This document shows, piece after piece, positions 1 through 64,000 of a stretch of DNA of 64,000 nt. Source of the stretch: an uncultured Candidatus Rokubacteria bacterium. Lineage in GTDB: Bacteria; Methylomirabilota; Methylomirabilia; Rokubacteriales; DASRDR01. The stretch lies in contig CAWDVE010000010.1 of assembly GCA_963805625.1 (NCBI GenBank), positions 2,048,001 through 2,112,000 on the forward strand, read 5' to 3'. Position numbers and translations under genes: made by a program. Numbering within the stretch: position 1 is the first letter of the stretch; the number at the start of each line of letters is the position of its first letter. Below the pieces are notes generated by a model, which worked only from the letters and a program-made list of their open reading frames with translations, ran no database searches and was not told where the DNA came from.

Positions 1-384
1 GTGCTGTCGCTGCGGGAGCGCGACTTCGTCACCGCCGCCTGGGCGCTCGGATCCCGCCGGGCGCGGGTCATGTGGCGCCATCTCCTGCCGAACGTCGGCG
101 ACGTCCTGCTGGTCCAGGCCTCGTTCGGCGTCGGGACCGCGATCCTGACCGAGGCGAGCCTGAGTTTCCTCGGGCTCGGAGTGCCGCCGCCCGTCCTTTC
201 CTGGGGTCGCATGCTGAGGGAAGGCTACTCGTATCTCCTGTTGGCGCCGTGGATCTCGGTTGCGTCGGGCGCCGCGATTTTCGTCGTCGTGCTGGCCTTC
301 CAGTTGCTGGCGGACGGCCTCCAGGACATCTTCGCCCGGCGGGCCGGTGGCGCGGGGCCTCGCGGGATGGTCGGCAGGGGGTAG
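1..384 (+). CDS. ABC peptide/nickel transporter permease (DppC/OppC-like), 5'-truncated by window edge
   Basis: EAA-type loop 'RDFVTAAWALG...RHLLPN' and 'EASLSFLGLG...SWGRML' motifs. Confidence 0.9.
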   Translation: MLSLRERDFVTAAWALGSRRARVMWRHLLPNVGDVLLVQASFGVGTAILTEASLSFLGLGVPPPVLSWGRMLREGYSYLLLAPWISVASGAAIFVVVLAFQLLADGLQDIFARRAGGAGPRGMVGRG

Positions 385-648
385 AGAGGGCCCTCGGGCT
401 TCGACCCGTCCCATCGCGGCGTCCGGACCACGCGGCGGGCCACGCCGCGCGGTCGGCCGGCGAGCATACGGCAGCGACCGAAGTAGCCCTGGAGCCGGAC
501 GGTAGTCGACATGAGGCCGGTTCCCGGCCCAAATGGCCGGCGGACGACGAGCCCGAGGGGCGCAGAAGGTCGCGCGGACGACCGTCGCATGGGGGGCGCC
601 CGCGAGCGCGGCCGGGCTTCGGGCTATGCTCGGCGCTGCGGCAGCGCC

Positions 649-800
649 TCAGTCCAGGCGCCTCAGTTCTGCCCGTGCCGGCTCCAGCCAGGAGCGCATG
701 TCCATCTCGCCGTACATCGCCGTCGCGGTCGTCAGGTGCTCCTCGGCCTGCTCGCGTTTGCCCGTCCGCCGGTAGAGTCGCCCGAGGCCGAGGTGGCAGG
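649..800 (-). pseudogene. C-terminal TPR remnant of a cyclase-AAA-TPR family gene
   Basis: 'CHLGLGRLYRRTGKREQAEEHLTTATAMYGEMDM' closely matches the C-terminus of 26683..30048 ('SHLGLGRLYRRLGDHPMAEEHLTAAAMMYRGLDM'); no upstream body. Confidence 0.8.
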
Positions 801-945
801 CGACTCGACGAAGTGGCGGGACGCACGGACACGGCCCCGCGCCCCCGCGCACGCGAGCGCCCCCGAGCGGGGCCGGGTCGACGGCCAGGCGCCCCGGCGC
901 TGCGCCACTCGATTCATCGCTCGGTCGGGGGCGATCGGCGGGGAG

Positions 946-1617
946 CTACGCGTCTCCTTCATTCCAGGCTTTGACGATGTGCTCGGACCGCGTCACGAGC
1001 GTGAGGCGCCGCAGGAACGCCATCGCCTCATCGTGGTACTCCTTCTGCATCGGCCCGACCAGATCTTCTGGCACGACGACGAAGAAGCCGAGGTTGATGG
1101 CGTGCCACGCGGTCGGGAGGATGCCCACCTCGGTGGCGATGCCGGTGTGAATGATCGTCCGCACGCGGTGGAGCCGCAGCAGGTACTCGAGCGGGGTACC
1201 GATAAAGGCGTCGACCCGATACTTGTCGATGATGGTCTCGCCAGGCCCCGGCTTGAGCGCATCCACGGTCTGGCAGCCCCAAGTACCGTGAATCGACGAC
1301 TCGAGGGTCCAGCGCCGGACGGGGTCGGTCAGCACCGCGTAGTTGTCGCGGACCCGCGTATCCGGGAAGGTCGCGACGTTCGGGAGGTTCGTGTACTGCG
1401 TGTACATGACACGGACCTTCTGCGCCCGCGCAGCGTCGAGAAAGCCGGCGATCGGCGCGACGATCCCGGTGACATCGATCCGGCGCCCGGCCTTGGCGAA
1501 GACGCCGTCGGGGCCAGTGTTGTCGTTCTGAATGTCGTGCATGATCACCACGGTGTGCGCCGGGTCGACGATCTCGGCGAGAGTCTGCGGAATCTCCCGG
1601 CCTTCCCACTTCAGCAT
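946..1617 (-). CDS. Isochorismatase-family hydrolase
   Basis: 'HDIQND', 'IDKYRVDAF', 'GIATEVGILPTA' motifs; SD AAGGA upstream. Confidence 0.9.
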   Translation of the reverse strand: MLKWEGREIPQTLAEIVDPAHTVVIMHDIQNDNTGPDGVFAKAGRRIDVTGIVAPIAGFLDAARAQKVRVMYTQYTNLPNVATFPDTRVRDNYAVLTDPVRRWTLESSIHGTWGCQTVDALKPGPGETIIDKYRVDAFIGTPLEYLLRLHRVRTIIHTGIATEVGILPTAWHAINLGFFVVVPEDLVGPMQKEYHDEAMAFLRRLTLVTRSEHIVKAWNEGDA

Positions 1618-1705
1618 TGCTGGTCCTTTCTAGTTGAGGTCATGGAGTCGGTGACGCTCGGTCGGCGCGCGAGCGCGCTGCGGCCCCCGTCCCGGCACAC
1701 GGCGC

Positions 1706-2743
1706 TCACGCGGACGCGACGGTGACGCCGAGGCGAGGCACGACCTGCTCGACAAAGGCGCCCAGGACCTCCCCGACGTTCCGGCCGGGGGGGGCGTGAG
1801 GCCGGATGGTGATGGAGGTGATCGCCGGGCGCAACAGGACGGCGATCTGATCGGCCACCCGCTCCGGACGGCCCGCCAGCACCGTCCGGTCGACGGCCGC
1901 CTCCGGCAAGGCCGCCGCGGCCTCGTCGAGCCGGCTCGTGTCCTTGGCGGCGGCGATCTCCGTGAAGCGCTCGGGCATCCGCAAGTCCAGCCGCTCCAGG
2001 AAGTCCCAGTGCGGATACCCGGCGATCAACCGCGCCGCGACACGGCGGCGCATGACGCCCCGCGCGGCCGCCTCGTCCGCGTCGATGCAGACCTCCGGCC
2101 GGAGGGACACGTCCAGGTCGTCGAGCGTCCGGCCCGTCCGGGCCCGTCCCTCGCGAAGCTGCTCGAGGTAGAAGTCAAGCGCGCTCGGCACCAGCGTGTT
2201 GGCGACGAGGACGCCATCCGCCACCTCGCCGGCGAGCCGCATGACCTGGGCGCCGTGCGTCGCGAAGTAGATGGGGATGGACTTCCGGACCGGCGTGAAC
2301 TGAAGCTTCCCTTCGTAGAGCTCCACGACCTTGCCCCGGACGGTCAGGCGCTCGCCCCCGAGCAGGCGCCGGACGACGTCGACCGTCTCCCGGAGGGCGG
2401 CCACGGGCAGCTTGGCGGTGATCCCGAGCTCCCGGAACCCCGTGCCGCCGATCCCGAGCCCGAGGAGTGCCCGGCCGCCCGAGAGCTCGTCAAACGTCGC
2501 GAGGGTCGCGGCGGTGACCCCCGGGTGCCGGGAGTAGGGGTCGGCCACCCCGGGGCCCAGCTCGATGCGGTGGGTGCTCATGGCGAGCGCCGCCAAGCCC
2601 ACGAAGCACTCGCGAAACAGCCGGAGGTCCGTGTACCAGAGCTGATGGTACCCGAGCGACTCCACCAGGCGGCCTAGCTGGATGAGCTCCGCGGCCCGGT
2701 ATTCGGCGTTCAAGAGGCAGCCGATCCGCAGGGATCGTGTCAT
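1706..2743 (-). CDS. LLM-class flavin/F420-dependent oxidoreductase (Mer-like)
   Basis: 'THRIELGPGVADPYSRHP', 'DELSGGRALLGLGIG', 'RLAGEVADG'. Confidence 0.9.
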   Translation of the reverse strand: MTRSLRIGCLLNAEYRAAELIQLGRLVESLGYHQLWYTDLRLFRECFVGLAALAMSTHRIELGPGVADPYSRHPGVTAATLATFDELSGGRALLGLGIGGTGFRELGITAKLPVAALRETVDVVRRLLGGERLTVRGKVVELYEGKLQFTPVRKSIPIYFATHGAQVMRLAGEVADGVLVANTLVPSALDFYLEQLREGRARTGRTLDDLDVSLRPEVCIDADEAAARGVMRRRVAARLIAGYPHWDFLERLDLRMPERFTEIAAAKDTSRLDEAAAALPEAAVDRTVLAGRPERVADQIAVLLRPAITSITIRPHAPPGRNVGEVLGAFVEQVVPRLGVTVASA

Positions 2744-2777
2744 AGGTCTCCTTCTCGACGGCAGGCGACGCCGGACC

Positions 2778-2820
2778 GCTCGGCCGGGGGCCGGTTCTCG
2801 GAACCGGCCCCCGGCCGAGC
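2778..2820. repeat. Perfect 20-bp intergenic inverted repeat (3-nt loop)
   Basis: gctcggccgggggccggttc-tcg-gaaccggcccccggccgagc between the cupin and LLM genes; no U-tract. Confidence 0.85.
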
Positions 2821-2823
2821 GGG

Positions 2824-3246
2824 TCAGCGCCCGAGCTTCGCCGCGGCCGCCCGGAGCATCGCCCCAGCCTCGGCCTTGATGGCCGAGACGTTCGGCGCGC
2901 CGCCGGCGATCGCGAAGACGTTGATCGCCGGTTCGCCCGTCGCCTTCAGCGTGTACTGGTAGCCCTTAGGGAGGAAGATCTGCTCGCCCTGGCGAATCGT
3001 GGCCTCCCCCGCATCCCCTTGACCGTTGTCCCAGGCGACTCTGATGCTGCCCTGGGCCACGTAGAAGGCTTCCTCCGCCTTCCCCTGCCACTTCATGTCG
3101 GCCATGTCGGCCGCGTGGTGGCACACTCCCATCCGCAGCATCTCGGTGCCGACCGTCTCCTGACACACGTTGTAGACGGTGCCCATGCCCTTGGCGAGCT
3201 CGACCGGCGGAATCGCCGCCTTCCCGATCGTGACGACCTTGCTCAT
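2824..3246 (-). CDS. Cupin-domain protein
   Basis: 'EEAFYVAQG...GEQIFLPKGYQY' cupin motifs. Confidence 0.8.
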   Translation of the reverse strand: MSKVVTIGKAAIPPVELAKGMGTVYNVCQETVGTEMLRMGVCHHAADMADMKWQGKAEEAFYVAQGSIRVAWDNGQGDAGEATIRQGEQIFLPKGYQYTLKATGEPAINVFAIAGGAPNVSAIKAEAGAMLRAAAAKLGR

Positions 3247-3273
3247 CGTTCCTCTCGCTCCTCTTGGGTGTAA

Positions 3274-3474
3274 TCAGGCCGTCGGGCGCTGTCGGTCCGG
3301 CCAGAGCAGCCCCCCGATCGCCCAGTTCTCTCGCTTGACCTCCTCGATGATCACGTGCACCCCCTCCGGGGTGTTGCCCGTGACGCGGGCCACCACGTCC
3401 GTGACCTCCTTGACGAGCTGTCGCTTCTGGTCGACCGACCGCCCGTCGTACATCTCGATCCGCACTACCGGCAT
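3274..3474 (-). CDS. 4-oxalocrotonate tautomerase family protein
   Basis: Catalytic Pro1 after Met, 'GRSVDQKRQL', 'WAIGG'; 66 aa. Confidence 0.92.
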   Translation of the reverse strand: MPVVRIEMYDGRSVDQKRQLVKEVTDVVARVTGNTPEGVHVIIEEVKRENWAIGGLLWPDRQRPTA

Positions 3475-3525
3475 GCCAGGCCTCCTTTCGATCTCGACTC
3501 CGCCGAGGGGTCCCGACCACGGGGC

Positions 3526-4413
3526 TCAGGCGAGGAAGCTCCGCAGTCTCGGGTTCAGCGCGACGTTCAAGCCGTCCCCGAGTACGTTCAACAGCAGCAC
3601 GAGCGCGAAGATCGCCGCACCGGGAAAGGCCGGCACCCACCAGGCGCTGGTCGCGTACTCGAGGCCGCTAGTCAGCATCTGACCGAGGCTCACGACGTTC
3701 GGGTCTCCGACGCCCAGAAAGCTCAGCGACGCCTCGGTCAGGATGCCCGACGAGGCCAGCAGGGCGACCATCGCGATGACCGGGGGCAGCGTGTTGGGAA
3801 GGATCTCGCGGAACATCAGCTTGGCGTCGCTGACCCCGAGCGCCCGGGCGCCCAGCACGAAGGCCTCCTCGCGCAGCGCGAGGACTTCGGCGCGGACGAT
3901 CCGCGCGATCTGCGGCCACGTCGTGACGCCGAGCAGAACGACCACGAACACGAGTCGGCCCCCGAAGAGGAACGCGATGGACAGGACCAGAAAGAAGGTC
4001 GGAACGATCAACAGCGCATCGGCCGCCCGCATCACCACGTGGTCCACCCAGCCGCCGTAGTAGCCGGCGACCGAGCCGAGGGCGACCCCGATGGACATCC
4101 CGATGAGCGCCACCGTGGTGCCAACAACCAGGGAGGTGTTCACCCCGTGCAGCACGCGCCCGAGGATGTCGCGGCCGAGGTAGTCGGTGCCCAGCGGGTG
4201 GTGGCGCGACGGCGCGTCGAGCACGCGCGCGGAGATCGCCTCGGGCTCCACGGCGAGCAGCAGAACCGCGGCCGGGGTCGTGATGGTGACGGCGACGAGC
4301 GTGTACAGCGCGAACCGCGCGGCCCGGTGGCGTCGGAAGACACGCCAGAAGTCGTCCATTCCCCGCAGGCGCTCCCGGATCCAAGAGAGGACGGGGACGG
4401 TCCGGTCAGGCAT
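3526..4413 (-). CDS. ABC peptide/nickel permease (DppC-like)
   Basis: 'HPLGTDYLGRDIL', 'EASLSFLGVG'; start taken at MPDRTV overlapping the upstream permease. Confidence 0.92.
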   Translation of the reverse strand: MPDRTVPVLSWIRERLRGMDDFWRVFRRHRAARFALYTLVAVTITTPAAVLLLAVEPEAISARVLDAPSRHHPLGTDYLGRDILGRVLHGVNTSLVVGTTVALIGMSIGVALGSVAGYYGGWVDHVVMRAADALLIVPTFFLVLSIAFLFGGRLVFVVVLLGVTTWPQIARIVRAEVLALREEAFVLGARALGVSDAKLMFREILPNTLPPVIAMVALLASSGILTEASLSFLGVGDPNVVSLGQMLTSGLEYATSAWWVPAFPGAAIFALVLLLNVLGDGLNVALNPRLRSFLA

Positions 4414-5377
4414 AGCGGACGCGCGGGTCGAGCACGACATAGAGGAGGTCGACGACGAGGTTGGCAAGCACGACCGCGATCCCGATCACGATGAAGACGC
4501 CGAGCACGACGGGGTAGTCGTGCTGGATGATGGCGTTGAAGGTGAGCCGGCCCATCCCGGGCCAGGCGAAGACGACCTCGGTCATCACGGCGCCCGCGAA
4601 CATGGTGCCCAGGTGAAGGCCGAGGATGGTCAGGATCGGGCGCGCGGCGTTGCGGAGGGCGTGCCGGTACACCACGCGGGTCTCCGACAGGCCCTTCATT
4701 CGGGCCGTCGTGAGGTAGGGCTTCCGGGATTCCTCGAGCATGGACGCGCGCGTGAGCCGCGCGAAGGCCGCCAGGTACCACCAGACAAGCACCCCGAGCG
4801 GCATCGCGATGTGAGCGGCGACGTCCAGCGCATACGCCAGGCCGCGCGCGGACGACCCCAGGGTGTACATGCCCTGGGTCGGCAGCCATCGGAGGCTGCT
4901 CGCGAAGACAACGATGAAGATGATCCCGAGCCAGAAGGGGGGCGTCGAGTACCCGACCATCGATACCGCGCCGATGACATAGTCGTACCAGGAGTTCAGC
5001 CGGCGCGAGGACTCGATGCCGAGGAGGACCCCGAGCCCGGTGGCGAGGACGAGGCTGGGAACCATGAGCAGGAGCGTGTTGGGAATGATGCGAACGAGCA
5101 TCGCGCCGACCGGCTGCTGGTTCACCTGCGAGTACCCGAGGTTGCCGCGAAGAAGGTTGAGCACGTACGCGGAGTACTGCTGCCAGAGCGGGCGGTCCAG
5201 GCCCCACTGGCGTCGGATGTTGTCGAGGGTCTCCGCGCTCACGTTCTGCGCTCCGTAGAGATACAGGACCGGGTCGCCTGGCGCGAGCCGCATCACGAAG
5301 AAGCCGAGCGTGATGACGAGCAGGACGAGGCCGACGCTCTGCATCACGCGCCCCACGACGTAGCTCCACAGTGACAT
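4406..5377 (-). CDS. ABC peptide/nickel permease (DppB-like)
   Basis: 'RLAPGDP', 'GLDRPLWQQY', 'TARMKGL...HALRNA', 'LDPRVR'. Confidence 0.93.
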   Translation of the reverse strand: MSLWSYVVGRVMQSVGLVLLVITLGFFVMRLAPGDPVLYLYGAQNVSAETLDNIRRQWGLDRPLWQQYSAYVLNLLRGNLGYSQVNQQPVGAMLVRIIPNTLLLMVPSLVLATGLGVLLGIESSRRLNSWYDYVIGAVSMVGYSTPPFWLGIIFIVVFASSLRWLPTQGMYTLGSSARGLAYALDVAAHIAMPLGVLVWWYLAAFARLTRASMLEESRKPYLTTARMKGLSETRVVYRHALRNAARPILTILGLHLGTMFAGAVMTEVVFAWPGMGRLTFNAIIQHDYPVVLGVFIVIGIAVVLANLVVDLLYVVLDPRVRYA

Positions 5378-5435
5378 CGGCGGTGCGGGGCCGCGTCATC
5401 GTCCACGCGGGCGGCCGCCGCGGTGGGGGGTCGGC

Positions 5436-5460
5436 CCCGGGGGCCCGAGCGGCCCCCGGG
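5436..5460 (-). other. GC-rich hairpin just 3' of the binding-protein gene (likely mRNA-stabilising)
   Basis: cccgggggcc-cgagc-ggcccccggg, 10-bp stem. Confidence 0.5.
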
Positions 5461-5472
5461 TGGCTTCTCGCG

Positions 5473-7089
5473 TCACGTGTTCAACCAGGCGCCCTCCACC
5501 GAGGTCAGCGTGCCGGTCAGGGCGTCCATGCTGTGGAGCCCCTCGACCTGCCGGCGAAACATGTCGAGGCCCACCGCGCTGTACAGCGGGATCACCGCTG
5601 TCTCGTCGAACGCGATCCTCTGGGCCTCGAGGTAGAGGCCCTTACGCTTCTCCTGGACCGCCGTGGCCCGGGCCGCCTCGATCAGCTCGGTCGCCCGCGG
5701 GTGGTTCCACTGGGCGTAGTTCGCCCCGCCCGGCTTGACGTTCCGGCCGCTCAGGTAGTCCATCACGTACGCCGGATCCACCTGCCGGGACAGGAAGATG
5801 CTCCAGATGCAGCCGGCGGTGTCCCGATCCTGGCGGATCCGTGCGATGTACGTGGCCCATGTGTAGCTCTTGATGCTGGCCTCGATGCCGATCGGCACCA
5901 GCATCGCCTTCAGGGCCTCGGACAGCTTCACGCGGAATCCCTCGGTGGCGAGGAGCGTCACCGCGAAGCGCGTTCCACCCTTCCGGGGGAGTCCGGCTTC
6001 GTCGAGCAGCTGATTGGCCTTCGCCGGATTGAACTCCGACTTGATCGCCGGATCGTGCGCCCACGTGAGAGCGGGCAGGTTGCCGATGTAGGAGTCCTGC
6101 ACCCGGCCGAACCCCTGCAGCAGTGCCTTGACGATCAGCTCCTTGTTGATCGCGAGGGCGATCGCCCGGCGCACCTTGGGATTGTCGAAGGGCGGGGCCG
6201 CGCAGTTCATCCAGAGGTTCTGATTGAAGTTCTGCACGAACTCCTGGAAGAGGATGTTCGGCGGCTTGGCATCGACAAGCTGTCGCACCTGAGCGTAGGG
6301 AAGGCCGCCCGGCATCCCTTGCGACAGAACCGCGTCCAGCTCGCCGTTCTTGAAGGCCTCGATGCCGGTCGCCGCGTCCGACACCACCTTGAAGATCACC
6401 TGGTCGACGTACGGCTTGCCCTTGCGGAAATAGGCGCGGTTGGCCTCGAAGGCGAGGTGGCTGGACCGCTGCCATTCCTTCAGCTTGAAGGGCCCGGTGC
6501 CGATCGGCATGGTCAGCGCGGGGTTCCTCCGGAAATCGCTGCCGGCCCAGACGTGCTTGGGCAGGATGCCCACGGCCGAGATGCCGGGCATCATGAGGAC
6601 GTTGGGGCCGTCGAACTTCAGGCTCACCGTGTACTTGTCGGGCGTCTCGACCGCCTTCAGGTTGGCGACGTACACGTTGAGCGGCGAGGCCACCTTCGAG
6701 TCGGCGATGCTCTCGTAGGTGAACCGGACGTCCTCGGCCGTGCACTCCTTGCCGTCGTGGAACATGACGCCCGGGGTCAGGCGGAACGTGAACGTGTCCG
6801 CCGTGTCGGAGATCGTCCAGCTCCGCGCGAGGCCGGGAACGAGCTCGCCCGTCGAGCCGTAGTCAGTGAGGCCGTTGTAGACCATCCGCTGCGTCTCCGG
6901 CCAGTTCGTGCCTTCCAGCGCGGGGTTGAAGCCCACGGCCGGCTCGATCTGCAGGAGGCGCAGGGTCCCGCCGCGCTTGGGCTCGCTGGCCGCGACGCGT
7001 CGCACGCCGCGAGCCGTCCCGGCCGTGACTGCGGCGCCGGCGGCGGCGAGGCGGAGGAAACCGCGTCGGGTGACGGTGCCGTTTCTCAT
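5473..7089 (-). CDS. ABC transporter family-5 substrate-binding protein with Tat signal
   Basis: 'TRRGFLRLAAAG' twin-arginine signal; 'PGLARSW', 'FHDG', 'PIGTGPF', 'VRRAIALAIN'. Confidence 0.93.
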   Translation of the reverse strand: MRNGTVTRRGFLRLAAAGAAVTAGTARGVRRVAASEPKRGGTLRLLQIEPAVGFNPALEGTNWPETQRMVYNGLTDYGSTGELVPGLARSWTISDTADTFTFRLTPGVMFHDGKECTAEDVRFTYESIADSKVASPLNVYVANLKAVETPDKYTVSLKFDGPNVLMMPGISAVGILPKHVWAGSDFRRNPALTMPIGTGPFKLKEWQRSSHLAFEANRAYFRKGKPYVDQVIFKVVSDAATGIEAFKNGELDAVLSQGMPGGLPYAQVRQLVDAKPPNILFQEFVQNFNQNLWMNCAAPPFDNPKVRRAIALAINKELIVKALLQGFGRVQDSYIGNLPALTWAHDPAIKSEFNPAKANQLLDEAGLPRKGGTRFAVTLLATEGFRVKLSEALKAMLVPIGIEASIKSYTWATYIARIRQDRDTAGCIWSIFLSRQVDPAYVMDYLSGRNVKPGGANYAQWNHPRATELIEAARATAVQEKRKGLYLEAQRIAFDETAVIPLYSAVGLDMFRRQVEGLHSMDALTGTLTSVEGAWLNT

Positions 7090-7245
7090 ATCATGCCTCC
7101 GTCCTTGTGGATCCCAGGAGTGTGACGACCGGTCAGCCGCCGGAGACGGGGGCTTCCGCCGCATCGAGGGTCTGTGCGGAGCGTATCGGTAGTGGATCCG
7201 TTTCCCTCGCCTGACCGCGACCGACAGGGTTGTTCGATGGCACTT

Positions 7246-7293
7246 CAGTTTCTAAACTGGGGATATATTCGCCGGAGCCTCAAAGTCTGTCAA
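7246..7293 (-). promoter_or_regulatory. Sigma70-type promoter with downstream operator-like dyad
   Basis: TTGACA (7293-7288), 17 nt, GAATAT; dyad CAGTTT-CT-AAACTG at 7246-7259. Confidence 0.6.
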
Positions 7294-7315
7294 GGTCGTG
7301 GGCGCGGCGGGCCCG

Positions 7316-7879
7316 TCAGAACGACGGCGGCGTGATCACCCAGAGGACGACGGCCTGGGTTTGCCGGCTCGGGTTGCGGAACCCGTGCAGGCGCGTCGAG
7401 CTGAAGTAGAAGCTGTCCCCTTTTCGCAGCCGGAACACATCGTCTTCGACACGGAGCTCGAGCGTCCCGGACAGGACGAGCCCGAACTCCTCTCCGGCGT
7501 GATCGTACGCCCCTTTCGAGCCCTCTCCGGGAGCGATCGTCACGCAGAGTGGCTCCATCTTCTTGCCCCGCTGGCGCGTGATCAGGAGCTCCTTCACGAT
7601 GCTCGGATTCGTGATGGGCAGCCGGGGGCGCTCTTGCCGTCGCAGGACGATCTGGTTCCCGTCGGCGCCGTCGTCGTCGATGAAAAGCTCGACGACGGAG
7701 ACCCCGTAGCCGGCTGCGATCCTCTTGAGAGACGCGAGGGACGGCGACGCTCGCCCGGTCTCCACCTGCGACAGGTAGGCCTCGCTATACCCGGCTTTCT
7801 GCGCGACCTCTCGGAGCGTGCGCTCTTGTGCGCGTCGCAACCGCCGAAGCCGCTGGCCGAGCTCCGTCATGAGCGTCAT
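7316..7879 (-). CDS. XRE-family HTH regulator with C-terminal cupin (PuuR-like)
   Basis: 'LSQVETGRASPSLASL' HTH; 'HAGEEFGLVLSG...GDSFYF...H.FRNP'. Confidence 0.93.
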   Translation of the reverse strand: MTLMTELGQRLRRLRRAQERTLREVAQKAGYSEAYLSQVETGRASPSLASLKRIAAGYGVSVVELFIDDDGADGNQIVLRRQERPRLPITNPSIVKELLITRQRGKKMEPLCVTIAPGEGSKGAYDHAGEEFGLVLSGTLELRVEDDVFRLRKGDSFYFSSTRLHGFRNPSRQTQAVVLWVITPPSF

Positions 7880-7925
7880 GATGCGAGGGCGCGGGAAGGT
7901 CTGTCAACCTGGGGTCAGGCCTTGG

Positions 7926-8110
7926 TGTTGAGTCTACTCAAGATTGACCCCGGGCAGTGACGATTGGGGACTATGCTCGAGCACCGGGGATCAGGCCGCC
8001 CGGGGCGGCAGGGTGGCCGTGAGCTTCTCAGCCGGAGTGTGGCCCTTGAGAGCGAGCGAGAGCCGCTGGTAGTCATACGTCGCCCCCCAACCTCGGAGTG
8101 TCGCGGAGCT
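7926..8110 (-). mobile_element. IS481-like remnant: transposase C-terminus plus terminal repeat
   Basis: 'W..TYDYQRLSLALKGHTPAEKL' resembles the integrase-core tail (YN..R...L.G.TP); element end reads TGT-TGAGTCTACTC-AAGATTGACC from 7926. Confidence 0.6.
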
Positions 8111-8149
8111 ATCGGACGCTCGGGAAGCCGGGCGGCCAGCCCGGTAACG

Positions 8150-8345
8150 GAATCGAGTCCCTATTTCCTCACCGGCTTCGCCGCGTGCGGCCTCTGCACC
8201 GGGAGCTTGGAGGTGCGAAGCCGGCTCACGGGCACCCGGCGAGCCCACGTCTACGCGTGCGCGACGTACCAACGGCGCGGATTCAGCGTCTGCGGGAACC
8301 GCCTGGTCGCGCCGCCCACTGTGGGCGAGGCCGTCCTCGACAACT
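8150..8345 (+). pseudogene. Large serine recombinase zinc-ribbon remnant
   Basis: 'YFLTGFAACGLCTGSL...YACATYQRRGFSVCGN' fits L.G...CxxCG..Y.C....C.N; catalytic domain absent. Confidence 0.7.
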
Positions 8346-8376
8346 GTTCCCTGGAACCCCTCGTCGGCTCGCCCCG

Positions 8377-9228
8377 TTACGTCCGGAGCCGGGGATCCAG
8401 GACGTCCCGCGTGGCGTCCCCGAGGAAGTTGAAGCTCAGCGTCGTGAGGAAGATCGCGGCGCCGGGGGCCAGGCTGAGCCACGGCGCCATTTCGAGGTAC
8501 TCGCGTCCCGTGTTCAGCATGGCGCCCCAGCTCGGGGTCGGGGGCTGAGCCCCGAGGCCCAAGAACGACAGGCCGGCCTCGGTCAGGACCGCGAACGCCA
8601 GGCGAAGGGACGCGTGGATCACGACCACCGCCACCGTGCCGGGGACGATGTGCCGGACCACGATGCGCCGGTCGCCCGCGCCGAGCGCCCGGGCGGCCTC
8701 GACGAACTCCTGCGACCGCAACGTCAGCACCTGCCCCCGGACGAGCCGGGCGAAGCCCGGGATGCCGATGACGCCGATGGCGATCATCGCGTTTCGAAGA
8801 CTCGGCCCGAGGGCGGCGGTGATGGCGAGCGCCAGGACGATCGACGGGAACGCCAGAAGGCCGTCCATCACCCGCATGATCACATTGTCGAGCCAGCCGG
8901 CGTGGTAGCCGGAGACCAGCCCCAGAACGACCCCCAGGCCCAGGGACAGCGCGACGGCAAGCACCCCGACGCCGAGGGACACTCGCGCCCCGTACAGGAC
9001 CCGGCTGAGAATGTCGCGCCCGAGATCGTCGGTCCCGAGCCAATGTGTCCGCCCCGGCGATTCCAGCATGCGGTCGAGCACCTGCTCCGTCGGATCGAAT
9101 GGGGCGAGGGCGGGGCCGAGCAATGCCAGGAGCGTGAGGACACCGACCGCGATCAGACTGACGACGCCCATCCGACTCCAGCGCCACCGAACGCGGGCGG
9201 CGGGTCCGCTGGACTCGGTGGAGCGCAC
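8377..9228 (-). CDS. ABC peptide/nickel permease (DppC-like)
   Basis: 'HWLGTDDLGRDILSR', 'EAGLSFLGLG.QPPTPSWG'; start approximate. Confidence 0.92.
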   Translation of the reverse strand: MRSTESSGPAARVRWRWSRMGVVSLIAVGVLTLLALLGPALAPFDPTEQVLDRMLESPGRTHWLGTDDLGRDILSRVLYGARVSLGVGVLAVALSLGLGVVLGLVSGYHAGWLDNVIMRVMDGLLAFPSIVLALAITAALGPSLRNAMIAIGVIGIPGFARLVRGQVLTLRSQEFVEAARALGAGDRRIVVRHIVPGTVAVVVIHASLRLAFAVLTEAGLSFLGLGAQPPTPSWGAMLNTGREYLEMAPWLSLAPGAAIFLTTLSFNFLGDATRDVLDPRLRT

Positions 9229-9235
9229 GGCCGGC

Positions 9236-10181
9236 TCAGTGGTAGCGGATCCGGGGATCCAGCCACGCATAGGTGAGATCGACGAGGAGATTCACGACGA
9301 GAAAGTTGACCGCCAACAACAGGACCACACCTTGCACGATCGGGAAATCGCGCTGGAAGATCGCATCGACGAGAAGCCGTCCGACACCCGGAAGCGCGAA
9401 GATCGTCTCGGTGATGACCGCACCGCCCAGGAGGGCCCCCGCTTGGAGGCCGACGACCGTCACCACCGGGATGAGCGCGTTCCGCAGGGCATGTCCTCAG
9501 CACGATCCGGCGCTCGGGGAGTCCTTTCGCCCGGGCCGTGCGGACGTACTCGAGCTCGAGAACCTCGAGCAGGCTCGCCCGGGTCATCCGCATCAGAACG
9601 GCGGCGATCGCCACCCCCAACGTGACGGACGGCAGCACGAGCGACCGGACCCAGGCTCCGAGATCGCGGCTAGGGCTCACCCAGCCGAGCGGTGGCAGCC
9701 ACCCCAGGGTCAGCGAGAAGACCAGGATCAACAGCACCGCCAACCAGAAGCTCGGCAGGGAGACACCGGAGATGGCCACCAACGTGGCCGTCACGTCCAC
9801 CACCGAGTTGCGGCGGAGCGCAGCCAGGATTCCGGCGGGAAGGCCGATCGCGAGCGCTACGAGCAGCGCGGCCATGGCCAGGCTCAACGTCACGGGTGCT
9901 CGCTGGCGAATCGCGTCCATGACCGGCTGGTTCGTGCGGATGGACCGTCCGAGCTCGCCCTGGACCGCGCGCCCGAGCCACGTCAAGTATTGCAGTGGAA
10001 GGGGCTGATCGAGGCCAAGCTGGTGCCGGAGCGTCGCCACCGTGGCCGGGTCCGCCTCCTCGCGGAGCATGATACGGACTGGGTCCCCAGGCGTGAGGTG
10101 GATCAGGGAGAACACAACGACGCTCACGACCCCGAGGATCGGCACGACCGCACCGGCACGGCGGAGCAGGTAGCCGAGCAC
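9236..10181 (-). CDS. ABC permease (DppB-like) with +1 frameshift near 9494
   Basis: Removing one base restores 'TARAKGL.ERRIVLR-HALRNA' and joins ORFs 9153..10181 and 9236..9466 into 314 aa. Confidence 0.88.
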
Positions 10182-10311
10182 GCGACCGCCTCAGCGCGGC
10201 CGGCCCGCGCGGTCGATGGCCACGGCCCGAGGATGGCGGAGACGTCGGGGCGTGAGCGTCCCGGCGGCCGGCGTGCCGCTGATCACACGGACGGACGACG
10301 CCGCGGGTCCC

Positions 10312-11844
10312 TCACCGACCGAGCCAAACCCGCTCCAAACGCATGCGTCCGTCGGGGATCTCGGCGTATCCCTGGACCCTGGCCTCCCACGCCTTGGTCC
10401 ATGCGTCGTGGTGCAGAAAGATAACCGGGACCTCGTCGATGACGATTCGGAGAGCCTCCCCGTAGAGGCGTTTCCGCTCGCTCTGCTGACTCGCCGAGCG
10501 CGCGCCCCGGAGGAGCTCGTCAAGCCGGGGGTTCGAGAACTTGCCCCAGTTGTTGGTCCCCCCGGTGATCAGGTGCGCATACATGTTGCCGTCCGGATCG
10601 GCACGGCCACTCCACAGCCCCTCGGCCCCATCGAACTGAGTCGCTCTCCGTTTCTCGTCGAAGGCCCCGACCTCGAGCAGGGCGATCTCCATGTCGACAC
10701 CCATTTTCTTCAGGTTGTCCTGGATGATCTCCGCCTGCTTCTGGGCCACGGGGGTGTTCACGATATTCAGCACGAACCGGAAGCCGTTCGGTTGGCCACC
10801 CTCGGCGAGCTTCTCCTTCGCCTTCGCGAGGTCGGGCGTCCCACCGTAGCCAGCGAGGGGTTCGTAGGCCCAGCTCCGAGGCGGGATCGGACCCTGAGCA
10901 AGCGCCCCCGTGCCGAAGAACACGGCTCGCTGGATGGCCTCACGGTTGATGGCCCAGGCCACCGCTTGCCGGATGGCCTTGTTGTTGAAGGGTGGTCGTG
11001 TATGGTTCAGCTCGATGCGCCGGTAACCGAGCCCGGGTGTCTCGATCACGCGAAGCTTGGGGTTCGCCTTGGTGCCGGCCAGGTCCTTCGGGGGAAGCTC
11101 GTCGATCAGGTCTAGAGTGCTGGTCCGGAGCGCGGTCAGCTTGACCGTATGGTCGGGGATCGGCTTGTAGACGATCTCGTCGAGATAGGGCAGCCCGGTC
11201 TTCCAGTATCCGGCGACCCGCCGGACCGTGAGGTGGTCATCCTTGACCCACTCGACGAACTGAAACGGGCCAGTGCCCACGGGATTGCGAGCGAAGTCCT
11301 TGCCGAACTTCTCGACGGCTGCCCGCGAGACCATCATCCCGGCGCGATCGGCCAGGGTCGCGAGCAGCGCCGCATCGGGCTGCTTGAGGTTGACCCGGAT
11401 CATGTGAGGGTCGGTGACGTCCACGGACTTGACATTCCCGAGCTCGCTCCGGCGGATCGATCCCGTGGCGGGATCGAGCATCCGCTCGAAGTTCCACTTC
11501 ACGACGTCCGCGGTCAAGTCGGTCCCGTCGTGGAACTTCACGCCTCGCCGAAGGCGAAAGATGTACGTGAGCGGGTCCGGCTGCTCCCAGGACTCGGCAA
11601 GCTCGGGGACGATCTTGAGATTCGCATCCAACCCGACAAGGGGGGTATAGAGCTGGTAGTAGAGGTCCCGGTCCTCTGCAGACGTGGACATGTGGGGGTC
11701 CAAAGTCGTGAAGTCAGCCTGGAGTCCGACCCGGAGGGTCCCACCGCGCTGCGGCTCCTGGCCCGTGGCGGGCATGCCCAGCGCCAGAGTGGCCCCGGCG
11801 ATCGTCGCGACCAGGAGGCCTCGCCAACTCCGTCGTCCACCCAT
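10312..11844 (-). CDS. ABC transporter family-5 substrate-binding protein
   Basis: Signal peptide, 'PELAESW', 'GVKFHDGT', 'NPVGTGPF'; SD AAGGAG before ATG 11844. Confidence 0.93.
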   Translation of the reverse strand: MGGRRSWRGLLVATIAGATLALGMPATGQEPQRGGTLRVGLQADFTTLDPHMSTSAEDRDLYYQLYTPLVGLDANLKIVPELAESWEQPDPLTYIFRLRRGVKFHDGTDLTADVVKWNFERMLDPATGSIRRSELGNVKSVDVTDPHMIRVNLKQPDAALLATLADRAGMMVSRAAVEKFGKDFARNPVGTGPFQFVEWVKDDHLTVRRVAGYWKTGLPYLDEIVYKPIPDHTVKLTALRTSTLDLIDELPPKDLAGTKANPKLRVIETPGLGYRRIELNHTRPPFNNKAIRQAVAWAINREAIQRAVFFGTGALAQGPIPPRSWAYEPLAGYGGTPDLAKAKEKLAEGGQPNGFRFVLNIVNTPVAQKQAEIIQDNLKKMGVDMEIALLEVGAFDEKRRATQFDGAEGLWSGRADPDGNMYAHLITGGTNNWGKFSNPRLDELLRGARSASQQSERKRLYGEALRIVIDEVPVIFLHHDAWTKAWEARVQGYAEIPDGRMRLERVWLGR

Positions 11845-12438
11845 GATGTGCTCCTTTCTACACGGCTCTACACGGCATGCTTGGGGATCGGACTCTCGGC
11901 GACCTCCATACCAAGAGCAGTCGCCTCGGCTGGCCGAACCTGTCCCGGCCGTCCATCCCAATGGTCGCTTGGAGAGTCATCTCTGGGCTGTCCGTACGTC
12001 AACGGCTCGCGCTCGCCCTCCGCTGCCGTGAACGCGACGTCATCCAGGGCGCCCGCGTCGAAGCGGTTCGGGCCCGGGCGCGACTCGACCACACTCGGTG
12101 CCCCCCTCCCTTGCTCCACGGGGTCTCCCTGTCCCGGCGAGGCGGTCGGCACCCTTCCGGGCCACCCGCGCGGGCACCTGTACCACGTCGTCCGCAAGAA
12201 CGTCAACATCGGTTCCCCTCGAAGACTCACCCGAGATCGCGTCACGTGTTCGGATCCGAGCCTGGCGGCCCCGCAATTGCCCGAGTCGACGGCCAGCACC
12301 GCTGCCAGTATGGGCAGATGCTATCCTGTGGTCCGTCGGCTGGCCGGCCCTCGACGGGTGCGCCATGCCGTCGCGAAAACTCACTTTCCGACCGGGGGAC
12401 CCGGGGACCCGAGGCGTCGCCCTACCTGAGAGCAAGCC

Positions 12439-13563
12439 ATGGACCTCCGCGCGATCCAACAGGAGTTCCCCATCCGGGCCCATCGTGTCTACTTGAACAA
12501 CGCCGCGATCGCTCCGGCCTCGACACCGGTGATCACCGCGATGAACCGGTTCCTCGCCGACATCCGCGATCACGGCGATGGCCATTATCTCGACTGGTGC
12601 CGGCACACCGACGACGTCATCAAGCGGAAGATCGCTGCCCTCATCGGGGCCGACCGCTCGGAGATCGCGTTCGTCAAGAACACGACCGAGGGCGTGCTCC
12701 TCGTCGCCAACGGTTTGGACTGGGCGCCCGGCGACAACGTCATTGTCCCCGACATCGAGTATCCGTCGAACGTCTACTGCTGGATGAATCTCCGCCGGCA
12801 GGGGGTCGGAATCAAGTGGATCAAGAGCCGCGAAGGCCGGGTCCTCGTGGAGGACATTGCGCCACTAATTGATGAGCGCACGCGTCTGGTCACGCTGAGT
12901 GCCGTGCAGTTCTCCAATGGCTTCCGGCAGGACCTCATGCGGACGGCCGAGCTCTGCCAGAGCCGGAACGTCCTCCTCAATCTCGACGCGATCCAGCACA
13001 TCGGGGCGCTTCACTTCGACGCGAGCCGGTGTCCCGTGGATTTCCTCTCGGCAGGGGGACATAAGTGGCTGCTTGGTCCGATCGGCACGGGATTCTTCTT
13101 CTGCCGACGCTCGGCTCTCGATCGGCTCCGTCCAGCCAACGTCGGGTATCACAGCGTTGCCAAGGACGCCGACCACCTCGACTACGACCTCGCGTTTCGC
13201 CCGGACGCGGGCCGCTTCGAGGAGGCGCTTGTCAACTTCCCGGGTCTCTGGGGACTCGAAGCGGCGGTCGACCTGGTCCTCGCTCTCGGTACCCGTCGCA
13301 TCGAGCAGCACGTCCTCGACCTCACGTCGCGCCTGATCGACGGCCTCCTCGAGCGAGGGTACCTCGTCCTGAGCTCCGGGCACGCCGACGAGCGATCCGG
13401 CATCGTCACGTTCCGGCATCCGACCCGGAACGCGGACGAGCTGCACGCGCACCTTCAGGCCGCCCGCATCGACGTCGCCCTGTGCCTCGGCGCCCTCCGA
13501 GCCTCGCCCGGAGCCTACAACGACGAGGCCGACGTCCAGGCTCTGCTCGAGACGCTGCCCTGA
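12439..13563 (+). CDS. Class V PLP-dependent aminotransferase (cysteine desulfurase/C-S lyase-like)
   Basis: 'YLNNAAIAP', 'DAIQHIG', PLP lysine in 'GGHKWLLGP'. Confidence 0.9.
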   Translation: MDLRAIQQEFPIRAHRVYLNNAAIAPASTPVITAMNRFLADIRDHGDGHYLDWCRHTDDVIKRKIAALIGADRSEIAFVKNTTEGVLLVANGLDWAPGDNVIVPDIEYPSNVYCWMNLRRQGVGIKWIKSREGRVLVEDIAPLIDERTRLVTLSAVQFSNGFRQDLMRTAELCQSRNVLLNLDAIQHIGALHFDASRCPVDFLSAGGHKWLLGPIGTGFFFCRRSALDRLRPANVGYHSVAKDADHLDYDLAFRPDAGRFEEALVNFPGLWGLEAAVDLVLALGTRRIEQHVLDLTSRLIDGLLERGYLVLSSGHADERSGIVTFRHPTRNADELHAHLQAARIDVALCLGALRASPGAYNDEADVQALLETLP

Positions 13564-13839
13564 TCATCTCATGGTGCGGGCTGACTAGGTGTGACCCCGC
13601 CGCCGCCCACGGTGGCCCGGCTCACGCCCACCCACGGGGCGATCTGGGCGCCTAGAAACGTTCCCGCACCGGGTCTTCGAGTCGCTCGAGCCGCCAACGG
13701 TGATCCTCAAAGATGAGCCTCCCGATGGTCTCAAGGCGGTCCCCGATAGCATCCGGGCGCCTGTCGACATCGTCCGCTCGACCGAGCCCCCCGCTTGCGC
13801 GGTGACGCCCGGCGCCGCCCCTTCTGTGTGGCAGTCTGG

Positions 13840-14460
13840 TCACGGGAAGAAGTAACTGATACCGACCACCACGGCGCTCGAATTGATCCCGATGTTCGGG
13901 GAGCACCGGGCGCCGTTCGAGATGTGCTGATAACGATAGGCGGCGGTCAACGCCGTCCGGTCCGAGACGAACAGCATCGCGCCGGCGCCGGCCTGCACCA
14001 GGAAGTTCACGTCGCAGGTCGACCGGCTCCGGTCGATTTCTCCGCTCAGCACGCCCAGCCCCGCTTCCAGGTATGGTCGCACCAGCGGCCCGGTTGCGAA
14101 GATCCACCTGACCAGGGCGCTCAGGCCCGCGACCGTGGTGGAATTGCGGGCGTCCTGGCGCAAGACAGCCGGTTCGGCCAGCAGCTCGAAGTTGCCGCGC
14201 GGCCACCCCGAACCGTGCTCGTCCGTCACGACGTAGCCGAGGTGCGGGAGAAACTGGAGCGTCTCCACGCTCTCGAGACCGTTCGCGGGGCCCACTTGGT
14301 GGCTGACTGAGTATCCGCCGGCCAGCGTGACGTCCCACATGCCTGCCCGCAGCGGCTGCTGCGCTAGGCCGTCCCCAGGCGCGGTCAAGAATGCCACCCC
14401 CGCTACCGCACCCACGAACCTACCCCGCCGGGCGCCCGCTTCTCGCCGTGCTCGCGCCAT
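13840..14460 (-). CDS. Outer-membrane beta-barrel, acyloxyacyl hydrolase/PagL-like
   Basis: Signal peptide, alternating beta strands, 'YRYQHISNG' His-x-Ser motif, aromatic C-terminus. Confidence 0.75.
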   Translation of the reverse strand: MARARREAGARRGRFVGAVAGVAFLTAPGDGLAQQPLRAGMWDVTLAGGYSVSHQVGPANGLESVETLQFLPHLGYVVTDEHGSGWPRGNFELLAEPAVLRQDARNSTTVAGLSALVRWIFATGPLVRPYLEAGLGVLSGEIDRSRSTCDVNFLVQAGAGAMLFVSDRTALTAAYRYQHISNGARCSPNIGINSSAVVVGISYFFP

Positions 14461-14585
14461 TGCCCAGTTCGAACCGCATCTCATCAGGGAGCGCAGCGTC
14501 AGTGGATCGCGCCCCGCGACGCCGCCTGACCCCCGGTCAACGCAACGACACCAGAGTCCCTGACTCAGTCTGTTCGAGTCTACGT

Positions 14586-15065
14586 CTAGGAAGGCTCCCG
14601 AAACTTGGTGATCGCGCTGTCCAACGCTGCCTTGAGCTCGCCCCAGGCTTTCTCCGCGCCCGTCTTCAACTCGCCGAGCGCGGCCCGGGCAGGCTCCCGC
14701 TTCGCCCGCCATTCCTTCGTCAGGCGCTTGGCCTCCTTCTCGGCCTGCTCCGCTCGATCGCGCAGATCCCCGATGAGGGGACGGAGCTCTCGCAACTGAG
14801 TCTGGATCGCGCCGTGAAGTCGCTCGACAAGAATCTTCACGGTTGTCTCGCCGCTCTCGGCCTTTGCTTGCGAGCTTTCCAGGGCCTTGCTCCACGCCTT
14901 GAGCTTGGCCTCGATCTCTCCGCGGAGCTCGTCGATCTGCTCGTAGTACCCTCTCCGGGCCTCCGCCACAGCCTTGTCTGCCTTGGCCTTCAGGCTCTCC
15001 AGTTCGGTAGCCCATTCCCGGAGCTGGGCCTCGATTTTCGCTTCCAGCGGCTCGCCCTTGCTCAT
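14586..15065 (-). CDS. Small coiled-coil protein (two internal repeats)
   Basis: 'KIEAQLREWATELESLKAKA' and 'EIEAKLKAWSKALESSQAKA'; ends 'ELKTGAEKAWGELKAALDSA'; SD GGAGG. Confidence 0.8.
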   Translation of the reverse strand: MSKGEPLEAKIEAQLREWATELESLKAKADKAVAEARRGYYEQIDELRGEIEAKLKAWSKALESSQAKAESGETTVKILVERLHGAIQTQLRELRPLIGDLRDRAEQAEKEAKRLTKEWRAKREPARAALGELKTGAEKAWGELKAALDSAITKFREPS

Positions 15066-15506
15066 CGTGACCTCCCTTGTACGAACGCCTTCATCGATCA
15101 GATTGTATGACCAGCAAGTTTGCCGCAAGTTTGTCCAAAGACCGGCCGGCTCAAGCGCTTGATCGCTCTCTTCCAGAGCACGTGCCCTGCGCACCTTGAT
15201 CCTTGACCCTTGCGTCAGCCGAAGCCGCTGGCCGTCGTCCCCGACCGACCAGGCCGTCGTGCGTGAAGCATGGACGCGGCCTCGGTCGGGGAACCAGCCA
15301 GGTACTCGACACCGGTGACGACGCGGACGGCGCGTACCCCGCAGGGCCCCTTGACGGCTCCGCGCGCGTGTCGTCTCATCGGGGCGTCCGACACGCGATG
15401 ACGACCGCCCTTCACGCCGCCCCGTTCCGGTGCCGTCCGACCGCGTGACCGCGCCCCGGCCGGGAAGCTTCCCCTCCCCGATGAGCGCGAGCCGCGAGGA
15501 GCCGCC

Positions 15507-16859
15507 GTGAGGCCTGTCGAGCGCGTGGTCGACCTGAGCGTGCCGATCCACGAGGGCATGCCGGTCGACGACCTCGGACCGAAATTCTGGGTGCGGCTCT
15601 CGCACGCGGCCTCCCGGCCCCTCTACCAGTACACGCAATCGCGTGAGGGGCGCGTCTTCCTGACCACGGACCACGTCGGAACGCATCTCGACGGGCCGCT
15701 GCGCTTCGACCCGAAGGGCGCGTCCGTCGAGCAGCTCCCGCTCGACCGCGTGATTCGCCCGGCGCGCCTCCTCGACCTGCGCGGCGCCGCGTGCGGCCAG
15801 GCCATCGGCGCCGCCGAGCTGGAACACGCCGGCGCCGACCTCCAGGCGGGCGACGCCGCCGTCCTGTGGACCGGCCACGACTTGCACCTCGAGAGCCCCG
15901 ACTACTTCTGGCATCGGCCGTGGCTCGGGATGGACGGGGCCGGGTGGCTGGTCCGCCACCGCGCGGGCATCGTCGCCGCCGACTTTCCCGGACTCGGGCC
16001 GCCGCGCGACGACCGGTACGAAGTGAAGCGGGCGCTCCACCGGGGGGGCGCGCTGACCGTCGAGCAGCTCACCGGCCTGGCGGCGCTGGCCGGGGTGCAG
16101 TGGCACCTCGCTGCGTGTCCCCTGCGGATCCGCGGTACGCCCGGCTCGCTGGTCCGCGCCGCGGCGCTGGTTGGCTTCACCGCGCGAGAGGTCGTGGACC
16201 TGAGCCTCGACATCTATCCCGGGATGACGGCGCTGGGCGGTGCTGTGCCCACCTACTGGTCGCGGGCCAGCCACGAGCTGACGGCGTTCTTCTACAGGAA
16301 CGAGCTGTCGTACCAGACGACGTCGATGCTGCTGAGCGAGCACGCGGGCACGCACATCGACTCCCCGTATCACTTCGACCCGGACGGGGCCGCCATCGAG
16401 GCGATGACGCTCGACGCGCTCTTCGCGCGGGCGCGGATGCTCGACCTCACGGCGAAGCGGCCGCTCGAGGGCATCGGCCCCGACGACCTCGACGCGGCCC
16501 TCGGCCGGCTCGGGGAGCCCCTTGACCCCGGTGACGCCGCTGTGGTCTGGACCGACCACTCGCGGAACTACGAGCGGCCCGACTACACGCACCACCGTCC
16601 CTTCATCACGGCCGAGGGCGCGGCCTGGCTGGCAGCCCACCGGCCGGGGCTCGTGGCGACGGATCTGGTCGGGCTGGACGAGCCGGTCGACCACGTCACG
16701 CCGGTGCACAACTGCCTGCTCCGCGCGGGGATTCCCCAGCTCCAGGTCCTGACCAACCTCGGTCGCCTGGCGGGCCGCGAGGCCTACGTGGCCGCGTTCC
16801 CGCTCAAGCTCGTCGGCGGGACCGGCTCGCCACTCCGGGCCTTCGCTGTGCTCGCGTAG
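15507..16859 (+). CDS. Tandem two-domain cyclase/kynurenine formamidase (KynB-like) family hydrolase
   Basis: Two copies of 'DLS' ... 'HxGTHxDxP' ... 'G..GS.VRA/GGTGSPLRA'. Confidence 0.88.
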   Translation: MRPVERVVDLSVPIHEGMPVDDLGPKFWVRLSHAASRPLYQYTQSREGRVFLTTDHVGTHLDGPLRFDPKGASVEQLPLDRVIRPARLLDLRGAACGQAIGAAELEHAGADLQAGDAAVLWTGHDLHLESPDYFWHRPWLGMDGAGWLVRHRAGIVAADFPGLGPPRDDRYEVKRALHRGGALTVEQLTGLAALAGVQWHLAACPLRIRGTPGSLVRAAALVGFTAREVVDLSLDIYPGMTALGGAVPTYWSRASHELTAFFYRNELSYQTTSMLLSEHAGTHIDSPYHFDPDGAAIEAMTLDALFARARMLDLTAKRPLEGIGPDDLDAALGRLGEPLDPGDAAVVWTDHSRNYERPDYTHHRPFITAEGAAWLAAHRPGLVATDLVGLDEPVDHVTPVHNCLLRAGIPQLQVLTNLGRLAGREAYVAAFPLKLVGGTGSPLRAFAVLA

Positions 16860-16880
16860 GCGGAGGGGCCGAGGAGTCCG

Positions 16881-18068
16881 ATGACCCCGGTGACCGGCCA
16901 CATCGACGACCGCGAGACGATCGCCCTGCTCCAGCGTCTCCTGCGCCTGAACACCGAGAACCCGCCGGGCAACGAGGGACCCGCCGCGCGCCTCCTCGCC
17001 ACCTACCTCGAGCCTCTCGGATTCAAGACGGAGTACCACGAATCGGCGCCGGAACGCGGGAGCCTGGTCGCGCGGCTCCGTGGCACGGGCAGCGGGCGCA
17101 CGCTCGTGATGAACGGTCACCTGGACATCGGGCCGATCGGGACGGGCTGGACGAAGGATCCCCTCGGCGGCGAGATCGAGAACGGCAAGATCTACGGCCG
17201 GGGCGTGAGCGACATGAAGTCCGGCGTGGCCGCGATGGTCGCGGCGGCCCGCGCGGTCGTCCTGAGCCAGATCCCGCGGCGCGGCGACCTGATCCTCATG
17301 CCCACCGCCGACGAGAGCTCCGGCGGGCGCCTCGGCATGGGCCACCTCGTGAAGACGCTCCGGGACCTCCGGGCCGACATGGCCGTCGTCGGCGAGCCCA
17401 CGGTGGGCGACGTCTGCCTGGCCCATCGCGGCGCGGTGTGGGCGGAGATCATCGCGATCGGCAAGTCGGGGCAGGCCAGCCGGCCGGCGTCGGGGATCAA
17501 CGCCATCATGGCCATGGGCCGGGTCCTCCGGGCCCTGGAGACGGACCTCGCCCCGCGGCTCGCCAGCAAGACGCACCCGCTCCTCCCCACGCCGAACCTG
17601 AACGCGGGGCTCATCGACGGTGGCGTCAAGGCCAACGTCATCGCCGAGCGCTGCCGCGTGGTCGTCGACCGCCGCAGCCTGCCCGGCGAGCGCACCGAGG
17701 ACATCGTCGGCGAGATCCGTGAGTGCGCGGCGCGCGCGGTGGAGGGGACCGGGGCACGGGTCGAGGTCAACGTCGTCATGGCCAAGCCGGGGTCGGAGAT
17801 TCCCGCGGACGCCCCCGTGGTCGCCGAGTGCATCCGGGCGTTCGAGGCGGTCGTGGGCCGCCCCCCCGCGGTCCGCGCCAGCCCCGGGTACACAGACGCC
17901 CACTGGTTCAACCTCGACCTCGGCATCCCGGCGGTGGTCTTCGGCCCCTGGTACCTCCACCCGCCGGCCGGGAGCATCTCGGACATCCCCGACGAGCACA
18001 ACTACGTGGAGGACGTCCTGACCGGCACCCGGGTCTATGCGCAGCTCATCGCGAACGTCATCGGCTGA
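16881..18068 (+). CDS. M20 metallopeptidase (ArgE/DapE-like deacylase)
   Basis: 'NGHLD', 'GRGVSDMKSG', 'ADE', 'GEPT', 'DEH'. Confidence 0.9.
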   Translation: MTPVTGHIDDRETIALLQRLLRLNTENPPGNEGPAARLLATYLEPLGFKTEYHESAPERGSLVARLRGTGSGRTLVMNGHLDIGPIGTGWTKDPLGGEIENGKIYGRGVSDMKSGVAAMVAAARAVVLSQIPRRGDLILMPTADESSGGRLGMGHLVKTLRDLRADMAVVGEPTVGDVCLAHRGAVWAEIIAIGKSGQASRPASGINAIMAMGRVLRALETDLAPRLASKTHPLLPTPNLNAGLIDGGVKANVIAERCRVVVDRRSLPGERTEDIVGEIRECAARAVEGTGARVEVNVVMAKPGSEIPADAPVVAECIRAFEAVVGRPPAVRASPGYTDAHWFNLDLGIPAVVFGPWYLHPPAGSISDIPDEHNYVEDVLTGTRVYAQLIANVIG

Positions 18069-18116
18069 CGGGCGCGGCGCCGGCCCCGCCGGCCCGCCGC
18101 GCGAGGAGCGGTCCCC

Positions 18117-18995
18117 ATGCTGAGTCTCGACGGCGCGATCGACATCCACGTCCACTCGTCGCCGGAGGTCTTCGGCCGCATCGGAGACGCCATCGAGATC
18201 GCCCGCCGCTGCGAGGCGGCCGGGATGCGGGCGGTCGTGTTCAAGGCGCACCACGAGGGCACGACGACGCGGGCCTACCACGCGAACCGCGAGCTGCGCA
18301 ACCTCACCGCACTCGGCGGCCTGGTCCTCAACGACTTCGTCGGGGGTATCAACCCCGTGGCGGTGAAAGCCGCGCTCGACCAGGGCGCCAAGATCATCTG
18401 GGCGCCCACGATGCACTCAAAGCACCACGAGGAGACGTTCGGCGGCCGCGGCACGTACGGCATCAAGCGGCAGACGGACGAGGGCACGATCCAGCGCCCG
18501 GGCATCGAGGTCCTCGACGCGCGCGGCCAGCTGTCCCCCGCCCTAGTCCAGGTCCTGGAGCTGGTCCAGGAACGTGACGCAGTGTTCGCCACCGCCCACT
18601 TCTCCCCTGCCGAGATCGAGGCGGTGGTGACGAGCTACGCCTCGCGCATGAAGATCCTGATCAATCACCCGTTCTTCCTGCCGCGCACCATGCCCATGGA
18701 CTGGTACGTCCGCATGGCCGAGCGGGGCGCCCACCTCGAGCTCTGCGCCAACATCTGCCAGCCCATGGCCTTCCACCAGGGCGGCGGCATGCTCCTCCAG
18801 CAGGCGGTGGACCTGATCAATGCGGCCGGCGTCGGCCAGTGCGTGGTGGCAACGGACGCCGGCCAGCCCTACAGCCCGTGGCCCGACGAGGAGCTGCGCG
18901 CCTTCATGAACTGCCTCTACGATGTCGGACTGACCGAGACCGACATCCGGCAGGTGATGGTCGAGAACCCGGCCCGGCTGCTCGGGCTGGACTAG
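18117..18995 (+). CDS. TIM-barrel metallo-hydrolase (DUF6282/amidohydrolase-like)
   Basis: 'DIHVHSSP', 'KAHH', 'GGINP', 'TDAGQ', 'NPARLLG'. Confidence 0.8.
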   Translation: MLSLDGAIDIHVHSSPEVFGRIGDAIEIARRCEAAGMRAVVFKAHHEGTTTRAYHANRELRNLTALGGLVLNDFVGGINPVAVKAALDQGAKIIWAPTMHSKHHEETFGGRGTYGIKRQTDEGTIQRPGIEVLDARGQLSPALVQVLELVQERDAVFATAHFSPAEIEAVVTSYASRMKILINHPFFLPRTMPMDWYVRMAERGAHLELCANICQPMAFHQGGGMLLQQAVDLINAAGVGQCVVATDAGQPYSPWPDEELRAFMNCLYDVGLTETDIRQVMVENPARLLGLD

Positions 18996-18999
18996 CCGC

Positions 19000-19902
19000 A
19001 TGGCCAGCACTGGGACCGGCACCGGTCGGCGCGCCCGCACCGGGTACTGGTTCGTGGCCCCGGCCACGGCGGTCCTCCTGCTCGTCCTCGTGCTGCCGGT
19101 CGTCCACGTCTTCTACGAGTCCTTCGTGTGGACGACGTCGAGCCGGGCCCGCGTCGTCCCGAGCGCGCGGAACTACGTCGCCCTCGCCGAGGACGAGGTC
19201 GTCCGGACTGCGGTGACGAACACGGCCACCTTCACCCTGGTCAGCGTGCTCGGTCACCTGGCCATCGGCCTCGGGGTGGCGCTCCTCCTGAACCAGCAGA
19301 TCCGCGGGCGGGCCGTCTTTCGGAACCTGGCGCTCCTGCCCTGGATGCTGCCGCCGGCGGTGGTGGCGACCGGCTGGGCGTGGCTCTACCACAACCCCTT
19401 CGGGATGCTGAACCCCCTCCTGACCGGGCTCGGCGTCCTGTCGGCGCCCCGGGCCTGGCTCGCTTCCCCCGACACGGCGATGGGCGCGGTGATCGTCGCC
19501 AATCTGTGGCGGGGCTTCCCCTTCATCTCGCTCGTCCTCCTCGCCGGGCTCCAGGCCATCCCCAACGCGCTCTACGAGGCGGCCGGCGTGGACGGCGCGG
19601 GCCCGTGGGCCCGGTTCCGTCACGTGACGCTGCCGGGGCTCCGGCGCGTGATGCTGATCGCGCTCACGCTGGACGTGATCAACACGGTCAAGTACTTCGA
19701 CCTCATCTGGGTGATGACGGCCGGCGGGCCCGCCAACCGGACCGAGGTGCTCTCGACGCTGATCTACCGGCTGGCCTTCCAGTTCTTCCGGACCGGGCGG
19801 GCAGCGGCGCTGGCGATGGTGATGGTGGCGGCGCTCGCCGTCTTCAGCATCTTCTACGTGCGGCTGACGGTCCGGACGGCCGCCGAGACGGCGACGGGAT
19901 GA
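19000..19902 (+). CDS. Carbohydrate ABC permease (MalF-like)
   Basis: 'LQAIP..LYEAAGVDGA...FRHVTLP', 'MTAGGP'. Confidence 0.93.
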   Translation: MASTGTGTGRRARTGYWFVAPATAVLLLVLVLPVVHVFYESFVWTTSSRARVVPSARNYVALAEDEVVRTAVTNTATFTLVSVLGHLAIGLGVALLLNQQIRGRAVFRNLALLPWMLPPAVVATGWAWLYHNPFGMLNPLLTGLGVLSAPRAWLASPDTAMGAVIVANLWRGFPFISLVLLAGLQAIPNALYEAAGVDGAGPWARFRHVTLPGLRRVMLIALTLDVINTVKYFDLIWVMTAGGPANRTEVLSTLIYRLAFQFFRTGRAAALAMVMVAALAVFSIFYVRLTVRTAAETATG

Positions 19903-20750
19903 GGGCCGCGTCGGGCGGGCGGCGGATGCGGCGGGTGGTGTGGCCGGCAGCGGTCTACGCCGCGCTGGCCGTCGTGAACATCTTCGTCCTGTTCCCGCTG
20001 TACTCGATGATCGCCACGTCGATCCGGCCCCCATCAGCCGCCATGACGGTGCCGGTCCAATGGTGGCCCGCGGTACCGACCCTGGACGCCTACGTCAACA
20101 TCTGGCTCGGGCGCCCGTACGGCCGTTACTTCCTGAACAGCGCCGCGGTGGCCTCGGCAACGACCCTCGTGTCGATCGGCCTGGCCGCGCTGGCGGGGTA
20201 CGGGTTCTCGCGCTACCGCTTCCGGGGCGCGAGCGGCCTCCTGATGGCGATGGTGGCCACCCAGATGATCCCGAGCATCCTGCTCCTCATCACGTACTTC
20301 AAGGTCGTCTCGTGGCTCGGTCTCTACAACACCCTGACCGCACTGGTGCTCGCCTACACGTCCTTCGTGCTCCCCTTCACCACATGGCTGCTGAAGGGAT
20401 ACTTCGACAGCGTGCCGATCGAGCTGGACGAGGCGGCGATGATCGACGGGTGCTCGCCGCTCTCCGGCTTCCTGCGCGTGATCCTGCCGGTGGCGCTCCC
20501 CGGCATCACAGCGACGTCGATCTACGCGTTCCTGCTCGCGTGGAACGAGTTCATCTTCGCGTACGTCCTGACCGACTCGAGCGAGAAGTACACGATCAGC
20601 GTGGGCATCGCCCACTTCTTCGGAGAGTACAGCGTGGCGTGGAACGAGCTGATGGCCGCCGGCCTCGTGGCGGCGGTGCCGCCGATCGTGCTGTACTTGT
20701 TCACGTCCCGCTTCCTGGTGTCCGGCCTCACCGCCGGCGCCCTGAAATGA
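19899..20750 (+). CDS. Carbohydrate ABC permease (MalG-like)
   Basis: 'ELDEAAMIDG', 'AWNEF', 'GLTAGALK'; ATGA overlap with upstream gene. Confidence 0.93.
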   Translation: MRAASGGRRMRRVVWPAAVYAALAVVNIFVLFPLYSMIATSIRPPSAAMTVPVQWWPAVPTLDAYVNIWLGRPYGRYFLNSAAVASATTLVSIGLAALAGYGFSRYRFRGASGLLMAMVATQMIPSILLLITYFKVVSWLGLYNTLTALVLAYTSFVLPFTTWLLKGYFDSVPIELDEAAMIDGCSPLSGFLRVILPVALPGITATSIYAFLLAWNEFIFAYVLTDSSEKYTISVGIAHFFGEYSVAWNELMAAGLVAAVPPIVLYLFTSRFLVSGLTAGALK

Positions 20751-20816
20751 GCCCATGGAGCGGCGATGGCCCCAGCAGCCCGCGCCCGCGCGCGCGGACA
20801 GAAGGAGGATGGACGC

Positions 20817-22112
20817 ATGACGACATGGCGACAGGCGAGATGGAGGATGGCATGGGGCGGGGCGGCGCTCGGCATGGCCGCGCTGGCCCTCGCGCTCGCC
20901 GCGCCGGCGACCGCCCAGGCGCCGGTGCAGCTCCGGTTCATGAGCTGGTACTTTGGGGAGGACCCGGCGGGGCCGGCGCTTAAGGCGCTGTTCACCGAGT
21001 TCGAGAAGCGCAACCCCCACATCAAGGTCGTGGCCGAGCAGGTGACCTCGGCCGAGCGGGTGCCGAAGTTCACGGCGGCCATGGAGGCCGGTCGCGGGCC
21101 CGACATCTACATGGACACCCCGCCCAACGCCCCGAATCTCATCGCGCGGGGCTACTGCACGAACCTCGAGCCCCTGATGAAGGCGGAGAAGGAGGACATC
21201 AAGGCTCGCTTCACGAAGGGCGACCTCGACAGCTTCACCGATGACAAGGGCGACCACTTCTTCCTGCCCTACTCCACCGGGCCGATGGGGCTGATCTACA
21301 ACGCCAAGGCCTTCCAGGACGCGGGCCTCGATCCCAACCGACCCCCCCAGACCTGGGAGGAGCTGCTCGACTACTCGAAGAAGCTCACCAAGGGCAACCA
21401 GTACGGCATCGGGCTCTTCGGCAAGGGCGACAACTCGAGCGTGTGGCGCCTCTGGTACTGGTGGATGTCCAACGGCGGCAACGTGCTGACCTCCGACGGC
21501 AAGCGCAGCGCCATCAACAGCCCGGAGTTCATCGAGGCGGTCGATTTCTGGGCCGACCTCTACCGGAAGCACAAGGTGGCGCCCCCGAGCGTCCCCACCA
21601 ACAGCTTCGGGGAGAACAACCAGCTCCTCGCCCAGGGCGTGGTGGCCATGGTCGAGAGCGGCGTGTGGCAGTTCGGGGTGACCGAGAAGATCAACCCGGC
21701 ACTCAAGGGCCAGCTGCGCGCCGCGCCGATGCCGATGCGCAAGGTCAAGGTCGCGGTCGGGGGCGGCACCGACTCCCTCTGTATCACCAAGAGCAGCGCA
21801 CACGTGAAGGAGGCCTGGGAGCTCCTGAAGTTCCTGTCCGACGAGCAGTCGGGCGTGACGATATGGAAGATCCACGGGAAGTTCCCGGCCAACGTCCGCG
21901 CGATGCAGCGGCCGGAGCTCAAGAGCGACCCGCTCGTGACGGCGTTCGAGCCGATGATCCAGGTGGCACGGACACCGTTCAAGAGCACGAAGTACGTCGA
22001 GATCACCCAGGCGCTCGGCGTGATGCAGCAGGAGGTGCTGACCGGCGCGAAGCCAACAGCCGCCGCGGTGAAGACGGCCTCCGACCGGATCGACTCGATC
22101 CTGCGGGACTAG
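20817..22112 (+). CDS. Sugar-type ABC substrate-binding protein (family 1)
   Basis: Signal peptide, 'LIYNAKAF..AGLDP..PP.TWEEL', 'EAWELLKFL'. Confidence 0.92.
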   Translation: MTTWRQARWRMAWGGAALGMAALALALAAPATAQAPVQLRFMSWYFGEDPAGPALKALFTEFEKRNPHIKVVAEQVTSAERVPKFTAAMEAGRGPDIYMDTPPNAPNLIARGYCTNLEPLMKAEKEDIKARFTKGDLDSFTDDKGDHFFLPYSTGPMGLIYNAKAFQDAGLDPNRPPQTWEELLDYSKKLTKGNQYGIGLFGKGDNSSVWRLWYWWMSNGGNVLTSDGKRSAINSPEFIEAVDFWADLYRKHKVAPPSVPTNSFGENNQLLAQGVVAMVESGVWQFGVTEKINPALKGQLRAAPMPMRKVKVAVGGGTDSLCITKSSAHVKEAWELLKFLSDEQSGVTIWKIHGKFPANVRAMQRPELKSDPLVTAFEPMIQVARTPFKSTKYVEITQALGVMQQEVLTGAKPTAAAVKTASDRIDSILRD

Positions 22113-22137
22113 GATAGGTCCCTATCGCGCCAGACCT

Positions 22138-22299
22138 TCAGTAAGCCGCTGAGGGGTCGAGCCAACCCACCGGCCGGCACCGGGGAGGTCGCCCCGGTGT
22201 CGGCCACGCGGGCCCACGGTCGAGTTCCACGCGAATCGCCTTCAGCTGCCGGTGCTCGAACTCGCTGACCATGAGGCCGCGCCACCGCTCGGCGGCCCG
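22138..22299 (-). mobile_element. IS256-like transposase C-terminal remnant
   Basis: Frame not in the ORF track reads 'RAAERWRGLMVSEFEHRQLKAIRVELDR', recalled as an IS256 transposase tail. Confidence 0.5.
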
Positions 22300-22704
22300 G
22301 ACCGTCGATGGGGCCAGGCGATCGGGCGATCAGCAAGAAGCGCAGGGGCGCATGCTGCGAAAGGCGAAGGCGTAAGTGCGCTTCCGAGAGCGCGGTTGGG
22401 CCAGGGTCTGGAGCTGGACGCTGCGCAGGAGGTTGTGGGTCACCCTGAAGCTCCCTAGCGATGCGAGAATTGGGAACCACGAGGGCGTCAGGCGCAAGCT
22501 TACGCGCTCGGTGACGACCTCGGCCAGCGTTTGCCCCTGACGGCGTGTTGCGGCGGTCAATGACCACGTTTCCGCCCTCTTCCCAACCCACCCGGCGCCG
22601 CGGGGTATTGAAGGAGACATCGAATCTCGGGAGTCTGCTACGATACGAACCGGCCTGACGAGCAGCGCATGAGCACCACGCCCTCCGGGAGGTCAGATGC
22701 CTCG

Positions 22705-22825
22705 ATGGCTCGCCTCGAAGACCTGACCCGAGGCGCGACGGTGAAGGGCATCCTGCCCGACCACTCCATGACCGTCGTGGACGCCCAATGGCACGGCTCG
22801 AGATGCGTCGAGCTAACGTACGAAG
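22705..22825 (+). pseudogene. N-terminal remnant of an SNF2-type helicase gene
   Basis: 'MARLEDLTRGATVKGILPDHSMTVVDAQWHGSRCVELTY' recalled as the start of SNF2/DUF3883 helicases; similarity stops after about 40 codons. Confidence 0.6.
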
Positions 22826-22973
22826 GGGAGGCCGGTCCTGGCCGGTCGCTCCCACGGGGTGGCGGGACTCGCTTCTGTGCGCCCATCCCGCGTCTGCGCC
22901 ACGATAGGCGCGTGACCGCGAGAGCCACGGTTCGGATCGGCGGCCCCCCGGGGGGTGCTTCGCGGAGGGTGTC

Positions 22974-25409
22974 ATGAATCGAGAGTGGTCGGCGCGGCAG
23001 TCGATCGACGACGATCCCGACGTGCGCATCGAGCGGGACGGCGCCGCCGTCCGTCAGGTCCTCCATCTGACGCGCCCGTTCATGCACGAGGGCGCCACCT
23101 CGCCCGAGGACCTCGCCGCCCAATACCTCCGCGTCCGTGCCAACCTGTTCGACATCGACCCATCCACCCTTCCCGGCTCCCCGTCGCCGGCCCAGGACGG
23201 GGCCCGCCTGGACCCGAACCCCATGTCGGTCGAGAGCCGGGAGGGCGAGAGCGTGGCGGTCATCTTCCAGCAAATCCAGAAGATCGAGTCCCCGGCTCCG
23301 GAAAACGCCCGGTTTGACCTCCCCATCTGGGGGGCGGGCATCCGGGTCATGGTCGCTCGCGCTCCGCTCCGCGTGACGAGCGCCTACACCACGCTCCAGC
23401 CTGACCTGCCGAAGACGGTCGCCGTAGAGAGCGGGCCCTACCCCTATCCGAAGACGGCAGAGGAAGCGGCTCCGGGAAGGGCCGATCCGGCCACCGTCGA
23501 GGGTTACTTCGCGTACCCGGGTCCGGACCCTCGCCTGCGCGCGCGGGCCTCTACCCCGGTGCTCGTCTTCGGTCGGGAGGAGCATCTGGAGAACGGCCGG
23601 ATCCTTCCCTACCGCTACTATCACGACCTCGAGACGGTCATCCGCAAGGAGGTGCTCGTCTCCTCGGCCGCCGGCCTCGTCTTTCCCGTGGATCCCAGAA
23701 GCCAGAGCGCTCAGCCCGAGCCTGGCCCGTACCGCCCCGGGACGGAGCTCGACGCCTACGCCGCGCACCGGTCGCTACCGGACCTCACCGCCCCGGCGCC
23801 CGGGGGCAATTGGACGCTCGAGGGGACGCGGGTCTATGTCGCGCAGCCCAACCCGCTCGGCATCGCTCCGCCGTCCGAGCCGGGCCAGCTCTTCGACTAC
23901 ACGGCCCGCACGAATCACTTCGCGGGCGTGAACGCCTATCGTCACTGCGACGCGGCGTTCCGGATGGTGGCGGCCCTCGGATTCCCCCTAGCTGTGTACT
24001 TCAAGCCGAACCACGATGCCGGCAAGTTCCCGATCCGGGTCGTGCACCGGGCGCCGATCCCCCCAGGGCGGGGGCTCTTCGACGGCCGGACGGTCAACGC
24101 CCAGGTCACCGGCGACGAGCTCCCCGGCGTCGTGGGCGAGATGCGCTTTGCCCTCGCCGATCTCACTGACGCGGTCGATAACCCGATCGGAATCGCTGCC
24201 GACGCGCGGTTCGCGTGGCACGAGTTCGGGCACGTTCTGCTCATCGCGGCGACTGGGGAGATCGAGTTCCGGTTCGCCCACGGTGCCGGCGACGCCCTCG
24301 CCGCCGTGATCTGCGATCTCGACTCGCAGGTCGCGGTGAGTCCCCAGCTCGCGCCATGGCGCGGCGTGACGTTCCCCTGGGTGGAGGCGCTCCGGCGCCA
24401 TGACCGTCGGGCCGAGGACGGCTGGGCCTGGCACGGCTCGCTCTATGACCGCGCCACGTACGGCGAGATCCGCGATCCCGCCGGCTACCGGGCGGAGCAG
24501 CTCCTCTCGTCGACGCTGTTCCGGCTCTACCTGGCCCTGGGCGGAGCCGCCCAGCTTCCGGGAGGCCAGCCGGCCGCCCTGGCGCGCCGGACGGCCGCGG
24601 CCTACACGGCGTACCTGATCGTGCGGGCGATCCGCGCCCTGGGTCCGGCTTCGACGGCGCCGGCCCTCGACGCGTACGGCCTGGCCGGCGCGCTCCTGGA
24701 CGCCGACGTCGGGACCGGCTCACTGCTCCCGGACGAGGCGCTGTTCGCGCCGTTCCCGGCCCGCCGCCGACGGGGCGGGGCGGCGCACAAGGTCGTGCGT
24801 TGGGCATTCGAGCGCCAGGGCCTCTACGCGCCGGCGGCGGGTCGCCGCCCCTGGAACGCTCCCGGCGATCCCGAGGCGGTCGACGTCTACATCGACGACG
24901 GGCGCAACGGGCAATACGGCTACACGGCAGCCTGGGAGGCTCAGGCCCCCCATCTGCGGGTGTCGGCCACTCCGAATCCCAATGACCCGGACGTCCCCCC
25001 GCACGCCAATGTGTCGAGTCACGTCTTCGTCCGGGTCCAGAATCGCGGACTCCAGCCGAACCCCCAGCCCGCCACGGTCCGGGTGTTCGTGGCGCGCGTT
25101 CCTCCAGCCGGGCGGCCGCGCTGGCGCCTCGGGCCGGGCACGGGCAATCCTTGGGCCGAGTTGCAAGGTGAAGTCGGTGCGACGACCAGCGCCGTCGTGC
25201 CGCCGGGGCAATCGGTCGAGTTCGGACCGTTCCGCTGGCGGCCGCCAGTGGCCGGGCTACACAGCCTCCTGGCCTGCGTCGACGCGCCAGGGGATCGCTG
25301 CAACGCCCTCAGCCCCACCCTCGCGTGCGCGATCGGCCCGACGCGGCTGGATCACCTGGTGCCGCTCGACAACAACATCGCCTACCGGGAGGTGGCGGTC
25401 CTCGCCTGA
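22974..25409 (+). CDS. Zinc metallopeptidase (M4/M36-like) with prodomain and C-terminal beta-sandwich domain; no signal peptide
   Basis: 'VNAYRHCD', 'VNA', 'WHEFGH', 'FAHGAGD'; C-terminal 'VFVRVQNRG...DNNIAYR'. Confidence 0.8.
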   Translation: MNREWSARQSIDDDPDVRIERDGAAVRQVLHLTRPFMHEGATSPEDLAAQYLRVRANLFDIDPSTLPGSPSPAQDGARLDPNPMSVESREGESVAVIFQQIQKIESPAPENARFDLPIWGAGIRVMVARAPLRVTSAYTTLQPDLPKTVAVESGPYPYPKTAEEAAPGRADPATVEGYFAYPGPDPRLRARASTPVLVFGREEHLENGRILPYRYYHDLETVIRKEVLVSSAAGLVFPVDPRSQSAQPEPGPYRPGTELDAYAAHRSLPDLTAPAPGGNWTLEGTRVYVAQPNPLGIAPPSEPGQLFDYTARTNHFAGVNAYRHCDAAFRMVAALGFPLAVYFKPNHDAGKFPIRVVHRAPIPPGRGLFDGRTVNAQVTGDELPGVVGEMRFALADLTDAVDNPIGIAADARFAWHEFGHVLLIAATGEIEFRFAHGAGDALAAVICDLDSQVAVSPQLAPWRGVTFPWVEALRRHDRRAEDGWAWHGSLYDRATYGEIRDPAGYRAEQLLSSTLFRLYLALGGAAQLPGGQPAALARRTAAAYTAYLIVRAIRALGPASTAPALDAYGLAGALLDADVGTGSLLPDEALFAPFPARRRRGGAAHKVVRWAFERQGLYAPAAGRRPWNAPGDPEAVDVYIDDGRNGQYGYTAAWEAQAPHLRVSATPNPNDPDVPPHANVSSHVFVRVQNRGLQPNPQPATVRVFVARVPPAGRPRWRLGPGTGNPWAELQGEVGATTSAVVPPGQSVEFGPFRWRPPVAGLHSLLACVDAPGDRCNALSPTLACAIGPTRLDHLVPLDNNIAYREVAVLA

Positions 25410-25449
25410 CGGGCCATCCGTCGAGCTCGGGTCGGCGGCTGCGCCCGTC

Positions 25450-26355
25450 TCACGCCCACTCGCCGGCCGCGCTCGTGAGCAGCTGCGCGAAATAGGGACA
25501 CTGCGCGGCATTCTTGAGCAAGGCGAAGCTCTGGTCGGCCAGATATTGGCCCGCCTGGGAATCGGATGCGTAGTGAAAGCCCCCCCGCTCGCGGTTGACG
25601 GCGACGCGCTCCGCCAGCCAATCGAGCGCGGGTCCATGCGAGAGCTTGATCGCCGCCGGCAGCGCCTCCTTGAGGCAGAGAGTCATCAGCCGGCTCTGGG
25701 TGGCGTGGCCGCTCGGAAAGGCCGGGTGCGCGGGCGGGCCGAAGGGCGGGCACAGGCCCGGGGACAGCACGGAGGGCCGCGGCCGCTTGTACGTGTACTT
25801 GAAGTGCATCGCGATGATCTCGCCGACGCGCACCGCCACGTTCAGCAGCACCAGGTTCCAGAACTTCGTCGTCCTGTCGAGGTTGAGCAGCGACGCCCAG
25901 TACTGCGGCGCACCGTCGTGCTGGATCACGATCTCCGCCAGGTAGCGCTCGCGCTGGTCGCGCATGAGCGTCTGAAGTCCATTGATCTCGCCGTTGACGA
26001 AGGCCTGAGCTTGCGCCGGTGTCGTTCCGCCGAAGGCGGTCGACCACTGGAGGAGATTGACCGGGATTTGGATCTGCTGCCACGGCGTGCCAGCGAACTC
26101 GTTCACATACCGCAGGGCGAGCAACGCCGGATCCCACTTCTCGTCGGCATAGTCCTGCCACGGCGGGGCTTGGATCTCCACGGGAAAGCTCGGCGGTGCG
26201 TTGGGGGCGAGCGTGAACTGGAGTGTCAGCGGCGCCGCGCCCAGCTCGGGCGGCGTACCGCCGAAGCCCATCCCCATGCCCATGCCCATGCCCATTCCCA
26301 TCCCCATGCCCATGCCCATGCCCATCCCCATGCCCATGCCCATCCCCATCCCCAT
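25450..26355 (-). CDS. PAP2/vanadium-haloperoxidase superfamily enzyme with N-terminal (MG)15
   Basis: Motifs K-x6-RP ('KYTYKRPRP'), 'PSGH', 'RERGGFHYASD'; SD AAGGAGG upstream of the first ATG. Confidence 0.88.
   Translation of the reverse strand: MGMGMGMGMGMGMGMGMGMGMGMGMGMGMGFGGTPPELGAAPLTLQFTLAPNAPPSFPVEIQAPPWQDYADEKWDPALLALRYVNEFAGTPWQQIQIPVNLLQWSTAFGGTTPAQAQAFVNGEINGLQTLMRDQRERYLAEIVIQHDGAPQYWASLLNLDRTTKFWNLVLLNVAVRVGEIIAMHFKYTYKRPRPSVLSPGLCPPFGPPAHPAFPSGHATQSRLMTLCLKEALPAAIKLSHGPALDWLAERVAVNRERGGFHYASDSQAGQYLADQSFALLKNAAQCPYFAQLLTSAAGEWA
26266..26355 (-). repeat. 15 tandem hexamers ATG-GGN encoding (Met-Gly)15
   Basis: 90 nt; Gly codons 9 GGC, 5 GGG, 1 GGA. Confidence 0.97.
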
Positions 26356-26399
26356 GACGCCCTCCTTTTGGCGTGGCGCACCCGGGTCCCCGCCGGTGG

Positions 26400-26585
26400 C
26401 AGGCGACCACGAGCAGCTCGTGGCGGAGTTCTACTGATCGTGGGTTAGATGAAGCAGCTCGGCGCTCACCAACTGGGCAAATCCGCGTCGCGGCGCCGCC
26501 TCCTCCAAGGATCCGCAGCATCTCGCAGGCGACGTCCCGTCCCAGCACGGGACCGACCTGTGCGACCTCGCGCGCGGTCGGCGGG
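26400..26585 (-). pseudogene. Degenerate remnant of a cyclase-AAA-TPR gene (post-NTPase helical region)
   Basis: Broken frames give 'REVAQVGPVLGRDVACEMLR', 'LEEAAPRRGFAQLVSAELL', 'ELRHELL', comparable to 'LLQAAAVVGKDV...LRSGLRHLRAAELLY...FKHAL' in the adjacent gene. Confidence 0.6.
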
Positions 26586-26682
26586 CGAGCCTAGCGACCC
26601 CTGAGCGAGTCCCGAAGCGCCGCCGGGATCGCCACTGGCGTGAGCGGCCCGGTGAGGGTGTCGAGGTCACCGTCTGTCCGGA

Positions 26683-29600
26683 TCAGCCTGGACTGCAGGA
26701 TCCGCTCGGCCTCAGATCGGCCTCCGCCTGCGCCAGCCCGAGAGGCATGTCCAGTCCCCGGTACATCATGGCGGCGGCCGTGAGATGCTCTTCAGCCATG
26801 GGATGGTCTCCGAGGCGTCGGTAGAGGCGTCCAAGGCCGAGGTGGGAGTGAGCGACCAGCGGGCGCATGCCCAGCGTCTCGGCCAGAGCCAGCCCCTGGC
26901 GGAGGTGGCGCTCGGCGGCGTCGAAGTCGCCCGGGTCACGGTCAAGCGCCAACTTCCCCAAGAGGTGGAGCGCGCGCGCTTCGTGGCCACGCTCGCCCCG
27001 GTCGCGAGCCAGGGCAAGCGCCCGCTCCGCCGCTGACCGAGCCTCGTCGGGCCGCCCCGCGCGAACGAGGGAATCGCCCTGCCAGACAAGAGTTGGAGCC
27101 AGGACCGCCTGGCGTCGGGTCTGGGCCTGCATCACGGCCGTCTCGAGGAGGGGGAGTCCCTCGGCCGGAGCGCCCCAGGCAGCGCGCGCGTAGCCGAGGG
27201 CACCCATGACCTGAACCTGGTACAGGAGGTTGTCGGTGCGACGACACAGATGGAGCGCCTGGTTCAGGGCCTCGACGGCTGTCGCCAGCTCGCCGCGCTC
27301 GAGATGCACGCGGCCAATGCCGAGGTGGGCCACCACACAGTTGAACGGCTCGTCCTTCGCGAGCTGCAGCGCGCGCTCCCCGCGGGCCACGGCCTCCACG
27401 AACCGTCCCATCTCAGCCAAACAGACGGCGGCCCAGGCGCCCACGACAGGGAGCCGGTTCACGAAGACGCCCGATCGGGGTATCCCCTCGTGCGCGGCAT
27501 CCACCGCCGCCGCCTGATCGTAGAGAGCGAGGGCTTCAGGAAGGTCGCCGGACGACAGGGCGATCTGACCGAGGAAGAATCTCGCGACGAACTCGATCTC
27601 CCAGTCGCCTTCGCCCGTGACGAGCTCCAGCGCCCGCGCCCCGTATTGGCGGGCCCGCTCGTAGGCGGCCGTCTCATAGTAGACGGCCGTCATGAATGTG
27701 TAGACGCGGCCCAGGCGCCGGCGATCCGCCAGCGCCGTGGCGAGGCGCTCCGCCTCCCGCAGGTGCTCGATAACCCGCTCGTGCTCGAGCAGTTGAGCGA
27801 GTGGCGTGCGGACGGCGAGTCGCAGATCGGCCGCCTCCTCCAGCCGGGCCCGTGTCTCCGGGAGGTGACCAAGGGCGAGGAGCGCACGCTCGTAGAGGAC
27901 CGCGGCTTCGGCGGCGGCCGCGGAGCGTGCGTAGACCTTGGCCGCAGCCTGACGAGCATACCTCACGGCTTTCTCCCACATCTCGGCCGCGAGCGAATGA
28001 TGGGCTAGGCGCTCGAACTCACCGGAGAGCCGATCGGCGTGGAGACGCTCGATCGCCTCGACGACGCGGGCGTGAAGGGCCCGCCGCCGCTCGTGCAGGA
28101 GGCCCTGATAGGTCACGTCATGGGTCAGGGCATGCTTGAACGTGTAGCCGACCTCGGGCGCGGTGTGCCTCTCGTAGAGCAACTCGGCCGCCCGGAGGTG
28201 TCTCAGGCCCGACCGCAGCCTTTCGTCCGACACCTCGGCGATCGCACGGAGCAAGGTGAGCGGCACGTCCTTGCCGACGACGGCCGCTGCCTGGAGAAGG
28301 GACTTGTCCTCCGGGACGAGGCGGTCGATCCGAGCGGCGAGGACGGCTCGTACTGTGGGAGGCACTGACAGGGCGTCCAGCGCCTGCTCGAGCCGATAGA
28401 CGCCTCGCTGGCCGACCAGAGCACCCGACTCGACGACAGTCTGGATGCTTTCCTCGAGGAAGAACGGGTTGCCCTCGGTGCGCTCGATCAGAAGCGCCTT
28501 CAAGGGATCGAGGGTCAGGTGGGTTCCAAGGAGCGCGTCGAGCAGGGCCGACGCGCTCTCTGGGGGGAGGGAGTCGACTCGGAGCTGCGTGTAGTAGGTC
28601 TTCCCACCCCAGTCGTGTCGATATTCAGGACGGTAGCTGACCAAAAGCAGAAGCCGGGCGGTCGGGAGCTGTTCGACAAGGGCGTCGAGGACAACCTGCG
28701 TTTCGGAATCACTCCACTGGAGGTCCTCGACGACGACGAGGAGAGGCTGGACGCCGCTCTCGTGGAGGAGAAGGCGCGTGATGAACTCACGGGTGCGCTC
28801 ACGTCGCCGCGTCGGGGCGAGGGCATGCCACGCGTCGTCTTCCACCGGTAGGTCCAGCAGCGCGAGCGGTGCCACGAGATCAGGCTGGAGCATGCTGCCG
28901 GGCGTCAGGAGCCTACCCGTGACCTTCTCCCGGGCCAGTTGCGGATCATCCCGCTCCTGAATCCCGAAGTATCGTCGCAGGAGGTCCACCAGCGGCAGAT
29001 ACAGCGTCGCCGTCCCGTAGGATACCGCATGGCCCTCGAGGACGAGCCAGCCGTGAGTGCGGTGGGAATGGGTCAGCTCCCAAACAAGGCGGGACTTGCC
29101 CACACCAGGTTCGCCGACAAGGGCGACGACCTGCCCGCGGCCGGCGGCAGCGCGGCTGATGGCCTGGCGGAGCTGCTCGATCTCGGCGTCGCGACCGACG
29201 AAGCGGGTGAGACCGCGGGCGGCGGCGGCGTGGAGGCGGGAACGCAACGGGCCGGCGCCGAGCATCTCGTAGGCCTCCACGGGCGCCTCGAGGCCTTTGA
29301 CCAGGCGCAGACCGAGCGGCCGGACCTCTATGTAGCCCTCGGCGAGGCGGAGGGTATCCACGTTCAACAATGTAGTGCCCGGCTCTGCGAGCTGCTCCAT
29401 TCGAGCGGCGAGGTGAGTCGTCTGCCCCACGGCGGTGTAGTCCATCTGGAGATCGCTGCCGATGGCGCCGACGACGACCTCGCCGGAGTTGAGTCCGACC
29501 CGAATCGCCAGGCCCTCCAGCCGATGCGTGTGGCGCACCTCCTCGGCGTACCGCCGAATCGCGGCCTGCATGTCAAGCGCGGCGTAGCAGGCCCGCACCG

Positions 29601-30048
29601 CATGGTCCTCGTGGGCCAGGGGGGCGCCGAAGAGCGCCATGATCCCGTCGCCCATGACCTGATTGACTGTGCCCTCGTAGCGGTGGACGGCCTCCATCAT
29701 GCGCTCGAGCACGGGATCGAGGAGCTTCCGAGCCTCCTCGGGATCCCGGTCGGCCATGAGCTCCATGGAGCCCTTGAGGTCGGCGAAGAGGACGGTGATC
29801 TGCTTGCGCTCGCCCTCAAGGGCGGTCTTTGAGGTCAGAATCTTCTCGGCGAGGTGTTTGGGGGTGTAGGTAGCTGGAGAGATGAACGGAGTTTCGGCTG
29901 CGAGCGGCTGGCCACACTGAAAACAAAAGCGAACGCCGCCGGGCAGCTCTGCACCACACCGCACGCAGGCCTGGGCGAGCTGCGCGCCGCACCCGAGGCA
30001 AAACTTCGCCTGGGGCGGATTGTCCGTCTGGCACTGCGTACACCGCAT
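26683..30048 (-). CDS. Double zinc ribbon - class III nucleotide cyclase - AAA/STAND-like NTPase - TPR protein
   Basis: Four CxxC; 'VLFADLKGS', 'MGDGIMALFG', 'HLAARME'; Walker A 'GEPGVGKS', Walker B 'VVVEDLQW'; 'GNPFFLEE'; TPR tail. Confidence 0.95.
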   Translation of the reverse strand: MRCTQCQTDNPPQAKFCLGCGAQLAQACVRCGAELPGGVRFCFQCGQPLAAETPFISPATYTPKHLAEKILTSKTALEGERKQITVLFADLKGSMELMADRDPEEARKLLDPVLERMMEAVHRYEGTVNQVMGDGIMALFGAPLAHEDHAVRACYAALDMQAAIRRYAEEVRHTHRLEGLAIRVGLNSGEVVVGAIGSDLQMDYTAVGQTTHLAARMEQLAEPGTTLLNVDTLRLAEGYIEVRPLGLRLVKGLEAPVEAYEMLGAGPLRSRLHAAAARGLTRFVGRDAEIEQLRQAISRAAAGRGQVVALVGEPGVGKSRLVWELTHSHRTHGWLVLEGHAVSYGTATLYLPLVDLLRRYFGIQERDDPQLAREKVTGRLLTPGSMLQPDLVAPLALLDLPVEDDAWHALAPTRRRERTREFITRLLLHESGVQPLLVVVEDLQWSDSETQVVLDALVEQLPTARLLLLVSYRPEYRHDWGGKTYYTQLRVDSLPPESASALLDALLGTHLTLDPLKALLIERTEGNPFFLEESIQTVVESGALVGQRGVYRLEQALDALSVPPTVRAVLAARIDRLVPEDKSLLQAAAVVGKDVPLTLLRAIAEVSDERLRSGLRHLRAAELLYERHTAPEVGYTFKHALTHDVTYQGLLHERRRALHARVVEAIERLHADRLSGEFERLAHHSLAAEMWEKAVRYARQAAAKVYARSAAAAEAAVLYERALLALGHLPETRARLEEAADLRLAVRTPLAQLLEHERVIEHLREAERLATALADRRRLGRVYTFMTAVYYETAAYERARQYGARALELVTGEGDWEIEFVARFFLGQIALSSGDLPEALALYDQAAAVDAAHEGIPRSGVFVNRLPVVGAWAAVCLAEMGRFVEAVARGERALQLAKDEPFNCVVAHLGIGRVHLERGELATAVEALNQALHLCRRTDNLLYQVQVMGALGYARAAWGAPAEGLPLLETAVMQAQTRRQAVLAPTLVWQGDSLVRAGRPDEARSAAERALALARDRGERGHEARALHLLGKLALDRDPGDFDAAERHLRQGLALAETLGMRPLVAHSHLGLGRLYRRLGDHPMAEEHLTAAAMMYRGLDMPLGLAQAEADLRPSGSCSPG

Positions 30049-30145
30049 TCCGGGGCCTCCACGGAGCCAGTGAGCGCGGAGGAATGTGCGCCAAGCCTAG
30101 TCGCCGCATCGTGGCAGGTCAAGCGACTCTCGGAGGGCTGCGCCA

Positions 30146-30653
30146 TCAGAACATCGGAGTCGGGATGTCCCCCCAGCGCACGTGCGCGGGCGGGGTCTCG
30201 ACCGCCGTCACCGCGGGGCCCGAGATGTCGACGCGGGCGACCACGATCGGGTCTCGCCCATACGCGTTCAGGACGATCTCGCGGCCCGACGCGCGCGGGA
30301 CACGCGTGCGGGCCTGCGTGAGTAGCACTTTGTAGTAGCGCCGGTCGAACCCGGCGGGCTGCTGATGCCCTCTAAGCGGCGGATTGCGCTCGAGGGGAAG
30401 ATCCGGCAGCTGCCACTCGAGCGGAACCACGTAGACGATGAGCGTGCCCGGCGCGGCGCGGCGAAGGGCCGTCTTTCTTGGCCAGTTGCATGAGGGGAGC
30501 CGCGTCCCGTTCAGCGGTGAGCGTGGTGCCAAAGACGTCGACGCTGGCGAGATGACCCTGCTGCTAGCTCCACGGTCGTACGACTCCCGGAAGATAGGGA
30601 CCACCGATTGCGATGAGCAAGAAGCCGGCGATGACGATCATCACGAGGGTCAT
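30146..30653 (-). pseudogene. Probable disrupted membrane/exported hypothetical gene
   Basis: Hydrophobic start 'MTLVMIVIAGFLLIAIGG' in one frame with an internal stop; coding-like tail '...HVRWGDIPTPMF' in another. Confidence 0.35.
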
Positions 30654-30884
30654 TAGACAGGCCTCGGAAACTGGCCCATGGGTTGCTTGCATTTCGAGCT
30701 GGGGCCTCTGCAAACCAAGGACGCGAGCTTCTGCAGGCCGCGAGCAGGCACGCGATCCAGCGATCTCCTGGGCGGGTTGAGGAGGCTCTTATTGAGCCTT
30801 GCGCAAGTAATGGAAAGAGCGGACTTGCCCCGGCGCTCGGTGATCTGGTCGAGGGCAACAGGCGATGACGGCTCGAGTGGGTCG

Positions 30885-31601
30885 CTATGCTGGGCGGGCG
30901 GCGACCGCGCCCCCGACGCGCTCGACGCCGGCGAATGCGCTCAGCGTGAGCCAGGTCGGGAAGGCGCGGACGAGCGACGGCGGCCCATCGAGCCGGATCA
31001 GGCCAGCACGGACGGTCTCGGCCAGCCGCACGTCACCCATCCAGACCCGTGTCAGAGTCCGGAGGTCGGCGCTGACCACGATGTCGACCGGAAAACCGGG
31101 GTCCTTGAGGCAGAGGTCGACCTCCCGCCGCTCGAGCACGAGCCACCACGTTCTCGGGCAACGCATGGTCGCCGGCACCCCGCGGAAGTCGAAGCGCACG
31201 ACGACCCGCTCCGAGGGCAGCGCTTCCAGGTTCACACGCCGGTGGATGTCCCACATGAGCAGGCCCGGGTCCAGGTCACCCCGGTCGACCTGTGCGCGGG
31301 CCCACCGCTGGCCCCACTCGCCGAGGCACTCGATAAGCGGCCGCAACTCCTCACCCGCCGCGGTGAGGTGGTATTCGCGCCCGCGGCCATGCGGCCTGGC
31401 CACGCTCCGCACGATGCCGGCGTCCTCGAGCTGTTCGAGACGTCCGGCGAGGAGCGTGCGCGACATCAGGGGCACACCCCGGTGGAGGTGGCTGAAGCGA
31501 CGGCTCCCGCAGAGCAGCTCGCGCAGGACGAGCGGGGTCCATCGCTCGGCGACGATCTCGGCCGCCTTGGCGACCGGGCAGAACTGGCCGTACCCCTTCA
31601 T
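30885..31601 (-). CDS. HxlR-family winged-helix regulator with SCP2-like C-terminal domain
   Basis: 'YGQFCPVAKAAEIVAERWTPLVLRELL', 'YHLTAAGEEL'. Confidence 0.92.
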   Translation of the reverse strand: MKGYGQFCPVAKAAEIVAERWTPLVLRELLCGSRRFSHLHRGVPLMSRTLLAGRLEQLEDAGIVRSVARPHGRGREYHLTAAGEELRPLIECLGEWGQRWARAQVDRGDLDPGLLMWDIHRRVNLEALPSERVVVRFDFRGVPATMRCPRTWWLVLERREVDLCLKDPGFPVDIVVSADLRTLTRVWMGDVRLAETVRAGLIRLDGPPSLVRAFPTWLTLSAFAGVERVGGAVAARPA

Positions 31602-31705
31602 CCTGTCTCGAGGGTAGTGAACGGCGGAGGGCGTCGCAAGTCCATTTTTTGTGCTTTACCGCCCGGCCGGCCGGAGCCATCCTGCCGGTCACCAGGAGGT
31701 GCCCT

Positions 31706-33130
31706 ATGGTTGCTCGATCAGCTCTCGAGACTGAGCGTCGCGACGGCACCGCTCTCGACGATGCGGCCCTCGCCGACCTGGCGCCACACTTCCGTGGAGA
31801 GCTCATCCGTCCCGGCGACCCGCCGTACGACGCCGCCCGCGCCATCTGGAACGGTGCGATCGATCGTCATCCCGGGCTCGTCGCGCGCTGCACCGGCGCC
31901 GCCGACGTCCGTGCCGCCGTCCGTTTCGCGCGCGAGCACGATCTTCTCGTCGCCGTGCGAGGCGGCGGCCACAACGTCGCCGGCACCGCGGTGTGTGACG
32001 GCGGGCTCGTGATCGATCTCTCACCGATGAAGGGCCTGTGGGTCGATCCGGCGGGGCGAACTGCGCGAGCGCAGCCGGGACTCCTCTGGGGCGAGTTCGA
32101 CCGCGAGACCCAGGCCTTCGGGCTCGCCGCGCCCGGCGGGATCATCACCCACACCGGCATCGCGGGTCTCACGCTCGGCGGGGGGCTCGGCTGGCTGATG
32201 CGCCGACACGGACTGGCCGCCGACAACGTCCTGTCGGCCGATGTGGTCACCGCCGACGGTGACTTCCTTCGCGCCAGCGCTGAGGAGCACGCCGACCTCT
32301 TCTGGGGGCTCCGCGGGGGCGGCGGCAACTTCGGGGTGGTCACGTCCTTCGAGTATCGTCTGCACCCCGTCGGACCGATCGTCCTGGCCGGCGTGATGCT
32401 CCACCCTGCCGCGAAGGCCCGCCAGGTCCTGGGCTTCTACCGCGACTTCATCGGGAGCGCGCCCGACGAGCTGACGACCATCGTGGTCCTCCGGATGGCG
32501 CCGCCCGCGCCCTTCCTTCCTCCGTGGGTGCACGGACAACCGGTCGTGGTCATCGGCGCGTGCTACGCGGGCTCGGTGGAGGAGGGCGAGCGAGCGGTTG
32601 CCCCGCTGCGGCGGTTCGGCGAGCCACTGGTGGACCTGATCCGGCCGACGCCGTACGTCTCACATCAGGCGCTCTTCGACCCCACCGCGCCCCACGGGCT
32701 CGGCTACTACTGGAAATCGGAGTACGTGCCATCGCTCAGCGATGCCCTCATCGACACGCTCGCCGAGCGGGCCTGGGGGGTCGCGACGCCGGAGTCCTAC
32801 ACGATCATCTTCCACCTGGGCGGTGCCGTCGGTCGACAGGATCCGGAGGGATCGGCCTTCGAGGACCGGCGGGCGGCCCATGCGGTGAACATCGACGCCG
32901 TCTGGTCCGAGCCCGCCCGCGCGTCCGCGTGCATCGCGTGGAGCCGGGAGCTGTGGGAGGCGGTGCGTCCGTATTCCACGGGCCGTGTCTACGTGAACTT
33001 TCTCGGGGAGGAGGGGCAGGACCGAGTGCGGGCGGCCTACGGCGAGGCCAAGTACGAGCGGCTCCGGGCGCTCAAGCGCAAGCACGACCCGACGAACTTC
33101 TTCCGGCTGAACCAGAACATCCGACCGTAG
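31706..33130 (+). CDS. FAD-linked oxidase (berberine-bridge/6-hydroxy-D-nicotine oxidase family)
   Basis: 'VRGGGHN' covalent-FAD His, 'LFWGLRGGGGNFGVVT', 'YVNF', 'DPTNFFRLNQNI'; divergent from HxlR. Confidence 0.95.
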   Translation: MVARSALETERRDGTALDDAALADLAPHFRGELIRPGDPPYDAARAIWNGAIDRHPGLVARCTGAADVRAAVRFAREHDLLVAVRGGGHNVAGTAVCDGGLVIDLSPMKGLWVDPAGRTARAQPGLLWGEFDRETQAFGLAAPGGIITHTGIAGLTLGGGLGWLMRRHGLAADNVLSADVVTADGDFLRASAEEHADLFWGLRGGGGNFGVVTSFEYRLHPVGPIVLAGVMLHPAAKARQVLGFYRDFIGSAPDELTTIVVLRMAPPAPFLPPWVHGQPVVVIGACYAGSVEEGERAVAPLRRFGEPLVDLIRPTPYVSHQALFDPTAPHGLGYYWKSEYVPSLSDALIDTLAERAWGVATPESYTIIFHLGGAVGRQDPEGSAFEDRRAAHAVNIDAVWSEPARASACIAWSRELWEAVRPYSTGRVYVNFLGEEGQDRVRAAYGEAKYERLRALKRKHDPTNFFRLNQNIRP

Positions 33131-33449
33131 ATCGGGCTGCACACCGGGGACACTTCATGCCGGGGCCTCCCCTGGGCGACGTGAGAACCGAACGGCCGGC
33201 TCCACAACCTGGCTGAGCGGTGGCCAGACTCTCGAACGAGCGGTTCGGGAAGGCGCATCACTTTCTCTTCTGTGGCGAGGGCAGGTACGAAGGCTGGACG
33301 CAGCGCCTGCTGACGGAGATCCCCACGGCCGCCCTGCCGCCCGACCTCCCGGGCCGCCGCGGGGAGCTCCGCGACGCTACGCCTATTTCTGTGCTTCGGG
33401 GAACTCGAAAACCGTGTGGATCGACGCGGAGCCGACCTGACATGCCACG

Positions 33450-33476
33450 GCCCCGGAACCCGAAGGGTCCCGGGGC
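33450..33476. terminator. Hairpin between convergent genes
   Basis: gccccggaaccc-gaa-gggtcccggggc (one mismatch); no clear U-tract. Confidence 0.4.
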
Positions 33477-33526
33477 CCGGCCCGCGTCATGCTGGCGGAT
33501 TACTGCGTCGGGTCACTCCGCACGAG

Positions 33527-35077
33527 TCAATTGCGGCCTCTCAGGACTAACTTGGCCGCCGCGCTACTCTGCGCAAACTCGCCGGTCTCGAAGTCGAAGG
33601 CAAACGCCGACACCGAGACGTTCACGGGGCCGCCGACGAAGAGAGCGACTGCCCGTCCGTGGAAGAGAGCTGGCGACGACTGGGTGGTCGCCGTCCACGA
33701 CGCCGTACCGGTGCTGTCGCAGAACACCGATGCATAGAAGAATCCGGTCAGGACCGCCTTACCGTGAGTCTCAGTAAGCTGACCCATAATGGATGCGAAT
33801 ACGGGGCGGTTACAGATCAGCGTGCCACTGACCGTGGCCGCGCCCGTCGTCAGACCGACCGAGCCGAACTCAGACACGGTCAGGAAGACCGCGAGAGGGG
33901 GCGGACCGAGGATGAGGTTGAGTACCAGGTTGCCCGCCGGAGACCCGTAGGGTGACGAGACCATCAGGTAGTAGGTAACCCCGGCGCCCGCGTTGAAACG
34001 AACCCGGGACTGCAAGCCCTGGCTGTTGTCGTTGCATGCAGCTTGGCTGAGCGCGCCCCGGAGACCTGTGTAGACCGACAGGGTGGTGTCGTATTCGCTC
34101 CCAAACGTATTGACCTCCACCCACATATCACTGGCGGGCGTGAAGGTGAACCAGACTGTCCCGGTCTGTCCGAAGCAAGACGGATCGTCGAGCGCCGCGG
34201 TAGCGCCACTGGTGTTCTGGGCGTACGTGAAGGGGATGCCGGACACGACGATCGCGCGGTCGATCTCGTCGTTTGGCGGTGGCGGCAAAGCGACCGTGAT
34301 TCGGGTGAAACGCGTCTCGACCGTACCCTGTCCGTTGTCTCCCGTGAAAGCCACGGCGTAGGCGCCGGCCTGTCCCGGGGATGGCGTCCAGCTGAACGTC
34401 CCAGTGTTGTCTTCATGATCGATGAAGCCGGCGCTGTCGGGTAGCCCGGCCGCGGCGAGCGTCACGTGGCGTCCGTCGATCTCGGTCGCGGTGACGTCAA
34501 AGCTCAGGAGCTGACCCTCGAATGTGGTCGCCGTGGCCGGCGCCACCAGTTCGATGGCAACCGTCGCATTGAACCGAATCTCCCCGCGCAAAGCTACCGC
34601 TGCGCCCTCGCAGTGCTGTTCGAACGTGGCGCGGAAGGCGACGATTTCGTCTCCTGAGCCGTAGGTGACCTCTTTGACCTCAAAGCCCCCCGTCAGTGTG
34701 TTGCAGCCGCGCCCGTCGCCATAGATGTCCAGACCGGGTTGGCCCGGCTCGCGGAACGCAAAGCGCGCTGCGCCGGAGTAGAGGCCCGTGGCGAGGAACT
34801 GGCCGTCGGGTGCGCCGAAGTCCAGATACCACCAATGGCTGTAGTTCGGCGTGTTGAACGCGATCGACACCCCATTGGCGTAGTTTCGCCGTGCAGTGAA
34901 TGAGCCATCTTCCTGGGCGAAGAATGTTGACTGCCCCCCGCCGATGTAATCGCCCGGATCGCTGTCGAGCCAGAGCGACGTCACGGCGGCCGCGGCGTCG
35001 GGAACTTCGAAGCCTCCGAGGAGCACAGCGACCACGATGAGCGTGAAACCGAGCAGGGTTCCCCTTCTCGCCATCAT
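33527..35077 (-). CDS. Secreted multi-domain beta-rich protein (uncharacterised N-domain, Ig-like, PPC-like)
   Basis: Signal peptide; 'SDPGDYIGGG', 'GRGCN...FEQHCEG'; 'GTFSWTP'; 'PPNDE...VWFTFTP...YDTTLSVYTG...CNDN'. Confidence 0.85.
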   Translation of the reverse strand: MMARRGTLLGFTLIVVAVLLGGFEVPDAAAAVTSLWLDSDPGDYIGGGQSTFFAQEDGSFTARRNYANGVSIAFNTPNYSHWWYLDFGAPDGQFLATGLYSGAARFAFREPGQPGLDIYGDGRGCNTLTGGFEVKEVTYGSGDEIVAFRATFEQHCEGAAVALRGEIRFNATVAIELVAPATATTFEGQLLSFDVTATEIDGRHVTLAAAGLPDSAGFIDHEDNTGTFSWTPSPGQAGAYAVAFTGDNGQGTVETRFTRITVALPPPPNDEIDRAIVVSGIPFTYAQNTSGATAALDDPSCFGQTGTVWFTFTPASDMWVEVNTFGSEYDTTLSVYTGLRGALSQAACNDNSQGLQSRVRFNAGAGVTYYLMVSSPYGSPAGNLVLNLILGPPPLAVFLTVSEFGSVGLTTGAATVSGTLICNRPVFASIMGQLTETHGKAVLTGFFYASVFCDSTGTASWTATTQSSPALFHGRAVALFVGGPVNVSVSAFAFDFETGEFAQSSAAAKLVLRGRN

Positions 35078-35381
35078 CCTCTCTCCTCATCAATGACGGT
35101 CAAGTTTCGCCTAGTCCCGGCACAGCAACCTGTCGTGCAAGCGTCGTCGCAACGGACTCGGTGAGGGCGGCACCCAGAGCCGGCCTTGGCTGGGCCCCCA
35201 TGGAGCCCGGCCGTTCCCTGTGGATCTCCGCTCGTTCCTCCTTTCTCGCCCCTAGTTCAGAGATCGCAACTGAGCCAACGAGCCGAACCCTTCCAAATGC
35301 GTGCCGCATCGTGGCCGTTCGCCGTTTGACAAGGGCGACCCCTCAGCGGGGCGCAGCAGCCGATCGGCTCGCGCTTTCGTG

Positions 35382-35756
35382 TCACGGCGGCCGTGGGGGC
35401 CCGGGCCGGGCGGTGACTCTGGCCATCGATCGAGGCGTCACGGACTCGCGCGCCGCCGCCGAGGGGCCACTCTCCTTGCGGACCATCAAAGTGGCCATGC
35501 AGACCGGGGCGGCCATCAGCGTTTCCACGATGGCGTTCGGCTCGATCGGCCCCGCGACGAGCCACGAGGCCTGACAGTGGACCCGCTCTGCCGACACGCG
35601 GGACGGCCGGGGTGCGGCAGCGCTCGCCGCCGCGCCGGCCCCGTCTTCCCGGAGCCGTTCCCCGGCCCCGCCGACGACCGCGAGGAGGAGCGTCATCGCC
35701 AGCACGTGGCGCCACGCTGTCTTCCTACGGAGTTGCCGACGGCTCCCGACGTCCAT
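35382..35756 (-). CDS. Small hypothetical, possibly exported protein
   Basis: Starts 3 nt after the lipoprotein stop; hydrophobic N-terminal segment. Confidence 0.45.
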   Translation of the reverse strand: MDVGSRRQLRRKTAWRHVLAMTLLLAVVGGAGERLREDGAGAAASAAAPRPSRVSAERVHCQASWLVAGPIEPNAIVETLMAAPVCMATLMVRKESGPSAAARESVTPRSMARVTARPGPPRPP

Positions 35757-35759
35757 GTC

Positions 35760-36245
35760 CTATCGGCCTAGCTGGCTATCGGTGGGGCCAAGGGCCGGTC
35801 CACGGGCTGCAGTCCGCTCGCCGTGACGCGATTCCGTCACGAAGGTCACGGCGAGGCCGTTGGATTCGTGGCGGGCCCGGTCCGCGACGAAGAGTGTCGC
35901 GTTGATCGGAACACCCGACCGAAGCACCTGGACGTTGCAGGTCACGACGCCGGTCGTGATGTTCGGGTTGGTGCCGGGCGCCAGGGTATTGATCGGCCCC
36001 GTGATTTGCTCGCCGGACTGGTCTCGCAGTCGACACTCGCCGCCGAAGACGTCGCCCTGGGCGTCGACGACGTCCACGATCAGGCTGACGACCTGGCTGG
36101 TGTGCTGGACGCGCAGGTTGCTAATCGTCGGCGCTTCGGAAGGCCCACTACTGCCGCTACTGCCGCCCCCGCAGCCCGTGAGAAGAAGGAGCAGGCCGCC
36201 GACGAGGCCGGCGGCCGGCCTGCGACTCCCCTGGCTGGCTAGCAT
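35760..36245 (-). CDS. Putative lipoprotein
   Basis: Lipobox 'LLLLLTG-C', Gly/Ser linker, beta-rich domain with two Cys. Confidence 0.75.
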   Translation of the reverse strand: MLASQGSRRPAAGLVGGLLLLLTGCGGGSSGSSGPSEAPTISNLRVQHTSQVVSLIVDVVDAQGDVFGGECRLRDQSGEQITGPINTLAPGTNPNITTGVVTCNVQVLRSGVPINATLFVADRARHESNGLAVTFVTESRHGERTAARGPALGPTDSQLGR

Positions 36246-36577
36246 CGCAAGCCTCCTGCGGACCAAGCGGTCCGTGGGGCCCGGGCGATCGCCAACGTCG
36301 GTGCCAGGGCCGCGGTCGCCGTGCCGGACGGTCGGTCTGGTTCGGGATCGCCCGAAGACGACTGGGTGGCCCCTGTGGGCTCTGGCTCTGAACGCGACAG
36401 CAGGCTCCCGTCCTCTCGGCGGTCCTCGATGACCTCCAAGCCGGGGAGACCCCGGAGCACGTGCTCGATGGCCGCTCGAAGGCCACCCTGGCCGCGAGCC
36501 ACGATGAACAGGAGCCTCGACTTCGTCGCGCCTGGCTCTTCCCCGCCGCTACCCCGCTCTGGCTCTCGCTCGCTCAT
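36239..36577 (-). CDS. Small hypothetical protein ('LFIVAR...EVIEDRR' type)
   Basis: SD GGAGAGGAG before ATG 36577; first gene after the sigma54 promoter. Confidence 0.6.
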   Translation of the reverse strand: MSEREPERGSGGEEPGATKSRLLFIVARGQGGLRAAIEHVLRGLPGLEVIEDRREDGSLLSRSEPEPTGATQSSSGDPEPDRPSGTATAALAPTLAIARAPRTAWSAGGLRC

Positions 36578-36630
36578 CGGCCTCTCCTCTCCCAGCGCCC
36601 AATTGATCGTCTGCGCACGCCTGACGAGAG

Positions 36631-36647
36631 AGCATCCGGGGTGCCAG
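36631..36647 (-). promoter_or_regulatory. Sigma54 (-24/-12) promoter
   Basis: CTGGCAC-CCCGG-ATGCT, GG-N10-GC spacing; faces away from the adjacent sigma54 activator. Confidence 0.75.
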
Positions 36648-36718
36648 CCGAGGACGGCAACCTTGACGCGCACTTACGAAGGCCCCCGATGGTGAATGGG
36701 TGGGGGACGCTGGTCGGG

Positions 36719-36737
36719 AACTGCGCAGTTTGCGCAA
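36719..36737. promoter_or_regulatory. Candidate enhancer (UAS) dyads
   Basis: AACTGCGCAGTT perfect palindrome overlapping a second TTGCGCAA dyad, about 75-90 bp upstream of the -24 element. Confidence 0.45.
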
Positions 36738-36769
36738 GACCGGCCCAGAGCGCAGTAGAATGCCGCGCA

Positions 36770-39700
36770 ATGGACGCGCTGACCGAGCTGGTCGGCGACA
36801 GCCCCGCTCTGGTGGGCGTCCGAACGCAGGTGACGCGGCTACTTCAGCGCCACCGAACGACGGCGCGGCTGCCCCCCATCCTGATCCAGGGGGAGACCGG
36901 GACCGGCAAGGGGCTCCTGGCGCGGCTCCTGCACCGGGAAAGTCCCCGTGGAAGCGCTCCCTTCGTCGACGTCAACTGCGCCGCCATCCCGGAGGCGCTC
37001 CTCGAAGCCGAGATGTTCGGCTACGAGCGCGGGGCGTTCACCGACGCGCGTCAGGCGAAGCCCGGGCTCTTCCGCGCCGCGCACGGCGGCACGATCTTCC
37101 TGGACGAGGTCGCCCTGCTTCCCCACGGGCTCCAGGCCAAGCTTCTCAAGGCGATCGAGGAGCAGGCGGTCCGACGGCTGGGCAGCACTCGGACCGAACC
37201 GGTCGACGCGTGGGTCTTGGCGGCCACCAACACGGATCTCGCGGCGGCGGTTCGCCAGGGAGGGTTCCGGGGCGACCTCTACCATCGGCTGGCCGTGGTG
37301 ACGTTTACGCTGCCGCCGCTCCGGGAACGGGCCGGGGACGTCCTGGTGCTGGCGGAGCAATTCCTCGCGCGGGCCTGCGCCGACTACCGACTGCCGCCGA
37401 AGACCCTGGCGGCCGACGCCCGCGCAGCGCTTCTCGCGTATCCCTGGCCCGGCAACGTCCGCGAGCTCGCCAATGTGCTCGAGCGCGTCGCGCTCCTGTC
37501 CGACACGACGACGATCACCGGGGACATGCTGGGGCTCAAGGCCGACTCGCCGACAGAAGGATCGGTCACAGGAGCGTCCCCAGGCGGGCACCGGACCCTC
37601 GACGCCATGGTCCGCGACCATCTCGAGCGAGTCCTCGAGGAACACGGCTGGAACATCTCCCGGGCGGCACTGGCGCTCGGCGTGGCGCGCAACACCCTCC
37701 GCGCTCGCATCGCGAAGCACGGGCTCGTGCTGTCATCGTCCCCGCGCCACGGGCCGACTCGCGCCCGAGGCACCGCCGCTCCCTCCGGCGGGCCGGCTGC
37801 CTCGGCGATGTCCGGGACGGCCGGGTCGGCCCCCACCGCGCCCGCGAACTGGGAGTCCCGCCGGCTCGCGTTCCTGCGAGCGGCCATGCCGATGGCCTCC
37901 GACGAAACCGGCGCGTCGCTGACGTACGGCGCCATCGACGCGGTCGCCGGGAAAGTCGGGGCCTTCGCGGGCCAGGTCATCGAACGGAGCCCAGAGGGGC
38001 TCGTGGCGGTGTTCGGCCTCGACCTGATGGAGGACCCGGTCGGCCGGGCGGCATCCGCCGCGCTCGCGATCGGCCGGCTCGCCGAGCGGGCAGGCGCCGG
38101 CATCCGGCTCGGCCTCCACGTCGGGCGCTGCCTCGTGGCGGCGGTTCGAGGGCGCCATGAGATCGACCTCGACGGCAAGCAGAGCGCGTGGGCCAGCCTG
38201 GACGGGGTGCTCGCTGGCGTCGGCCCGGGAGAAGTCCGGGCCAGCGCCGACACGCTGCCGTTCCTCAGGGGCCGGTTCGATCTCGAGGCGGGCGGGACCG
38301 CCGACGCGGCCCCGGCGCCCGTGTGGGTGCGGGGCCGCGCCTCGCCGGACCTCCGGTCCCGGACGCCATTCGTCGGCCGGGAGGCGGAGCTGGCGTTCCT
38401 GAAGGACCGCCTCGCCGCCGCGCGGACCGGCCACGGTCAGATGGTGGGACTCGTCGGGGAGCCTGGCGCGGGGAAGTCACGCCTCGTCGCCGAGTTTCGG
38501 GCGGTCGTCCGGCGCGAGGGACTCGTCTACGTCGAGGGCGCGTGCGTGCCGCATGGCTCAGCGATCCCCTACCTGCCGATGATCGATCTTCTTCGCGGGG
38601 CCTGCGGGATCGGGGCCGGCGACGCGCCCGACGTGATGACGGAGAAGGTCCGCACCACGCTCCGGCTGCTCCGGCTGGACGCGGACGAGACCGCCGCGTA
38701 TCTGTTGCCGCTCCTCGGCCTGGGCGAGGACCCGGCGCCGGCGCTCGCGCCGGACACCGTGTCTCCGCAGGCGCGGCGGGGACGTACGATCGCGATCCTC
38801 CGAGAGATTGCCCTCGCCGCCAGCCGGCGGGGGTCAGTGGTGCTGGTGGTGGAAGATATCCAGTGGATCGATCAGACGTCGGAGGCGTGCCTGGCCGCCC
38901 TGACCGACAGCCTCGCGGGGGCCCCGATCCTGGCGCTCACCACGTACCGAGCCTCGTACCGGCCCACGTGGCTCGAGCGGTCCTACGCGACCCAGGTGGC
39001 GCTTTCCGCGCTCTCTACGGCCCAGAGCTCGGGCCTCGTGCGGAGCCTCCTGCCAGCCTCGGCCCCGGACGACGTCGTGCGCGCGCTCGTCGACCGCGGC
39101 GACGGAAATCCCTTCTTCCTCGAGGAACTCGCCCGGGCGCAGCGGGACGACCCATCCGGTCAGCCGACGTCCGTCCTCCCCGAGACGGTCCAGGAGGTGC
39201 TCCAACTCCGGATCGACCGGCTGCCCGCCGGGGCCCGGCGGGCGCTACTAGTCGCGGCCGTCATCGGTCGCCGGGTGCCGCGCTGGCTCCTCGAGGCGAT
39301 CTGGCCAGGTCCTGACAACCTCGACTCGAGCCTGCGCACCCTCGTCGCGCTCGAGTTCCTCTACGAGCGCGGTGGCGGTGAGCCGGCGTACGCGTTCCGG
39401 CACGCGCTCACCCACGAGGTCGCCTACGCCAATCCGTCCGCCAGCGAGCGTCAGGCCCTGCATGGAGTGGCCGCCGAGGCGCTCGAGGAACGGCATCGAG
39501 CTCGACTGGACCCCGTGCTCGAGCACCTGGCGCGCCACTACGCGCTCTCGCCGCGGCCAGACAAGGCGGTCCACTATCTCGCGCGGTTCGCCGAGAAGGC
39601 GGCGCGGACGCACGCGCATACCGAGGCGATCGGTGCCCTGGATCAGGCCCTCGCCCGCGTCGAGGAACTGCCGGAGCCGGAGCGGGCGCCGCGGCGCGCC

Positions 39701-40891
39701 GATCTGCTGCTGCGCCGGGTGGCGTCGCTGCTCCCCCTCGGCCGGTTCCAGGAGGCCCATGATCGGCTGGTGGCGCCGGCGCTCCAGTCCGTCGCGCCGA
39801 CCGAGGCGGCGCTGGCGGGTCCCTATCACTACCTGCGGGCACGAGTCGCGAGCTTCCTCGGGGCGCACGACGAGGCAACGGAGAGCGCCGAGCGCGCGAT
39901 CGAGGCCGGCCGCCGCGCGGGAGACGTCCGCATGATGGGCAAGGCGCATGCGTTCCTCGCGCTGGACGCGGCGCTGGTCGGCCTGGGCCAGGCCGGCCTG
40001 GCGCACGGGCGCCAGGCGCTGGTGCTACTGGAGGGCACGGCGGAACAGGGGTGGCTCGGCGTGGCGCACTGGGCGATGGGGCTCGGGCAGGCGGCGACCG
40101 GCGAGTTTGCGCGGGCGCTCGACGCCGAGGCCCGAGCCCGGACGATCGCGACGGCCATCGGCGACCGTGCCCTCTTGGCCTCCGTTGCCTGGGCCACCGG
40201 CGCGATCCACGCTGCGGCCGGCGACGGGGCCGCGGCCATCCGTGCCTGCACGGAGAGCCTCGCGCAGGCGCCGGATCCCCTCCAGGCCGCCCTCGCCCGC
40301 GGCTGGCTGGGGTATGCCTACGTGGAACTCGGCGATCCCGCCGCGGCGATCCCGCTTCTGGAGCAGTCGACCCGGGAACTCGCGACGTTCCGGTTCGCAC
40401 GCCACGGCTGGTTCCGCGTGTTCCTGGCGGAGGCTTACCGGCAGAGCGGCCGGCTCTACGAGGCGTCGATGTCCGCGAAGGACGGACTGGCTGCCATGAC
40501 CGCGCCTCGGCTCGCGTACGGCACCGGCTGGGGACACAGGGTGCTCGGCCGCGTGGCGCAGGCCGAGCGCGCCTACGAGGCAGCTGAGGCGCATTTCCTG
40601 GCAGCGCATCGCACCTTTGATGCCATCGCGGCGCGGTACGAGCTGGCCCGAACCGAGCTGGACCTGGCCGCGCTCGCCGAGGCGCGCGGGGACCCTGGCC
40701 ACGCTGCGGCCTGTCGCGCCGCCGCGCAATCGCGACTCAACGACCTCGGGATCCGCCGGGATCCCGAGCTGGCCGACGCTCCGCTCGGGCAGCGCCCCCA
40801 GGATCTGACTGCGACTCGGCGTGAAGCGAGCCAAGCCGGTGACGCGGGCGCGAAACCGTTGCCGGGACCGCCGCAAGGCGAGACGCCGTGA
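36770..40891 (+). CDS. Sigma54 enhancer-binding AAA+ - Fis HTH - degenerate cyclase - second NTPase - TPR fusion (1373 aa)
   Basis: 'GETGTGKG', 'GAFTDA', 'FLDEV', 'WPGNVREL', 'WNISRAALALGVARNTL'; second Walker A 'GEPGAGKS', 'GNPFFLEE', 'FRHAL'. Confidence 0.93.
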   Translation: MDALTELVGDSPALVGVRTQVTRLLQRHRTTARLPPILIQGETGTGKGLLARLLHRESPRGSAPFVDVNCAAIPEALLEAEMFGYERGAFTDARQAKPGLFRAAHGGTIFLDEVALLPHGLQAKLLKAIEEQAVRRLGSTRTEPVDAWVLAATNTDLAAAVRQGGFRGDLYHRLAVVTFTLPPLRERAGDVLVLAEQFLARACADYRLPPKTLAADARAALLAYPWPGNVRELANVLERVALLSDTTTITGDMLGLKADSPTEGSVTGASPGGHRTLDAMVRDHLERVLEEHGWNISRAALALGVARNTLRARIAKHGLVLSSSPRHGPTRARGTAAPSGGPAASAMSGTAGSAPTAPANWESRRLAFLRAAMPMASDETGASLTYGAIDAVAGKVGAFAGQVIERSPEGLVAVFGLDLMEDPVGRAASAALAIGRLAERAGAGIRLGLHVGRCLVAAVRGRHEIDLDGKQSAWASLDGVLAGVGPGEVRASADTLPFLRGRFDLEAGGTADAAPAPVWVRGRASPDLRSRTPFVGREAELAFLKDRLAAARTGHGQMVGLVGEPGAGKSRLVAEFRAVVRREGLVYVEGACVPHGSAIPYLPMIDLLRGACGIGAGDAPDVMTEKVRTTLRLLRLDADETAAYLLPLLGLGEDPAPALAPDTVSPQARRGRTIAILREIALAASRRGSVVLVVEDIQWIDQTSEACLAALTDSLAGAPILALTTYRASYRPTWLERSYATQVALSALSTAQSSGLVRSLLPASAPDDVVRALVDRGDGNPFFLEELARAQRDDPSGQPTSVLPETVQEVLQLRIDRLPAGARRALLVAAVIGRRVPRWLLEAIWPGPDNLDSSLRTLVALEFLYERGGGEPAYAFRHALTHEVAYANPSASERQALHGVAAEALEERHRARLDPVLEHLARHYALSPRPDKAVHYLARFAEKAARTHAHTEAIGALDQALARVEELPEPERAPRRADLLLRRVASLLPLGRFQEAHDRLVAPALQSVAPTEAALAGPYHYLRARVASFLGAHDEATESAERAIEAGRRAGDVRMMGKAHAFLALDAALVGLGQAGLAHGRQALVLLEGTAEQGWLGVAHWAMGLGQAATGEFARALDAEARARTIATAIGDRALLASVAWATGAIHAAAGDGAAAIRACTESLAQAPDPLQAALARGWLGYAYVELGDPAAAIPLLEQSTRELATFRFARHGWFRVFLAEAYRQSGRLYEASMSAKDGLAAMTAPRLAYGTGWGHRVLGRVAQAERAYEAAEAHFLAAHRTFDAIAARYELARTELDLAALAEARGDPGHAAACRAAAQSRLNDLGIRRDPELADAPLGQRPQDLTATRREASQAGDAGAKPLPGPPQGETP

Positions 40892-42309
40892 GGCTCGGGC
40901 CGACGAGCGTCGCGGGCGTAGCGGTCCTGCTGCTGGCCGCGCTCGGCTACTGGACGCTGTCCGCGCCCGTCGAGGCGGCGCTCGTCTGGGTCGCCCTCCT
41001 GGTCCTCGTGGCCGTGCCCGCGCTGTACGTGGTGCGCGGTCGGCTTTCGGGGCCATCAGCGAGCTGGCGGCGGTGCGCGCACGACCTCGGTCTCGCGTTC
41101 GACGCCGAGCAGGAGCGGATCAGCGGCACCCTCCACGGGCTCGCCGTCACCGCGGGCCTGACCGAGGGCATCGAGGGTCGCACGTGGACACGCATCACCG
41201 TGGACGGCCGCGGCGCGATCCCGCCGGGCTTCGTGATCGGTGCCCGCGAACCGACGGCGCCGGACCGTTCGGTCGTGACCGGAGACGCCCGGTTCGACGC
41301 CGAGGTGAACGTGCAGGGGGATGAGGGGGTCGTCTTGGCCTGCCTCGACGCGCCGACGCGCGCCTGCATCCGTCGGGTCGTCGCCCTGGGTACCGAGCTC
41401 CGCGATGGTCGGCTGCTCCTCGAGACCCCCGGCGATATGCGCGGACGGGGCCAGCTCCGACAGAGCCTCCAGGACATGGCCCATGTCGGAGCGGCATTCG
41501 CCGGGGACCCCGAGCGCGTCTCAGAGCGACTGGGCTACAACGCTCGGACCGATCCGGTGCCCGCGGTGCGCCTGCGGAGTCTCGCCGTCCTTCAGCGGCG
41601 GGACCCGGGCGATTCCGTGCCGCGCGAGGCGAGCCGTGCCGCGCTGAGCGACGCGGATCCGGCCGTCCGGCTCGCCGCGGCCTCGTTCCTGGGGGACGAG
41701 GGCATGACGGTGCTCGCGGAGATGGTCGAGAACGGGCGTGTCGACGGGGGCCTCCGCGTCGAGGCGTTCGTGCTCCTGGTCGGTCGCCTGCCGACGAGCG
41801 ATGCCCTGGGGTGGCTAGAGCGGATGGCCGCGCTCCTCGAGGGTGTGGACCGAGCGGCAGCGGGACGTCTGGTGGAGGCGGTGGCCCGGCCCGTGGAGAC
41901 CACGGCCGAGACGGTGCTGCTGAAGGTCGCGTCACGCGGGGCGCGGCCGCTGCGGGTCGCCGCGGCCGATCTGCTCGGACGCGTGGGCAGCACCCAGGCT
42001 GTCCGGCCGCTCCTCGCGTGCGCGGACGCCGAGTCGGGCGAGCCCGCGGTGCGGGACGCCGCGCGCCGCGCGGTCGCCGGGATCCGGGCGCGGCTGGGCG
42101 CCGCCGAGGCAGGCCATGTCTCGCTCGCGGTCCACGCGGACGCCGCCGGGGGCGTGAGCGCCGCCGATCAACCGGGTGGCTTGAGCCTGGCCACGCCCGC
42201 GCCGATCGGGGTCGAGGCGCCGCCAGAGGACGGCCTCTCTGGAGCCGAAGAGGCCGACGACTGGGATTCGCCGGTTCGGAAGGCCGAGTCACGCCCGAGG
42301 GTGCCGTGA
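40888..42309 (+). CDS. Membrane-anchored HEAT-repeat protein
   Basis: Two N-terminal TM segments; 'DPVPAVRLRSL', 'DADPAVRLAAA', 'LRVAAADLLGRVG'; GTGA overlap with the activator stop. Confidence 0.82.
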   Translation: MRLGPTSVAGVAVLLLAALGYWTLSAPVEAALVWVALLVLVAVPALYVVRGRLSGPSASWRRCAHDLGLAFDAEQERISGTLHGLAVTAGLTEGIEGRTWTRITVDGRGAIPPGFVIGAREPTAPDRSVVTGDARFDAEVNVQGDEGVVLACLDAPTRACIRRVVALGTELRDGRLLLETPGDMRGRGQLRQSLQDMAHVGAAFAGDPERVSERLGYNARTDPVPAVRLRSLAVLQRRDPGDSVPREASRAALSDADPAVRLAAASFLGDEGMTVLAEMVENGRVDGGLRVEAFVLLVGRLPTSDALGWLERMAALLEGVDRAAAGRLVEAVARPVETTAETVLLKVASRGARPLRVAAADLLGRVGSTQAVRPLLACADAESGEPAVRDAARRAVAGIRARLGAAEAGHVSLAVHADAAGGVSAADQPGGLSLATPAPIGVEAPPEDGLSGAEEADDWDSPVRKAESRPRVP

Positions 42310-42379
42310 CCAGGACCCGGCTCCGGAGGCCGGAGCTGCACGAACTTGGCAGCACCATGCGCTCCCGCGGGAGGTCACC

Positions 42380-45300
42380 GTGGAGACCCTGATCCTGGTT
42401 CTCATTCTCCTGGGCATCGCCATGCTAGTCGGACATAAGACCTCAAGCCTCCGCCGCCAGTCCGGGACGGATCAGTCCGACCGTGAGGCGGAGCAGGCCG
42501 GGGGTGACGAGCGGGGCGTATTGACGCGGGATCTTTCGGAGCTGGAGACGGCGGAGCGTCAGCTCGTCCGCCTCCAGGACGCCGGGCTCCTTCCCGCGGA
42601 CATCGTGCAGCGCGTCCGCGCGGCCATCGAACAGCGCCGGCGTCAGCTCCGGGAGACGCCCTCCGACGAGGTGGCCGCTCGGCCGGCCCCCGCCGCCATG
42701 TCCTCGCCGCCGCCCGCTCCGGCCCCGAAGCCGCCTCCGCCACCACCCGTCTGGAAGCGGCTCGAGACCCTGCTCGCGGCGTGCGCGACCGAGCAGGCGG
42801 TGCGACGACTTTCCGAGCGAGACCAGCAGCGCGCTCTGAGCTGGCACGGCCTCTGCGGGTCCAACGAGCTGGCCATGTTGAGCCACCCGGCCCAGCTGGC
42901 GTTAGCCCGGCTCCTCAGCCAGTCGAATCAGGCCGAGAGGGCGCTGGCCGTCTACCGGCGCCTTCTCGCGGGTGGTGTCATGGACCCGGGGACCGCGGGC
43001 ATCGCGATGGAGGCTGGTCGTCTTGCAGCGAGCGAGGGGCGGAACACAGATGCGGTGGAGCTTCTCCGGCGGGCCTTGCGCGGCGATCCCATTCCTGACG
43101 TGCGTCGCGAGGCCGAGGCGCTCCTCTATACACTTGAGGGCCCCGCGCCCGCCCCGGCGCCACCCGCCCCGCCGCCGGCGCCCGCTCCGGCCGTCAGGGT
43201 GGGGCCGCCCGCCGAGAGCCCCGCATCGTCCGAGATCCCGACCGTGGCGCCGCCCGCTCGCGTGCCGGCGCAGCCCGCGTCCTCCCCGGTCGCGCGACCG
43301 CGTCCAGCCGTTCCGGCCCCGGTGGCTCCGAGTGTAGCGCGCCCGGCCCGGCCCCGCTTTACCCCGCCGCGTGTGCAGCGGCCGCAGCGGTCATTCCGGG
43401 AGCTCCTGGCGATGCTGATGGAAGAGCCCTACATCTTCTGGGGCGAGTTCGCCGCGGGCCTCCTCATCGTCGGGTTCGCGACCGGCCTGGCGATCAATGT
43501 CCGCAACACGCTGGGCGAGCACGTCCCGTACTTTCCGTTCGTGGTCCTGGCGGGCATCACCGCCTCGGCGTTCGGGCTGGGTCGGTTGAGCCTCGGACGC
43601 TGGGGTCTCGAGGCGACCGGGCACGGGCTCCTCGTGATCGGTCTCCTCCTGGTGCCGCTGAACTTCCTGGTGCTCACCGCGCTCTTCCCGAGCCGCTGGG
43701 GCGTCCCCGTGGACGCGGCCGCCGCCGCCGTCGCCATCGGCGTGCTCGGGTGGCTGTCCGCGCGCGCCGTGGGGCGGCTCGTGGCCGAGCGGTGGCCGGC
43801 GGTCACGCTCGCCCTCGTTGGCGGGTCGGCCGGCCAGCTCCCGGCACCGTGGCTCCTGGACGCCGACGCGTCGGTCTGGTGGTACTCCGTCGTCGGCGCG
43901 TTGCCGCTCGCCTGCTATCTGGCGGGGGCCGCTCGGTTCCTCCCCTCCTCGCTCCTCGGCGGTCCGAGCCGCGAACCGCTGGGGCCGGCGCGCGTGCGGA
44001 CGATCCTCGGGTTCCTGGCCGCGAGCGCCTTCGCGCTGGTCGTCGGGCTCGGATCGATCGTGGCGCGGGGCAACATCGCGCGGGCGATGGAAGGCGTGGC
44101 GCCGCTCGTCGCGCTCGCCGCGCTTCCACTGTTGCTCGGCGGCCTCGTCGTGCACCGGGGCCTGGCCGACTCGCGGGACCTCGCGGCGTGGCGAACCATC
44201 GGGACGGCCACGATGCTCTCGGCCATCGGGATGATGGTCATCGCCCTGGGCCTCGCCTGGCCCGCGCCCGCCTCGGTGGTCGCGACGGCAGCCGTGAACT
44301 TCACGGTGCTCACGCTCGTGGCCGTGCGCGGAGGCCTGCCGCTGGCACACGCCGCGGCCCTGCCCTGCGGGGCCTTGGCCTCTCTGATGGCCTGGCACTG
44401 GGTGCGCGGCCACCTCGCGGTCCCGCCCGAGGCGCTGGGCGGGGCAGTCCTGGGCGCGCTGGTGTCCGCCGAGAGCGGAACCGTCCTCTTCGGCTTGTTC
44501 CTGGTGATGAGCCTCGTCGCGGAACGGGGGTTCGGCGACCGCCATTCCGATGACCGCCGCTGGTACGACGGCGCCGCGCTGGCCGCCGCGCTCGCGAGCC
44601 TGCTGCTCGTCACCGTGCGAGGCGCAAGCGGTCCCGGACACGCGGCCCTCGTCTACGCGGGCACCGGGGCTCGCGTCCTCGACCTCGCCCGATCCTGGCG
44701 CCGCCGCGACGCCGGTCTCGCGGGCCTCGTCCTGCTCGGTGCGTCGACGCTCTGGGCGCTTCGATGGGGGACGGGGGCTCTCACGAGCTGGTGGGGCACA
44801 GCCGTCGCCGTGGAAGCGCTCCTGATGGGGTGGGCGGCGGTCGAGCTGAGCCGGCCCTCTGACGGCGAGCGGGGCGTGAGCACGTGGCGGCGTGCGCTGG
44901 CGGAGGTGTATGCGTCGCCGCTTCGCTGGTGCGCCTTCGGCTTGAGCGCTGTCGCGGCGGCGCTCGCTGTGGCGGCCGGCAGTGCCGCTTCCGACGGGGG
45001 GTGGTCCCTGGCGCATGTCGTCACCGGTGCCGCGCTGGTTGGCCTCTATATCCGGCTCGCGTTGGCGACCGTGGACCTCCTTGTTGCCCGCGTCGCGGGG
45101 GCGCTCGCCATCGGAACCGTCGTCGCCGCAGCGGGGTGGATCGCGGGCCTCGTGGGCGTCCCGGTCCAGGCCTCCGTGGCGCTGGGGGTCGCCGTGGCAG
45201 GACTGATCCTGCTCGGGGGGGCGCGGCTCGCCGGAGTTGAAGGGACAAGCCGCGGGTCGGCGGCGGCCCCAGTGATGCCGATCATGCCAACCATCGGGGA

Positions 45301-48300
45301 GACGGCGGAAGCCGCCTCGCTGCTTGCGTTGCTCCTCACCGTCTCGGCGCCCACGCTCGGGATCTCCTGGCTCCACCCGGCCACCGGCCTGGCGCTGACG
45401 GCGACCGCCTTCCTCCTCGCGCGGACGCGAGGGAGCCTGCTGACCGGCGCGGGCTCCGCGCTCGGGCTTGGCACGATCGTCCACGTGCTAGCGCTTCAGC
45501 TGGGGGACCGAGTCGTCCCCCAATCGTGGTGCGCCGCCTTGCTGACGCACGCGACGCTGTCCGTCGCCGCCGTCCTGGCGGTCCGGAGGACACGCGGCCC
45601 GGAGCATGAGGACGAGCTCGCCGCGCCCCTCCGCGCCGGGGCGGTGGTGACCTCGGCCCTCGCCGCGCTGCTGGCGTTCGGCGGCACCTGGAGCGCGACC
45701 GTCTACTTGCTGTGGCTCGCGGCGGTGTGGCTGGCCCTCGCGTGATGGAGTACTGGCCGTTGGCGTTCACCGGCTTTCAGGCCGCTCTGACGGCGGCCGT
45801 GTTCCGAGGGGTCGCTGCGTGGCTCGGAAGTCCGGTCGTGTTCGATCCGGTCGCGGACGTCCTCGCACCAGGCCGTTTCCCCGCCTACGTGATCGCGCTC
45901 GGGACGCTGAGTCTCGGGTGGGCCGCGCTGCGGATCCCGTTCGCACGCAGGGGGCGCATGCCCGGTCTCCTGGATCCCGGGTGGCCCCGTGTCGACCGGG
46001 TCGTGCTGGCGGCGCTGGTGGTCGGCCAGCTCGTGGTGGCGCTGGTTGCGGTCTCGGCGGGCGTGGACGCTGAGCTGATGCCTGGCGGGCGATCCGGCGT
46101 GGCACCCGGCGGGGCGGCCGGGGCGGCGCTCCTCGTCGTGACGCTCGCGCTCCTCGCCGCGCTCTGGGAACGATGGCGCGCCGCGGACGTGGCGGGGGCG
46201 CTGGTCCTCGGGCTGACGGGCGCCCTGCTCGCCGCCGGCCGTCACGCGCCGGATCTCGCGGCCGCGTCCGCGCTCCGCTGGAGCCTGGCGCTGTTCGTCC
46301 TGGCGGTCTCCGTTCTCGTGTGGCTGCGCGGGCCGCTCGGTCGGCTCGCGCACGGTGTGGGCGCGCGGATCGAGGAGGGCCATCCCGACCGCCTCGCCTG
46401 GCTCGCCCGGAGCTTCCTCCTGTGGGCCGGGGTCGTGCCGACGATTGCCCTCACGGCCTGGGCCGCGCTGTCGAGCGTCGCCGTCGGGCGCCCGGCGGGC
46501 CCGGCCCCGGGATCGTTCTTCGCCGCCATCGGGCCGACCGTGAGCGGTCTCGCCCCGCTCGCCGTGCTCGTGGTGGCCCTGGTCGGCCATGCGCTGCGGG
46601 AGCGTGCGCCGCGCTATGCGTTCGGGGCGGGGCTGGTCGCGAACCTGGCCGTCACCGGCGGCTACGCGCTGGACGTCACCCTCCGCGGTCAGGCGTTCGA
46701 CGCGGCGGTGTCGCTCTACCTCCTCCAGCTCGCCGCCGGGGTCGCCGCCACGTGGGCCTTGTTGTGGACGGGCGGGCGTGCCTGGCTGACGACCGACCGT
46801 GACGTGGCCGTCCCCACGCTCCTGGGTGTCCAGGTGGCGCTTCCGGTGATGATCCAGACCGCGGTCCTGGCGTGGACCGCTGCCCTCGCGGGGCTCCACC
46901 CTGCAGGGGCGTCGACGGTCACCTACCTCGGCAGCGTGTCGACGCCCACCGCGTGGGTCGTGCTCGGACTGACGATGGCCGCGACGGCCTGGTTCTGCCG
47001 GGTGACCAAAGAGCGCCACGCCATCGATCTCCTGTGTCTCGCCGGCCTCGGAGTCCCCGTCGTGGCCGCCGGCATGGCCGCGCCTCAGGGCGACTGGTGG
47101 GCCTTTCGAGTCCTGATGCTCGGGTGGGCGGGCTACACGCCGCTCGTGGCGGCTCTGACCTGGGCCGCCGCTGCCCGGAGCGCGCGCGCGGCAGAGACCG
47201 GGGAGCTGGCCCGGGTGGCCGAGACGTGGGTGCGCGTGGCAGGTGTGCTGGCGGGCGTGCTGGCTCTCCGCGCGACGCTGGACGGCGGGCAACACGCGTG
47301 GGCCGCCGTGGCGATCGTCATCGCGGGGTCGGGGAGCGCGCTGCTCGGCGTGTGGTGGCGGGCGCAGGGCTGGGCGTTCGCCGCGGCGCTGGCCGGCAAT
47401 CTGGCCGCGTCGCTGCTCGTGTGGCACGTCTTCGTCGGCCGGCCCCTGGGCTCGTGGTGGGTCGAGCTGGTGCAGGCCAACGTGGTCGCATGCTCGGGCC
47501 TTGCCCTAGTGTGGTTCAGCATCCGCGCCGTGCTGGCGCGCCGGGGAGCGCTGCGGCCGCTCCGGGGAGGACCCCTCGAGCTGCTCGTCGGGCTCGGTGT
47601 CGCGGGCCAAACCCTCCTCGTGGCATGGGCGGTCGTGCAACTCCTCGACGTCACCGGCATGCTGGGCGGACTGGGCCGCGCGGGGAGCCTGCTCGGCTGG
47701 GCGGCGTGGTCGATCTCCGTGGTCGCGGCACTCCGCTATGCGCGCGAGGCGCGCCGTGGCGACGCGGTCGCCGCCGCGGCTGCGATGGGGATCTCCCTCG
47801 GGGCGATGGTTGCGGCGACGGTAGCCCGGTTGGATCCCGCGGGGGACGCCGCCCACCACGTGGTCACCCTGCTGTGGACGGCGGTCGGCCTCCTGCTGCT
47901 GATGCCTGGCTGGCCCGCTCGCGTCGGTTCCCTCGTCGGCCTGCCGGCGCCCGTGCCTCCGAGCGAGCGGGCGGCGCTCCGTGCGGGCAGCGGGACGATC
48001 GCCGCGCTCCTGGTGGCACTCGCGTGGCGCGCCGCGGTGCAAGGGGGAGATAACGGGCTCTGGTCGGTGGCGGCCGCGGTTGCCGCGAGCGTGGTGGTGG
48101 GCGCGCTGGCGGTCCGCATTGGCTCGGTGATCGCGACCTACGTGTCCGGGCTGCTCCTCGCGCTCGCGGGAGCGCTCGCGTGGTGGGCACAGCCTCCTCT
48201 CACGCCGGCGGGGTTCATCTACGCTCAGGTCTTCTCGCTGAGCCTCGGCTCCAGCGTCTGGTCGGGTATCGCGGCGGCCCGCCGCGGGCGAAGGGACGCC

Positions 48301-50232
48301 ATGGACGATGGTACGCCCGCCGGCTTTCCGTCCGTCGCGGCGGTCGCCGCGCTGGGGATGCTTGCCATGGTGACCACCGCGGCCCTCGGCGCCGCCCTGA
48401 CCGTGTCACCGTCCCTCGCTGGCCAGAGTGCGCTGCTCGGCTGGACAGCTGTGGTGGCCGCGGGCATCGCGCTCGCCCTCGGCGCCTGGGAGCCCGGAGC
48501 GCGCGCGGTGCAGCTGGGCCTGTACGCGTGGGGGCTCGTCGCGATCGGTCTCGGGCTTTCGGCGCGTGCACCGGCGTCGTCGGCCACCGCGGGTTCCGGC
48601 GTCGTCGTGGCCGGACTCGGCGCGTCCCTGCCGGCCAGCTTCGCGGGTCCCCTCGTCCACGACGGAGTCCTGGCGCTGGCCGGCTACGTCCTGCTGGTGG
48701 CGGCCGCCTGGCGGCTTGCCCCGCGGTTCGGCTCCGCGCGTCGGGCGCTGGGACTCCCGGCCCCCGCCGAGGGGTGGGCCGAGACGTGGCAGCCTGCCGC
48801 TCAGAGAATCGTCGGCGGCGTGGCCGTCGTCCTGAGCGTATGGGTCGCCCTCATGCTGCCCCGAGGCGTCGACCGGCTCGCGGCGCCGCTGGCCGCGGCT
48901 GCGCTGGTCGGCGCCGCCGTCCTCGCAGCCGGCCGTTTGGCTGCCCCGGGGCGCGTGGGAGCCCAGGACCTGACGCTGGCGCTCGCGGTGCTGGCGCTGG
49001 CCGAGCTCGGATGGGCGGCGCTCGATCCGGCCGCGCGGACGGCGTGGCTCGATCGGGGGGCCGTGCTCGTCGGCGCTGTGTCGCTCGGCGCGCTGGCGTA
49101 TGGCCTGCTGGCCCGCGCCCCGAGGGACGCCGCCCTGGGCTGGGAGACCCGCGCGCGCCGCTTCGGTCCGCGCCTCGGCACCCTGGCCGTGGCGCTCGCG
49201 GCGGGCGTCGTGAGCCAGGAGATGATGGCGTTCACGCCCGGGACCGCGGCGGCCATGAGCCTGTCCGGGATCGCGGCGATGGCCGGTGGCTTGGCCGCGC
49301 TGGCCGTAGCGCTCATCTTGTTCGCGGTTGCCCACGGTCCCGACACCTTCGGGCTCGAAGGGCGGTCCCGCACCGTGTACGTGTACGCGGCCGAGGCCAT
49401 CGTCCTGATGACGTTCCTCCATATCCGGCTTGCGTTGCCCGAGCTCTTCGTCTCCGGCCTGATCGCCCGGCACTGGATGTGGGCCACCCTCGGGCTCGCC
49501 TACATCGCGACGGGGCTCGGCGAGATCGTGACGCGGCGCGGCTCGCGGATCGTCGGCGAGGCCCTGGATCGGACCGCGCTCGTGCTCCCGCTCCTGCCGG
49601 ACGTCGCGTTCTGGCTCTTGCCGGATCGGAACTACGTCGCCTACGCCGGGATCTGGCTGCTGCAGGCGGCCCTCTACGGCGGCCTCGCCGCGGCGCGCGA
49701 CTCGAGGGGCCTCGCGATGCTGGGCGCCTCCGCCGCGAACGTCGGCGTGTGGGTCATCCTCGGCCATCACGGGGTCGAGTTCCTGCGGCATCCGCAGATG
49801 TGGCTGATCCCCCTCGCCGTCAACGTCCTGCTGGCCGGCCATCTGAACCGCGACCGGCTGGGGCGGCCGCAGCGGGCAGCGCTCAACTATGCGGGTCTGA
49901 GCCTCTTGTACCTGTCGTCGGCCGCGGATCTGTTCATCACCGGCCTCGGCAACTCGACGGTCCTGCCGCTCGCGCTAGCTGCCTTGTCGATGCTGGGCAT
50001 CGTGGTGGGGATCGTCCTGCGCGTCCGCGCGTTCCTCTTCCAGGGCATGACGTTCCTTGCCTTCGTCGTGGTCACGATGATCGTGCACGCGGTCTGGGCT
50101 CGCGAGCAGCAGTGGCTCATGTGGGTGTCGGGCATCGGGCTCGGGGCGGCCGCCTTCACCGTGTTCGCGGTCTTCAGGAAGTACCGGGAGGAAGTGCTCC
50201 GGCTCTACGAGGAGGTCCAGAGCTGGAGCTGA
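42380..50232 (+). CDS. Giant polytopic membrane protein (about 2617 aa), split at 45743-45747 by a probable 1-nt deletion
   Basis: ORFs 42380..45745 and 45745..50232 are both runs of hydrophobic helices; adding one G turns GCG TGA TGG AG into GCG TGG ATG GAG (A-W-M-E). N-terminal TPR-like and Pro-rich segments. Confidence 0.75.
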
Positions 50233-50324
50233 CGCGGCGTGGCAGGCTGTACCGGGCGGAAGGCTGGCCCGGAGTGAGGGCGCGGGGGTTAGAACGCTCG
50301 GCCTAAGACGGAGGCAGCCCGACA

Positions 50325-50693
50325 ATGGTAGCCTCGGCCAACTTCATCGACGCGTTGTTCGACTTTTTGGACGAATTTTTCGACGAGCTCCGGGACTGGC
50401 AGAAGGCCACGCCACATTGGCAGCGTGCCGCGCGCCGCGCTGCTGCGCGGCTTGGGTTCCGCGTCTCGACAGACGGAGAGGCGATCAGCGGGGGGGTCAG
50501 AGGGTTTCAGGTGACGCTCCGTCGTGTAGGGAGCGTTGTCAACCGACCTGATGCGCATAGGCTCATCATCACAGTGGATGGCGGGGGCGCGATTCCCCGG
50601 GACCTCGCTCTCGGGACCGAAAGCGGGGATCCCGAGTTCTTCAGTGGGATGAGTGGCGTGCCCACGGACACCGACGGGGGTGCCGACACCTGA
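50325..50693 (+). pseudogene. Truncated paralogue of the HEAT proteins' N-terminal soluble domain
   Basis: 'AARLGF...ISGGVRGFQV...ITVDGGGAIPRDL' vs 'AHDLGLAF...ISGTLHGLAV...ITVDGRGAIPPGF' in 40888..42309; SD GGAGG. Confidence 0.65.
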
Positions 50694-50950
50694 TCTGGCG
50701 TCGGGCTGTCGGGCGTCACCCTGGAGCTGCAGCCGACGCCCGCCTGAGGGTTCGCACTGGAGCAAGCCTGACCGAGGCCTACCCGGGTGGCTCAGAGGAC
50801 GGGGCGGAGGCCCTCGGGAGAGTTCGCCAGTGCGGCGGCGGTTGGGGGGTAGAATCGGGCCCGGCTGGGATGGGGTGAGATTCCCGCGAGGCAGGGTCCG
50901 ACGGCGGCCAGGGGCCCGGAGGTGCACGGGCCCGGGCGGAGGGAGGCGCG

Positions 50951-51724
50951 ATGCTGCTCAGACGCATCTCGAACCTGATCCGAGGGTTCCTCACCCTGTT
51001 CGTCTCGGGGGTCGAGAAGCACAGCCCCGAGGCGCTGCTGGAGATCGAGAAGGAGAACCTCCGCAAGCAGATCGCGCGGTACAACAACGGTCTTGCCTCG
51101 CACGCCGGCCTCTGCGAGGGGCTCATGACGCGGATCGGGAAGCTCGAGGCCGAGGATCGGGACCTGCGGGCCCGGACCACCGTCAACCTGAAGGCGGGGA
51201 ACCGCGACGCGGCCGGGCAGTACGCGCTCAGGCTCCAGACGATCGCGCGGGAGCTGGAGGAGAGCCGGCGGCAGCTGGAGCAGGCCGAGCAGACGTACCG
51301 CAACCTCCTCGAAGCGCGCGATGTGGCGGTGGCGGCTGCTCGCGCGAAGGTCGAGGCGCTCAAGCAATCCATCAGCGACCTCAAGGTCAAGCGCGCGCTG
51401 GCAGAGCTGAGCGAGATGGCGAGCGGCATGGTCACCTCGATGGGGAGCGCGAGCGACACGCTCGATCGGCTGCACACGATGGTCGAGGACGAGCGTCAGA
51501 AGGCGGCCGGGCGTGTGCGGGTCGCGCGGGACACACTCAGCATGGCAGACGTCCACCTGAAGGAGGCCGAGCAGCGGGCGCTGGCCGAGCAGGCCCTGGC
51601 CGACTTCGCGGCGCGCGAGGGGATCGCGCTGCCGGCGGCCTCACCGGCGGCGGCCTCGCCGGCGGCGCCCGCGAAGACGATGGGGCCGGCACCCACGCGC
51701 GAGGCGCCCCAGACCCAGGGGTGA
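50951..51724 (+). CDS. PspA/IM30/Vipp1 (bacterial ESCRT-III) family protein
   Basis: N-terminal amphipathic helix 'MLLRRISNLIRGFL', 'EKHSPEALL', long coiled coils, Ala/Pro-rich tail; SD GGAGG. Confidence 0.88.
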   Translation: MLLRRISNLIRGFLTLFVSGVEKHSPEALLEIEKENLRKQIARYNNGLASHAGLCEGLMTRIGKLEAEDRDLRARTTVNLKAGNRDAAGQYALRLQTIARELEESRRQLEQAEQTYRNLLEARDVAVAAARAKVEALKQSISDLKVKRALAELSEMASGMVTSMGSASDTLDRLHTMVEDERQKAAGRVRVARDTLSMADVHLKEAEQRALAEQALADFAAREGIALPAASPAAASPAAPAKTMGPAPTREAPQTQG

Positions 51725-51758
51725 GCCCGGACGATCATCACCACGATCGGATGACCCC

Positions 51759-53507
51759 GTGAGCGCTGACCGGCGTTCGGGGCGTGCCCCGAGCCCCGGC
51801 CTGCCCGGCTGGGCCGTGGACCTCGTCACCCTCTACGAGAGCCACGCTACCAACCACTTCATCCTCCACGGCAACGTCCACGACCGGTTCCTCCTTCCGC
51901 TGGGAGACGGGGCCACGCTCGGCAGCCTGGCCGATTTCCTGCTCCGGGTCCTGATGCCGCGCTTCGACGTCGTCCTCAGCTACGACCTCGGCAACGGCAT
52001 CCGCGTGGAGAAGGGCGAGGAGCTCTTCGCCCGGTGGCCGTACGTCAAGGAGACCCCGCAGCTTCCGCGGAGCCCCCGGGAGGCGGTCGAGGTCCTGACG
52101 CGCTACCTGCGCTACTGCGCCAACCTCGGACGCCTCGGCCACGATCAGTCGCAGGTGGGCGTGATCGTGCACGGCGCGGATCTGGTCGCGCCCCCGCCAG
52201 CCGGCGCGCTCCACTACGACCTCAACGCGCTCGCCGTCCTCATGCGCGAGTGGAGCGCGAGCACCGAGCTCCTCCAGCACCCGCTTGCCACGTTCCTCCT
52301 CGCGGAGAACCTGAATGACCTTCACCCGCTCCTGGTCCACAACCCCCGCGCGGCGCGGGTCCTGGTTCCGCTCCCGTCGGCCGACGAGCTCACGCGCGGG
52401 CTCGAGGTCCTGGCAGAGCACTATCCGGTGGCGCAGGGCGAGTACGCCGGCCGCGCCGGGGACCTGGCGCAGCAGCTCGCCGGGGCGAGCCTCGGCGCTG
52501 TCGAGAGCCTGCTGAAGGTCAAGGAGCACGCGAAGGAGCCGCTCGCGCCCGCGGACCTCGTGGCGCTCAAGCGCCGGCTCGTCGAGGACGACACCCAGGG
52601 ACTCGTGGAGTTCGTCCAGTCGGACAAGACCCTCGACGCCCTCGAGGGGCTCGAGCGGATCAAGGCGTCGCTGCGCCAGGACCTGGCGCTCTGGCGACGG
52701 GGTGACCTCCAGGCCCTGCCGATGGGCTACCTCTTCTGCGGTCCGGTCGGCACGGGCAAGACCTTCCTGGTGGAGTGCCTCGCCGGCGAGGCGGGCGTGC
52801 CCGTGGTCAAGCTGAAGAACTTCCGGGACAAGTGGGTGGGCAGCACCGAGAGCAACCTCGAGAAGATCTTCCGGCTGCTCCACGCCCTCGGCCGGTGCTT
52901 CGTCTTCGTGGACGAGGCCGACCAGGCCCTCGGCAAGCGCGAGGCGGGGCCGGGCGACTCGGGGCTCTCGGGGCGCGTCTACTCGATGATCGCCGCCGAG
53001 ATGGGCAACCGGCAGAATCGCGGTCGGATCGTCTGGATCCTCGCGTCGAGCCGCCCCGACCTGATCGAGGTCGATCTCAAGCGCCCCGGCCGGATCGACG
53101 TCAAGGTGCCGATCTTCCCGACCTCGACGCCGGAGGAGGGCTTCGGCCTCCTCCGCGCCCTCTGCGCCCGGCGCGGCCTCGCGATTCCGCCGACGGCCCT
53201 CGAGGGCCTCCGGGACCGCATGCCGCCTCTCCTCACGGCGGGGGCGGCGGAGAGCCTCGCCGTGTGGCTCTACCGGGTGGTCCGCACGGAGGGACGGGAG
53301 CCTCTCGAGACGCTCCGCACGCGGCTCGCCGACTACCAGAGCCCCGTCCCTCCGGATGTGATGGACGCCCAGCTCGAGCTCGCGATCCGGGAGGCGAGCG
53401 ATCTCGAGTTCGTGCCGCCGTTCTTCCGCGAGCGGCGCTGGCGCGCAGGCGGGAACGGACCAGTGGGCTCGGCGGAGGTCCGGCCCGGCCGGCCAGGCCG
53501 CTCCTAG
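51759..53507 (+). CDS. Classical-clade AAA+ ATPase with degenerate N-terminal domain
   Basis: Walker A 'GPVGTGKT', pore loop 'KWVGSTE', Walker B 'FVDEAD', SRH 'SSRPDLIEVDLKRPGRID'. Confidence 0.92.
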   Translation: MSADRRSGRAPSPGLPGWAVDLVTLYESHATNHFILHGNVHDRFLLPLGDGATLGSLADFLLRVLMPRFDVVLSYDLGNGIRVEKGEELFARWPYVKETPQLPRSPREAVEVLTRYLRYCANLGRLGHDQSQVGVIVHGADLVAPPPAGALHYDLNALAVLMREWSASTELLQHPLATFLLAENLNDLHPLLVHNPRAARVLVPLPSADELTRGLEVLAEHYPVAQGEYAGRAGDLAQQLAGASLGAVESLLKVKEHAKEPLAPADLVALKRRLVEDDTQGLVEFVQSDKTLDALEGLERIKASLRQDLALWRRGDLQALPMGYLFCGPVGTGKTFLVECLAGEAGVPVVKLKNFRDKWVGSTESNLEKIFRLLHALGRCFVFVDEADQALGKREAGPGDSGLSGRVYSMIAAEMGNRQNRGRIVWILASSRPDLIEVDLKRPGRIDVKVPIFPTSTPEEGFGLLRALCARRGLAIPPTALEGLRDRMPPLLTAGAAESLAVWLYRVVRTEGREPLETLRTRLADYQSPVPPDVMDAQLELAIREASDLEFVPPFFRERRWRAGGNGPVGSAEVRPGRPGRS

Positions 53508-53517
53508 CCGGCGGCCC

Positions 53518-55216
53518 ATGTCCGGGTGGGCGATCGATCTCGGCAACAGCCACACGCGCGTCGCGCGGTGGGATCCCAAGCAGGGCGGCCCGCGCCTCCT
53601 GGAGCTGCCCGCGATCTGTCGGAAGCCGGGCGAGGAAGAGCCGCTCGCCGCGCCCCGGCTCATCCCGAGCGCGACCGACGTGGTCGAGCATCTCGATCTC
53701 CAGGCCCGGATCGGCCGCTGGCCCTTCATCGCGCAGCGCTGGTTCCTCGGACGGCTCGCCTACATCGGGCGCGAGGCGCTCGAGCGGAGCGCGGCGCTCG
53801 GGCGCCCGACGTTCGTCCCGAACTTCAAGCTCTACCTGGACCGCGAGGCCACGCGGCCGCTGGCGCGCGCGGGCGGGCGCGCCTACACGGCGCGCGACGT
53901 CGCCCGGCTCTTCGTGCGGGAGCTCCTGGCGGAGATCGAGCGCGAGACCGGCGAGCGCATCCGCGACGTCGTGCTGACGGCGCCCGTCGATGCATACGAG
54001 ACGTACCGGGCGGAGCTCTCGCGGATCGCGGGGAGTCTCGGCATCCGCCGGACGCGCTTCGTCGACGAGCCCGTGGCGGCCGCCCTCGGCTACGGCCTGG
54101 GCCTCGACAAGGCGCGCGTCGTGCTCGTCGTGGACTTCGGCGGGGGGAATTCGCACCTGGCCCTGGTCGGGTTCTCGGCGCGGGAGACCGAGGCGGGACG
54201 GGCGGAGGTCCTCGCGAAGGTCGGGCGGCTCCTCGGCGGGAACGACGTCAACCGGCTGGTGCTGGCCGAGCTCTGCCGGCGGCTCGAGTACCCGCTCGAC
54301 GAGTCGGGCGACGACGACGAGGCGGCGTTCTGGCAGCGGCTCATGCTCGCCGAGGCCTGCCGCGTCAAGGAGGCGGTCTACTTCAATCCGACGGCCACGT
54401 TCCACGCCACGCCGCCCGCGTACCTCCGCCGGGCCCCGGTCCTCGCGCGCGACGCGAAGCCCTGGGTCGAGTTCACCCGCGCCGACCTCGACGGCCTCCT
54501 CGAGCGGCACGGGGTCTACCGCCTGATCGGCGAGTGCCTCGAGGAGGTCCTGAAGGAAGGGGCGGCCCGCGGTGTCCGCGAGGACGACATCGAGGACGTC
54601 CTGATGGTGGGCGGCTCGACGCTCCTGCCGCGCGTCTACCCGTTCTTCGAGGAGCGCTTCGGCCGCGACCGCGTGCGCGCCTGGCAGCCCTTCGAGGCCG
54701 GCGTCTACGGCGCCTGCGCGCTTCGCGGCGGGACAGCTCAGCCACGCCGACTTCATCGTCCACGACTACGCGTTCGTGACCTACGACGCCAAGACCCAGG
54801 AGAAGGAGTACACGGTCGTCGTGCCCCGCGGGACGCGCTTCCCGACGGCGCCCGACTTCTGGAAGCGGCAGTTCGTGCCGACCTGCGCCCTCGGCGAGCC
54901 GGAGACGCTCTTCAAGCTCGTCATCTGCGAGATCGGCCGGGGCGTGGACGGCGATCGTCGGTTCGTCTGGGACCGGGCCGGCGAGGTCCACAAGGTGGAG
55001 CACGGGAGCGGCCGCGCCGACGCCGTGGTCGTGCCGCTCAACGAGGCGAATCCCGCCCTCGGCTACCTCGAGCCGCCGCACCCGCCGAGCGACCGACGGC
55101 CGCGACTCGAGATCGCGTTCGGCGTGAACGCGGAGCGCTGGCTCTGCGCCACGGTCCAGGACCTCCGCACCCGGCGCGTGCTCATGCAGGAGGCGCCCGT
55201 GGTGCGGCTGCTGTAG
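53518..55216 (+). CDS. Atypical Hsp70-family protein (about 565 aa) with +1 frameshift near 54721
   Basis: 'AIDLGNS', 'DEPVAAALGYG', 'VDFGGG', 'MVGGSTLLP'; removing one C gives 'ACAFAAGQLSHADFIVHDYAFVTYD' joining ORF 54776..55216. Confidence 0.88.
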
Positions 55217-55224
55217 CAACGCCG

Positions 55225-56702
55225 ATGGGCGACGGTTGGAGCGGCAGCCTTCTGCCGGACCTTTTTCGGTTTGCCGGATTCCTGGCACTGGTGGTGACGG
55301 TCGCGCTTCTCGTCTGGTACTTGTGGCTCTTGTGGCGGCAAGCCCGCGGGCGGGAGTTGCGAGCCCTGGCCCGGGACCTCGGGCTGACGTTTCGGTGGAG
55401 GGGCTCGGTGCCGCTCCTGACGGGCCAGTGGGACGGGTTCCGGGTCTCGTGGCAATTCGGGCGGGATACCGCGTTGGAGGTCCTGGACGTGGTCCTGGTC
55501 GAGGAATCGGAACGGGACCGGATGAGAGGTGGTGGACGGAGTGGAGGGTCGATGGGCAGGGCATTGTCCCGCACGAACTCGTCCTGCGCTCCCGCTTGAT
55601 GCCGAGCAGCGTCGCATGGTCCGCCGGCGACCCGGTGCTCGGCGTGGCCGCGCTGGACAGCCAGACTCGGAGCCTGCTCGCCGCGCTCCAGACGTCCGGC
55701 GTCTCGGTTGCAATCACCGCCGGGAAGGCTCTCGCTCGGACCCCTCACCTGGTCGACGACCAGCGGGCGGTGCGGCAAACATTCACGCACCTCGTGCGCC
55801 TGGTGCGGGGCCTCGCCTTCGAGCCCGCTGACGCACCCCAGCGGCTCGCCCGCCACGCGCATGAGGATCCTGATGGCGAGTGGCGCCTTCGAAGCCTCCT
55901 GTGCCTTCAGGATTCGTTTCCGGGCACCCCCGCTGCACGGGAGGCGAGCCGGATGGCGGCGACTGCGGGCCAGCCGGCACCGATGCGGCTCTCGGGAGCG
56001 GCGTTCCTCGGGGCCGAGGGCGTGCCGTTCCTCGAGGCACTGGCCGCGGATCGATCCGTCGACAGGGACGTCCGTCGTGCGGCGGCTCTCCACGGGGCGC
56101 TGGCGAGCCCCGTGCCCGATGCCCTGCGCCTGATCGCCCGATTCCGGTGGTTCTGGCGGGACTGGGACGTTCCCCAAGCCCTTGCCGATCGCGTCGCGGC
56201 GGTCACCGATGGCGCGCGTGAGCCCGTGCTGCTGGAGCTCGTGGCGGCCGAGGCGCCAAGTCTCCAGGTGGCGGCGGTGCGGGCACTCGCCCGGATCGGG
56301 ACGCGGGACGCGGTGGAGGCCCTCCAGGCCTGCGCTAGGCGCACGAACTCGGCCGGGGAGCTTCCCCGAGCGGCGCGCGAGGCAATCGCAGCGATTCAGG
56401 CCCGTCTCGGTGACGTGGCCGGACGCTTGTCGGTGGCCGTCTCTGACGACGGAATCGGTGGCTTGACGGCGGCCGACCAAGCGCAGGCCGGTGCTCTCTC
56501 GCCTGTCCCAGGCTCCACCGGGTGCTATCAGCCCTCCCACCGACCCACCACCCCCGGACGCGGGCCGCGAGACGCGACGGGGATCGGAGTGGACCCGCTC
56601 CTGACTCCTCCTCCTGGCCAATTCGTTCCCGATCGTGGGCGGCCCTTCAGCGCAACGCGACGCTGTCGGCGTCGACCTCGGCGCGAGCCGGTTGCTCCAT
56701 GA
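55225..56702 (+). CDS. Membrane-anchored HEAT-repeat protein, paralogue of 40888..42309, frameshifted near 55500
   Basis: TM plus 'LARDLGLTF' in one frame; 'WRVDGQGIVP...EDPDGEWRLRSL...QVAAVRALARIG...AIQARL' in the next. Confidence 0.75.
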
Positions 56703-56820
56703 GCCCAGCGATCGCTCGGTGCACGTCGAGCTCGCCCTCGAGCACGCGGGAGAGTGTCGCCGTGACGGGCATGTGCAGGCGCTCGCGCGCGGCGAGCACG
56801 TGGACGATGCGGAACCGACG
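56647..56820 (-). pseudogene. C-terminal remnant resembling NAD(P)H glycerol-3-phosphate dehydrogenase (GpsA)
   Basis: Frame not in the ORF track: 'VLAARERLHMPVTATLSRVLEGELDVHRAIAGLMEQPARAE'. Confidence 0.5.
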
Positions 56821-56842
56821 ATGAAGGAGATCGCCGCGGGGC

Positions 56843-56945
56843 CTACGCCGCCGGGGGGTGCTGCGTCATGGCGGCCCAGATGAAGCCGACGAGTTCGCGG
56901 GCGAGGGCCGTCACCGCGACGGGAGGACGTTTGCCGTGCCCGCCC
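56843..56945 (-). mobile_element. IS110-family transposase C-terminal remnant
   Basis: 'GKRPPVAVTALARELVGFIWA' is the typical IS110 tail (GK....A..A.AR.L....W). Confidence 0.7.
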
Positions 56946-57346
56946 TCGGTCGCCGGCTCTACGCGGCGAAGCTCCCACGCGGCCAGGCCGGGGTCGCGTG
57001 GACGCGGTACCGGATCCGCCAGGCCGCGCTCGACGCCGCGGCGCCGCTGGGCCCGCTGCGCACACACTGCTCACGGAGATCGAGGTCGCGCCGGGCTTCG
57101 CGCTCGAGCGCCTCGGCGCGGCGCTCTACCGCCGCCAGCACGCGGCCGGCGCGCCCGGCCTCACGCCGGCCGAGTGGCAGCGGCTCTGGCAAGCCTATCG
57201 GGCGCGCCGGCCGGCTCGGTCGGCGTAGGGCGCCGCCTCACCGGTCCCGGGGCTTGCGCCGACGCCGGCGAGCCGCGCCACGATCTGCTAGGTTCTCAGC
57301 TGACTCAGGCACCGCGCTCGCTGTACGCCGGAGAATGGCTTCCGGG

Positions 57347-57991
57347 CTACTGCTGGCCGTACCTGGGGGAGTACGGGCCGTGGAGCAGCCCGCGGTCCCT
57401 GATCGCAAACTGCGCATTGGCTTGTTCCGCCACACTGCGGGCATGGTCCGTCGAGTAGCCGACGACCTGCACGAGGAGGGCGCCGACCAGGTCGGCGAGA
57501 ATGTTGCCCGACCCGCCGGAGCTGTTCTGCGCGACGATTGTGCCTTCCCAGAGCAGCGTGCCGGTCCGCGTGTCCACGAGCCTGGCCACCGCCGAGACGA
57601 CGGTGGTGCTGGCGAGCACCTGGTAGCGGGTCCCGTACTGCCTGAGGGTGATGTACAGGACCGCATCCGCGCCGATGATCTCGCGGATCTTGTCGAGCGG
57701 CGCCTGGGCCATCTCCCCCGGCGTGGGCAGGCCGTTTTCCTTGAGGAAGTGGTCCACCAAGACCACGGGATAGACGTAGTAGCCCAGCTCGGCCAGCGGC
57801 CGGGTCACGGTGGACAGGTACCCGTAGGTGCCCCTGATGTCCGTGCCCTCGTTCAGCGGCGGGAGGACCAGAATCGAGCGCGGTGGATGTGCCCGGTAGT
57901 TGGTGTAGTCGTACGCCTTGGCTGCGCAGCCCGTGGCCGTCAGCCCACAGAAGGCCGCAAGCAGCCCGATCCCCGCCCAGTGGGCGTTCAT
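57347..57991 (-). CDS. DUF799/GNA1162-like lipoprotein
   Basis: Lipobox 'TATG-C', 'PRSILVLPPLN', 'PLAELGYYV.PV', 'GADAVLY'. Confidence 0.85.
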   Translation of the reverse strand: MNAHWAGIGLLAAFCGLTATGCAAKAYDYTNYRAHPPRSILVLPPLNEGTDIRGTYGYLSTVTRPLAELGYYVYPVVLVDHFLKENGLPTPGEMAQAPLDKIREIIGADAVLYITLRQYGTRYQVLASTTVVSAVARLVDTRTGTLLWEGTIVAQNSSGGSGNILADLVGALLVQVVGYSTDHARSVAEQANAQFAIRDRGLLHGPYSPRYGQQ

Positions 57992-58329
57992 TTCCCGCCC
58001 AGCCTGGTTAGTAAGCGGTCCATGAACACCGCGGACTCCGGGAATCTGGCCTTCTCGGTCTCGAACTCCCGGCGCGCCTCGTCCAGTCGTCCGATCTGGT
58101 AGTAGAGATAGCCGAGGTGCGCGTGAAATCCGGGCGGCACCGGTTTGTTCTCCGAGCGCGCCTTCTGGTAGTCCTGCTCGAGGAGCTCGATCTGCCGCTC
58201 GGGAGGCACCGCCCCCGGTTTGGCATACGTGGCGTAGACGACGGCCTCGTACTGGCCCCAGGAGTACAGGGTCGGGGCGGCGCACCCCGTGAGCATCACC
58301 AGCACGACCACCAGGCCCGTGTGAGTCAT
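57988..58329 (-). CDS. DUF4810-like TPR lipoprotein
   Basis: 'LTG-C', 'LYSWGQY', 'VPPGFHAHLGYLY', 'EKARFPES'. Confidence 0.85.
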   Translation of the reverse strand: MTHTGLVVVLVMLTGCAAPTLYSWGQYEAVVYATYAKPGAVPPERQIELLEQDYQKARSENKPVPPGFHAHLGYLYYQIGRLDEARREFETEKARFPESAVFMDRLLTRLGGK

Positions 58330-58330
58330 G

Positions 58331-59026
58331 TCAGGGCCTGACGGGCGTCCACTTCCCGTGCTCCACGCCTTCGACCAGGCGGTTGACGGCCTCGCGGATG
58401 GCGAGATCCAGCACCTTGCCGTTCAGGGTGGAGTCATACGCGGAGGTGCCGCCGAATCCGAGCACTTCCCGGTTGCTGAGCGCGTACTCGCCGGCCCCCT
58501 GCACCGAGTAGACGACCTCCGAGGTGAGCACGTCGATCACGTTCAGGTTCACCTTGGAATAGGCGACCTGCTTCTTGCCGCTGCCGAGAATGCCGAACAA
58601 CTGGACGTCGCCGACTTCCTTGCGGCCAAACTCCGCCACGTCGCCGGTGATGGCGAAGTCGGCCCCCTTCAGCTGCTGTTGCGCGCGCCGGATGGCCGCC
58701 TCGCGCGCGATCTCCTCCATGTTGTCGCGCTCCACGACGGTGAAGCGGCCGGTCTGCTGGAGGTGGGTGATCAGGATGCCCTTGGCCTGGCCACCCAGAC
58801 GGTCCACCCCGTCGGAAAACAGTCCGCGCAGGTAGTTCGAGCGATTGTCGAACTTGCCCACCACCAGGGTGCTCTTCGGGCCCTGGTACGGCGTGCCCGC
58901 CGCCGCCACCTGCTGAGGCTGCAGGGTCTGGTGCGATTCCGTCGCACAGCCGACCAGTCCGACCGCGAGGGCCGTAGCCGAGATGCACAGGCGACACGAA
59001 CGAGCCCTTCGACGTTTCCTGGCCAT
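58331..59026 (-). CDS. CsgG/HfaB-family lipoprotein
   Basis: 'LVG-C', 'VGKFDNRS', 'GRFTVVER', 'GDVAEFGRK'. Confidence 0.88.
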   Translation of the reverse strand: MARKRRRARSCRLCISATALAVGLVGCATESHQTLQPQQVAAAGTPYQGPKSTLVVGKFDNRSNYLRGLFSDGVDRLGGQAKGILITHLQQTGRFTVVERDNMEEIAREAAIRRAQQQLKGADFAITGDVAEFGRKEVGDVQLFGILGSGKKQVAYSKVNLNVIDVLTSEVVYSVQGAGEYALSNREVLGFGGTSAYDSTLNGKVLDLAIREAVNRLVEGVEHGKWTPVRP

Positions 59027-60013
59027 CCTGGATCCCTTCTCGCCCGCCGGAACGGTCCGGCCGGGGCGCGACCGTGTTCCGTCGGTCTCAGAACGTGACG
59101 AGGCGGCAGGGCTGCCGGGGCGAGATCCGTGGGCGCGCGGGAGGCGCGTGACGACGTCGAGCCACGTGAGACGAACTGACCCACCCCCCGATGCGCGTCG
59201 CCATGGCGCGATGCCCTCCGTCACAACAGGACGGCTGAGAGCCCCGTCTCCGGCAGATGTCCAGCGATTATGCCGGGCCGCTTCCCCGTCAACAAACCCG
59301 TTTCTCGTGGGCCTCTTGCCACCGAGCACCAAGCCGCCCCCGTGGTTCTGGAGTCTCCAAGCGTTGCTCCTGACCCGCCCAGACATGAGCAAGGACGACG
59401 CCAGGAGAGACCTACTGGACTTTCAAGGGTTTAGCTCTCTGGTGAGACCGGTGATCGAACTGGCCACCCGGTGAGCTGGGGGAAAGCTCGCCACCATGTG
59501 TCGCATCGCGGAGCGACTGACCCCCGGATCTGGATCGGGGTGGGTCTCGGGGTGAAGGAAGGGGCGGCCCGCGGAACCCGGCCTTCTGTCTGACGGGGCG
59601 AAGATTGACCGGACAGTCGCGGGCGCGACACACGTGAACCTCGCGCGACGCCTCGATCGGACGTATTCGTGAGTCTGCGAGGAACGATCCGAGGCTACCG
59701 GCAATGATGTCGCCGTCGGAACAGCGGAAGCAAAATGCCCAGCCGCCTCCCCGTCGTCGCGCGGCGCCATTCCCCGGTAGGACCGGGAGGCGGTCGGCCC
59801 AGAGCCCGGTCCGCGCGGCTCGAGCCTCCCGCCGCCGTTGCCTGGCCGTGCGCCCGCGCGCTACCCTTCTACCCTGCCCTCCTACCCTCTGGACACGGGG
59901 GCCGGATGGGCGAGGGGGAACCGAGAAACGTGGCTAGCACCTCCTTCTAGGTTCCGTAGCTGTCCCGCCGGCGAGATCTCGAGGACGCCTGCCGTCGCCG
60001 CCGACTCCGCCGG

Positions 60014-60040
60014 GAACTTCCGCGAGCTGTCCCGGTCTAA
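60014..60040 (+). promoter_or_regulatory. ECF (RpoE-like) promoter
   Basis: GAACTT-N16-TCTAA, 10 nt before ATG 60051. Confidence 0.7.
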
Positions 60041-60050
60041 GGGAGCGATC

Positions 60051-60983
60051 ATGCCGCTGACACCCCTGGTCGCCGAGGCGCCTATACGCGACGCTCCACG
60101 CCAGCTCGACGCGGTGGTAGGCCCGCGGCCCTCCCGCGAGACCCCCGGTCCCCGCATCGCCAGGACGCTGGTCGCGGAGCTCCGGGACCCGCGCCTGTAC
60201 CAGATCGCGTGCCTCGGCGGTCTCCTCCTGTTCGGAGTCCTGCGCCTCGACCTCGAGGTCCGCGCCACGCACGCGGCCGTGATCCTCCTGACGGTGCTGG
60301 TCACCCAGTACGCGGGCACGCGCCTCGGCGCGGTCCCCCGATTCGATCCCCGGAGCGCGCTCATATCGGGCCTCTCGCTTTGCCTCCTCCTGCGGACGAA
60401 CGTGCCGCTCCTGGCAGCCCTGACCGCTGCGGTCGCGATCGGGAGCAAGTTCGTGCTCCGCATCCGGGGGAAGCACGTCTTCAATCCGACGAACTTCGCG
60501 CTCGTGGCCATGATTGCCCTGACCGGCCAGGTCTGGGTCTCGCCGGGCCAGTGGGGGAGTGGCGTCTTCTTCGGCTTTCTCCTCGCGTGTGCCGGTGGGC
60601 TGGTGGTGAACCGGGCCTCCCGGAGCGACGTGACGTACGCCTTCATCGGCTTCTACGCCGCCCTTCTTCTCGGCCGAGCCTGGTGGCTCGGGGACCCGCT
60701 GGTAGTCCCGCTCCACCGCCTCGAGAACGGAGCCCTCGTGCTGTTCACGTTCTTCATGATCTCGGATCCCCGGACCACCCCGGACTCGCGAGCGGGGCGG
60801 GTCCTCTTCGCCTTCCTCGTGGCGCTGGGCGCGTGGTTCGTCCAGTTCCGCCTGTTCCGGACGAACGGCCTCCTGTGGTCGCTCGCCCTGTGGTCGCTCG
60901 CGGTGCCGCTGATCGACCGGCTACTGCCCGGCGGACGCTACGAGTGGCGTCCGACCTCCGCAGAAAGGAGACACGTGTCATGA
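60051..60983 (+). CDS. RnfD/NqrB-like membrane protein (stand-alone)
   Basis: 'KHVFNPTNF', 'FFMISDPRTTP', many TM segments. Confidence 0.85.
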   Translation: MPLTPLVAEAPIRDAPRQLDAVVGPRPSRETPGPRIARTLVAELRDPRLYQIACLGGLLLFGVLRLDLEVRATHAAVILLTVLVTQYAGTRLGAVPRFDPRSALISGLSLCLLLRTNVPLLAALTAAVAIGSKFVLRIRGKHVFNPTNFALVAMIALTGQVWVSPGQWGSGVFFGFLLACAGGLVVNRASRSDVTYAFIGFYAALLLGRAWWLGDPLVVPLHRLENGALVLFTFFMISDPRTTPDSRAGRVLFAFLVALGAWFVQFRLFRTNGLLWSLALWSLAVPLIDRLLPGGRYEWRPTSAERRHVS

Positions 60984-62344
60984 ACGGAAGACGCCTCGTC
61001 ACCGGAGCCATCCTCGCCGTCACCGGGCTGTCGGCCGGGGCAGCGCTGGCCTTCTGTGGCTTCTACGTGGCCAAGGCCGACACGAAGCTGTTCAACCGGG
61101 CGTCCCAGGTCGTGCTCGCCCGCCACGAGGACAAGACCGTCCTCACGATGGCCAACGACTTCCGCGGTGATCCGCGGGAGTTCGCCATCGTCATCCCGGT
61201 GCCGACGGTCCTCGAGAAGGACCAGATCCGGGTGGGAGACCGCGCGCTGGTCGAGCACGTCGACGCGTACTCCTCCCCCCGTCTCGTGGAGTACTTCGAC
61301 ACGAATCCCTGCGAGCGCCAGGTCCCGAGAGCAGCTGCGCCGGCGGGCAAGGTGGACACCGCGGCCAGCGGCGCCGGCCGGCGGCCCGGCGACAGCCTCG
61401 GGGTCAAGATCGAGGCGCAGTACACGATCGGCGAGTACGACATCCTCATCCTGTCGGCGACCCAGAGCGCCGGCCTCGAGACCTGGCTTCGCGACAACGG
61501 CTATCGCATCCCGGCGGGTGCGAGCGCGGTGCTCGGGAGCTACATCAAGCAGAACCTGAAGTTCTTCGTCGCTCGGGTGAACCTGACGGAACAGGCCCGG
61601 CTCGGCTACACGTATCTCCGTCCCCTCCAGATGGCCTTCGAGTCGCCCAAATTCATGCTGCCGATCCGGCTCGGGACGGTCAACGCCGACGGACCCCAGG
61701 AGCTGTTCGTCTTCACGCTGACCCGCAAGGGTCGGGTCGAGACGACCAACTACCGGACCGTGCGACTGCCCACCGGGATGGAGCTGCCGCTCCACGTGAA
61801 GGAGGAGTTCGGCCCCTTCTACCAGGCGCTGTTCGCGACGCAGGTGAAGAAGGAGGACATGCGCGCGGTTTTCCTCGAGTACGCGTGGGACATGGGATGG
61901 TGCGATCCCTGCGCCGCCGACCCGCTATCGACCAAGGAGCTGCGCGATCTGGGCGCTTTCTGGGTGGACGAGGCCGTGCCGGGACCGGGATCCATGCCGC
62001 CGCGCCGGCCGATCCCGCCGCAGGGGCAGGCGGTCTTCATCACGCGGCTCCATCTCCGGTACGATGCCGACCACTTCCCGGACGATCTCGTGTTCCAGGA
62101 GACAGCCGATCGCACAAACTTCCAGGGCCGATACGTCCTGCGCCACCCGTGGACGGGGAGCGACGAGTGCCCGGAGGCGCGGCCATACCGCGAGCAGGTC
62201 GCGCAGCGCCGGGAGAAGGAGGCGCAGACCCTGGCCGCGCTCACCGGCTGGAGCATCGACGACATCCGCCGGAAAATGAGCCTCGGCCCCGCCGCGCCCA
62301 AGCCGGACGAGCGCAAGTGGTGGCAGAAGCTCTGGGGCAACTGA
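60980..62344 (+). CDS. DUF2330-like exported protein
   Basis: Signal peptide then 'AFCGFYV', 'FAIVIPVP', 'ETWLRDNGY', 'FMLPIRLG', 'CDPC'. Confidence 0.85.
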   Translation: MNGRRLVTGAILAVTGLSAGAALAFCGFYVAKADTKLFNRASQVVLARHEDKTVLTMANDFRGDPREFAIVIPVPTVLEKDQIRVGDRALVEHVDAYSSPRLVEYFDTNPCERQVPRAAAPAGKVDTAASGAGRRPGDSLGVKIEAQYTIGEYDILILSATQSAGLETWLRDNGYRIPAGASAVLGSYIKQNLKFFVARVNLTEQARLGYTYLRPLQMAFESPKFMLPIRLGTVNADGPQELFVFTLTRKGRVETTNYRTVRLPTGMELPLHVKEEFGPFYQALFATQVKKEDMRAVFLEYAWDMGWCDPCAADPLSTKELRDLGAFWVDEAVPGPGSMPPRRPIPPQGQAVFITRLHLRYDADHFPDDLVFQETADRTNFQGRYVLRHPWTGSDECPEARPYREQVAQRREKEAQTLAALTGWSIDDIRRKMSLGPAAPKPDERKWWQKLWGN

Positions 62345-62744
62345 GACCTCGCGAGGGTGGCGCTCACCGCAGGACCCAGCCTCGATCGTCGCGATTTCGC
62401 CGGACCGAGCGGGCGCCAGCCGAGCGCCTCGGGACGCTCGAGCAGGTCGCGTGCCTGGGGCACCACCGCTCCACTCGGCGGCGGAGCGCGGGCACGCCGA
62501 CGTCGTGAAGGTCCGGGCGGGGCACGTCCACTAGATAGCGGAGACGCTGCGACAACTCTTTCCGGGCGCCCGTGTTCACAGGGCGACCGCCATCCCCGCG
62601 GTCTCCCCGTCTGGCGTTGAAGCAGGGCCGCTTGCAGCGGCCTGGTGCGTTCCGCCCGGGCATGGCAGGCTGGGCTTCCACTGGGGGCCGGTCGTTTCGC
62701 CGGTGAAGCCGATGGGCCACACACCAGCGCAACACGGAGGATCC

Positions 62745-63824
62745 ATGGACGCTCGTCACGCAGACGGCGACTGGACGGTCTCGGCCCATGCGAACGCGCT
62801 TCACCGGGAGGCGGTCATCATCGACGGCCAGGGGGTCGCGCTCCTGCTCCCGGTCGTCCTGATTCCGCCGGCTCCCCTCGACGGGAAGACCTTCCTGGAA
62901 CGCGCCGCCGCGTCTGGCGTGTCGGCGATGAACACAACTCTGGGGCTGGGCGGGATCGCTACCGGCCCCGACGACCTCCGGAGCCTCCTGACCTCGATCT
63001 ACGGCTACCTCTGCTACTTCGAGCTGGAGCCCACCCGCGTGCTCCACGTCCTCACCGCCGACGACGTCGAGCGGGCCAAGCGGGAAGGCAAGCTCGGGAT
63101 CATCTTCGGCGTGCAGGGGCTGGCGTCCAAGATCGACGACGACCTGACCTTGCTCCGGATCCTCCACCGCCTGGGCCTTCGGGTAGCCCAGCTGACCCAC
63201 AACGAGCGCAACGCCTTCGGGTGCGGATGCCTGGAAACCCCGGACACCGGCCTCACCCAGCTCGGCCGGGCTTGCGTGGCCGAACTGAACCACCTGGGGA
63301 TCCTCGTCGACCTGGCCCACGCCGGGCCCCGGACGGCCCGCGAGGCGATCGAGCTCTCGACCCGCCCCTGCGTCATCTCCCACGCCAACGCCCGTGCCCT
63401 CCGCGACAATCCCCGGAACGTCCCGGACGAGGTGCTTCGGGTGCTGGGCGCCCGGGGCGGCGTCCTCGGCGTCACCGCCTACGCGCCGTTCTGCGAGACC
63501 AAGCCCGGCGTCCGTCCGGCGCTCGACGACCTCGTCGACCACATCGAGCACGTCGGCAACATGATCGGTTTCGATCATGTCGGGGTCGGCTCCGACTTCT
63601 TCGAGAGCGAGTCGGAGATCCGCTTCGCCCGCTTCACCCGCAGCTACCCGGCTGCGACGGGCGTGTACACGTCGCCCGCCACGGTGTATGTGGAGGGCTT
63701 CGAACGGATCGACCGCTTCCCGCGGCTCACCGAGGCGCTGGTGCGGCGCCGGTTCTCAGACCAGGATGTCCTGAAAGTGCTCGGGGGCAACTTCCTCCGC
63801 GTGTTTCACCAGGCCTGGCGGTGA
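62745..63824 (+). CDS. Membrane dipeptidase (M19) family protein
   Basis: 'QLTHNERN', 'VDLAH', 'ISHAN', 'RNVPDE', 'DHVGVGSDF', 'GGNFLRVF'; SD GGAGG. Confidence 0.9.
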   Translation: MDARHADGDWTVSAHANALHREAVIIDGQGVALLLPVVLIPPAPLDGKTFLERAAASGVSAMNTTLGLGGIATGPDDLRSLLTSIYGYLCYFELEPTRVLHVLTADDVERAKREGKLGIIFGVQGLASKIDDDLTLLRILHRLGLRVAQLTHNERNAFGCGCLETPDTGLTQLGRACVAELNHLGILVDLAHAGPRTAREAIELSTRPCVISHANARALRDNPRNVPDEVLRVLGARGGVLGVTAYAPFCETKPGVRPALDDLVDHIEHVGNMIGFDHVGVGSDFFESESEIRFARFTRSYPAATGVYTSPATVYVEGFERIDRFPRLTEALVRRRFSDQDVLKVLGGNFLRVFHQAWR

Positions 63825-64000
63825 GCCCGCGCCCGGTGCTCCGCACGCCGCCCCCGGCGTGAGGAGCCACAACGGTTGTCCGAGGTGCCCAGGTTTGCTA
63901 GTGTGGCCCCTCACGAGCTGCACCGATCCTGAACTTGACCGCCGGCACTCCTCCAGCGCGCCGCCGGCGCCCTGGCGCGCCGGGATGAGGAGGTAAGCCG

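What the first reader, a model, noticed from the sequence alone, without database searches (positions are those of the whole stretch)
22974..30048. Candidate sensor-effector module: cyclase-NTPase-TPR + repeat-tagged PAP2 enzyme + cytoplasmic metalloprotease
Seen: protease and PAP2 genes converge with a 40-nt gap; the PAP2 gene lies downstream of an intact cyclase-NTPase-TPR gene and of a decayed fragment of a second such gene; IS256 and helicase debris bound the left side. Known: STAND-like NTPase-TPR proteins often act as sensors for adjacent proteases or effectors in conflict systems. Inference: a mobile three-part signalling/conflict cassette in which the protease processes the (MG)n-tagged enzyme.
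Basis: inference. Interest (0 to 1): 0.7.

Follow-up and report, generated by a model that had tools for sequence, protein, structure and literature searches.

The report
Repeat-tailed enzyme cassette with swapped sensor
Three neighbouring genes are one copy of a widespread, patchily distributed bacterial cassette in which a protease likely clips a methionine-glycine repeat off a phosphatase-like enzyme and a sensor protein likely reads that repeat; here the usual sensor gene appears to have been replaced by an unrelated one, which would point to an undescribed kind of peptide signalling inside the cell.

Summary
The three genes are real and belong together. Repeat-tailed PAP2 enzymes lie beside a protease in 72 of 80 genome loci (M36-like, G1, S8 or papain-like) and beside a ~590-aa cyclase-TPR gene in 76 of 80. 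The repeat unit varies (MG, GY, GT, NQ, DGN...) and is held at peptide level. This window is a rare variant. Its sensor is a STAND cyclase-NTPase-TPR whose TPR is 76.5% identical to that of a sigma-54 STAND at the same place in L082, against at most about 43% for full-length paralogues in its own genome. A frameshifted scar of the usual sensor's last codons survives just before the PAP2 start, so the sensor was probably swapped in place. The protease has a fungalysin fold with His for Glu as third zinc ligand. The enzyme has the bromoperoxidase-type extra His. Best reading (0.5): a protease-gated intracellular peptide signal read by the TPR, with cyclic-nucleotide/CRP or sigma-54 output. Cleavage and binding are untested, and TPR-repeat covariation is only suggestive. 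A defence role is not supported. The IS debris is IS1380-type, not IS256. No paper found; this scan noted the same cassette type twice before on other DNA.

The parts
22974..25409 (+). Cytoplasmic M36/M4-fold metalloprotease, 811 aa: N-terminal prodomain-like part (about 1-230), catalytic domain (232-637; HEFGH 416-420, His436 in place of the Glu third zinc ligand, Asp440, Arg474), C-terminal CARDB-like Ig domain
   Evidence: No Pfam/NCBIfam hit; model pLDDT 85.8; Foldseek thermolysin/M36; Z 27.1, rmsd 3.2, 315 aligned to M36 7z6t; H416/E417/H420/H436/D440/R474 in 81 of 81 relatives; AHGAGD aligns with SEGFCD of a Glu-type homologue; no hydrophobic N-terminus
25450..26355 (-). Soluble PAP2-superfamily enzyme, 301 aa, with intact K186-x6-RP, PSGH217 and R255-x5-H261-x3-D motifs plus His210, which aligns with His411 of Ascophyllum vanadium bromoperoxidase
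   Evidence: Pfam PAP2; class A acid phosphatase fold; alignment to 1qi9; K186, R193, H210, H217, R255, H261 in 119 of 119 relatives
26266..26355 (-). (Met-Gly)15 N-terminal repeat; low confidence in the model, likely disordered; Gly codons vary (GGG/GGC/GGA)
26361..26367 (-). AAGGAGG ribosome-binding site before the first Met of the repeat
26389..26435 (-). Frameshifted scar of the last ~15 codons of the ancestral cyclase-TolB-like-TPR sensor gene (..EKLRRELLAAGLPQ* in L083/L085/L127)
   Evidence: Alignment scores 36-40 against three relatives; 1, 7 and 0 of 2000 shuffles reach them. The same scar in L082 scores 61-92 against shuffle maxima of 40-44
26486..26701 (-). Decayed fragment of another NTPase-TPR gene (post-NTPase helical region), with an in-frame stop
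   Evidence: 42% over 72 aa to C7 paralogue, E 2e-8
26683..30048 (-). STAND sensor, 1121 aa: double zinc ribbon, class III cyclase (D90, D134, R216; Q130 and H212 differ from the recalled canonical K and N), AAA_16 NTPase (GEPGVGKS 312-319), TPR array
   Evidence: Pfam, motif positions
26686..27978 (-). Cassette-specific TPR region (residues 691-1121), the presumed ligand-binding part
   Evidence: 76.5% to L082, 37-43% to the closest full-length own paralogues; small clade at 72-87% then a drop to 50%; found in 1 of 251 phylum genomes, the window's own
22323..22442 (-). Fragment of a DDE_Tnp_1_4 (IS1380-type) transposase; left-border debris
   Evidence: 76% DNA identity to four genome copies; 71% over 34 aa; Pfam of the intact copy
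22714..22842 (+). N-terminal 43 aa of a helicase-related gene; left-border debris
   Evidence: 66% to plasmid helicase-related proteins, E 6e-10

Best explanation
The cassette is likely a protease-gated intracellular peptide-signal switch, in which the (MG)15 tail of the PAP2 enzyme would be the ligand source, the cytoplasmic metalloprotease would cut it, and the TPR array of the STAND protein would bind the repeat and switch a cyclic-nucleotide output. I think it slightly more likely that released short pieces (15 copies per enzyme, an amplifier) activate the sensor than that the intact multivalent tail does, with the protease as off-switch. In this small clade a STAND TPR has taken over and has been joined to either a cyclase (here) or a sigma-54 activator (L082, P0243). 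Shown: gene linkage, folds, intact catalytic motifs, peptide-level conservation of the repeat, co-travel of the TPR. Inferred: in-place replacement of the sensor, cleavage, binding, direction of the switch, the upstream trigger, and what the enzyme core does (phosphatase or vanadium peroxidase chemistry, possibly on or gated by its own tail).
For: Protease next to PAP2 in 72 of 80 genome loci, from four unrelated classes, plus a PAP2-S9 oligopeptidase fusion in L126: proteolysis is kept, not the fold. TPR-bearing cyclase in 76 of 80. Perfect peptide repeats with scrambled synonymous codons: 1667 of 2813 codon pairs, 118 of 119 loci. Unit length follows protease class: M36 2-mers 93 and 8-mers 5, G1 3-mers 17. 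Among 40 groups the sensor TPR is more alike than expected for the 9 same-unit pairs (residual +0.06, permutation p 0.0002), the protease catalytic domain is not (-0.005, p 0.68). An S8-clade enzyme with (NQ)12 has a sensor 66% identical in TPR to a (DQ)5 M36-clade sensor although the enzymes are 33% identical. The STAND TPR is kept at 72-87% while its output half changes. Scar of the old sensor. CRP-family genes within three genes in 14 of 148 loci.
Against: No cleavage or binding was tested. The covariation rests mostly on two pairs: dropping MS and EG gives p 0.15, and 3 of 9 pairs (GV, GY, DGN) go the wrong way; parsimony is barely better on the TPR tree than on the PAP2 tree (32 vs 34 changes); in 77 of 92 loci the sensor's TPR end abuts the repeat, so linkage can mimic coupling. 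Each protease class sits on essentially one branch of the PAP2 tree, so period-class agreement is not independent evidence. The protease active site does not clearly track the unit. Some homologues lack a repeat (L050, L053, L058, L062). STAND adjacency is seen directly in only two loci; for P0243/P0129 it is inferred from equal source and contig length. CRP enrichment has no matched control. The window's cyclase has non-canonical Q130/H212.
Confidence: 0.5

Rival explanations
1. RiPP-like self-modifying precursor: the enzyme chemically modifies its own multi-core tail (oxidation, halogenation or cyclisation, as fused borosin or BURP precursors do with other chemistry), the protease frees the products, and the TPR protein is a product-sensing regulator.
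For: Enzyme and repeat in one chain; bromoperoxidase-type His in 119 of 119; some tails look like multi-core precursors with one variable aromatic position (L056 PNYAA[Y/F/H]AA, P0434, P0453); prolyl-oligopeptidase fusion in L126.
Against: Common units (GA, GT, GE, NQ, DGGG) share no modifiable side chain while the active site is invariant; no conserved exporter or tailoring gene among neighbour families.
Confidence: 0.2
2. Anti-phage or other conflict system: the STAND/TPR protein senses an invader, activates the protease, and the protease unmasks a toxic PAP2 effector, like protease-activated pro-nucleases.
For: Patchy, mobile distribution; STAND architecture; the window's cyclase resembles Pycsar PycC models; precedent in 10.1101/2025.07.28.667249 (abstract seen).
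Against: No PADLOC hit for protease or enzyme; 6 of 141 neighbours hit PADLOC at 1e-10 and 3 of these are CRP regulators; named neighbours are mostly metabolic; the sensor's own N-terminus is a signalling output (cyclase, sigma-54 activator); it does not explain why sensor and repeat unit partly co-vary.
Confidence: 0.13
3. The STAND gene is a chance neighbour from an abundant family that landed on and destroyed the real sensor; the PAP2-protease pair here is orphaned or uses the cyclase-TolB-like-TPR gene elsewhere on C10.
For: 35 NTPase-like ORFs in the genome, 25 long; 0 of 80 genome loci have a STAND neighbour; a full-length gene of the usual sensor family lies about 340 kb away.
Against: The same TPR allele lies in the same place in L082 with a different N-terminal half; it was not found in 250 other phylum genomes that also lack this protease clade; all three genes are intact.
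Confidence: 0.08
4. The repeat is a polymerisation (amyloid or zipper) motif that clusters the enzyme; the protease dissolves it and the TPR protein nucleates or monitors it.
For: GA, GT, NQ, MG and GY dipeptide runs are beta-prone by recalled knowledge; copy number ranges from about 4 to 41.
Against: No matching motif at the sensor's N-terminus as in NLR-amyloid pairs; charged units (GE, DQ, DM, DGN) and 2-3-copy tails occur.
Confidence: 0.05

Closest known systems
   Same: TPR receptor, a short peptide from a neighbouring gene, a maturing protease, many specificity types
   Different: Peptide is a tandem repeat fused to an enzyme; no signal peptide or conserved export/import genes; output is a cyclase or sigma-54 activator; protease is encoded in the cassette and interchangeable
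   Same: Catalytic domain and repeated cores in one chain; dedicated protease; oligopeptidase fusion in L126
   Different: PAP2/haloperoxidase fold; 2-3-residue units without common chemistry; obligatory TPR signalling partner
Class A non-specific acid phosphatases and vanadium bromoperoxidases
   Same: Fold (TM 0.5, E 6e-7 to 7f17), three catalytic motifs, bromoperoxidase-type His
   Different: No signal peptide, half the length of algal bromoperoxidases, N-terminal repeat, fixed gene partners
Fungalysin M36 / thermolysin M4
   Same: Fold Z 27.1 / 21.7, HEXXH, prodomain-like N-terminus
   Different: His for Glu as third zinc ligand, invariant Tyr505, no secretion signal, C-terminal CARDB-like domain, below Pfam detection
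STAND receptors (MalT-type regulators, Avs antiviral STANDs) and protease-activated pro-effectors (10.1101/2025.07.28.667249)
   Same: NTPase plus TPR sensor with exchangeable N-terminal output; adjacent protease and putative substrate
   Different: The presumed ligand is self-encoded; no defence context; STAND is a rare substitute here, not the core of the cassette

Membership tests
PAP2/haloperoxidase superfamily | KX6RP, PSGH and RX5HX3D motifs on a helical bundle | tested here: met
Class A non-specific acid phosphatase | Secreted or periplasmic, with signal peptide | tested here: not met
   N-terminus is the MG repeat; hydrophobicity 1.2 against 2.3 for a signal-peptide control (heuristic)
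Class A non-specific acid phosphatase | Phosphomonoesterase activity | not testable with these tools
   needs assay
Vanadium bromoperoxidase | Extra His seven residues before the PSGH His (His411 in 1qi9; role recalled) | tested here: met
   H210 aligns with H411; 119 of 119; absent in the acid phosphatases shown
Vanadium bromoperoxidase | About 550-600-aa chain with the additional helical scaffold | tested here: not met
   301 aa; whole-model TM 0.22 to these enzymes
Vanadium bromoperoxidase | Vanadate- and peroxide-dependent halide oxidation | not testable with these tools
   needs assay
Peptidase M36/M4 | Thermolysin-like fold with HEXXH | tested here: met
Peptidase M36/M4 | Glu as third zinc ligand (EXXXD) | tested here: not met
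   HXXXD in 81 of 81; placement from sequence alignment, not from model coordinates
Peptidase M36/M4 | Secretion signal | tested here: not met
   5 of 103 full-length homologues pass a hydrophobicity cut of 1.8; window protein 0.3 (heuristic)
Peptidase M36/M4 | FTP/PepSY propeptide | tested here: inconclusive
   beta-rich N-terminal part predicted, not searched alone; one relative is named 'FTP domain-containing' by UniRef, no Pfam hit
STAND NTPase | N-terminal output, P-loop with Walker A/B, helical domain, C-terminal repeats | tested here: met
Avs antiviral STAND / Pycsar | Match to system models and an adjacent cognate effector or defence context | tested here: not met
   only cyclase-domain (PycC) and generic TPR similarity, no cNMP-gated effector next door
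Avs antiviral STAND / Pycsar | Protection against phage | not testable with these tools
   needs assay
RRNPP systems | Small exported propeptide re-imported by Opp | tested here: not met
   repeat is fused to a 270-aa enzyme without signal; no conserved transporter family
RRNPP systems | Peptide bound in the TPR groove | not tested
Fused-precursor RiPP (borosin/BURP type) | Enzyme and core repeats in one polypeptide | tested here: met
Fused-precursor RiPP (borosin/BURP type) | Enzyme modifies its own cores | not testable with these tools
   needs mass spectrometry

The most novel reading that the evidence does not exclude
An undescribed, widespread class of bacterial one-locus signalling circuits: an enzyme carries its own multi-copy peptide code (dozens of di- to decapeptide 'words'), a swappable cytoplasmic protease releases it, possibly only after the haloperoxidase-like core has marked it, and a code-matched TPR receptor converts it to cyclic nucleotide or sigma-54 transcription. 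This window would show a STAND/NLR-like receptor newly evolved to read a self-encoded Met-Gly repeat and replacing the ancestral receptor in place.
Probability: 0.4. Interest if true: 0.88.

Novelty: categorically new. Interest (0 to 1): 0.76.

Why it matters
The enzyme family is large (679 clusters at 50% identity with E up to 1e-30) and occurs in cultured Bradyrhizobium, Bosea, Ramlibacter and Roseateles, so it is directly testable. If the reading holds, it gives a function to a common class of orphan cyclase-TPR proteins and to one of the many STAND-TPR paralogues of this lineage, by naming a candidate ligand. It would also supply a natural library of TPR-repeat pairs with distinct specificities, a His3-type thermolysin-fold protease, and a minimal soluble enzyme with a bromoperoxidase-type site. 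The in-place swap between unrelated receptor scaffolds is independent evidence that the cassette needs a TPR sensor.

Tried and rejected
Sequence search of the protease profile against PDB: 0 hits; only the fold search placed it. Protease subsite residues against repeat unit: clade-bound, no clear rule; no excess identity for same-unit pairs. Promoter/terminator scan: no sigma-70 site, four weak hairpins at chance level, none in the 40-nt gap; the gap folds into a hairpin without U-tract (no control). RNA runs X19 and X20 gave only short or diverged pieces and X19 holds 25-kb records, so no expression claim is made. The idea that the decayed fragment at 26486-26701 is the old sensor was rejected: the sensor-family profile and tblastn do not hit it; it is NTPase-gene debris, and the sensor scar is the separate 47 nt nearer the start codon. 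The full-length usual-type sensor at C10:1730103-1732277 has no PAP2 or protease nearby. IS256 label rejected. ESM Atlas returned only PAP2/VCPO_2nd clusters. Three marine or sediment loci (L140, L142, L143) have the protease without PAP2; in L143 the next gene is an M28 peptidase. Literature searches with no relevant paper: 0 papers; listings only, none describes the cassette by title or abstract start. PMC10427571: passages read, nothing on His411. 10.64898/2026.01.04.697583: passages read, 0 occurrences of cyclase, PAP2 or Rokubacteria in the main text; its supplementary tables could not be seen and may list this STAND clade. Most subscription papers are outside the library.
Full report
Observation. 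The three ORFs, their strands, the 40-nt convergent gap, the (MG)15 repeat behind a strong ribosome-binding site, the decayed NTPase-gene fragment and the helicase debris are all present. The transposase debris belongs to a DDE_Tnp_1_4 element with four copies elsewhere in the genome, not IS256. The window lies on a 2.2-Mb contig of a 7.27-Mb genome. The lineage is likely Rokubacteria, inferred from the names of the closest cyclase-NTPase-TPR relatives. Public runs from four studies carry near-identical pieces that bridge each gene junction. Six of 20 same-family genomes share the left flank at 78-92% up to 22113 and none matches the protease, the enzyme or the TPR part; the protease profile finds 0 of 20 in the family and full-strength matches in 8 other genomes of 251 in the phylum. 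The cassette is therefore patchy and probably mobile.

The proteins. The 811-aa protein has no Pfam or NCBIfam hit. Its model (pLDDT 85.8) matches fungalysin M36 (Z 27.1, rmsd 3.2, 315 residues) and thermolysin (Z 21.7), with a C-terminal CARDB-like domain. HEXXH is intact, and His436 stands where a Glu-type homologue has its third zinc ligand, in 81 of 81 relatives. No signal peptide is evident (heuristic). The 301-aa protein has the class A acid phosphatase fold and all three PAP2 motifs. It also has His210, which aligns with His411 of Ascophyllum bromoperoxidase and is absent from the acid phosphatases shown; it is kept in 119 of 119 relatives. The role of His411 is recalled, not read. The 1121-aa protein is zinc ribbon, class III cyclase, AAA_16 NTPase and TPR, one of 25 long paralogues. 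Protease and enzyme are single-copy.

The cassette elsewhere. I took the best 80 of 452 genome loci for the enzyme and the best 80 of 442 metagenome loci for the protease; many are near-duplicates. Of the 80 enzyme loci, 41 have the M36-like protease by profile (42 with one contig-end fragment), 18 a G1 glutamic peptidase, 10 an S8 subtilase, 2 a papain-like enzyme and 8 none. L126 also holds a repeat-PAP2-S9 oligopeptidase fusion. Of the 80 protease loci, 68 have the enzyme; 9 of the other 12 end within 280 bases of the protease and 3 truly lack it. Enzyme and M36-like protease are convergent in 101 of 110 loci. A ~590-aa cyclase-TolB-like-TPR gene (Pfam cyclase and TPR; 'TolB-like' is my recalled label for the middle part) is present in 76 of 80 genome loci; three of the four misses are at contig starts. 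A STAND NTPase was seen in 0 of 80 genome loci and 3 of 80 metagenome loci, directly upstream of the enzyme only in L082.

The repeat. Relatives begin with tandem units such as MG, MS, GY, GT, GA, GE, GH, GV, NQ, DQ, DGN, MGD, DGGG and 8-mers; a deeper search gave 31 units among 39 of 90 full-length representatives, a lower bound because gene calls often start late. Within perfect peptide runs 1667 of 2813 neighbouring codon pairs differ synonymously, in 118 of 119 loci. The runs were chosen as perfect, but long perfect runs with scrambled third positions argue for selection on the peptide. Unit length follows protease class (M36 2 or 8, G1 3, S8 mixed), but each class is essentially one branch of the enzyme tree, so this counts about once.

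What is special here. The window's enzyme is sister to L082 inside an MG clade whose other members with a visible upstream gene (L083, L085) have the usual sensor. The window's TPR region is 76.5% identical to the L082 STAND and 37-43% to its closest full-length paralogues, while its cyclase and NTPase are 59-77% identical to the closest paralogues and its NTPase 35% to L082, whose output is a sigma-54 activator. In 5.8 billion proteins this TPR forms a small clade (87, 80, 76, 72%, then 50%). One member (P0243, sigma-54 type) shares source and contig length with a close protease homologue, which suggests but does not show a third linked copy; the context of the other three is unknown. The allele was found in 1 of 251 phylum genomes (7 candidates scored per genome). 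Just before the enzyme's ribosome-binding site both the window and L082 keep a frameshifted remnant of the usual sensor's last codons: strong in L082, weaker here (0-7 of 2000 shuffles). The simplest history is that a STAND gene replaced the ancestral sensor in place, kept its TPR, and later exchanged output halves.

Who reads the repeat. Collapsing 92 loci to 40 groups, the nine same-unit pairs have TPR domains more alike than cyclase and enzyme identity predict (+0.06, p 0.0002), the protease domain does not (p 0.68). The signal is fragile: it rests on the MS and GE pairs (p 0.15 without both), three pairs go the other way, tree parsimony differs little, and physical linkage is a confound. 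The NQ and MS pairs, where TPR and repeat do not abut, are positive; the GV pair, half remote, is negative. I treat this as suggestive. CRP-family regulators lie within three genes in 14 of 148 loci across protease classes (13 of 13 checked have the Crp HTH), without a matched control. Defence context is weak: 6 of 141 neighbours from 43 loci hit PADLOC, 3 of them CRPs, and named neighbours are mostly metabolic (67 of these proteins scanned).

Mechanism. The best-supported model is a protease-gated intracellular peptide signal: tail as ligand source, protease as gate, TPR as reader, cyclic nucleotide or sigma-54 transcription as output (0.5). Cleavage, binding, direction and trigger are inferred. 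Rivals are a self-modifying RiPP-like precursor (0.2; compatible with the model if modification is what is sensed), a defence system (0.13), an orphaned pair with a chance STAND neighbour (0.08) and a polymerising tail (0.05).

Novelty. Nine literature searches found no description; of three papers opened I saw passages of PMC10427571 and of 10.64898/2026.01.04.697583 and the abstract and outline of 10.1101/2025.07.28.667249; preprint supplements were not seen. The cassette fails defining tests for RRNPP, class A phosphatases, algal bromoperoxidases, canonical M36/M4 and Avs/Pycsar, while working most like an intracellular RRNPP circuit with a fused repeat precursor. Two unchecked notes of this scan describe the same cassette type in other genomes; they are not independent support. 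New here are the STAND substitution with its scar, the His-type M36 protease and the bromoperoxidase-type His.

Noticed in passing
window 36461-50232 (+): Run of large genes: sigma-54 activator-NTPase protein (1476 aa), HEAT-repeat protein (473 aa), TPR protein (1121 aa) and a 1506-aa ORF with no Pfam hit, in a region with strong T-over-A skew and 75% GC.
   Followed up: partly
L126:6798-9680(-) and 9723-10451(-): (TA)15-PAP2 fused to an S9 prolyl oligopeptidase, next to a second PAP2 copy, upstream of a complete GT-type cassette.
   Followed up: partly
L083, L084, L085, L122: Two cassettes side by side with different proteases (L085: M36-like and G1), and a second Glu-type M36 protease with the same C-terminal domain (L083, L084, L122).
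   Followed up: partly
L140, L142, L143: The His-type M36-like protease without PAP2; in L143 it is followed by an M28 peptidase, and L140 has a similar gene start.
   Followed up: no
L050, L053, L058, L062 (Bosea): Cyclase-TPR plus PAP2 with no repeat and no protease: a possible natural control.
   Followed up: no
G000:C10:1726900-1732300 (L161): A full-length usual-type cyclase-TPR gene among ABC substrate-binding-type genes and short cyclase-NTPase-TPR fragments, without PAP2.
   Followed up: partly
window 30830-33140: HxlR regulator and FAD-linked oxidase are 94-98% identical to copies on other contigs of four same-genus genomes, higher than the left flank, suggesting separate recent movement.
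   Followed up: no
window 33527-35077 (-): 516-aa protein with a signal-like start and Ig/PPC-type domains.
   Followed up: no
G000:C10:63446-79676 (-): Cluster of very long TPR-rich ORFs (up to 1719 aa) picked up by the sensor profile.
   Followed up: no
P0434, P0453, P0426, L030, L041, L056: Longer tails with constant and variable positions that resemble multi-core peptide precursors.
   Followed up: no
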